A stretch of DNA of 35,287 bases from Candidatus Heimdallarchaeota archaeon (GCA_048881705.1 JBHLSH010000038.1:1-35287); one strand, 5' to 3'. Positions 1 to 35,287 are shown, counted from the stretch's first letter. The notes: generated by a model from the letters alone, not told the origin. A program made the numbers and translations.

Positions 1-2
1 TT

Positions 3-806
3 TTACTTACCCCGCCCCCATTTAGGTTTTCCATCCTAAATCAGAAGATTGACAAACTGGAGTCTTTCCCAGAAAATCTTGTAACCGATATACGCCAAGC
101 TGAGACGCTCATTGAGAACTATAAATCAAAAATTCAAATAGAATTCTTCGAGATTAGGCTTCCCGAAGCTGCTGGGCTCACGTCTGATGAAAAAGCTATT
201 ATGAGAATCCTAGATAGAACAATCAGCGCCTTCGAAGCAAGCAGTCTGCCCAGGGATATTCGATTCTTCATCGAGAGTACTTGCTCAGGTAATTGGAAGG
301 CTAAATTAGAGAATGTCCTTAACAGCCTTTCTGCCATAAATCATACATTAAATAAAAAATCGCAAAACCCTAACAGAATTGGCTTTAAGATAAGAACGGG
401 CGGCGAAACAAAGACTTCGATTCCCTCGGTAGAATTTGTATCGAGAGTCATATACGATTGTGGGAAGCTTGATATTCCCTTTAAGGCGACCGCAGGACTT
501 CACCATCCCTTAAGACATCCCAATACTGGATCAGATCAAATTTCGCATGGTTTTATCAATCTCATCGGAGCCGCGGTTCTGAATTACGAGAACGAATTGA
601 CTCTAGAAACGATTCAAAAGATCATTGAAACTGAGGATGCCAATGACTTCATTTTTGATAATGGAGAGTTTAGATGGAACAATTGTGCAGTTTCGGAAGT
701 AAAAATTGCAGAGGCAAGGCAAAAAACCTTTATTTCCTTCGGAAGTTGTGATTTCGATGATCCTCGTCTAGATCTCAAAAAACTTCAATATAATTTGCAC
801 CCTTGA
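3..806 (+). CDS. Conserved hypothetical protein (5'-truncated), family often found beside fahA/hmgA
   Basis: The frame is open from position 3 (LLTPPPFRFSIL...) through the tracked ATG at 201, so the true start lies outside the window. Motifs GFKIRTGG, FKATAGLHHP, HGFINL and SFGSCDFDDP match a family I recall from homogentisate-pathway loci. Confidence 0.8.
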   Translation, partial: LLTPPPFRFSILNQKIDKLESFPENLVTDIRQAETLIENYKSKIQIEFFEIRLPEAAGLTSDEKAIMRILDRTISAFEASSLPRDIRFFIESTCSGNWKAKLENVLNSLSAINHTLNKKSQNPNRIGFKIRTGGETKTSIPSVEFVSRVIYDCGKLDIPFKATAGLHHPLRHPNTGSDQISHGFINLIGAAVLNYENELTLETIQKIIETEDANDFIFDNGEFRWNNCAVSEVKIAEARQKTFISFGSCDFDDPRLDLKKLQYNLHP

Positions 807-845
807 GTTACCCAGAGGATATTGGCCATATCGGGATAGACTAGA

Positions 846-2144
846 ATGACTACATTAAACGAAACTTTGGATCCAAACTTACGTTCCTTTATTTCTGTAC
901 CTGTAGATTCCCATTTTCCAATTCAGAATTTACCTTATGGTGTTTTTCAAGTTGGAGAACATCCGCCCCGTGTTGGAGTTGCTATTGGGGATCTGGTGCT
1001 TGATCTTGCAGAAATCGATCGTCTTGGGTATTTCCACAATACGGTTTTGGAAAATTCACATGCATTTGATCAACCTTTTCTAAATAAATTCATGTCTCTG
1101 GGAAGGGAGGCCTGGACCGAAGCACGAATTACCATTTCAAAAATCCTCAATGTAGAAAACCACGTACTTCGAGATGACTTCAGACTGAGGAAAAGAGTTC
1201 TTATACCTCAGGAAAAAGTCAATCTGCTGCTACCTGTTCAGATTGTTGACTACACTGATTTCTATTCATCAAAACACCATGCCTATAACGTTGGGGTTAT
1301 GTTCAGGGGAAAAGAAAATGCCTTACAACCCAATTGGCTGCATTTGCCTGTAGGTTATCACGGAAGGGCAAGTTCAGTTGTGATAAGTGGAACACCCCTT
1401 CATCGGCCACAAGGGCAACTGAAATCAGATGAAGAAGATAACCCTAAACTAGGGCCAAGTAAACTGCTAGATTACGAGTTAGAAATGGGATTCTTCATTG
1501 GTAAAGGAAATGAATTGGGAACCCCAATTCCTATTGACGAGGCCGCGGAGCATATATTCGGAATGGTGATTGTTAACGACTGGAGTGCACGAGATATTCA
1601 AAGATGGGAATATGTGCCATTGGGGCCCTTTTTGGGAAAAAGTTTCGGAACTTCTATCTCCCCATGGGTTGTAACTCTTGAGGCATTAACTCCATTTAGA
1701 GTGGCCAATGCGGAACAAAAGAATCCCGATCCATTGCCTTACCTTCGATCCCCAGAGAATTGGGGTTTGGATATCGAATTAGAGGTATTTATAAAGACGA
1801 AAAAACTGAAAAAGCGGTTTCGGATAGCTAAAACGAATTCAAAGTATCTTTACTGGAATATCCTACAACAAACAACGCATCATACAATTAATGGCTGTAA
1901 TCTTCAAACTGGAGATCTACTAGCCACCGGTACCATCAGTGGGCCCGATCCTGGATCTTACGGATCCCTTCTTGAAACTTCTTGGAAAGGAACGAAATCA
2001 TTAAATTTTCCGAATGGCGAATCCCGAAAGTTTCTTGAAGATGGAGACTGTGTGATTATGACTGGTTGGTGTCAGGGGCCGGGATATCGGGTTGGATTTG
2101 GGGAAGTAATCACCAAAATCTTACCAATAAACCCTTTAAAATAA
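846..2144 (+). CDS. fahA: Fumarylacetoacetase (two-domain FAH)
   Basis: N-terminal [81 protein letters not shown]. Confidence 0.95.
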
Positions 2145-2173
2145 ATAATAAATTGGAAAACACAATCGAGAAG

Positions 2174-2554
2174 ATGGATAAGATGGATTATTATATAATC
2201 TGGTGTGATTTGAAAAACAGCTCGAGGGATTTAGAATTCGTCCAAAGTGTCAAAACCTACCTAGGACATCTTCAGAGAAAGGAACTTATAGAGGAATTTA
2301 AGATTACCAGACGAAAACTGGGTTTTGGACCAAATGAATTGGGAGAATTCATGCTGACACTTGTTGTTAAGAATATGGCTCAATTAGAGAACACTTTCGC
2401 ACTGGTCACAACCAGAGAAGGCGTAGTCGAGGAGTTTCATCACGCGGTGTATTCTGCGGTTACAAACTTTAAAGCAGCACTTTATCGAGACTTTCCAGAC
2501 CCAACTAGGAGTTTAAATAAAAAACAGAATAGTTCGCTTGGCGAGAAAGATTAA
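2174..2554 (+). CDS. Small conserved hypothetical protein (DUF6614-like, from memory)
   Basis: Start moved to ATG 2174 (or 2183) because the longer ORF overlaps fahA. Motifs YIIWCDLK, RRKLGFGP, GEF, HHAVYS and ALYRDFPD. Confidence 0.7.
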   Translation: MDKMDYYIIWCDLKNSSRDLEFVQSVKTYLGHLQRKELIEEFKITRRKLGFGPNELGEFMLTLVVKNMAQLENTFALVTTREGVVEEFHHAVYSAVTNFKAALYRDFPDPTRSLNKKQNSSLGEKD

Positions 2555-2577
2555 CGGAGAAGTTTAGAAAATTAGAG

Positions 2578-3090
2578 GTGAAAAAATTGGATGCCTATAC
2601 TCAAGTTATTCATAGATTAGAAATACGAAACTTTGCGGAGGAACAGAACATTCCTAACACAATAGTACGGAAAATTGTCGAAGCTGGTCGCCTATCACCG
2701 TCAGCAATGAATCGTCAACCATGGAAATTTAAGGTCATTACAAACCCTGGAAAACTGGCGGAACTGGCTTCGATTCATCCCCATGCGCGTTTCGTTGGTT
2801 CCGCAGGTTTTGCAGTTGCTGTGTATACATCTGATCAGAAATTCGGTCCAATAGATGCTACGAGGGCAATCAGTCACATGCAAATAGCAGCCTGGGTATT
2901 ATCACCACGAATTGGCTCATGTTTTAATTTCGGTTGGAACGAACTTCAAGTCCAGGAAATAATAGGAGCTGTTAAAGGTTATCAACTGTTTACCATCATT
3001 CCCTTTGGATATCCGAGGATTTCGAAGGTTAAGGGGAAGAAAAACAGAAAATCATGGCATGAAGTCGTACTAGAAGATTGGGATACTTGA
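2578..3090 (+). CDS. Nitroreductase family flavoprotein
   Basis: R-x-x-I-R-N-F; AGRLSPSAMNRQPWKF; GSC; IPFGYP. GTG start. Confidence 0.9.
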   Translation: MKKLDAYTQVIHRLEIRNFAEEQNIPNTIVRKIVEAGRLSPSAMNRQPWKFKVITNPGKLAELASIHPHARFVGSAGFAVAVYTSDQKFGPIDATRAISHMQIAAWVLSPRIGSCFNFGWNELQVQEIIGAVKGYQLFTIIPFGYPRISKVKGKKNRKSWHEVVLEDWDT

Positions 3091-3104
3091 TGAGACGAAT
3101 GAAT

Positions 3105-3788
3105 CTAGGCGATAATTTCCGCAAACGCGCGAACTGGCATTGCTGCAACTTGTTTTCCTTTGATGGGAACACAGAAAAACCTGAACGGTTTATCATACAG
3201 GGAGCCCAAATTAGTTAGGTTTTCGACTATCAAAATATCTTTTTTCAAGAATTCAGTGTGTGCGGGCCTAAACAAATCGCGTGAATCGTCAATATTTATT
3301 GTATCGACACCTACTAAACCTACATTGGCGTTTGAAAGAAACTTGATTAGCTCTTCAGATATAAAGGGGTAGTCGTGGTACTTATCTGTCCCCCAATATT
3401 GATCCCACCCAAAATTTATCAAGATTGCCTTGTTAGTAAGGTTTAATCTTTCCGGAATAATTTCTAAACCAACAGCCTTTCCAGCTGATCCGTGTCTTGC
3501 GTTCAGGACAATTCCCTCCAAGATCACTTCTTCTATTCCAATTTCACTAATATCCCGTTTATCAGGATACCGATGATAGGGAGAGTCAAGGTAAGTACCT
3601 ACTGATGTCTGAAATGTTATTTCTGTTATCTCGAAGGATGCCTTATTCTTGTATCTCGGCCGAGATTGTTCATGAGTGAGAAAAGGACGTATTTGAGCTG
3701 TGAACGCTATCAGATCCCCGTTCTCTGATTTTAGGCGAAACCCTGGCATATTGTCTTCAAAAAGATGGCTAAGGTCAATGAATCGCAT
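3105..3788 (-). CDS. Cyclase family protein (kynurenine formamidase/KynB-like fold), variant metal motif
   Basis: MRFIDLSH start with GGTGA SD-like motif upstream; GTYLDSPYH; VGVDTINID; IVENLTNL; PVRAFA. Confidence 0.88.
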   Translation of the reverse strand: MRFIDLSHLFEDNMPGFRLKSENGDLIAFTAQIRPFLTHEQSRPRYKNKASFEITEITFQTSVGTYLDSPYHRYPDKRDISEIGIEEVILEGIVLNARHGSAGKAVGLEIIPERLNLTNKAILINFGWDQYWGTDKYHDYPFISEELIKFLSNANVGLVGVDTINIDDSRDLFRPAHTEFLKKDILIVENLTNLGSLYDKPFRFFCVPIKGKQVAAMPVRAFAEIIA

Positions 3789-3946
3789 CCGATCACCATG
3801 AGAGGGAATTAAAAGACCTGGTTTTACTGTATTGCTTCGTTGCCTGTAATATTCCATCCTATATTTATCGCCCTAGAGCTCGATTCCCCACCTCATTTCA
3901 AGGGTAATCCCAGAATATTGGATTTGCACTATGCTCGCATTCGGTA

Positions 3947-4186
3947 TCAGTAATCTACAATAGACCCGCATCTTGGGCAAAAACTAGAATCTTCTGGCAA
4001 TTCGGCACCGCAAAATTTACAGTATTGAGAGGAATTGGTTCTTTTCGCTGGTTTTCTTAGTCCGAAAGTAATAGGTAAAAGTAGAAAGATGAAGAGAAAC
4101 GGGAAATCAAAGGCGAGAAACAGTACCAAACTCAAAACCGAGATTAGCACCAGAATCAAGGCGGTGAAATTCCATCGTTTAGTCAT
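3947..4186 (-). CDS. Small membrane protein with C-terminal zinc ribbon
   Basis: Two hydrophobic segments, then CKFCG...CPRCG. Confidence 0.75.
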   Translation of the reverse strand: MTKRWNFTALILVLISVLSLVLFLAFDFPFLFIFLLLPITFGLRKPAKRTNSSQYCKFCGAELPEDSSFCPRCGSIVDY

Positions 4187-4348
4187 ATAGAGTCCACTAC
4201 ATTATGTTCCTGTTCAACCAATGAATTTCGCTTATCCAATATAAACTGATCAATTGTTGGCGCCTTGATTCAGCTCTAAACAGAGTTCATGTACGGTTTC
4301 AATTGATATTAAGGTATCATGATGCGGTAAAGCAAGTGCTTGGATTGG

Positions 4349-5050
4349 TCAGAGGTATCTCTTATAAAATTCAATAGTTTCATTCCATGCCAGCTGTGCG
4401 GATTTTCCATCTCCATATCTAGAGGAGAACGGATTTAAAAAGCCATGACCCACGTCATCGTAGACTTTAATTAAATGTGATCCGTATTGCGGTTTACTGG
4501 TAAGTAATTTTTCTTGGAATTTTTCTACATCACCAAACGGAAATGTGTGATCCTGTTTTCCGAAGATACCCAAAACAGGACATTCCATCTTATCAACAAG
4601 GTGAATTGGGGTATCGCTTTCATCCTGGCCCCTAGCTGGAAATCCGTAAAAGGAAACAACAGCATTCAGCTGCTCAGCATATCTGGCCGCAGCCAGGTAT
4701 GCATGCCGTCCGCCCATACAAAATCCCAGTACACCAATCCTTGATGGATCTACATTTTCCAGCTCATTTTTTACGAAATTCATCGTTGCTTCGAAGTCCT
4801 CAAATACTGAAAAATCAGTATAGTCGTTTTCCAAGATTCCTCCACGGTATACATCGAAACAAACTGCCGCGAAGCCTGCCTTAACCAGATCATCAACAAC
4901 CTTCCGCATAGGTTTATCGACACCCGGTCTATGCATGAATATTATGACTACTGGTGACCTAGGTTCATCGCTGGGAACGCCGACATACGCCGGTAATTTT
5001 GGATTAGATCTAATTTCTCGAAATGTATTCATTAATATCACTTTAATCAA
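4349..5050 (-). CDS. Dienelactone hydrolase family protein
   Basis: GFCMGG nucleophile elbow, GKQD acid, GHGF histidine. The start may be ATG 5032. Confidence 0.92.
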   Translation of the reverse strand: MIKVILMNTFREIRSNPKLPAYVGVPSDEPRSPVVIIFMHRPGVDKPMRKVVDDLVKAGFAAVCFDVYRGGILENDYTDFSVFEDFEATMNFVKNELENVDPSRIGVLGFCMGGRHAYLAAARYAEQLNAVVSFYGFPARGQDESDTPIHLVDKMECPVLGIFGKQDHTFPFGDVEKFQEKLLTSKPQYGSHLIKVYDDVGHGFLNPFSSRYGDGKSAQLAWNETIEFYKRYL

Positions 5051-5376
5051 GTTTCAATGGAGTAAAATGCTGTTCTAGAAGGTTTATAGCGCCTTTATCG
5101 GTTTTTTTTCTAATTATTTGGGTTGGGAAAATCGTATTATCAGGGTTTATTCAATTGAAACCCAGGCGTAAATTTGAGAATTTCCAAAATGCACAATATT
5201 CCGAAAAGGCAAGAAAATTGGTTTGGATCGAGGTGAAATCCCGGCACAAATTCTAAGGCGTCAATCTGGAGAGGCCTGACCACGCTCCGAAATACGAGGT
5301 TTCGGGGGAGGGTTTATTGGCTCTGTATAACCTGATGAAACGATGCATCAGAACTATTCTGTTGAGAAATGGGATC

Positions 5377-5384
5377 AAAAAAAA
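5377..5384 (-). terminator. Oligo(T)8 archaeal-type terminator candidate
   Basis: T8 on the minus strand about 17 nt after the stop of 5401..6300. Confidence 0.45.
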
Positions 5385-5400
5385 GGCATATAGCTCTTAT

Positions 5401-6300
5401 TTAAATCAAACAGGAACTAATGAAATCGATCACCGTGGATTCATACATAGAATCCGAATCAAGATTATAATGGTTTCCTCCTTTAACAACCCACAGTCTA
5501 CTATTGGGAAGTGCTTGATGCAAGGTTGAACTGTGTTTAAAAGGGAAAAAACTATCTTGAGTTCCATGGATCAATAAAACTGGTGACAGAATCAAGGGAG
5601 CAGCATCCAAAGGACTAAAATGATGTTTATGATATCTGAAATATCTGAAGCGTACAATCAACCATAATCCTGGAATAAAGAATGGAGTAAATATTCCTAA
5701 GCCTGGACGCATAATATATTTCATGCTCTGAGGGAGGGCGTAGGGAGGTGCTTCCGCTATAACACCTCTCACCGATGGTTCTTCAGCGGCCACCAATAGG
5801 GCGGCTCCCCCTCCAATTGAATGTCCTGCTAAAAACACGGGGCCTCCCCACCAGTGAATTACACTAGTTATATCCTCCGAAAAACGTCGAATATTCATTC
5901 CTGTAATCTCGCGGTCAGATTCACCGTGATCACGAACCGAGAAGAGAATGGTTGTAAAGCCATGTTTACCATAGATACGCGCGCGGGAAACCATTCGTCC
6001 CTGGTTTCGTCCCCACCCGTGGATAAGGATTATAGCAGGGTTGCCTTGTTTCCATTCATCAGTAAATTCGTCATCACTCGAGATTTCGATATTATGGGGA
6101 ACTACCATCAATCCTTCCAGGGTTTTATTCTTCACTGTGGGTATACGCAATCGATGTGTTTTCCCCCAGTCAGGAAGGTCTCGTATCGGGTTCCTAGGAA
6201 TTTTGGATGACAAGAGAATAATTAGGAGGCATGCAGCGAGATAAATGGTAGTCCCAATCAGGGAGAGAAGAATAAGCTGCATAATGGTGCCAAAAGACAT
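5401..6300 (-). CDS. Membrane-anchored alpha/beta hydrolase
   Basis: N-terminal TM; IHGWG; GHSIGG; LIHGTQD; GGNH. Confidence 0.92.
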   Translation of the reverse strand: MSFGTIMQLILLSLIGTTIYLAACLLIILLSSKIPRNPIRDLPDWGKTHRLRIPTVKNKTLEGLMVVPHNIEISSDDEFTDEWKQGNPAIILIHGWGRNQGRMVSRARIYGKHGFTTILFSVRDHGESDREITGMNIRRFSEDITSVIHWWGGPVFLAGHSIGGGAALLVAAEEPSVRGVIAEAPPYALPQSMKYIMRPGLGIFTPFFIPGLWLIVRFRYFRYHKHHFSPLDAAPLILSPVLLIHGTQDSFFPFKHSSTLHQALPNSRLWVVKGGNHYNLDSDSMYESTVIDFISSCLI

Positions 6301-6724
6301 TGTTCTTACGTGTTCAAATTAATCATTCGATAAGGTTTTCTTTCCATCCAGTTGGCTCAAAATATCGAAAATCATACCCTCGTTGGTAGGGCAAGATATT
6401 CACCATGGTTATCTTGGATCAAAAAAAAAAGTATTAACAGTTTTACCTCTGTCATTACCTCTTCAATTGCTATTTCTAATGATCGCATAGGATAACATAC
6501 ATACAATCTCTACAATAGCTTTTTCTCTATTAAAGGTCATGGGTTTATGACTTTCAGGTACTTTAGACTAAGTTTCTAGCTTGGTTACATGTAAAACTGT
6601 TTGACGGACCAGGGTTTTTACAAGCCGGTTTTTACACCTGATTGCGAAATTATCTTGTTTTATGACATTTAGAAAAGGTAGTAAATAATCAATTAGCTTT
6701 CTCGATAAAATAACAAACAAGTAG

Positions 6725-6749
6725 TTTTAAATTTGGGATTTAGTCCCAA
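6725..6749 (+). promoter_or_regulatory. TATA-like box plus inverted repeat before tauE
   Basis: TTTTAAAT at 6725-6732, about 25 nt before ATG 6753, followed at once by TTGGGA-N5-TCCCAA (6733-6749). Confidence 0.4.
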
Positions 6750-6752
6750 CAT

Positions 6753-7655
6753 ATGGCAATTACACCCCTAATATTCATTTCTCTCGTCATCGTAGGTTTT
6801 TTTATAGGCATTATAGCCGCTATGGTCGGAATTGGTGGGGGAGCCTTAGTAGTACCTATCCTGATCTTTTTTTATGGCTTGAGTACACCCCAGGCATCCG
6901 CTACCTCCTCCTTTGTAATAATATTTACCGCTGGATCTGGAACTCTGACGTATTTGAGACAAAGGCGAATCGACCTTAGATCGGGATTCTTTTTGGCGGT
7001 CGTTGCCATACCTTTTGCTCTTGTAGGTGCCTTTCTTGCCGAGACGACAAACGAAGATTTTCTGACGGTAACATTTGGTGTATTTTTGATTTTACTAGCG
7101 ATCCAAAAGTTAGCCGCAAAATCAAAATCTGAAAACTCTTCGGTTCCATTGACGGAGAAGTCCAACACTACTACAGGGAATAATAATGGAGAATCGGGAA
7201 CTATCACCAAGAAAAGATTGCTGCCGCAGCCAGTGGAACCACGCTTGATTATCGATGACAAAAACGAGCAGTTTCGATACGAGGTTAAACTTTATAACGT
7301 GATTAAATGGGGGTTCATAGGGGGATTGATGGGCGGTATGTTAGGAATTGGTGGTGGGGTTATTTTCGTCCCTGTATTATCTGAAATTGGTGGAATTCCC
7401 CCACATATCGCCGTAGCGACTTCTACATTCGTAGTTCTATTTAATGCCTTATCAAGCTCTGTTGGCCGTTTTCTATTTGGCGAAAACATCATTTTTGATT
7501 TTGTCCTACCTTTAGCCATAGGAACAGTTTCAGGCGCTCGTCTTGGGGCCTTACGAGTACGTAGAATTTCAGCGAGGCGAATCATAATGATTTTTTATCT
7601 CATTGTCCTGTTTGTAGGAGTTAGGGCTATTCTTAGAGGATTGGGGCTTTTTTAG
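6753..7655 (+). CDS. Sulfite exporter TauE/SafE family membrane protein
   Basis: Two repeats of GIGGG..VP (MVGIGGGALVVP; MLGIGGGVIFVP), A.ATS motifs, about 8 TM segments. Confidence 0.92.
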   Translation: MAITPLIFISLVIVGFFIGIIAAMVGIGGGALVVPILIFFYGLSTPQASATSSFVIIFTAGSGTLTYLRQRRIDLRSGFFLAVVAIPFALVGAFLAETTNEDFLTVTFGVFLILLAIQKLAAKSKSENSSVPLTEKSNTTTGNNNGESGTITKKRLLPQPVEPRLIIDDKNEQFRYEVKLYNVIKWGFIGGLMGGMLGIGGGVIFVPVLSEIGGIPPHIAVATSTFVVLFNALSSSVGRFLFGENIIFDFVLPLAIGTVSGARLGALRVRRISARRIIMIFYLIVLFVGVRAILRGLGLF

Positions 7656-8560
7656 AAGAGATCGTTTTTTTCCGGAAAATGTTCCAAAAGCGTTCTTAGC
7701 CTAGGTCTTCGGTTTAGCTGTCCAGCCAAGGACTTGAGGTCTTCAGATTGTCCCTTATAGGAAAGATTTTCTCCATCGCACTCTACTCTTGTCCCCGTTT
7801 TTGTACGTCTGCATATGAACCAATCCCAATTGACAGGTAGATCCATTGATGTTATATGATGGGCCACCAGCTCTGGTGAATTACACTCCCCGCTTAGATG
7901 GCCCAAAAACATACCCTCTATCTCGCTATCAATGAGTGATTGCAGAGTCGAATTTGTTTCATTATTTGCAAGATGATTTGCGCGAATTCGTTTCTTTAAC
8001 CAGGCTGGACGACCTGAATCCCATAACATGGATAAATCGTGGTTTGTTTCCAGCAGAACAATTTGACTTTCTCGCATAGCTCTGATATGCTCATGTGTTA
8101 TTTTCCCAGTGTCAGTAATAAGTGTCAAATTTATATCGTCTACAGAAATTTGAAATCCAATAGATCCAATGACATCATGGACGGTTTTAAGAGGAATAAT
8201 TTTAAATTCTCCTATTGATGTGGGCTTATCAAAGGGCAATAGTCGGCATCTTCCCGCGATGTTTATCCAGCGCGGAGCAATTTTCTCAAGCTTGTGAAAA
8301 AGACGCATGGTACCTCTGGAACAATAGATTGGAGAATGAGTGTTCTCTGAGATTACAGGAAGTCCGCTACAATGATCTGTATGTGCGTGACTCACTAATG
8401 TTCCTTGAACGTTGTTCAAAGTAAGTTTTTCTTGCAATAGAGCAGACATCAATCTCTTTTTAGAGATTCCTGCATCTATAACTAATACATTCTCCCCTGA
8501 TGAGATATACGCCGCATTACCGTTGCTACCTGATGCAATAACCCTAAAAGCGACGGTCAT
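7652..8560 (-). CDS. MBL-fold metallo-hydrolase (YycJ/PhnP-like)
   Basis: ASGSNGN; IDAG; SHAHTDH; HD; TDTG; LETNHD; GHLSGECN. Confidence 0.9.
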   Translation of the reverse strand: MTVAFRVIASGSNGNAAYISSGENVLVIDAGISKKRLMSALLQEKLTLNNVQGTLVSHAHTDHCSGLPVISENTHSPIYCSRGTMRLFHKLEKIAPRWINIAGRCRLLPFDKPTSIGEFKIIPLKTVHDVIGSIGFQISVDDINLTLITDTGKITHEHIRAMRESQIVLLETNHDLSMLWDSGRPAWLKKRIRANHLANNETNSTLQSLIDSEIEGMFLGHLSGECNSPELVAHHITSMDLPVNWDWFICRRTKTGTRVECDGENLSYKGQSEDLKSLAGQLNRRPRLRTLLEHFPEKNDLF

Positions 8561-8932
8561 TTAACGATTACACTCCTAATCTTGTAATTTTCTTGGATTT
8601 TTTTCCTCTTCTATTATTATAGGATTCCAGAGGGGAATATCAAATCATTACTTGAATAGTTATAGTTTATCTGAGCAGAATTTTCCAGTTTGAATTATAA
8701 TTCTTATTTGTCAATAAAACACCATGGATTGAGTTAGGGAATAGGTCAGCTGGGATTTCTTCTAATCTTACAGTATCAGCCATTTAATTTTGTCCTTGTT
8801 TTAAGTGAGAAATTTTGCCCTGGTCATAGGCACTTTTAAGTGAAGGGCCTTTTCCGCCCATTAGGTGGGAGATTTTGGGCAGATAGTGATGTAACAGTAA
8901 CAATAATAGTCGTTTTTATATGGTGGCTAATA

Positions 8933-10177
8933 GTGTTCAACGTAGAAACCATAAGAGAAAGTTTCCCTGCTCTACATGTTCTTAAAGATGGAAAACCAAT
9001 CATTTATGCCGATTCCGCCTGTATGACTCTCAAACCTCAAGTTGTAATAGAAGCGTTAACAGAGTACTATTGTGAATATTCTGCGTGTGCTGGACGGTCA
9101 CCCCATTATTTTGCTCGTCAAACAACCACAAAGTTCGAGGATGCCCGAGACATTGTAGCTAGATTTATTAACGCGCGAGATTCTGGAGAGATCGTATGGG
9201 TAAAGAATACCACAGAAGCTTTGAACCTAGGAAGCGGTGTATTACAATTTGATGGTTCAGGGGAAACCATAATAGTTACTTCGGATTCCCATAATTCCAA
9301 TCTCGTTAAGTGGATGTATTACGCAGATCTAGGAAGAATAAATCTTGAAGTTCTTAATGTAGGGGTCTCTGGCCGTTTTAGCGATGAAGAATTAATAGAA
9401 AAACTCGAGAAAAGTAAAAAGGGGAGGACTTTGGTCACTTTAGCCCACGCTTCGAATGTAACTGGTGCTATACTTGATATCAAAAACATTGCAAAGATAG
9501 TACACGAATATGGAGGTATTGTCCAAGTGGATGGAGCACAGAGCTTCCCCCACCAAACCATTGACGTTCGAAATTTGGATATTGATTTGATGGGAGTTTC
9601 AATGCATAAAGCATGTGGACCGACTGGAACAGGGTTTTTGTTCGGGAAACAGGAAATATTAGAGTCTTTAAATGCCTTGATACTCGGAGGAGAAACAGTC
9701 AGGGATGTACGTCTTCCTGATGGAATCGATCTGTTACCACCACCAGCACGATTTGAGGCGGGCCTTCAAAACTATGCTGGCATTATTGGTGGAGGTGCGG
9801 CAATTGAATTCCTGAAGTCCATTGGGATGAGGGAAATTCACAAACATAATCTGAAATTATCAACAATCCTCCTGAAAGGTCTTCAGGATCTTTTTGGAGA
9901 GAAAATTGCGGTTTTGGGCCCCTCCAATCCCATAGAAAGGGTAGCCCTTGCGGCTATAGACCTCAAAGAAATTAATGCTCATGAAGTTGCCATTTTGATG
10001 GATGAGATGTTCAATATATTTTTACGATCTGGTTTTCATTGCACTCACGGTCTTCATCATCAACTCGGTCTTAATCAAGGAACGCTTCGCCCTTCTTGGT
10101 ATCTATACAATACTAAAAACGAAGTTAATCTCTTTTTAGATGCGTTGGCAGAGATTCTGGAAACCCTCGGGATATGA
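8933..10177 (+). CDS. sufS: Cysteine desulfurase/selenocysteine lyase, group II (SufS-like)
   Basis: Likely GTG start at 8933 (MFNVETIRESFPAL); YADSA; HASNVTG; DGAQS; SMHKACGPTGTG (PLP Lys); FEAG; RSGFHC catalytic Cys. Confidence 0.9.
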   Translation: MFNVETIRESFPALHVLKDGKPIIYADSACMTLKPQVVIEALTEYYCEYSACAGRSPHYFARQTTTKFEDARDIVARFINARDSGEIVWVKNTTEALNLGSGVLQFDGSGETIIVTSDSHNSNLVKWMYYADLGRINLEVLNVGVSGRFSDEELIEKLEKSKKGRTLVTLAHASNVTGAILDIKNIAKIVHEYGGIVQVDGAQSFPHQTIDVRNLDIDLMGVSMHKACGPTGTGFLFGKQEILESLNALILGGETVRDVRLPDGIDLLPPPARFEAGLQNYAGIIGGGAAIEFLKSIGMREIHKHNLKLSTILLKGLQDLFGEKIAVLGPSNPIERVALAAIDLKEINAHEVAILMDEMFNIFLRSGFHCTHGLHHQLGLNQGTLRPSWYLYNTKNEVNLFLDALAEILETLGI

Positions 10178-10479
10178 TTTTTCTATCATACAGCTGGCTG
10201 TTGAATCTCATGACCCTGAAACCGTTGGAAAAAACAAAGACATTGATCCTTTTGTTGCTAAAAGACATGGTTGAAGCCACAACAGCCGAAATCGTAAATG
10301 AGGCCTCCATTATATCTGCAGATTGCAAAGATCGAGTTCCAGCAGCCATCGCGGGACTTAATCGCGCTGGAATGCTCCACCGATCAATTTCTCGTGAAAA
10401 GAAAGCCATCGTTTGGAGTCTGTCTGGTAGTGTAGATTTATCCTTGTTGAAGGATCAAAATATCAACAGTTTTGAATGA
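10174..10479 (+). CDS. Small winged helix-turn-helix protein
   Basis: Overlaps the sufS stop (ATGA); alternative start at 10210. Pattern IL..LL...ATTAEIV...helix...L...GML...W fits a wHTH. Confidence 0.6.
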   Translation: MIFLSYSWLLNLMTLKPLEKTKTLILLLLKDMVEATTAEIVNEASIISADCKDRVPAAIAGLNRAGMLHRSISREKKAIVWSLSGSVDLSLLKDQNINSFE

Positions 10480-10726
10480 CCGGCGTTATACCAAGAACTT
10501 TTCGAAATCTGGATTTGAGAATTCCCTTCACACAGCGGCAGCCAAGAGGGTGCGTTAGAATCGCTCCTGAAGGGCATTGTAGGCTGCATGCACCACATTC
10601 AATGCATTTTTCCTCGTCAATTAGTGTTGCGGGTTCATTTGGTGGAATAACAATGATTTGATGAGGGCACACGCCCACACAAAACCCACATGAATTGCAT
10701 TTCTCGCCAAAGATCGTCGCTGCCAT
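10463..10726 (-). CDS. HgcB-like 2x[4Fe-4S] ferredoxin
   Basis: CNSCGFCVGVCP and CIECGACSLQCP; the latter matches the HgcB signature C(M/I)ECGAC. Extra Cys63, Cys65 and terminal Cys87. Lies 24 nt after the HgcA-like gene. Confidence 0.88.
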   Translation of the reverse strand: MAATIFGEKCNSCGFCVGVCPHQIIVIPPNEPATLIDEEKCIECGACSLQCPSGAILTHPLGCRCVKGILKSRFRKVLGITPVIQNC

Positions 10727-10750
10727 CGTGGTGTATTAAATGGCATCATT

Positions 10751-12412
10751 TTAAAATAGTTGATGGATTGGAGGAAAAAAAAGACCGAGAACGAAAACAA
10801 TAATGATGATTATTATTGTGGGAATCATAAGTATCGCCAAATCGCTTTCAACATTCAAATGATTTGAATGGGGAGTGCTCCCTGCGAAGTCCAAAACTAC
10901 AAAAAAGGAAATCAAAAACCCGAGAGAACACCAGAATATAATTGTGGGGAGATTCTTATCGGATAACCAAAGGAAAATTAGGAGAGAGTTTATAGAGGAA
11001 AATATTACTCCCTTATAGAAGAACGACTTAACGGAACGTAGAATCGGGTATATAATCGGGAAGACAAACGACGGGAGAATAGTAAAAGCCGCTAACTGAA
11101 TCGCAACATCCCACCAGAAATGCAAAGGATCTCCTCCAAATGACCAGAAAAAGCCGAGACCTAGGAGTAAAGGCAAAAAGACGGTTACAAGAATAAAAAA
11201 AGTGTGCTGTATTGCCATTAAGATTCGGAAACGCATATTGAATCTGACGATGGCCTGATCTTTTGCTTTCCTGTAATCATTTCGTTCATATTCTGGAAAG
11301 TCATCAATGTAAACAGGCCCAAATGCCGGACGCCATCCATAACGGCGTATCGCATGCTGGTCAACACCTGTAGCGGATAGTTGGGGTAATATCAGACGTT
11401 TATGGTTTAAAAATGTTGAATCTGTAAATAATCGGAGAGCATCTATAACTTGATGGTGTGTAAAATGCTTTCCCCCAGCAGCACACCATACATTTATTCC
11501 CGCTGAATCTATTATCAAAATCCAGCAATTGATGCAGGATTTAATTAATGACCTATTAACCCTCCACACGGTCCAGTAATAGTTCCCCGTTACTAATAAG
11601 GGTGAGTCCTTGGTTGGAGTCCCGAGAGAGTATATGCCTGGCGTAACCTTATTTCTTGTGTAGATTCCGTTAATGATGCAATACAGCGTACGGATCAATC
11701 CAAATTTTCCCAATGTTTTTGAAAGGGGCTCCAGCTTGACAGGGCCATGCTCCTCCATAGTAATGTCCAAAGTACAACCAAAGAGCTGGATTGACCCCAT
11801 GGATAATAGGTGAGTAGGGGCGAAGTAGTTTTTCAGTAGCTTGCACAGGTTCTTTATTGGAAAAGTCTGGTAGGTTTTTCGGAAAACCATTATCTGCGAA
11901 AAGATCCAACGCTTAAACCAATAGAAGGGTCTTTTAAAACCAAAGTGAGGTAATGTTTCAGCCGCAATGTACAGGGTACCACTCGGTATCAAAAGTTCCT
12001 TCACTTGTTTTAAAAACAGTTGTTGTCGAAGAGGGGTCAATTCCGATAAAACAAAGGTTGAAACAACATATTCAAAGGGACCCATTGAAGCTAGCTTTTT
12101 AAAAATCGAATAATTGATAAAATCCCCTTGTAGAAAAAATATTTTTCCCTGCAATCCTTCTTCCTGAGATTTTTCGGTAGCGTGATCTATCATTTCTTCC
12201 GAAATGTCAACTGCCGTTACATCCAATCCCTTCTGAGCCAGCATACGGGATAATTGCCCTGTACCGCAGCCAATTTCGAGAACTTTCCCTCCTTTCCCTA
12301 TAGACTCCAATATTCGCCTATAAATTTCTTTAGATTCGGGAAACAGGCGGCGAAATTCCTCATCAAATGTATTAGGATCTTTCTCAAGGATTTTCATATA
12401 AAGTAGGCTCAT
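10751..12412 (-). CDS. Fusion: class I SAM methyltransferase + HgcA-like corrinoid-binding domain + about 5 TM helices
   Basis: aa 1-215: LYMKILE, VLEIGCGTG, AVDISEEM, VVSTFVLSEL. aa ~230-395: VTPGIYSLGTPTKDSPLLVTGNY, ILIIDSAGINVWCAAGGKHF, RLILPQL, FGPV, VRF. Then 5 hydrophobic segments with DFAGSTP. Confidence 0.88.
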   Translation of the reverse strand: MSLLYMKILEKDPNTFDEEFRRLFPESKEIYRRILESIGKGGKVLEIGCGTGQLSRMLAQKGLDVTAVDISEEMIDHATEKSQEEGLQGKIFFLQGDFINYSIFKKLASMGPFEYVVSTFVLSELTPLRQQLFLKQVKELLIPSGTLYIAAETLPHFGFKRPFYWFKRWIFSQIMVFRKTYQTFPIKNLCKLLKNYFAPTHLLSMGSIQLFGCTLDITMEEHGPVKLEPLSKTLGKFGLIRTLYCIINGIYTRNKVTPGIYSLGTPTKDSPLLVTGNYYWTVWRVNRSLIKSCINCWILIIDSAGINVWCAAGGKHFTHHQVIDALRLFTDSTFLNHKRLILPQLSATGVDQHAIRRYGWRPAFGPVYIDDFPEYERNDYRKAKDQAIVRFNMRFRILMAIQHTFFILVTVFLPLLLGLGFFWSFGGDPLHFWWDVAIQLAAFTILPSFVFPIIYPILRSVKSFFYKGVIFSSINSLLIFLWLSDKNLPTIIFWCSLGFLISFFVVLDFAGSTPHSNHLNVESDLAILMIPTIIIIIIVFVLGLFFPPIHQLF

Positions 12413-13555
12413 CTATGATGACCATCCTAGTAAATGTCTGTTCCCGATATGTACATTTTTGAGATGCCCCTTTGCCGCATTATAGCATTTTTCAGCTTGC
12501 TTAGGTGAAGTAACAGGCAAATCGCTTAGGAACGAGGAAGGGTGAAAGGCTAGAAGGCTATAGGGAATCGTTTCATCTAATTCAGCTAAAAAACCCGCTA
12601 TGAGGTCAATTTCCGTTTCGTCAATATAACCTGGAATTAGTAGCGTCGTTGCCGTAAGTACTGGGATTTCTTTTCTTTGATAATAGAATTTGTGGAAGCA
12701 CATTTCAAAGTTCTTGAAAGACTGTTCATTAGAGACCCCGCTAAGTATCTGTGATAGAATCGGACTATAGTACTTTAAATCAAATTTGGCGTTTCCTCCC
12801 GTATCCAAAGCCAAAGCCACAGCATTCCTCACCAATTTTGGGTGTCCGGCGCCATTCCATTCCCAACAGACACGAAGGATACGATCAGAATATTCCTTAA
12901 CCGCTTGTTTGCTCGCACGGAGAGTCCAGGGTAACTGTGGCTCAGGGGATCCCCCAAACCAACATATACAAGAAACTAGCGGATTTTTTGCCTTTGAAAT
13001 GAATTTTCCTATCGTATATCGCTCCCCAATGTCAATGTTTCTATGTTGAGAGTTTTGACATCCATAACAAAAGAAATTACAGCCATATAGGAAGCAAGCA
13101 AGATTATAATGGTTAAACTCTGGCCCAGGAGAGCAGGCAAATATGGGATATCCCTTACCTGTCCCACCTGGGCAAAAATAGGTTGAGCAACAGTTAGTTG
13201 GAAGGGGATCTAGATAAGTATGCAAAATCGCTTCTTTATTACCCGAAATCGATCCAATTCTTCCTCCACGATTTTCCCAAAGTCCACAATATCCTGATTC
13301 CCCTGGCGCTATATAACAGGTATTCGAACAGATTTTACACTGAACTCCCTCTGATTCATGTGGGAAATTTGTACGTAATCCCCAATTCGAACGAGAATGC
13401 GAATGTACGTTCTCGATGTACTGTATAGCCTTTGCAGGATTATTACGGATGCATTCAGAGCAAATACCTATGTACTGAGAAAATATGGGAGGCTTTTTTT
13501 GACAGATATGACATCTTCGTGTTTTCTTCGATTGAGAGCCACGAATGAAGGGCAT
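12413..13555 (-). CDS. Radical SAM protein (AmmeMemoRadiSam/PFL-activase-like) with Cys-rich N-terminus
   Basis: GCNFFCYGCQN (CxxxCxxC); GGSPEP; FDLK; N-terminal CHIC..CSEC and CKIC...C...GYCG; C-terminal AFHP and NVHIGN. Confidence 0.92.
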   Translation of the reverse strand: MPFIRGSQSKKTRRCHICQKKPPIFSQYIGICSECIRNNPAKAIQYIENVHSHSRSNWGLRTNFPHESEGVQCKICSNTCYIAPGESGYCGLWENRGGRIGSISGNKEAILHTYLDPLPTNCCSTYFCPGGTGKGYPIFACSPGPEFNHYNLACFLYGCNFFCYGCQNSQHRNIDIGERYTIGKFISKAKNPLVSCICWFGGSPEPQLPWTLRASKQAVKEYSDRILRVCWEWNGAGHPKLVRNAVALALDTGGNAKFDLKYYSPILSQILSGVSNEQSFKNFEMCFHKFYYQRKEIPVLTATTLLIPGYIDETEIDLIAGFLAELDETIPYSLLAFHPSSFLSDLPVTSPKQAEKCYNAAKGHLKNVHIGNRHLLGWSS

Positions 13556-13577
13556 TGCCTAATTTATTATTTTGTAG

Positions 13578-13585
13578 ATTAAAAA
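13578..13585 (-). promoter_or_regulatory. TATA-like box for the radical SAM operon
   Basis: TTTTTAAT on the minus strand, centred about 26 nt before ATG 13555 (leaderless geometry). Confidence 0.4.
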
Positions 13586-13645
13586 CCTTGATACCCAAAG
13601 CCCATCGAAATCATCGCTCCATTTAGCAAATATTAAATCGCCCCC

Positions 13646-13652
13646 AAAAAAA
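13646..13652 (-). terminator. Oligo(T)7 terminator candidate after the GTPase gene
   Basis: T7 on the minus strand 4 nt after the stop at 13657. Confidence 0.45.
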
Positions 13653-13656
13653 TCAT

Positions 13657-14202
13657 TTACCTCTCAGTATTAACCATTAGGCGAGCCAGGTCTGAAAAAG
13701 CGGCTTCCACATTCTCTCCTGTTAGTGCGGAAGTATTATAATGGTGAGATATGGCTTCTAACTCTCGAAAGGTATCAACGTGTTCAGCGGAAACGGTTCG
13801 TAATTCAAATAGATCAGATTTATTTCCTATCAAAACAAATGGAATTCTGCCAGTCACAGCCTCTATATCCTTAATCCATATGTGTAAAGATTCCAAAGTT
13901 TCTTGAATTGTTATATCATATACAAGTAATGCGCCACGTGCGTTTGAAAAGAACCTATTCCGAATAGATCGAAATAGGGTCTGTCCAGCGATATCCCAAA
14001 TTTGTAATGAGATATCCTGTTGATCCTGAACCAATCTTTTTGAGGTAATTTCGACTCCAATGGTTGCCTTATAATCGGATTTGAACTGACCATGGACAAA
14101 GCGATTGATCAGAGTTGTCTTTCCAACAGCCCCTTCGCCAGCCAGAATGATTTTGAACTTGTATTGGCCTTCTTCTTCAACATCGCTTACTTCAATGCTC
14201 AT
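13657..14202 (-). CDS. Rab-like small GTPase
   Basis: G1 GEGAVGKT, G2 YKATIG, G3 WDIAGQ, G4 NKSD, G5 TSAL. RabF-like IGVEI, LQIW, FRSIR and LVYDIT. No C-terminal prenylation Cys. Confidence 0.95.
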   Translation of the reverse strand: MSIEVSDVEEEGQYKFKIILAGEGAVGKTTLINRFVHGQFKSDYKATIGVEITSKRLVQDQQDISLQIWDIAGQTLFRSIRNRFFSNARGALLVYDITIQETLESLHIWIKDIEAVTGRIPFVLIGNKSDLFELRTVSAEHVDTFRELEAISHHYNTSALTGENVEAAFSDLARLMVNTER

Positions 14203-14220
14203 TATGCCTCATCCTAAGCC

Positions 14221-14979
14221 CTATTTTCCTTTAGCTAGACGTTCTGCAAGATAAGTTGGTAGCCCTGCGCTCAGGATATCTCCTTGGACTTTCGGGATGT
14301 CGTATTCCACCCGAATGATCTCAGCGGAGCATTCATCCATGTCGATAACCGCATAGCTTGCTCGTGGATCTCGATCACGGGGTTGTCCCACGCTTCCAGG
14401 ATTGCACATCAATAGCGGGCCGTTTTCTGATTCCATAGTATCTACGAATGGGATATGTGTATGACCCAATAGCAAGACACCAACTTCAAACAATTCCATA
14501 AATGGAAACAGGCTTTTTTGCTGTTGCGACCCTGGGAACACGTATTCATCTAGAGGATATTCCGGGGATCCATGAATAAGGGTAATTTGGGTTTTATATC
14601 CTTTATGTAGGCAAGTTTGGCTGGAGGGCAACCTGTAGAGATTATTCTTTTCCTCTGAGGTTAGGAGCTCCACATGCCATCGGATTGCCTCTTGAGCGAA
14701 TGAATTGAATTTTTTAACGTACTTTTGGTAATGGGTCGAATTACCGCCTCTTCCCAAGCCAACGCCATGATCGTGATTCCCCTTGGAGATCGCGACCAGT
14801 TTCTCTTCTTTGAAAACACGTTGCAGAACCTCTCGTGGGTTTGGGCCATATCCCACGAGATCGCCAGGACAAAGATATTCTGTGACTTCTGAAAACTGGG
14901 ATTCAATATCCTCCAAAACAGTATCAAGGGCAACAATGTTTGAATGGATGTCCGAAAAGACCGCGAGTGTATATGCCAC
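14221..14979 (-). CDS. Calcineurin-like metallophosphoesterase
   Basis: SDIHSN; GDLVGYGPNP; GNHD; HGSP; GHTH; NPGSVGQPRD. Confidence 0.93.
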   Translation of the reverse strand: MAYTLAVFSDIHSNIVALDTVLEDIESQFSEVTEYLCPGDLVGYGPNPREVLQRVFKEEKLVAISKGNHDHGVGLGRGGNSTHYQKYVKKFNSFAQEAIRWHVELLTSEEKNNLYRLPSSQTCLHKGYKTQITLIHGSPEYPLDEYVFPGSQQQKSLFPFMELFEVGVLLLGHTHIPFVDTMESENGPLLMCNPGSVGQPRDRDPRASYAVIDMDECSAEIIRVEYDIPKVQGDILSAGLPTYLAERLAKGK

Positions 14980-15394
14980 CGTTACCGCCCAAGAGGATAT
15001 AGAGAAGATTTTGAGGAGAGAAATTCACGCAATCATTGAACGTAATTTTACTCTGAACATTGTTTAAAGGTGTTTCCAAATAAAACTTTGCAAATCATCG
15101 GTCAATCATCTAATGAGACCTTATTTTCTTTAGCGTCTACTTTCAACCGAGTATTGGATGCTCCTCGCTGCAAACTTAAAGAGTTTTCTACGATAGACGT
15201 CAGTTTAACTTGTCCTCCTAGTGCTATCGTTTCACTTATATCAAAAATTGAATGTATTTTCCTCTGATCAAGATGCGGATTTTTAGAAGAAATTGAGCAA
15301 ACTGCATAAGCCAACGGGTTTCTAGGCAACTGAAAACCACTTACGGAGAAAATATCTAGATAATTACATATATGCACTCAACCTGATTCCTATC

Positions 15395-16711
15395 ATGCTC
15401 AAGAGTGGGAAGATCAAAATTAGGCCTCGAAAGTTGAAAAAATTCCCCTGGAGCGCTTTGATCATTTTATTCTTGCTTCCTGCAGTCATCGGAAATCTGC
15501 CCGTCACTCACGAAATCCCTTTTTCTGATCGAACTCCTAAAATTGAAGGGGAAGATTACATGAAAGTGAACATGACGGAAACAAGTTCAAAATCGATGGA
15601 GACCACGGACCTTATCAAATCTTCTATTCTGGAATCGGGATCGGAAACCATAGAATCTTATTTGACTTCGTTTAATGATGAATCAGACACGGGAGGATAT
15701 TGGTTAGTCATCGAAAATGACACCAATGATCTCGATCCCCGTCTTTCAACTGCCTACGTCGAAGTGGCTCAAAAATTCGAAATCATAGAAGAAACAGCAA
15801 ATATAACTCAAATTCAAGTTTATATAAAATACATAGATCTGGATTCAGGAGATGACATTCCACACGGGGTAATCTCCATTTTTAATGATAATAACGGGGC
15901 TCCTGGAATCCCACTAGGAACAGCATCACTAGAGGAGGGCTTTGCTTTCCTCAATTTGGGTGTTCCTATTGGCCCAGCATGGATTACTTATACACTTCAA
16001 ATTCCGATCGAGGTAACCATGGGAGAGTATTGGATAGTTCTTAGTGATACAGGAGATCAAGCAGCAGGCTATTGGGAGTGGTACACCCAAGCTGATACGA
16101 ATAACGAGGATGCAGGTGACTGGGCTGCACGTTCATCCCATGAAGGAGACTGGTATGTCAATCCTATTCCCGTTGGTGATCTTCTTTCTTCCGTTAAAAT
16201 TCTTGAAACTCAAACATCTCCTCCAGAAGAAAACCCGAATGAGGATCCGCAAGGTAACAGTACTCTTTACTACTTTGTATTCAAGAGCCCAGGAATTGGC
16301 GCCTTTGAATACAACTTAACCTTTGTAATAAAAAACTCAAGCGACCTAGCACCATTCCATCATAGGCATCAGAACAAGGGTAAATCTCACTCGAAATCTA
16401 ATGGTTCGCCCAAGGAGAATTATTTTTTCGATGAGGAATCATCCTCTATTGTTTTCATTGTTGAAATAGGAAAAGAATTATTCGAAACCAATGGGGCCTC
16501 TTCACGATCTCATCGACTAAACAGGAATGTACTTGGAGTTGTTTTAAGTAGAATTCATTCTTTTCTCTCTACGGTCTCTGAAACATTTTCATACAGATGT
16601 TTAGGCATTATATTCAAAATTAAGACCTCAAATGCATCGGGAAGATCCAATTTCCACGATGTGGTAATTACTTTTTCTGTGGGTCGTATTCTTTCAAGCA
16701 CTAAGATATAA
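15395..16711 (+). CDS. Secreted/surface protein with a beta-rich domain shared with the next gene
   Basis: Basic plus hydrophobic N-terminal signal; aa ~106-270 clearly align with aa ~168-335 of the next ORF; no C-terminal TM anchor. Confidence 0.75.
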   Translation: MLKSGKIKIRPRKLKKFPWSALIILFLLPAVIGNLPVTHEIPFSDRTPKIEGEDYMKVNMTETSSKSMETTDLIKSSILESGSETIESYLTSFNDESDTGGYWLVIENDTNDLDPRLSTAYVEVAQKFEIIEETANITQIQVYIKYIDLDSGDDIPHGVISIFNDNNGAPGIPLGTASLEEGFAFLNLGVPIGPAWITYTLQIPIEVTMGEYWIVLSDTGDQAAGYWEWYTQADTNNEDAGDWAARSSHEGDWYVNPIPVGDLLSSVKILETQTSPPEENPNEDPQGNSTLYYFVFKSPGIGAFEYNLTFVIKNSSDLAPFHHRHQNKGKSHSKSNGSPKENYFFDEESSSIVFIVEIGKELFETNGASSRSHRLNRNVLGVVLSRIHSFLSTVSETFSYRCLGIIFKIKTSNASGRSNFHDVVITFSVGRILSSTKI

Positions 16712-16883
16712 GCCATGGCTTACGAGTAGTGGTTCCAAAACGAGTGATAAGTCAAAATGCTTATTTATCAAAAGAGAGCGATATTGGCAAGGAACCGCAA
16801 AAAAGGCCAGATGGGGGTTTTATTTTGTTTTTATTACGTGTTGAGCGGAAGGATGAATGGTGGTTTTTTTTAGATGGTCGAAT

Positions 16884-19800
16884 ATGGGTCAAAAATCCAT
16901 CACGTTCCTTTTCATTTTGCTTGTCACATTTTCTCTTTTCAATCCACTGAAATTCCAATCTGATAACAAGGTTTTCGTTGAGGATAATTTTAACACGAGA
17001 CCCTTACGTAATCTCGAAGAAAGATTTACTAAGCAGATAGGAGAAGTGCGAGGCGCTCCAAAATCATCTAAGATTTTCGATAACCTTAATACCGAGCCTA
17101 CTGATTCAGTAGAGGCTAATAGAGGGCTGCTTTCACGAAGTATAGGGAGGCAATCGGGATTTGGAAATGGTTCCTACTCGGTGTTAGATTCGTACACGAA
17201 GGTCAATATAAGCGGGCTAAACACCAAGAACTCAATAAAGGATGGCAATCCAAGTCAACATAACACAACCCTTTTGATAGATCCCCTGGCCGATTTTTCG
17301 CAAGATACAGTTTTCTTTCAGATCCAGGAAGTTGTAGCTCAAGAAGATTGGCGTACGATAGAGAATAACGTCTCAAATGCGGATTCGCTTAGTTCTACCT
17401 CCTTCGTTGAGGCTGGTCAGAAGTTTGATATCAAAGAAGATTATGCCAACGTTACTGAGGTCAGTATTTTTCTTAAGTACATTGATACTGTCGGTCTTGA
17501 TGGAAAAAATCCCCATGGTAACGTATCTATCCATGATGATAATTCTGGAGAGCCAGGTAAACAATTGGGTACAACAACGCTAGAAGAGGGATTTGGCTCA
17601 CTTGATATAGGGCCAGTAATTCCTGCGGCATGGATTAGCTACAGGTTCCCTGTTCCGATTAACTTAACCAGGGGATCGTATTGGTTGGTACTTAATGATA
17701 CGGGAATTCCAGTAGAAGGGTCTTGGGAATGGTACGCACACGAGGATACATCGTTTGGGGACGCAGGTGATATTGCCCTAAAAACAAGTCATGCAGATAC
17801 ATGGTCTCTCAACCCTTTTCCGTATGATAGTCATGATATTATTTCAGCGATTCGCATCCTTCCCACCGATGGAAATTGGAATAATTTAACTTATACAAGT
17901 CCATCAGACATAAAAATGAACTATACTACAACAGATGGAGGATATACACTCAGTTCATTCTCTTTTAAAGGCAATAACACCTTTTTCCATGAATTCAACA
18001 CGACAACATCAGTTTCGTTTATGCTTTTGAATACAATAAATTACACATATTCTGGGAATCCCATTAGTGGAATCTCCACGTACCGAGCTGAAAATGATTC
18101 ATTGGTGTTATGGAATATAACATTCTCCACGGCTCAAATCAGTACTTCTGATGCGATCAAAAACCACACCATAACAATCAAAGGTATCCCTGCAGATTGG
18201 AATGGTTCAAGAATATACTGGAATAATTCTGGCATTCCTGAATATCCTAATCTAATCAATGATTTCAACGTGACCTGGGATGGAGATCCAGCCCATAAGT
18301 ACACCTACGGCAATACGACAATGGTTGTTAATGCGAGCAGTTTATCTGATAACGTCACCTGGCATGTTTGGTTCGAGGCTCCTAATTATCTTCTCAATTT
18401 CACTCTAGGCCGTGGTACTACTCCGTTTACCATCCCTTATGAAGCTAATATTACTGATCTCTTGAACTTGACCTTCTATACTAAATTTACGGGCAATCTA
18501 ACCTATTGGATCGATTTTCCTTATGGATCAACCCTTACACATGTGGACATTAATGGTATAGACACAGAATTCTGGGAGGAATGGGATATCAACAAAACAG
18601 TAGATCAAACCATTGATGTAAACGGAACCTATCGTCTCCAGGCATTTTGGAATAACGACGATCTAACCAAGGTCGGTACATTTATTCGACTCTTAGACCT
18701 TTTTGTGAATACATCATTATCGCCGCTGGACGAAACTGAAATTTTAATAGGTCAGAATTTGAATTTGACTGTTAATTATAAATCCAACCACAACAATACC
18801 GACATCAAAGGAGCTTTAATTTGGGCTAATGCAAGCTGGCCCACAGGTGCCAGGCAAAACACGACTATGACCCAGCTCGGGGATGGATCCTATAATGCAT
18901 CTTTTATCACCACAGGACAACCTGCTGGTAATACGGGAACAGTAACAGTAACCACTCAAGTAGGGTGGTTCGTAAACTGGACCCGCACTTTTTTTGTAAA
19001 ATTCGTTGAAAATTCTTCTCTCTTCGTCGATAAGGCAAATCTTGTATTGGAATGGCGAGAAAATATTACACTTCGTATAGATTATCTTAATTCAACAGAC
19101 GGGGTCATTTTCGATGGAATTGTGAAAATTGACGGAAATAACGTTTTATATGATACTGGGGCCTTCTTTTATAGGTTAAATACAACCGATTTTGGGGGAA
19201 TTGTATCCTATATGGATATCCCGATTGTTGCAACTCATTCCCATTACCTATCTCGTCAAATTAACATATCCTTGACCATTACCTCAGGTGAGACTAGTAT
19301 TGAAGCGAACTATAAAGGTCAACCACATCTCAATAATACGATGATACCAGAAGATATCATTTTCGCCATGAGCGCGCAGGATACCGTCATGATTAATTTT
19401 CGTTATCATTCGACCTTTCCTATTGACCTAACCCTAAATACCACTCCTGCAGTTGATTATTCTCCAATAGCAGTTATTTCTGTTAAATCGGAAATTAACC
19501 GAACATGGACGATTAATATCAATCCCGATAAAATAGGGCTTTACTCAATTAACGCCTCCTTTTCGCTAGCGAATTATAACTATAGCCTATTTAACTTTAA
19601 GATTAACGTTGTCAAGGCACCAACTGAAGTGATTAGTAGTATCACTTTTCCTAGAACAGTCTACTTTACTGAGAACGTGGTTTTTTATTTAAATTTTCAG
19701 AGTTCAACTTACAAGGAACTAATTCCACTTGTAACGCCTTTGATTAATGATCAGTCCAAGATAACGTTCCTCGACAATGATACCGAAAAATACTGGTTCA

Positions 19801-21500
19801 GATTCAATACCAGTCACCTGTCAATGGGTTTGCACTCCGTTCAGATTTCTTTTTCAAGCGCGGACTATGAATCCAGCGAGATTGAGGTAGTATTCCAAGT
19901 TGTGGAGATGCCCACCTTACGTTTGCCTTCCGATCTGATCCATTTACCTGATAATGAGATGGTTCTTATAGAAGACTTGTTTGCCATATCTATAGACAAT
20001 TTCTTGACGTATCAAGGTGAAAACATCAGTCATCTAGATGAATTCAATCTATGGTTGAATGGGACTCCTGTTCCAGAGAAAGATTTTCAGGAGGCACACT
20101 TGGCTCAAGCACCTTTTTCGTTAGTTTTTTCAACCGTTGGCTGGCAATATGGGTCCTATAATCTTACTCTTCAGCTTTTTACCTCGGGGTTCCAGCCCCA
20201 GTACTTTACCTCCAATATTACCTTACAGGGCCGACCCATTGAGATGGATGTTGTGATCTTACCAGGTACCACCATCTCACAGGGAGAAAATCTCACATTT
20301 ATTATCGAACTAGCTTATAAATTGACTACGCAAGGAGGCGGATCAGGTGTGCAGCTTTATTCGCTTGAAGGAATAGATGTATCGTTCTACATCATGATTG
20401 AAAACGAAAACGGATCCCAGCTTGTTTTCGAATATTATACTCAGACTAATAGTCTAGGTGAAGCTTCCTATGTGATTCCGGGTTCACGGACATTGGCCGC
20501 CTTGCGTTTCTCAAATATCACCATTCAGACTGGAATAGGGTTATCTAGTTTGCCATATTCCTATATTATGCCTATTGAAAAGCTCGAGTCGTATAATTTT
20601 CTTCCGCCGCAAGTTGACATTATGGGAGTCATTGTTTTTGTTTTAATCATCGTCGTCGTAGTGCTAATATGCGCATTTGCGGCTGGAGGGGCTGCCCGTA
20701 CTGTTCATCGTAGACGTGAAAAGCGGGCTCAAGTGGTTCAGAGTCATGAGGTTGCGATTGAACGGAGTTTTGAAGATATTAAATCAATCAAGGCGATCGT
20801 CGGACGTGTCGAGTCAGGTTTGCCATTTTATTACGAAAATACGACCGCGGATATCCGTACAGATCCACACGCCTTATCGGGTATGTCAGCGGCGATTTCC
20901 TCATTTATGCAGGAAATTTCTGGGGGATTGAGTTCCCGTTTTGAAGACGGGGAGATGGCGGAACAGATCGAGATTATGAGTCGCCACGGACTGCACCTGC
21001 TCATGTGGAACGGGAGGTTTATCACAATGATGGTTATTTCCGATATTGAACTTCCCGATTATTTCAGAGGTAAGTTGGCAGGATTAGGCAACGAACTGGA
21101 ATTTATGTTTAAAGAAGAATTAAAGGAATTCTATAATACGGAACAGATTCCATCATCAACCGTGAGGAAAATCGTTCACAAGTACATTCCCTTACATTAC
21201 TTTTCTGCATTCATTCTCAATGAAGGAATTATTACTCTTAAAGGCATTAAATTTTCCAAACAGGATAAGAAGATGATTTCCTTGGTAAAGGAGATACTCT
21301 TTGAGAAAAACGGGATGCAATTCTTGTTTTCTGAACAGATCATTTCTCATCTTTCAAGGTATTTCAAGAGAAGTAAAGCTATCAGTTTTTTAGACAAGGC
21401 TATTGAGCAGAATCTATTGATCGAATTTGATCCTGAAGATATATTACGTTCTAAAGAAGGGCAATCTGAAGAGCCCATCCCACTAGGCCAGAATATCTAG
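16884..21500 (+). CDS. Large single-pass surface glycoprotein with cytoplasmic longin/roadblock-like domain
   Basis: Signal peptide from ATG 16884; about 1200 aa beta-rich ectodomain with dozens of N-x-S/T sequons; TM at ~20619-20696 followed by RRREKR; then ESGLPFY...LSGMSAAISSFMQEI...FRGKL...ELEFMF. Confidence 0.85.
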   Translation: MGQKSITFLFILLVTFSLFNPLKFQSDNKVFVEDNFNTRPLRNLEERFTKQIGEVRGAPKSSKIFDNLNTEPTDSVEANRGLLSRSIGRQSGFGNGSYSVLDSYTKVNISGLNTKNSIKDGNPSQHNTTLLIDPLADFSQDTVFFQIQEVVAQEDWRTIENNVSNADSLSSTSFVEAGQKFDIKEDYANVTEVSIFLKYIDTVGLDGKNPHGNVSIHDDNSGEPGKQLGTTTLEEGFGSLDIGPVIPAAWISYRFPVPINLTRGSYWLVLNDTGIPVEGSWEWYAHEDTSFGDAGDIALKTSHADTWSLNPFPYDSHDIISAIRILPTDGNWNNLTYTSPSDIKMNYTTTDGGYTLSSFSFKGNNTFFHEFNTTTSVSFMLLNTINYTYSGNPISGISTYRAENDSLVLWNITFSTAQISTSDAIKNHTITIKGIPADWNGSRIYWNNSGIPEYPNLINDFNVTWDGDPAHKYTYGNTTMVVNASSLSDNVTWHVWFEAPNYLLNFTLGRGTTPFTIPYEANITDLLNLTFYTKFTGNLTYWIDFPYGSTLTHVDINGIDTEFWEEWDINKTVDQTIDVNGTYRLQAFWNNDDLTKVGTFIRLLDLFVNTSLSPLDETEILIGQNLNLTVNYKSNHNNTDIKGALIWANASWPTGARQNTTMTQLGDGSYNASFITTGQPAGNTGTVTVTTQVGWFVNWTRTFFVKFVENSSLFVDKANLVLEWRENITLRIDYLNSTDGVIFDGIVKIDGNNVLYDTGAFFYRLNTTDFGGIVSYMDIPIVATHSHYLSRQINISLTITSGETSIEANYKGQPHLNNTMIPEDIIFAMSAQDTVMINFRYHSTFPIDLTLNTTPAVDYSPIAVISVKSEINRTWTININPDKIGLYSINASFSLANYNYSLFNFKINVVKAPTEVISSITFPRTVYFTENVVFYLNFQSSTYKELIPLVTPLINDQSKITFLDNDTEKYWFRFNTSHLSMGLHSVQISFSSADYESSEIEVVFQVVEMPTLRLPSDLIHLPDNEMVLIEDLFAISIDNFLTYQGENISHLDEFNLWLNGTPVPEKDFQEAHLAQAPFSLVFSTVGWQYGSYNLTLQLFTSGFQPQYFTSNITLQGRPIEMDVVILPGTTISQGENLTFIIELAYKLTTQGGGSGVQLYSLEGIDVSFYIMIENENGSQLVFEYYTQTNSLGEASYVIPGSRTLAALRFSNITIQTGIGLSSLPYSYIMPIEKLESYNFLPPQVDIMGVIVFVLIIVVVVLICAFAAGGAARTVHRRREKRAQVVQSHEVAIERSFEDIKSIKAIVGRVESGLPFYYENTTADIRTDPHALSGMSAAISSFMQEISGGLSSRFEDGEMAEQIEIMSRHGLHLLMWNGRFITMMVISDIELPDYFRGKLAGLGNELEFMFKEELKEFYNTEQIPSSTVRKIVHKYIPLHYFSAFILNEGIITLKGIKFSKQDKKMISLVKEILFEKNGMQFLFSEQIISHLSRYFKRSKAISFLDKAIEQNLLIEFDPEDILRSKEGQSEEPIPLGQNI

Positions 21501-21774
21501 TCGTAAAACCATCCTTAAACAAAAATGGATCTTTCTTTTGGCAGAGGGTAACAACGGGAATTGTAAGTTAGATTTTGCTGAAAATTTGGACCGAATTTTA
21601 TTATTGTTGACCGCAACGAGCTTTAATTTGCCGATGTTAATAATTGGTCTGGTGTTAATGGTCAACCGCCATTTATAGGGAGAAAAGTTCCGAAGTAGTA
21701 AGGATTAAGTCATATTATACTACATACTCCAATACTCTCCACAGATCTTTTTGATTGCGTTAGAAGGCGTTAAA

Positions 21775-22932
21775 ATGCCAACATGTCCAAATTGTACGTC
21801 ATTGGTTGAAGAAGGAACCATTTTTTGTTTCAATTGCGGGTTTAATCTGCTTGCTGACTCTTATGTTCATAAAACGAAAAAAATTGCCTCCAAAAGTCTA
21901 GATCTGTCTGCTGATGTTATAACTCAATACCACGATTTGGAACTCAAGTTAAAAGAACTTACAGATATAGAAGTTAGGCTGCAGGATCAACGATCATATC
22001 GAAGAGACCTGGAGGAGTTAAGTCAGAACGCAAATGATCGTCTCTCTCAATTAAGTGCCCAAAGGTATAAAGAGTTCCAAGATGTTAAAAAACTGAAAGA
22101 AATGAGTGTAACATCTGTAGTCGCCCGGCTTAAAGGCGACCGAGAGGAACAACTTCAGAAAGAAGAACTCGAATATTTTACGATCTTAAATAAGGAAGAA
22201 GCAGCACAAGTAGAAGTTAATCGTCTAAATACACTTATCAAGGATACTGATTATAACATTACGGAACTAGAAAAACTACTGTCGCTAAAAAGAACCCTCC
22301 AGAAAGACCTTGAGGGATTAATACATGAAGTGTGTGCCGGGGTCACGGATCCGATTGAGGACGGGATAGAAGCAGATCTGAAGGTATTGGTCACAAAGAC
22401 GAATCCGATTTCACTCCGAAGGAGTGCTTATGCTCGAGCGAGAGCACACATGCAAAATGCTGAGCGTAACCTAGGGGAAGCTCTAGACTTGTTAGGAAGC
22501 GCTTCTAGTCTTTCAACGTGGGATACTTTCTTTGGAGGAGGAATATTTGTGGATTCAATGAAGCATTCACGTATGGCTACAGCTAGAAATCTAGTTCAAA
22601 GTGCTCATAATGATATCCAACTTGCCAACAAAGAGGCTCCTGAGATCAGAGCATCATCTCAAGCGTTCGTGGAGGATATCAGTTTTTTCTGGGACGGTTT
22701 CATGGATAATATCTTTTCTGATTTAAGTTCAAGAGGGAAAATACACCGATCGATTTCCTCCGTCCGTGATGCCCTTGAAGATTCACACAATGTTATCCAA
22801 TGGATTGATGGGCAGCTAAATCAACTTGATAACGAGTATAAGGCCCTAGAAGAGCAGATCAAAGATGCGCGGACCCGATTGTTGCGAGAAAGGAAGCGGA
22901 TGATCGAGGATGCCATCTTAAATGTAAAATAG
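21775..22932 (+). CDS. Zinc-ribbon + coiled-coil conserved hypothetical protein
   Basis: ATG 21775; CPNC...CFNCG; long heptad helices; WDTFFGGG and DNIFSD motifs. Confidence 0.8.
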   Translation: MPTCPNCTSLVEEGTIFCFNCGFNLLADSYVHKTKKIASKSLDLSADVITQYHDLELKLKELTDIEVRLQDQRSYRRDLEELSQNANDRLSQLSAQRYKEFQDVKKLKEMSVTSVVARLKGDREEQLQKEELEYFTILNKEEAAQVEVNRLNTLIKDTDYNITELEKLLSLKRTLQKDLEGLIHEVCAGVTDPIEDGIEADLKVLVTKTNPISLRRSAYARARAHMQNAERNLGEALDLLGSASSLSTWDTFFGGGIFVDSMKHSRMATARNLVQSAHNDIQLANKEAPEIRASSQAFVEDISFFWDGFMDNIFSDLSSRGKIHRSISSVRDALEDSHNVIQWIDGQLNQLDNEYKALEEQIKDARTRLLRERKRMIEDAILNVK

Positions 22933-22944
22933 GGATGTGGGGAC

Positions 22945-23721
22945 ATGAATATTGTTTGTACAGGAAATACAAGGGGGATAGGGCTTGCGCTGACCCATGA
23001 ATTCCTCAATCATGGAGACAATGTCATCATTTCCTCAAGGGATGGCGGAAGGGTTTCCCAGGTAGTTGATGAACTAGGGCGAAGTTACCTTGATTCTCGT
23101 ATCGAGGGAAAGGCATGCGATGTAAGAAATTCAGAGCAGGTTGAAAAATTGGGAGAATTTGCCAAGGAAACGCTAAAATCAATAGATATCTGGATAAATA
23201 ACGCTGGCATCCGGGGTCCACTTAATCCAATGCAGGAAACTCCTGTTGAACAATATTATGACGTCATTAACACGAACCTTATCGGGGTTCTTAATGGGTG
23301 TAAAACTGCCCTGAAAATAATGCTTAATCAGCCTAATGGTGGAAATATATTTAATATGGCTGGCATGGGATCTTTCGGTAGGGCAACGCCCCGAATGGCG
23401 GCTTATGGAGCATCTAAAGCTGGGATTCCTGTACTAACTAAAAGTTTAGTTGAGGAAAACAGGAAAACACCTGTTGGCATCCACGTATTGTCCCCTGGGA
23501 TGGTTATCAGCGATTTTGCTGGCAAAAATGTGACACCAGAGGCCGCTCGAATTTATAATATCCTAGGTGACCTACCTGAAACTGTTGCGAAGGTTCTTGT
23601 TCCCCAAATTCGGATTATACAAGGAACAGGTAAAACAATACGATATCTAACACGAAGAAGGGCCATGATACGTTTCTTAACGGCAAGAAGAAGAAAAAAT
23701 CGTTTTTATGAAACTGATTGA
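22945..23721 (+). CDS. Classical SDR oxidoreductase
   Basis: TGNTRGIG; WINNAG; YGASK; SPGMV. Confidence 0.93.
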   Translation: MNIVCTGNTRGIGLALTHEFLNHGDNVIISSRDGGRVSQVVDELGRSYLDSRIEGKACDVRNSEQVEKLGEFAKETLKSIDIWINNAGIRGPLNPMQETPVEQYYDVINTNLIGVLNGCKTALKIMLNQPNGGNIFNMAGMGSFGRATPRMAAYGASKAGIPVLTKSLVEENRKTPVGIHVLSPGMVISDFAGKNVTPEAARIYNILGDLPETVAKVLVPQIRIIQGTGKTIRYLTRRRAMIRFLTARRRKNRFYETD

Positions 23722-23792
23722 CATCAATGGGCTGGTACAAATCTCCATAATTCCACTCTAATCCGGAAAGCCGTCTCATCCCCTTTTTAAGG

Positions 23793-25208
23793 CTAAGGTT
23801 TGATCGAATAAACAAAATCGATTAACTCTCTCATCGACGCCACACTAAAAACCTCCGCGCCCGCGTTTTCAAAGTGTCGAACAACAGAATCTCCTGAATT
23901 CCACATTTCGGGAGGTTCGGGATTAAGAATAAGACAGCGTTTAGCTAAGATTGCCATTTTTCTTATTAGATCCGCACTGACTGGATTTCCCTGTGTCCAC
24001 ATACCCTCAAAATCACGACAATCCCCAAAAATCAAAACTGTTGTTCTGCGGTTAATTGGGTGATATCCAATTAGCTGAGAAAAATCCTCGAAAGAAGTTT
24101 GGTAGTCAGAATGAATTCTGCGTGGACGAAGTGTGTGTTCCCAGGCCAATTCTCTTTCTTCCAATGCCTGATCGATCGTAGGCTGATTTAATGCATCTGT
24201 AACTTCTACGCAACAATTATCAAACTCGAATACTCGGATCCTCTTGAAAACAGACCTGGCTGCATAGGTAATGACAAAGAACCAATCTGCGATCCAACGG
24301 GTAGAGCGAGAAACATCGTTGAGTATGAAAATTTCCGGGTCCTGGATACGTTTCTTCTTTTGAATAAGATTAAGTGGAATTCCATTAGTGGCTAGATTCT
24401 TTCGCATAGTTCTTCGGAAATCTAGTTTCCCTCGCTTCGCCCGTTCACGTCTACGCCTTTCTCTGCTAGCCAAAATACGTCCAATTACAATAAGCTGGTG
24501 TTTGACATTTGTTATCGTAAGAGAAAGCGTCGTTAAATCCTGGTCCAGAAAGGCTTCAACGGGCATCATAATTTCAGGGAGCTCAATTGGTTTCTGCGGT
24601 ACAAAACCTCCGTTTTCCTTTTCTTGTGCCATTTCACGTTCAAGGTTTTGTTGAAATTGCTGAAGAGTTCCTGCAAAACGAAGAGTTGTAGCAGGAAGAG
24701 CCTGTCTTTGGATTGGGGTTAATCCACGTATGGGAAGGCGTAAACCGAATGCGAGCTGGAAAGCACGCCCAAGAGTTCCCTGCAATCTTTCCAGCTCTTT
24801 TCGAAGATCGCTGGAACTGCCCACGCCATTAGATGCTATCATCGATATTGTGGTTTGGACAGCTTCGGATACCTTATTCTGTACGAGCATTTCACCAATT
24901 ATATAGTCAATCCTTTGAGGGCTGCTTTCAAGGCGGCTTAAAAATCGTCTGAACTCTGGCTTTAACCGTTTTTCTACCTTAGAATCCTTAACTTCAGATA
25001 ATAGGTACCTAGCGGGAGAAAAATACATATTGAAGCATTCGTTGAAAATGGAAAGATTCTCCTTTTGTTTTACCAAGGTAGCACGCAAACCCAAAAGGAG
25101 ATCATCCCTCGAGGCGACCCCTAGTAGCTGGTAAACTTTTTGAGCTGAAATGGTCTCGTCAGGAGAAATCGGCAGCCCAAAGTATCGTAACATGGAAACG
25201 AAGTCCAA
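23793..25208 (-). CDS. VWA domain protein, CoxE-like
   Basis: GKLDFRRTMRKN; DVSRS MIDAS-like motif; FEFDN; IFGDCRD; LNPEP...WNSGDS. Confidence 0.88.
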   Translation of the reverse strand: MDFVSMLRYFGLPISPDETISAQKVYQLLGVASRDDLLLGLRATLVKQKENLSIFNECFNMYFSPARYLLSEVKDSKVEKRLKPEFRRFLSRLESSPQRIDYIIGEMLVQNKVSEAVQTTISMIASNGVGSSSDLRKELERLQGTLGRAFQLAFGLRLPIRGLTPIQRQALPATTLRFAGTLQQFQQNLEREMAQEKENGGFVPQKPIELPEIMMPVEAFLDQDLTTLSLTITNVKHQLIVIGRILASRERRRRERAKRGKLDFRRTMRKNLATNGIPLNLIQKKKRIQDPEIFILNDVSRSTRWIADWFFVITYAARSVFKRIRVFEFDNCCVEVTDALNQPTIDQALEERELAWEHTLRPRRIHSDYQTSFEDFSQLIGYHPINRRTTVLIFGDCRDFEGMWTQGNPVSADLIRKMAILAKRCLILNPEPPEMWNSGDSVVRHFENAGAEVFSVASMRELIDFVYSIKP

Positions 25209-25222
25209 AATAACGGACAGCG

Positions 25223-26179
25223 TTACTTATCCTCCGTATTTCCGAGACGAATTATCTCAGTTATCTGAGTTTCCAGACGTAGGATATCCTCCTCGTACTT
25301 CAACAATACAGGAAGAGTTTCAACCAAAGTTTTCTTATCTATGTGCTCTTTCCCCAAAAATATCAGTGCTTTCGCCCAATCAATAGTTTCAGCAATAGAT
25401 GGCAATTTCCGTAAATCATAGGTCCTGATCTGTTGAACAATACCCGTAATACTGCCTAATAATGGCGTATCGAAATTTAATCCTGTATGAGTAGCTAGAA
25501 TTTGACGTTCTCGCTCAGGAGTAGGAAAATCAATATAGAGATATAGGCATCTTCGTCGTAAGGGTTCACTGAGGTCACGGAAGGAGTTACTCGTCAGGAT
25601 TACGATTTGATCGTCGGTTTGGGCAGAAAAGGTTCCTAGTTCAGGGATAGTAATCTGACGTTCCCCCAATGCTTCAAGCAGAAACGCCTCGAATTCTTCA
25701 TCAGACTTATCAATTTCGTCAATGAGAAGGATATTGGGCTCAGAATTAATGAATGACAAAAACAACGGACGCTCAATAAAGAACTCTTTTGAGAATATTT
25801 CATCCATATCCATGTGATTCCTGCCTCTATCTGATCGCAATCTTTCCAACTCAATGTGGAGAAGCTGTCGTTTATAATCGAATTCACCGATTACCGATTC
25901 AGCCTGAATCCCTTCAAAACACTGAATTCTGTACAAACGCCAATCTAAGGTCCGCGCTGCGGCAATAGCAATACTGGTTTTTCCTGTTCCTGCAGGACCT
26001 TCAATTAGCACAGGCCTATGTAACTCAAGCGCAAGTTTAAGCGTAAGGTCAATTTCTGGATTCGATACATAATCTGCCAAAGCTAGGTCTATGGCCATTG
26101 TTTTCAACTCCGTGTTGATTATATTGTCACAAAGACGATTCCAGAATTTTTGTCTGATCTGGGTGATTTTCCATATCAA
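25223..26179 (-). CDS. MoxR family AAA+ ATPase, CoxD-like
   Basis: EGPAGTGKT; IQCFEG; LLIDEIDKSDEEFEAFLLE; TSN; LRRRCLY; PSIAETIDWA. The start is uncertain (alternative ATG 26098). Confidence 0.93.
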   Translation of the reverse strand: MIWKITQIRQKFWNRLCDNIINTELKTMAIDLALADYVSNPEIDLTLKLALELHRPVLIEGPAGTGKTSIAIAAARTLDWRLYRIQCFEGIQAESVIGEFDYKRQLLHIELERLRSDRGRNHMDMDEIFSKEFFIERPLFLSFINSEPNILLIDEIDKSDEEFEAFLLEALGERQITIPELGTFSAQTDDQIVILTSNSFRDLSEPLRRRCLYLYIDFPTPERERQILATHTGLNFDTPLLGSITGIVQQIRTYDLRKLPSIAETIDWAKALIFLGKEHIDKKTLVETLPVLLKYEEDILRLETQITEIIRLGNTEDK

Positions 26180-26312
26180 TTAGCATCAATAACTACTATA
26201 TCCTTCCAGTTCTTGTGATCAACTTTTGTTTTTATGATTGTACTACTTGATATTCTTTTTCCAGTAGATTCAATCTCTCTTCATGGAGCTTTTCTTTCCC
26301 CCAAATTAAAAC

Positions 26313-26846
26313 CTAATCATCTAGTTTTGCATCAATCAAAACACCCGCTAGGAGGACCCGATTGGAACTTTTATTTATCCATGCGTGATTCGTCCCCCGT
26401 TGTATAACCACATTAAACGGCTTTAATTCTACCTCGGTTTCCTCAAGCAAGAGAGTAACCTCGCCCTCTAGCACGATAATGTAGTCAATTGTTTCCGTTT
26501 TGTGCATATAAGGATGTTTCGAAGTATCCGTACGGCAATGAAGAGCCTTTAATGTCGATAAGCCTTGTACAGCCAGATTCTCAAGCTGCTGGTTAGTCAA
26601 TTTAGGATCAAGTGGCGGAATTTCGAAAAAACGGAAGATCGTTCCACTTGGTGAAGGTTCGAGGGGAAGTAATTGTATGCCCGCCAGATCAATAGTTTTT
26701 GAATTATCTACGGGCGTTTCCCTAGTAACCCAGAATTGGTGTATAGTTCCATAATGAAAAGGGGAGTCATCTATGATAATCGTGGATTTTCTTTCCTTGT
26801 TGTCCCCCGTTACGATTCTCCGAATTGCCTTGATCATATTCATCAC
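26313..26846 (-). CDS. Cupin domain protein
   Basis: RRIVTG; MHKTETIDYIIVLEGEV; VIQRGTNHAWIN. Confidence 0.9.
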   Translation of the reverse strand: MMNMIKAIRRIVTGDNKERKSTIIIDDSPFHYGTIHQFWVTRETPVDNSKTIDLAGIQLLPLEPSPSGTIFRFFEIPPLDPKLTNQQLENLAVQGLSTLKALHCRTDTSKHPYMHKTETIDYIIVLEGEVTLLLEETEVELKPFNVVIQRGTNHAWINKSSNRVLLAGVLIDAKLDD

Positions 26847-26933
26847 CGGATTTCTTCCTACTCAAACTTGAGACAATCTACAAAGTTTTTTTCCTTGATC
26901 TCCTAACAGGATTTTGGGATGATGAATAAGTCA

Positions 26934-28085
26934 TTAAAGACCAAGCTTTGAGTCGAGATGAGAAGAAAAAGTTAGGTAAACCCCTAATCTTTGCGCTTCT
27001 TCTTTGAGGTGTTTCAACCGCCTAGTCGGCTTGCTTAGTCTTCCTCGGATGTTAATTCTAAACACAGCAGCAAATTCTGCTGGATTTTTACTTCGTATCT
27101 CTTCTAGTCTGGCTAGAGCATCCCTTGCCTCATTTAGATAGCTCCGAAGAGGTGAAGATAGAAGATCCCACTTCTGATATAATATGGGTGTTGCATCAAC
27201 TTGTTGAAAATTAAAACGGGCGTCCTCACTAGTTATTTCCCCGATAACATATCCTTTGGGTTCATTTCTCTCTTGAAGTGAAACGCGATCTGGGCTGCCC
27301 GAATAACACACGATGGTTCCAACGTTAAAAATTGTTTTTTCTTCAATTGACGACCGCCAGGTTCTTGAATCATAATCTTGTAGTATTTTTCTAACTCCAT
27401 TGCTGGATCTGGCACGGCCTGAATCCTTATACACAACCTGATACCTATGGACATGACCAGAGGCTATATAATGGTAATTTTGAGGTATTTGAGAAAACCC
27501 AATAACATTCTTTCCTGTTCTAAACGTATAGTTTTCTACTTGAGATCCCTCAAAAAGCTGATGTGTTGCTAATATGTTATAATCAATCTTGTTAGAGCCC
27601 GTGGTTGACAGGAAATTATCCTGGGCCTTTTGAACTACGCGATTAAACAAGCTCGGAGCTTCTTCACGAATATAGGGGTGACCTGTGATTTTTACGGTAA
27701 GTCCCTTTTTTCTATAAAGGAAGGAACAGGGTTTTACAAATAAATAAATATTTTCATGAAAACTAATAAGACCTACGGGCAGTTTTCCTCGTTCATGATT
27801 ACCAGCAACAATATAAACAGGAACCCCATTTGAAGCTGCTCTTACAAAGGGTTCTACACCCCTCTTGACAACCTCTCCAGGTGGTTGGCTTCGGTTAAAA
27901 AAATCTCCAGAATGGATAATGAAATCCACCTGATGTTGGATTAGTGCTTCGTTAACAATTTTCTCTGTCTGTCGAAAGAAACGTTCTCCATAGGCGCGGC
28001 GTTGCAGATTTTTGGGATTAATCGCATAATGGGCACCGAAATGGGTATCTGCGATATGCAGAAATTTAACTGAGTCTTCCTTCAT
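26934..28085 (-). CDS. SbcD/Mre11-like DNA repair nuclease (metallophosphoesterase)
   Basis: HIADTHFG; HSGDFFN; GNHE; THQ; ASGHVH; YSGSP...E...KGY. Confidence 0.88.
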   Translation of the reverse strand: MKEDSVKFLHIADTHFGAHYAINPKNLQRRAYGERFFRQTEKIVNEALIQHQVDFIIHSGDFFNRSQPPGEVVKRGVEPFVRAASNGVPVYIVAGNHERGKLPVGLISFHENIYLFVKPCSFLYRKKGLTVKITGHPYIREEAPSLFNRVVQKAQDNFLSTTGSNKIDYNILATHQLFEGSQVENYTFRTGKNVIGFSQIPQNYHYIASGHVHRYQVVYKDSGRARSSNGVRKILQDYDSRTWRSSIEEKTIFNVGTIVCYSGSPDRVSLQERNEPKGYVIGEITSEDARFNFQQVDATPILYQKWDLLSSPLRSYLNEARDALARLEEIRSKNPAEFAAVFRINIRGRLSKPTRRLKHLKEEAQRLGVYLTFSSHLDSKLGL

Positions 28086-28362
28086 TTATGATTTTCCCAT
28101 TTAAGTCAATTTATCCCTTGGAAGAGGTCATAAATGTTTTCTACGTCCGCATTCTTAAAGAGATAGGATATTGGATCGCAATGGCCATAAACTGGAAATA
28201 AACTCCAGGAATCAATAATTTGGGTTCTATAAAAGATAATGTTATTCTAAAAACCGCGGGGGAGTAGGAGAACGAAGAAAGGTTTTCTCAGCTGGACCTT
28301 AATATTGACTTGGCAGTCATTTTTCTCGGATATAGTCTCCAAAAACTATCTTTTACCTGATT

Positions 28363-29880
28363 TCAGCCTTTAATTTCTCTGAAAATATCTTCAATTTCCT
28401 CTATGAACTTGTCCATTAGTTCCAGGGTAGTTCGCAGATTGAGTATACACACACGAATCGTTATCCTTCCCTTTAGTAATGTGCGGCTGACATAATACTT
28501 TTTCCTCTCTTGCAAGGCTCCCACAAGTTCCTTGTTTAATTGGTCTGTCCCTTTCCACCGGAAACAGACGATTCCTAATTTATCATCGGACATTAATTCC
28601 AAATTCGGGTGAACACGAACTCTCTGGCGTAAATAATCTGCAGCGAGGATATTTCGAGTAATGAGATTGCTCAAGCCGCTTTTACCATAACTACGAATAA
28701 GCATCCAAATCTTTAGTCCACGTAATTCTCTGGTAAGCGGAAATCCATAAGAACGGAAATTTCGCTGGAGAGGATATTCCGTCTCTAATTCGGAATCCTT
28801 GAGATACTCTGCACTTAATTCAAACGCGTTCCTGAGTTTTTCGCCATCACTTACGATCGCACATCCTGCTTCAAAAGGAGCGAACAACCATTTATGTGCA
28901 TCCAGTGCTATTGAATCAGCTAGCTGAATATCCGCTAAATCCCTTGCAACTTCGTGATTTGCAATGCGTGCAAAAGCTCCGTAAGCTCCGTCGATATGAA
29001 ACCAAAGCTCTTTTTCTCTGGCAAGCCTGGACAATCCTCTCAGATCATCGATAGCCCCAGTATTTGTTGTACCGGCCGTTCCAACTATTAGTGCTGGGAC
29101 TTTGTTACCTTCCATTTCATCTTTTTCAATGATTATCCGAGCCGTCTCCGCCGTCATTCGGAAGGATTCGTCAGTTTCAATTATTTGTACACTTCTCTGA
29201 CCAAGACCTAAGAGCATGGCCGATTTTAGAATACAGTTGTGACTTTGATCCGATGTATAAATCATCAACCGTTTGTTGCCATTAATCCCATCGTTCTTGA
29301 AATCCCATGGAGCCCTATCAACAAGGCCCGTATACATACAAGCAAGATTGGCACCTGATCCTCCAGTTGTAAAGCTTCCCCAGCTAGAATCATCAAGCTG
29401 CAGCATTTGAATAATCCATTTAATAGACAGACTTTCTATTGCAGTCCCTCCTGGTGATCCTATTACCGTTCCTACAAATTGATTGAAGAAAGGGGTTAAA
29501 GAGGCGCCAATCATGGCAGGCGGAGCAGGATCACCTGGGATGTAGGCAAAAAAGTGAGGATTGCCAACAGAAGGGAACCTGGGGATAGCGATGTTTCTCA
29601 AAAACTTAACTGTGGAATCCCAAGTTTCTGGACATTCGGGAAGGTTGGCGTCAAATAAATTATTTACTTCCTGGGGAGTTTCCGTACTGTAATGAGATTT
29701 GCTCGATTTGTGGTCAAGATATTCTCTTATTAGTGGAAGAAGAGATTCAATCCTCTTAGTCAACTCTTGTGATGAAATTAATTCTGGGCATTGTAGATTA
29801 TCGAATTCTTCACGGATTTTAAGTCTCGGATCCATCATTTCAACCATCGATACAATTTCTCCCTCTGAAAGGGGCATCAA
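28363..29880 (-). CDS. Group II PLP-dependent amino-acid decarboxylase
   Basis: FTTGGSGAN; SHNCI; GTAGTTNTGAIDD; HIDGAYG; DAHKWL (PLP Lys); VCFR. Confidence 0.93.
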   Translation of the reverse strand: MMPLSEGEIVSMVEMMDPRLKIREEFDNLQCPELISSQELTKRIESLLPLIREYLDHKSSKSHYSTETPQEVNNLFDANLPECPETWDSTVKFLRNIAIPRFPSVGNPHFFAYIPGDPAPPAMIGASLTPFFNQFVGTVIGSPGGTAIESLSIKWIIQMLQLDDSSWGSFTTGGSGANLACMYTGLVDRAPWDFKNDGINGNKRLMIYTSDQSHNCILKSAMLLGLGQRSVQIIETDESFRMTAETARIIIEKDEMEGNKVPALIVGTAGTTNTGAIDDLRGLSRLAREKELWFHIDGAYGAFARIANHEVARDLADIQLADSIALDAHKWLFAPFEAGCAIVSDGEKLRNAFELSAEYLKDSELETEYPLQRNFRSYGFPLTRELRGLKIWMLIRSYGKSGLSNLITRNILAADYLRQRVRVHPNLELMSDDKLGIVCFRWKGTDQLNKELVGALQERKKYYVSRTLLKGRITIRVCILNLRTTLELMDKFIEEIEDIFREIKG

Positions 29881-29982
29881 ATTTAGAATATTGTATCACG
29901 GTTATTTCTTGTGATATCTATATATCAATTTCACCGAATCGCTCAAAAAATGCATTTCAATGAGAATAGATCTGTTAGATAG

Positions 29983-30651
29983 GTGTTTTTCGTGCGAAAG
30001 TTTGGGCCCGCAACTTTTAGAGACAATGCAGTTTTAAATGAGCACTTTGCTTCCAATGGGCCTCTCGTTGCTAGAGGTAGTCTCAGTGGATTATCTATTC
30101 GAGTTAATGGACCCGTAAAAGTTGGATCCAATTTAGAAATAACAGAGCGTCTTAGGGTAAACGGACCATGCACTATTGGCGGTAGCTTGAAATCTTCCGA
30201 TGAAGCGCATGTCAAAATCAATGGGCCGCTATTCGTTGAAGGAGGTGTCCAAGGGGGATCCTTTAGAGTGAATGGGCCATTTAAAGCTGACTCTGCCAAT
30301 GTTTTTGCCATATACGTTCATGGCACTATCGATATTCGAGCTGATCTTACCGCAGCTGACGAAATATCTATTGTACTGGGCCATGCGAAATCGAAGAAGA
30401 GAATCCGGATAGGAGGAATAATTTCAGCTCCTTATGTCTATATAAAGGATCCCGGGTCTGTCGTCGACCTCATTCCTGGCCTAAGAACCATGAAAAGGCT
30501 GCTAAGGAGGAATTTTTTTCCCAAATCCAAATTTAAGCTGAGGAACCTGCAAATAAAAACGGATTTCCTAGTCCTAGAAGATGTAGAATTGGTAGAGAGC
30601 AAGATCGATGCGAAGCAGATTGAAAACCGTGATCGAGAGTACCAAGATTAA
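29983..30651 (+). CDS. Beta-helix repeat protein, bactofilin/polymer-forming-like
   Basis: Five (V/I/S)NGP repeats spaced 17-20 aa apart plus a degenerate VHGT, with alternating hydrophobic strands. Confidence 0.7.
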   Translation: MFFVRKFGPATFRDNAVLNEHFASNGPLVARGSLSGLSIRVNGPVKVGSNLEITERLRVNGPCTIGGSLKSSDEAHVKINGPLFVEGGVQGGSFRVNGPFKADSANVFAIYVHGTIDIRADLTAADEISIVLGHAKSKKRIRIGGIISAPYVYIKDPGSVVDLIPGLRTMKRLLRRNFFPKSKFKLRNLQIKTDFLVLEDVELVESKIDAKQIENRDREYQD

Positions 30652-30852
30652 ATCTTATGAAATCGGCGGGCTCAAGATTTTCTGTAGAAAAAACCCCCCT
30701 CCAGCCTTGAAATTAGCCTTGAAACCGAAATTTCCTTTCAAACTTCGAAATATTCTTTTCACCACCTCTCTCATTTCTTGCATAAACCAATGAAAGTTTA
30801 AACATTTTTTAAAGTAGCAATTACAAAACCATCATAGGGTAAGTTACCGAAT

Positions 30853-33800
30853 ATGAAGAAACCAGTAATGGGCGGTTCAGGCCGAGTAACTTCGAGAAAT
30901 CAAGATCCCTCATATATTAGAAAGGTTATAAAGCATCTTGGAACAAGGAGAAGACAGTTAGGATCTGCTATAGTTTTAGCCGGAAGGAATGCCACCCGTT
31001 CTAAGTACAGAAGCACTCTATTAATACTAGGGATCACATTTACAATAGCCCTTGAAACTGGCATTGTAGTTTCGGTAGATACATTATATGATGATTTTAT
31101 CTACGACAATAGGAATCAAAACTTTACAGATATAACGGTTATCCCCAAAGAATGGTCCGATCTATCAACATTGCGGTCAGTCTCTGCCGATATCCAGACG
31201 ATAACAGGGATCACTAGGGCCAGCCCCGTTTATACCGTTAATGTTGATCGTCTCATCAAGGAAAGACTCCCAGAAGCAAATATCATAGTTTACGGTATTG
31301 ATCCTTTAGAGCATCCCGATATTACAACATTTAGCATAACGGAGGGTGAGAGAAAAGCCACTGGAACTAATGTCATTATATCGCAAACCCTTCTTTCAGA
31401 ATCTGGATTGAATATCGGTGACGCTGTTGAGGCCGCAGATTTTGATCTCGAGCTCGCAGTAGACCTTAAACCAAGGAGCTTCACAATCAGCGGAGCGATT
31501 GCTGATCCCTCATTCTTTGGAAACAACGTTGGATATCTCTTCATCCTCATGGATATACAGGAATTAATAGATGTTGTACCAGAAAATGAAAGATCTAACA
31601 TCCTAAAGGCAAAAATCGACATTTCAGTTCAAAATCTATTAGATATTAAACCTGTGGTGGAACAAATCAAGGATCACATAGGAAACGATTACTTGGTTTG
31701 GACGGGAAAAAATGTTCCAGATACTCAAGCAAATGGAATACGTGCATATCAAACAGCAATGAGCTTAGTAATTCTTGCTTCATTTGTTGTGGAGTTCCTA
31801 TTTATTACGAATATACTGGCAATAGCGATTCGGGAGAGATCAAGTGAGTTTGGGATATTTCGTGCTGTGGGAAGTGGATCCAGGTTCTTGATTCTGGCCT
31901 TGACAATCGAATTATTGATGTATTCGGTCATTGGAAGTACCGTAGGTCTGTTTAGTGGAATTACGCTTGCGGTGCTTCTTACACTAAGAATGCAGAGTTT
32001 TTACCCTAGTCTGAGCATTCAGTCGCTCTCCATCCACTCAAGCTCTCTGTTTGCCGCGATTTCGTCAGGAATAGTTGTATCACTTATTTCGGGCTTATAC
32101 CCCATCTTTATTGTTTTAACAATGCCCGTGATTCAGAATATTCACTCCCGCATGCGTAGGAAGAGAAGTACAAAGGAAATTATAACTCATTGGCAATATT
32201 CAGTTACAACAGGAATTCTTCTGACGGTTTCTGGATTAATACTACAATTATTCGTTGGTCCTTCTCCGTTCCTCGAGTTTCGTTTCTTATCTTTCCAGTT
32301 TTTAACTGTGTTATTAATTTTCATTGGTATACTTTTCATTGAAATCGGGATACTTGTTTTTCTCCCAAAAATCACGTCTGGGTTTTTTGCTCCTGTCTTT
32401 GGCAAGATTGTGACCATAATTTCTCAAAGGAATATTGCTAGAGAGTTCCAGAAGTCACTGTTAACCATCATATCTTCCGCGCTGGCTTTAACTTTCATTA
32501 TTGTTGTTGGAGTAGTATCTGCAGCCATTGTTGATGGCGTTCCTCTATTCTTCAAGGAGCAATGGGGCGATGTTGATTTGGTAGCGGAAGCGCCTGATAA
32601 CCAACTCCCTGATCGTAATCTAACTGATAGTCTTGAACAAAATTCAGCCATATTAAGGTCTTCATTTATACAAGAAGAGCGTACTGACATAAAAGGAGTC
32701 AATAGTTATATTTATGGGGTAGATCCGGCGAAGTATACTTATTTTGCGGAAGATGTTATAGAATCTATATTTAACTATACATATCCTTCTCCGTTATTCC
32801 TATCAAGAAACGATGCCGTTTTTGGGCTTGTTTCCGATCTGTTATATCAAAGGTTGTTTAGTCCGGTTGGTTCAGACCTCACCATTCGCACGTCTGATAA
32901 TACGACTGTGAATATCACGCTCGGCGCCGTTGTCAAATCAAATGTTTTTCTAGGAAACGGTGAATATCTTTACATATCAGCAGCAAGATTTCAGGAATTC
33001 TTCAATTCAACGGCAGCAAAATGGTTTGTTTGCGATTTAAATGAAGAGATTGAATCTGCTCAGGCAATTATTGAAACTGAATTCCCCTTTTTTCAGGAAA
33101 TTTTGGGGATAGACTTTTTTGTAGATATAATTGAGGAGAGTTTAGTACTTCAATCTTCAATGTTTCAGATTTTGTTTTTTGAATCTTTCATCCTGGCTGC
33201 AATAACTCAGTTTGTTTCGATATTGATTTCCACATTGCATATGGAGCGAGAAGTAGGGATTATGCGCGCCCTAGGATTATCGAAACGTGGGGTCTTTAAT
33301 ATTTTCATGTTTGAAGCAGTTGTTATCGGCCTTTCAGCCCTTACCCTGGGAGTTTTTGACGGATTAGTGGGTTCCGTTCTGCTTTCATGGTATATCAGCC
33401 TATCCATCCCCATCAGAATCGAATTTCCGCTCGAACAGATTATTACGTGGGCAGTTTTCTCCTTTTTAATTACCCTAGGTAGTACTTTTTTGCCTTCTTA
33501 CCGTTCTAGCAGCAAAAAAATCATTGATACAATATCTGGGAGGCCCATTACTCGATTAACTGAAGAGGGCCCGCCATATCCGCAGGTTTTCTATTCCTAT
33601 TGGTTACACTCCTCGACAAGAGACGAACTAAACTTGAATTTCGATGTACAAGACAATCCCGTTGCAGCTCACGAAGAAATTAAAAAAATGGAGCCACATT
33701 CTTCTGTATCAACATGGCAATTCATTAGGAACCATCTGTTTCAGATTAGAACAATATTTCTAATATTGCTGGGATTCTTCACCTTTAATTATATCCTAGA

Positions 33801-34629
33801 GGGGTTCCTGATTCCTCAGGGATTGATTGCTTTTGACTGGATTTCTCGAATCTACCTTTCGATTTTACCTTTCAATGTTTTATATGATCAATATTTGGTG
33901 AACTTCTATTATTTCGTTAATCCTTATCTCTTTTTCATTGGTTTATCAATTATCGGACCAATTGCATACTATTTCGCGCATAAAAACGCTCCACCTAATC
34001 TGTTCCGACTCCTATTAAGCGGAATATTCTGGGGGATTATTGGATGCATACTTTCTGCTGTCATTCCATTTCTAATATTGGCTGCCTTAATAATTGTAGT
34101 TGCCCCTATATCATTATATGTTATCAATGTCTCCGCTGATAACCCTTTGTTCACGGTCCCCATACTCATTTCCGTTGTAATCTTCGGAGCTGAATTATTA
34201 CTTTTTCAGAAGGTTTGGGCGTATTTGGTGTTCGAAGGAATTAGTTCAGGAATGCCTCTGGAGGAAAAATTCCAGTGGTTAAGAGAATTAGGAGCCCAAG
34301 GTCAAATAAAATTTGCTGGATTGTTACTCCTTCATCAAATTCTACAGGCTTTGTTGATTTCCTTTTTCCAACCGTTGCTTGATCCCTTGAAATCCGCTGA
34401 ACCTATCCCCTTTCTTTCACCGTTTTCGCAATTGCCTACAAATCCCATTGTCTTTATATTCCTCGCATCATTTGAAATTATATTTTTCCTTTCTCTGATT
34501 TTATACCAAATCCTCCAGTTTCAACAGTTGTCTTATCGATTTCCCCCAACAGCCATTGTCAAGAGAAGGAAGATGCCAGAACAGTCATTTGAAGACCGAA
34601 ATGTAAATGGTCTTTTACTCTCAGAATAG
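30853..34629 (+). CDS. ABC permease, double MacB-PCD/FtsX type, with extra C-terminal multi-TM domain
   Basis: AIRERSSEFGIFRAVG and HMEREVGIMRALG FtsX motifs; two extracytoplasmic domains; about 360 extra aa after aa ~896. Confidence 0.9.
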   Translation: MKKPVMGGSGRVTSRNQDPSYIRKVIKHLGTRRRQLGSAIVLAGRNATRSKYRSTLLILGITFTIALETGIVVSVDTLYDDFIYDNRNQNFTDITVIPKEWSDLSTLRSVSADIQTITGITRASPVYTVNVDRLIKERLPEANIIVYGIDPLEHPDITTFSITEGERKATGTNVIISQTLLSESGLNIGDAVEAADFDLELAVDLKPRSFTISGAIADPSFFGNNVGYLFILMDIQELIDVVPENERSNILKAKIDISVQNLLDIKPVVEQIKDHIGNDYLVWTGKNVPDTQANGIRAYQTAMSLVILASFVVEFLFITNILAIAIRERSSEFGIFRAVGSGSRFLILALTIELLMYSVIGSTVGLFSGITLAVLLTLRMQSFYPSLSIQSLSIHSSSLFAAISSGIVVSLISGLYPIFIVLTMPVIQNIHSRMRRKRSTKEIITHWQYSVTTGILLTVSGLILQLFVGPSPFLEFRFLSFQFLTVLLIFIGILFIEIGILVFLPKITSGFFAPVFGKIVTIISQRNIAREFQKSLLTIISSALALTFIIVVGVVSAAIVDGVPLFFKEQWGDVDLVAEAPDNQLPDRNLTDSLEQNSAILRSSFIQEERTDIKGVNSYIYGVDPAKYTYFAEDVIESIFNYTYPSPLFLSRNDAVFGLVSDLLYQRLFSPVGSDLTIRTSDNTTVNITLGAVVKSNVFLGNGEYLYISAARFQEFFNSTAAKWFVCDLNEEIESAQAIIETEFPFFQEILGIDFFVDIIEESLVLQSSMFQILFFESFILAAITQFVSILISTLHMEREVGIMRALGLSKRGVFNIFMFEAVVIGLSALTLGVFDGLVGSVLLSWYISLSIPIRIEFPLEQIITWAVFSFLITLGSTFLPSYRSSSKKIIDTISGRPITRLTEEGPPYPQVFYSYWLHSSTRDELNLNFDVQDNPVAAHEEIKKMEPHSSVSTWQFIRNHLFQIRTIFLILLGFFTFNYILEGFLIPQGLIAFDWISRIYLSILPFNVLYDQYLVNFYYFVNPYLFFIGLSIIGPIAYYFAHKNAPPNLFRLLLSGIFWGIIGCILSAVIPFLILAALIIVVAPISLYVINVSADNPLFTVPILISVVIFGAELLLFQKVWAYLVFEGISSGMPLEEKFQWLRELGAQGQIKFAGLLLLHQILQALLISFFQPLLDPLKSAEPIPFLSPFSQLPTNPIVFIFLASFEIIFFLSLILYQILQFQQLSYRFPPTAIVKRRKMPEQSFEDRNVNGLLLSE

Positions 34630-34905
34630 AGACACCATTGAGATTTCAGTGGTCTATCAACCGTTCGAAAAGGGTTTGTTTTTTGAAAAAGAGAATCTCT
34701 TGGAGCATCAATATCCAAGAAAGCTGTTTAATAAAGCTTACCAACCATTTCTACCGATCTTTCCGATAGGAATCGATGTTGGAATGGCTTCTCTATGACC
34801 TTGCGGTCCTATTTTAAGTTACGGATTTTGATTCTGAACGTCCTTGAAAAATCAGTCCATGCCGTCAGATCGTTTATGACGAGTAACAACTGAATTTAAA
34901 GGTAT

Positions 34906-34927
34906 CATCAACTAACCATCAACTAAC
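34906..34927 (+). repeat. 11-nt tandem direct repeat (CATCAACTAAC x2)
   Basis: Perfect copies at 34906-34916 and 34917-34927, just upstream of a TATA-like box. Confidence 0.8.
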
Positions 34928-34937
34928 CTTCCGTAGC

Positions 34938-34945
34938 TTATAAAA
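34938..34945 (+). promoter_or_regulatory. TATA-like box for the solute-binding protein gene
   Basis: TTATAAAA; predicts a TSS near 34965-34970; AGGAGA SD-like motif at 35049-35054. Confidence 0.5.
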
Positions 34946-35060
34946 AGGACCCCCTACAAGTTGAGCAGGATGGCATAGATAAGCATTTATGCCATTTGAC
35001 TGTGATATTTTAGTCAAATTAAGTGTCACAGTAAGTAAAAATAGATATAGGAGATACTAA

Positions 35061-35287
35061 ATGAAAAAAATAAAAACCGTGACTGCGATTGGTTTTTTCT
35101 TACTACTTGTAGTCATGAGTTCTAGTACCGCCACTATCACCGCTCAAGCCCCCACTTCATCAATGTGGGCATCTGAATATACCCATCACGGGGGTTACGT
35201 GGATGAGCTCTGGTGGCGTGTCTATGGCAGTGGCGAAACTGCTCAAGCCATGCTAGCCCTCGAATCTGGCGAGATCGACGCCCACTC
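35061..35287 (+). CDS. ABC transporter solute-binding protein, family 5-like (3'-truncated; missing from the ORF track)
   Basis: My translation: MKKIKTVTAIGFFLLLVVMSSSTATITAQAPTSSMWASEYTHHGGYVDELWWRVYGSGETAQAMLALESGEIDAH. It has a signal peptide and an AL.SGEID motif, and stays open to the window end. Confidence 0.7.
   Translation, partial: MKKIKTVTAIGFFLLLVVMSSSTATITAQAPTSSMWASEYTHHGGYVDELWWRVYGSGETAQAMLALESGEIDAH

Follow-up and report, generated by a model that had tools for sequence, protein, structure and literature searches.

A SAM methyltransferase fused to an HgcA-like corrinoid protein and paired with a separate HgcB-like ferredoxin: a putative methyl-relay module in Asgard archaea

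We found that a 553-aa protein encoded in a 35,287-nucleotide stretch of DNA from Candidatus Heimdallarchaeota archaeon (GCA_048881705.1 JBHLSH010000038.1:1-35287; the whole stretch is called the window, and positions are counted from its first letter) is a fusion of a SAM-dependent methyltransferase (MTase) with an HgcA-like corrinoid protein, accompanied by a free HgcB-like ferredoxin. From the sequence and model comparisons presented here we suggest, with a probability of about 0.6, that the fusion and the ferredoxin constitute a two-gene methyl-relay module of the HgcA superfamily, from an unnamed Asgard clade related to CpaM plus HgcAB-like systems, that would pass a methyl group from SAM to a Co(I) corrinoid and then to a thiophilic acceptor, and that the adjoining radical SAM gene is a bystander. 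As the earlier note had described, three linked genes lie on the minus strand in the order radical SAM, fusion, ferredoxin, with gaps of 0 and 24 nt. The TAG stop of the radical SAM gene (12415-12413) directly abuts the ATG of the fusion at 12412, and the TAA stop of the fusion (10753-10751) is followed, after 24 nt, by the ferredoxin ATG at 10726. The features are as follows.

10751..12412, minus strand: 553-aa fusion of a CpaM-like MTase, an HgcA-like domain and five transmembrane (TM) helices, identified by domain matches, conservation, an AF2 model and a fold match.
11483..11485, minus strand: codon of Cys310, whose thiolate is predicted to be the lower axial ligand of the corrinoid cobalt, by homology with HgcA Cys93 and invariance in 80 fusions.
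10463..10726, minus strand: 87-aa HgcB-like 2x[4Fe-4S] ferredoxin, identified by Fer4 families, a match to HgcB NF040864, its Cys tail and locus conservation.
12413..13555, minus strand: 380-aa radical SAM protein, judged a bystander (PF04055, 31 bits; CNFFCYGC; neighbourhood comparison).
13556..13656, minus strand: 101-nt intergenic region preceding the radical SAM gene; it contains a TATA-like stretch rich in A/T, from reading of the sequence only.

The A/T-rich stretch, TTTTTAATC, lies about 25-35 nt 5' of the radical SAM ATG and is TATA-like, and it is indistinguishable from chance in a genome of 40% G+C. To describe gene arrangements, we use M for the CpaM-like SAM methyltransferase, A for the HgcA-like corrinoid and TM domain, B for the HgcB-like ferredoxin, and a slash for a gene boundary, so that the arrangement in the window is MA/B.

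The fusion protein consists of a class I SAM MTase (approximately residues 1-245), an HgcA-like corrinoid domain (approximately residues 250-390) and TM helices (residues 393-545). In profile searches, residues 2-194 matched CpaM (NF043040), the top-scoring model for the M part, with 144.2 bits over model positions 1-192 of 216, which is below the cutoff of 180 and comes from a fused rather than a free-standing domain; this half also matched Pfam class I MTase models (e.g. Methyltransf_25, E 5e-17). Residues 254-542 matched HgcAB_like (NF043039), HgcA (NF040863, 162.5 bits) and the CdhD family PF03599 (40.7 bits, above its cutoff of 24.8). HgcAB_like was the top-scoring model for the A part, with 205.5 bits over residues 254-516 against a cutoff of 285, and the chain contains no ferredoxin. 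The HgcA, HgcAB-like and CpaM matches thus all lie below the curated cutoffs. The AF2 model of the fusion is confident as one body (pLDDT 92, pTM 0.89) and contains five long C-terminal helices (393-423, 429-458, 464-482, 488-512 and 518-545), which, together with the domain matches, confirms the MTase, corrinoid and five-TM arrangement proposed earlier. The best fold match of the A part is 9a0b_A, the HgcAB model of Cooper 2020 (E 1.9e-11). The HgcA-like motifs that the earlier note had picked out (PG.Y..G.P...SP.LVT.NY, GINVWCAAG, LILPQL, GPV and F.GST) reappear in a consensus of 80 homologous fusions, among which C310, located in the cap helix NVWCAAGGKH, is invariant. Also invariant are G48, G50 and G52 of SAM motif I, with D69 nearly so, and M6, L9 and E10 of the CpaM-type N-terminus, which, with the NF043040 match, bears out the proposed CpaM-like character of the MTase half.

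An HgcB is expected to score at least 99 bits and to carry two CxxCxxCxxxCP motifs, a further cysteine beyond cluster 2 and two cysteines at the C-terminus. The ferredoxin scores 58 bits against NF040864 (cutoff 99) and has both cluster motifs, including the CIECGAC signature already reported for it, the extra cysteines C63 and C65 (G-C-R-C), and a single C-terminal cysteine, C87, where close relatives end in CC. The partner ferredoxins of Asgard MA/B systems keep G-C-x-C plus a C-terminal C or CC, as HgcB does, and this Cys tail is absent from fused AB or MAB forms (17 of 18) and from the ferredoxins of split systems. The ferredoxin gene is directly 3' of the fusion in all eight retrieved loci and in at least 43 of 49 loci. 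When the A part and the ferredoxin were modelled as a complex, the prediction scored 0.60 (best control 0.00), with contacts agreeing at 91% or more between runs and a partner pLDDT of at least 74; of 80 solved complexes, 58 reached the mark for this score, as did 2 of 110 mismatched pairs, but scores of 0.60 or less occurred in only 7 of the 80 and in both passing mismatches. This prediction lends weak support at most, and we gave it no weight because contact is already suggested by the forms in which A and B share one chain (AB and MAB).

The three modules are found in four fusion states, M/A/B, MA/B, M/AB and MAB, which is Rosetta-stone evidence for a joint function. Bona fide CpaM/AB pairs and CpaM-AB single chains exist in the same phylum, and one locus has CpaM (248 bits) beside an HgcAB_like protein (378 bits), which agrees with the neighbourhood given in the earlier note. 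That note had presented MA/B as a different, non-canonical architecture; our survey shows that it is not rare, as it occurs widely in Asgard archaea and Chloroflexi and represents one of the four fusion states in which a catalogued module is found, with at least 120 full-length relatives and a relative of the fusion in 138 of the 301 sampled genomes of the phylum (Asgard archaea). The possibility, also raised there, that the fusion is an assembly artefact is ruled out, as at least 120 independent proteins or assemblies have the same fused ORF, among them two other assemblies with a 77% orthologue. We also considered selenocysteine forms; matches with one in-frame TGA turned out not to be Sec, since they mark the boundary between separate M and A genes, with an in-frame ATG coming directly after the stop. 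In our literature search, CpaM or an MTase::HgcA fusion was named in no paper found. The HgcAB-related NCBIfam models probably stem from Haft & Gwadz 2023.

The radical SAM protein has a CNFFCYGC motif and an N-terminal Cys-rich ribbon, and apart from PF04055 it has weak matches to activase-type NCBIfam models; it has no PDB relative by sequence and falls in generic Atlas clusters only. The earlier note had placed its gene in one operon with the fusion, and the zero-nt junction, found in this genome and in a 77%-identical relative, could also be read as the sign of a split class-B-like cobalamin-dependent radical SAM methylase, in which the radical SAM protein, the MTase::corrinoid fusion and the ferredoxin together would methylate an unactivated carbon of a peptide or metabolite. 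We consider this highly unlikely, because the association is not obligate: of the same-genus genomes with both genes, only these two, the closest, have them adjoining, their orthologues are on different contigs in five genomes, and in three others the radical SAM gene is present while the fusion was not found with this query. The fusion also occurs in genomes where the radical SAM gene was not found, and seven of the eight retrieved fusion loci lack it. Furthermore, the radical SAM orthologues are 47-64% identical across Asgard archaea, Bathyarchaeia, other Thermoproteota and Brockarchaeota, far above the conservation of the fusion. We therefore rejected the radical SAM protein as a component of the module and judge its gene, from these comparisons, to be a probable bystander that is conserved in many archaea and adjoins the module by chance in this lineage, where the zero-nt junction could still bring about co-expression.

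In the corrinoid-domain phylogeny, the 553-aa protein does not branch inside CdhE, from which it is separated by a branch with support of 97-99, and with its Cys-cap corrinoid domain and multi-TM region it belongs to the HgcA superfamily. Within the trees it falls in its own clade (support 96 and 99), outside the clade of K-type true HgcAs (94 and 100). In a quick tree, true HgcA was nested inside MTase-associated lineages (support 91); an alternative with all non-K forms as one clade was not rejected by the AU test (p-AU 0.51, lnL +0.57), and we do not claim that an MTase partner is ancestral to true HgcA, since the nesting was not upheld over this alternative.

This position bears on whether the system could be a genuine mercury methylase, an equivalent of HgcAB with a built-in SAM-binding domain that would produce methylmercury in Asgard archaea. 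The HgcA-like fold with its invariant cap-helix Cys and the HgcB-like Cys tail of the partner ferredoxin speak for it, as does the use of SAM as the methyl donor of HgcAB (PMC11588087); this use of SAM and the presence of hgcAB homologues in Asgard archaea (PMC10083202), both stated in the earlier note, are in the literature. However, with the HgcA model, whose cutoff is 275 bits, two K-type HgcAs reach 429-434 bits and the fusion reaches 162.5, and it lies outside the true-HgcA clade supported at 100. Its cap helix, NVWCAAGGK, fails the high-stringency rule N(V/I)WC(A/S/G)(A/G)GK (PMC10087281), keeping N, W and C and having G at the K position; not one of 131 MTase fusions has the K-type cap, and the 60 proteins that do have it are all plain HgcA. 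According to the account given in PMC10087281 of Podar 2015 and Gilmour 2018, cultured organisms with related fused HgcAB do not methylate Hg. Judging from these sequence criteria, the 553-aa protein is probably not a mercury methylase, and we regard the mercury reading as quite unlikely. The fusion likewise differs from true AB members, which score 376-419 on HgcAB_like (cutoff 285) where the fusion scores 205.5.

We propose the following working model for the methyl-relay module. The ferredoxin would dock on the corrinoid domain and supply low-potential electrons to make or restore Co(I). The N-terminal CpaM-like domain would bind SAM and methylate Co(I) to CH3-Co(III) in a 'Cys-on' state through the cap-helix Cys310, so that the corrinoid may be loaded from SAM within one chain. 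The methyl group would then move to a thiophilic acceptor at the membrane face, possibly presented by C63, C65 and C87 of the ferredoxin, a step modelled on the proposal for the terminal cysteines of HgcB. The SAM-to-cobalt-to-acceptor chemistry, the Cys ligation and the role of HgcB as reductant were demonstrated for true HgcAB, in which Cys93 of HgcA is essential (PMC11588087); the role of Cys310 is transferred by homology. True HgcAB, when purified, uses SAM although it has no methyltransferase domain (PMC11588087), so the M domain might serve a purpose other than corrinoid loading. A reading in which the system is mainly a Co(I) reductive dehalogenase or a halomethane-handling enzyme, as recently proposed for HgcAB, draws on a preprint reporting that heterologously expressed HgcAB dechlorinates CCl4 (bioRxiv 10.64898/2026.04.26.720869). 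This seems very improbable to us, as a conserved fused MTase with an intact motif I has no role in reductive dehalogenation and the claim comes from a single preprint concerning true HgcAB.

As to the acceptor of the proposed relay, our best guess is the class of soft metal(loid)s, for instance As(III), and not Hg(II) in particular. A paralogous MA/B clade lies in operons in which arsR is divergent from DUF166-ACR3-MA-Fdx; ArsR has the CVC motif at 21 loci, ACR3 (281.9 bits) is encoded at 15, and true hgcAB is under an arsenic-responsive ArsR-like regulator (bioRxiv 10.1101/2022.10.17.512643). The transfer of a metalloid role to the clade of our fusion is weak, because no ars genes were found within 4.5 kb at the 11 distinct loci of this clade and the two clades are not sister in the tree. 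The ACR3 gene of the genome lies away from the fusion locus, and no canonical ars operon with ArsM was found beside it, a generic MTase being 1.5 kb away. An organic or membrane-associated acceptor (a thiol, lipid, quinone-like compound or natural-product intermediate) with a biosynthetic role and no metal(loid) would fit the absence of metal-resistance genes near this clade and the nearest fold matches of the M domain, which are small-molecule C-/O-methyltransferases such as CysG of K. cystarginea, DhpI and NovO. We consider it unlikely, because the neighbourhoods of the clade vary without conserved biosynthetic neighbours, while thiophilic metal(loid)s are suggested by the cysteine tail of the ferredoxin and by the paralogues in ars operons. 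Nine proteins with a B12-binding domain indicate that the organism uses cobamides, and its genome has no CdhE. A search of this genome, which is 91% complete, turned up neither CobS nor CbiB, so that the cofactor would need to be salvaged.

What the HgcA superfamily does natively has long been a question, because Hg methylation brings the cell no known benefit. A corrinoid protein fused to a SAM methyltransferase gives independent genomic support to the 2024 finding that SAM, not methyl-THF, feeds the chemistry, and the ars-operon setting of the paralogous fusion clade provides a concrete and testable candidate substrate. We put forward, as a speculative extension, that the Cys-tailed Asgard MA/B systems might be B12-dependent, ArsM-independent metal(loid) methylases for As(III), and perhaps Sb(III) or Hg(II), with the CpaM-like domain as a dedicated SAM-to-cobalt loader. 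If true, this would show what the HgcA superfamily evolved for, and Hg methylation by HgcAB would be a later specialisation or side reaction. The standard hgcA motif filter rejects this cap helix, so that surveys of metagenomes could miss the fusion or, with looser cutoffs, miscount it as a mercury methylator.

Among known systems, CpaM (NF043040) plus HgcAB-like (NF043039; the 'fused HgcAB' of Podar 2015 and Lin 2023) has the same three modules in the same order and shares the non-lysine cap helix NVWCAA.GG. The fusion point differs, being MA/B and not M/AB; our protein is below both cutoffs (205.5 vs 285 and 144.2 vs 180) in a separate clade supported at 99, and its free ferredoxin, unlike the AB forms, has the HgcB-like Cys tail. 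HgcA/HgcB (NF040863/NF040864; Parks 2013; Zheng 2024, PMC11588087) resembles our system in the corrinoid domain with an invariant cap-helix Cys, the five TM helices, the separate ferredoxin gene directly 3', whose product has additional cysteines behind cluster 2 and at its C-terminus, and the use of SAM as methyl source, which is predicted for ours; it differs in that our protein has an N-terminal MTase domain and the cap-helix Lys is replaced (GGK instead of GKG). CdhE/AcsC (PF03599; PDB 2h9a) has a homologous corrinoid domain (2h9a, E 2.5e-5 over residues 255-366; NF003195, 61 bits), but it lacks the cap-helix Cys ligation and the TM domain, and its methyl group comes from methyl-H4MPT or methyl-THF through MeTr. 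ArsM shares the class I SAM methyltransferase fold, and the paralogous MA clade is found in ars operons where ArsM might be expected; ArsM, however, transfers the methyl group straight to As(III) on a cysteine triad and uses no cobalamin, whereas our MTase is CpaM-like, has only weak ArsM-type matches and is fused to a corrinoid protein.

Three minus-strand open reading frames make up the locus, and they lie exactly where the earlier note placed them:

10463-10726, minus, ferredoxin, 87 aa
10751-12412, minus, MTase::HgcA-like fusion, 553 aa (the query)
12413-13555, minus, radical SAM protein, 380 aa

No nucleotides separate the TAG stop of the radical SAM gene from the ATG of the 553-aa gene, and the ferredoxin ATG lies 24 nt past the TAA of the latter. 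Ahead of the radical SAM ATG, at a distance of 25-35 nt, is the A/T-rich stretch TTTTTAATC, which looks TATA-like. Met6, invariant in 80 homologues, lies five codons past the annotated fusion start MSLLYM... (12398-12412, minus); were translation to begin at Met6, 15 nt rather than 0 would separate the fusion from the radical SAM gene.

A profile search assigned residues 2-194 of the query to the class I SAM methyltransferases, the best specific match of this half being CpaM (NF043040, 144.2 bits), named 'corrinoid protein-associated methyltransferase' in NCBIfam, while residues 254-542 matched HgcAB_like (NF043039, 205.5 bits), HgcA (NF040863, 162.5 bits) and PF03599 (CdhD). The AlphaFold2 model built from 80 homologues was very confident (pLDDT 92, pTM 0.89) and contains a short cap helix (308-313) and, toward the C-terminus, five long helices. 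Of the solved or deposited structures it matched 9a0b best (E 1.9e-11, 328 alignment columns), the HgcAB model of Cooper et al. 2020, and the N-terminal half matched the folds of small-molecule SAM methyltransferases. In a PDB sequence search, all matches of the query were class I MTases or CFeSP gamma subunits; HgcA was not among them. Invariant in the 80-sequence alignment of fusion homologues are N307, W309 and the predicted cobalt ligand C310, the glycines of SAM motif I (G48/G50/G52), and M6, L9 and E10 of the CpaM-type N-terminus. The family matches and the invariance of C310 bear out the HgcA-like reading, with Cys310, that the earlier note had proposed.

The methyltransferase (M), the corrinoid/membrane protein (A) and the ferredoxin (B) were found in four arrangements:

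M, A and B as three genes: L029, L031-L034
MA fused, B separate: the window and most Asgard copies
M separate, AB fused (the catalogued CpaM + HgcAB-like pair): L037
MAB as a single chain: e.g. P0085

In L029 and L031, split loci of another family, the TGA stop of M directly abuts an ATG in the same frame, with which the HgcA-like gene begins (L029:1571-1576, minus-strand frame; L031:1683-1688), so one codon is all that sets the split form apart from the fused one; such boundaries appear in the genome search as 'one in-frame TGA' matches. A ferredoxin gene follows the fusion in all eight loci fetched by identity and in at least 43 of 49 overall. The four fusion states make a classic Rosetta-stone case for joint action of M, A and B.

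Three NCBIfam models were calibrated on clear members before the query was judged.

Bit scores against HgcA (NF040863), HgcAB_like (NF043039) and CpaM (NF043040), in that order; K-type denotes the cap-helix lysine of true HgcA
Cutoffs: 275; 285; 180
K-type HgcA (P0184, P0190): 429-434; 189-200; -
AB fusions (P0172, P0178, L037): 153-172; 376-419; -
Free CpaM beside AB (L037): -; -; 248
MAB chain (P0085): 143.5; 360; 264
ars-linked MA (P0055): 165; 175; 145
Split form (L033): 164; 198; 134
Query: 162.5; 205.5; 144.2

None of the cutoffs was reached by the query, the ars-linked MA clade or the split forms. The HgcA-, HgcAB_like- and CpaM-type matches that the earlier note had proposed to look for were present, but all below the cutoffs, and these three groups are unnamed sister lineages. 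The high-stringency HgcA cap-helix motif N(V/I)WC(A/S/G)(A/G)GK (PMC10087281) matched 60 proteins, mostly NVWCAAGKG[TS] and all plain HgcA, and none of 131 MTase fusions; the query's NVWCAAGGKH fails it, in agreement with the profile scores. The component families and their partnership are already catalogued in NCBIfam, and a 'fused HgcAB' clade, Asgard members included, has been discussed (PMC10083202); no description of the MTase::HgcA fusion was found in the literature searched.

Two quick maximum-likelihood trees, with the C-terminal domains of Asgard CdhE as root (98 rows x 174 columns and 106 rows x 304 columns), placed CdhE apart from all HgcA-type proteins (supports as printed, 97* and 99*), K-type HgcA in one clade (94 and 100*) and the query in a separate clade that consists almost entirely of MA proteins (96* and 99*). 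Because this clade stands apart from both CdhE and K-type HgcA, the protein does not branch inside CdhD/AcsD, an outcome that would have spoken against the earlier note, and is not true HgcA either. In the second tree, true HgcA was sister to the ars-linked MA clade and nested among MTase-associated lineages, a topology in which the MTase partner would be ancestral; the alternative was not rejected by an AU test (p 0.51), and we therefore make no claim on the ancestral state.

A search of 5.8 billion proteins gave at least 120 full-length fusions (520-590 aa), the listed ones from Hodarchaeota, Heimdall-, Hermod-, Odin- and Lokiarchaeota/Promethearchaeota and Chloroflexi, under no more specific a name than 'methyltransferase domain-containing protein'; a 50%-identity representative library held ~30 fusion clusters. 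Relatives at E<=1e-20 were present in 138 of 301 sampled genomes of the phylum, in 45 of 90 high-quality ones and in 16 of 20 of the genus group. On these counts both an assembly artefact and rarity of the fusion were rejected, and the survey proposed earlier found the same architecture across Asgard archaea and Chloroflexi. The query is the sole PF03599 gene of the window's genome (3.96 Mb, 91% complete), in which CdhD/E and true HgcA were not found.

The radical SAM gene, which had been counted as an operon member, is on gene order a bystander of the module. It lies upstream of the fusion only in the window and at the 77%-identical orthologue (L014 in genome G102), where synteny with the window is extended. 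The two orthologues are on separate contigs in five other same-genus genomes; in three with the radical SAM gene no fusion was found, and two with the fusion gave no radical SAM match. The protein is conserved far above the fusion (47-64% identical across Asgard, Bathyarchaeia, other Thermoproteota and Brockarchaeota), and family, PDB and Atlas cluster searches found no specific function for it. The distribution of the gene also speaks against reading it as one half of a split radical SAM methylase.

Several other genes of these loci were recorded. A SufS-family cysteine desulfurase gene, whose 352 bits on TIGR01979 fall short of the cutoff of 475, overlaps by 4 nt the start of a 101-aa ORF without family match (both in 8840-10479, plus). 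This ORF runs toward the ferredoxin gene and shares 17 nt with the 3' end of the latter; L014 has the same layout. Ras-family small GTPases, which are Asgard signature proteins, are encoded beside or near the module in the window (13657-14202, minus) and at L010:6943-7890 and L011:9366-10649, probably by coincidence in GTPase-rich genomes. In Heimdall-type genomes the fusion occurs, in two differing layouts, with a 373-379-aa protein that has a faint LanC-like match and with a protein of glyoxalase fold (L012:7592-9266, L017:2964-4796). Within 846-6300, genes for fumarylacetoacetase, nitroreductase, a 'putative cyclase', dienelactone hydrolase and an alpha/beta hydrolase form a catabolic-type cluster that suggests a capacity for aromatic or amino-acid breakdown. 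The window also holds two very large ORFs (16857-21500, plus, 1547 aa; 30853-34629, plus, 1258 aa) and a 438-aa ORF without Pfam match (15395-16711).

The methylation cycle of HgcAB has been demonstrated (PMC11588087). By analogy, the ferredoxin would bring the corrinoid to Co(I), the fused CpaM-like domain would provide SAM and methylate the cobalt to give Cys310-ligated CH3-Co(III), and a thiophilic acceptor close to the membrane domain would then take up the methyl group. Prediction of a complex between the A part and the ferredoxin had weak support and was given no weight. The window's genome encodes nine B12-binding-domain (PF02310) proteins; CobS and CbiB were not found in it (91% complete), so cobamides are probably salvaged. 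From its gene content, the organism is probably a cobamide salvager without a Wood-Ljungdahl CFeSP; no CdhE was found in this genome, although 34 of the 61 genomes sampled from the phylum have one.

Clues to the acceptor came from clustering the neighbour genes of 49 fusion loci, in which a paralogous MA clade, ~30-36% identical to the query, is housed in ars-type operons:

ArsR/SmtB regulator, divergent, with a CVC metal-site motif: 21 loci, two families
DUF166: after ArsR
ACR3 (281.9 bits on TIGR00832, below the cutoff of 282.8): after DUF166, 15 loci, three genera
MA, ferredoxin, two small unknown proteins and YdjM: in this order after ACR3

Examples are L057:4153-8692 (genome G109), L058, L063 and 12 more loci, with the ArsR motif RCVCELE, a Cys-tailed ferredoxin and small proteins of ~91 and ~115 aa. 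This gene content suggests that the ars-linked clade may carry out B12-dependent arsenic chemistry. No ars genes were found within 4.5 kb in the query's own clade (11 distinct loci), whose other neighbours are variable; near the query in the window there is nothing beyond a TauE/SafE exporter, a protein of the MBL fold, the SufS-like desulfurase and the Ras GTPase, and the genome's ACR3 is on a different contig. A metal(loid) acceptor for the query clade is therefore a lead, not a result.

The window ferredoxin has two CxxCxxCxxxCP motifs, one with CIECGAC. The HgcB signature described in the earlier note is present and HgcB (NF040864) is the best specific match, but its 58 bits stay below the cutoff of 99. 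Partner ferredoxins of the Asgard MA clades conserve a G-C-(G/R)-C that follows cluster 2 and end in C or CC (C63, C65 and C87 in the window, 10463-10726, minus); these tail cysteines are absent from the ferredoxins of the split three-gene systems and of the Chloroflexi locus, and from the ferredoxin ends of 17 of 18 AB/MAB chains. The tail resembles C73 and C94/C95 of HgcB, which are essential there (PMC11588087), and the ars-operon context of the paralogous MA clade fits the reported link of true hgcAB to an arsenic-responsive ArsR-like regulator (bioRxiv 10.1101/2022.10.17.512643).
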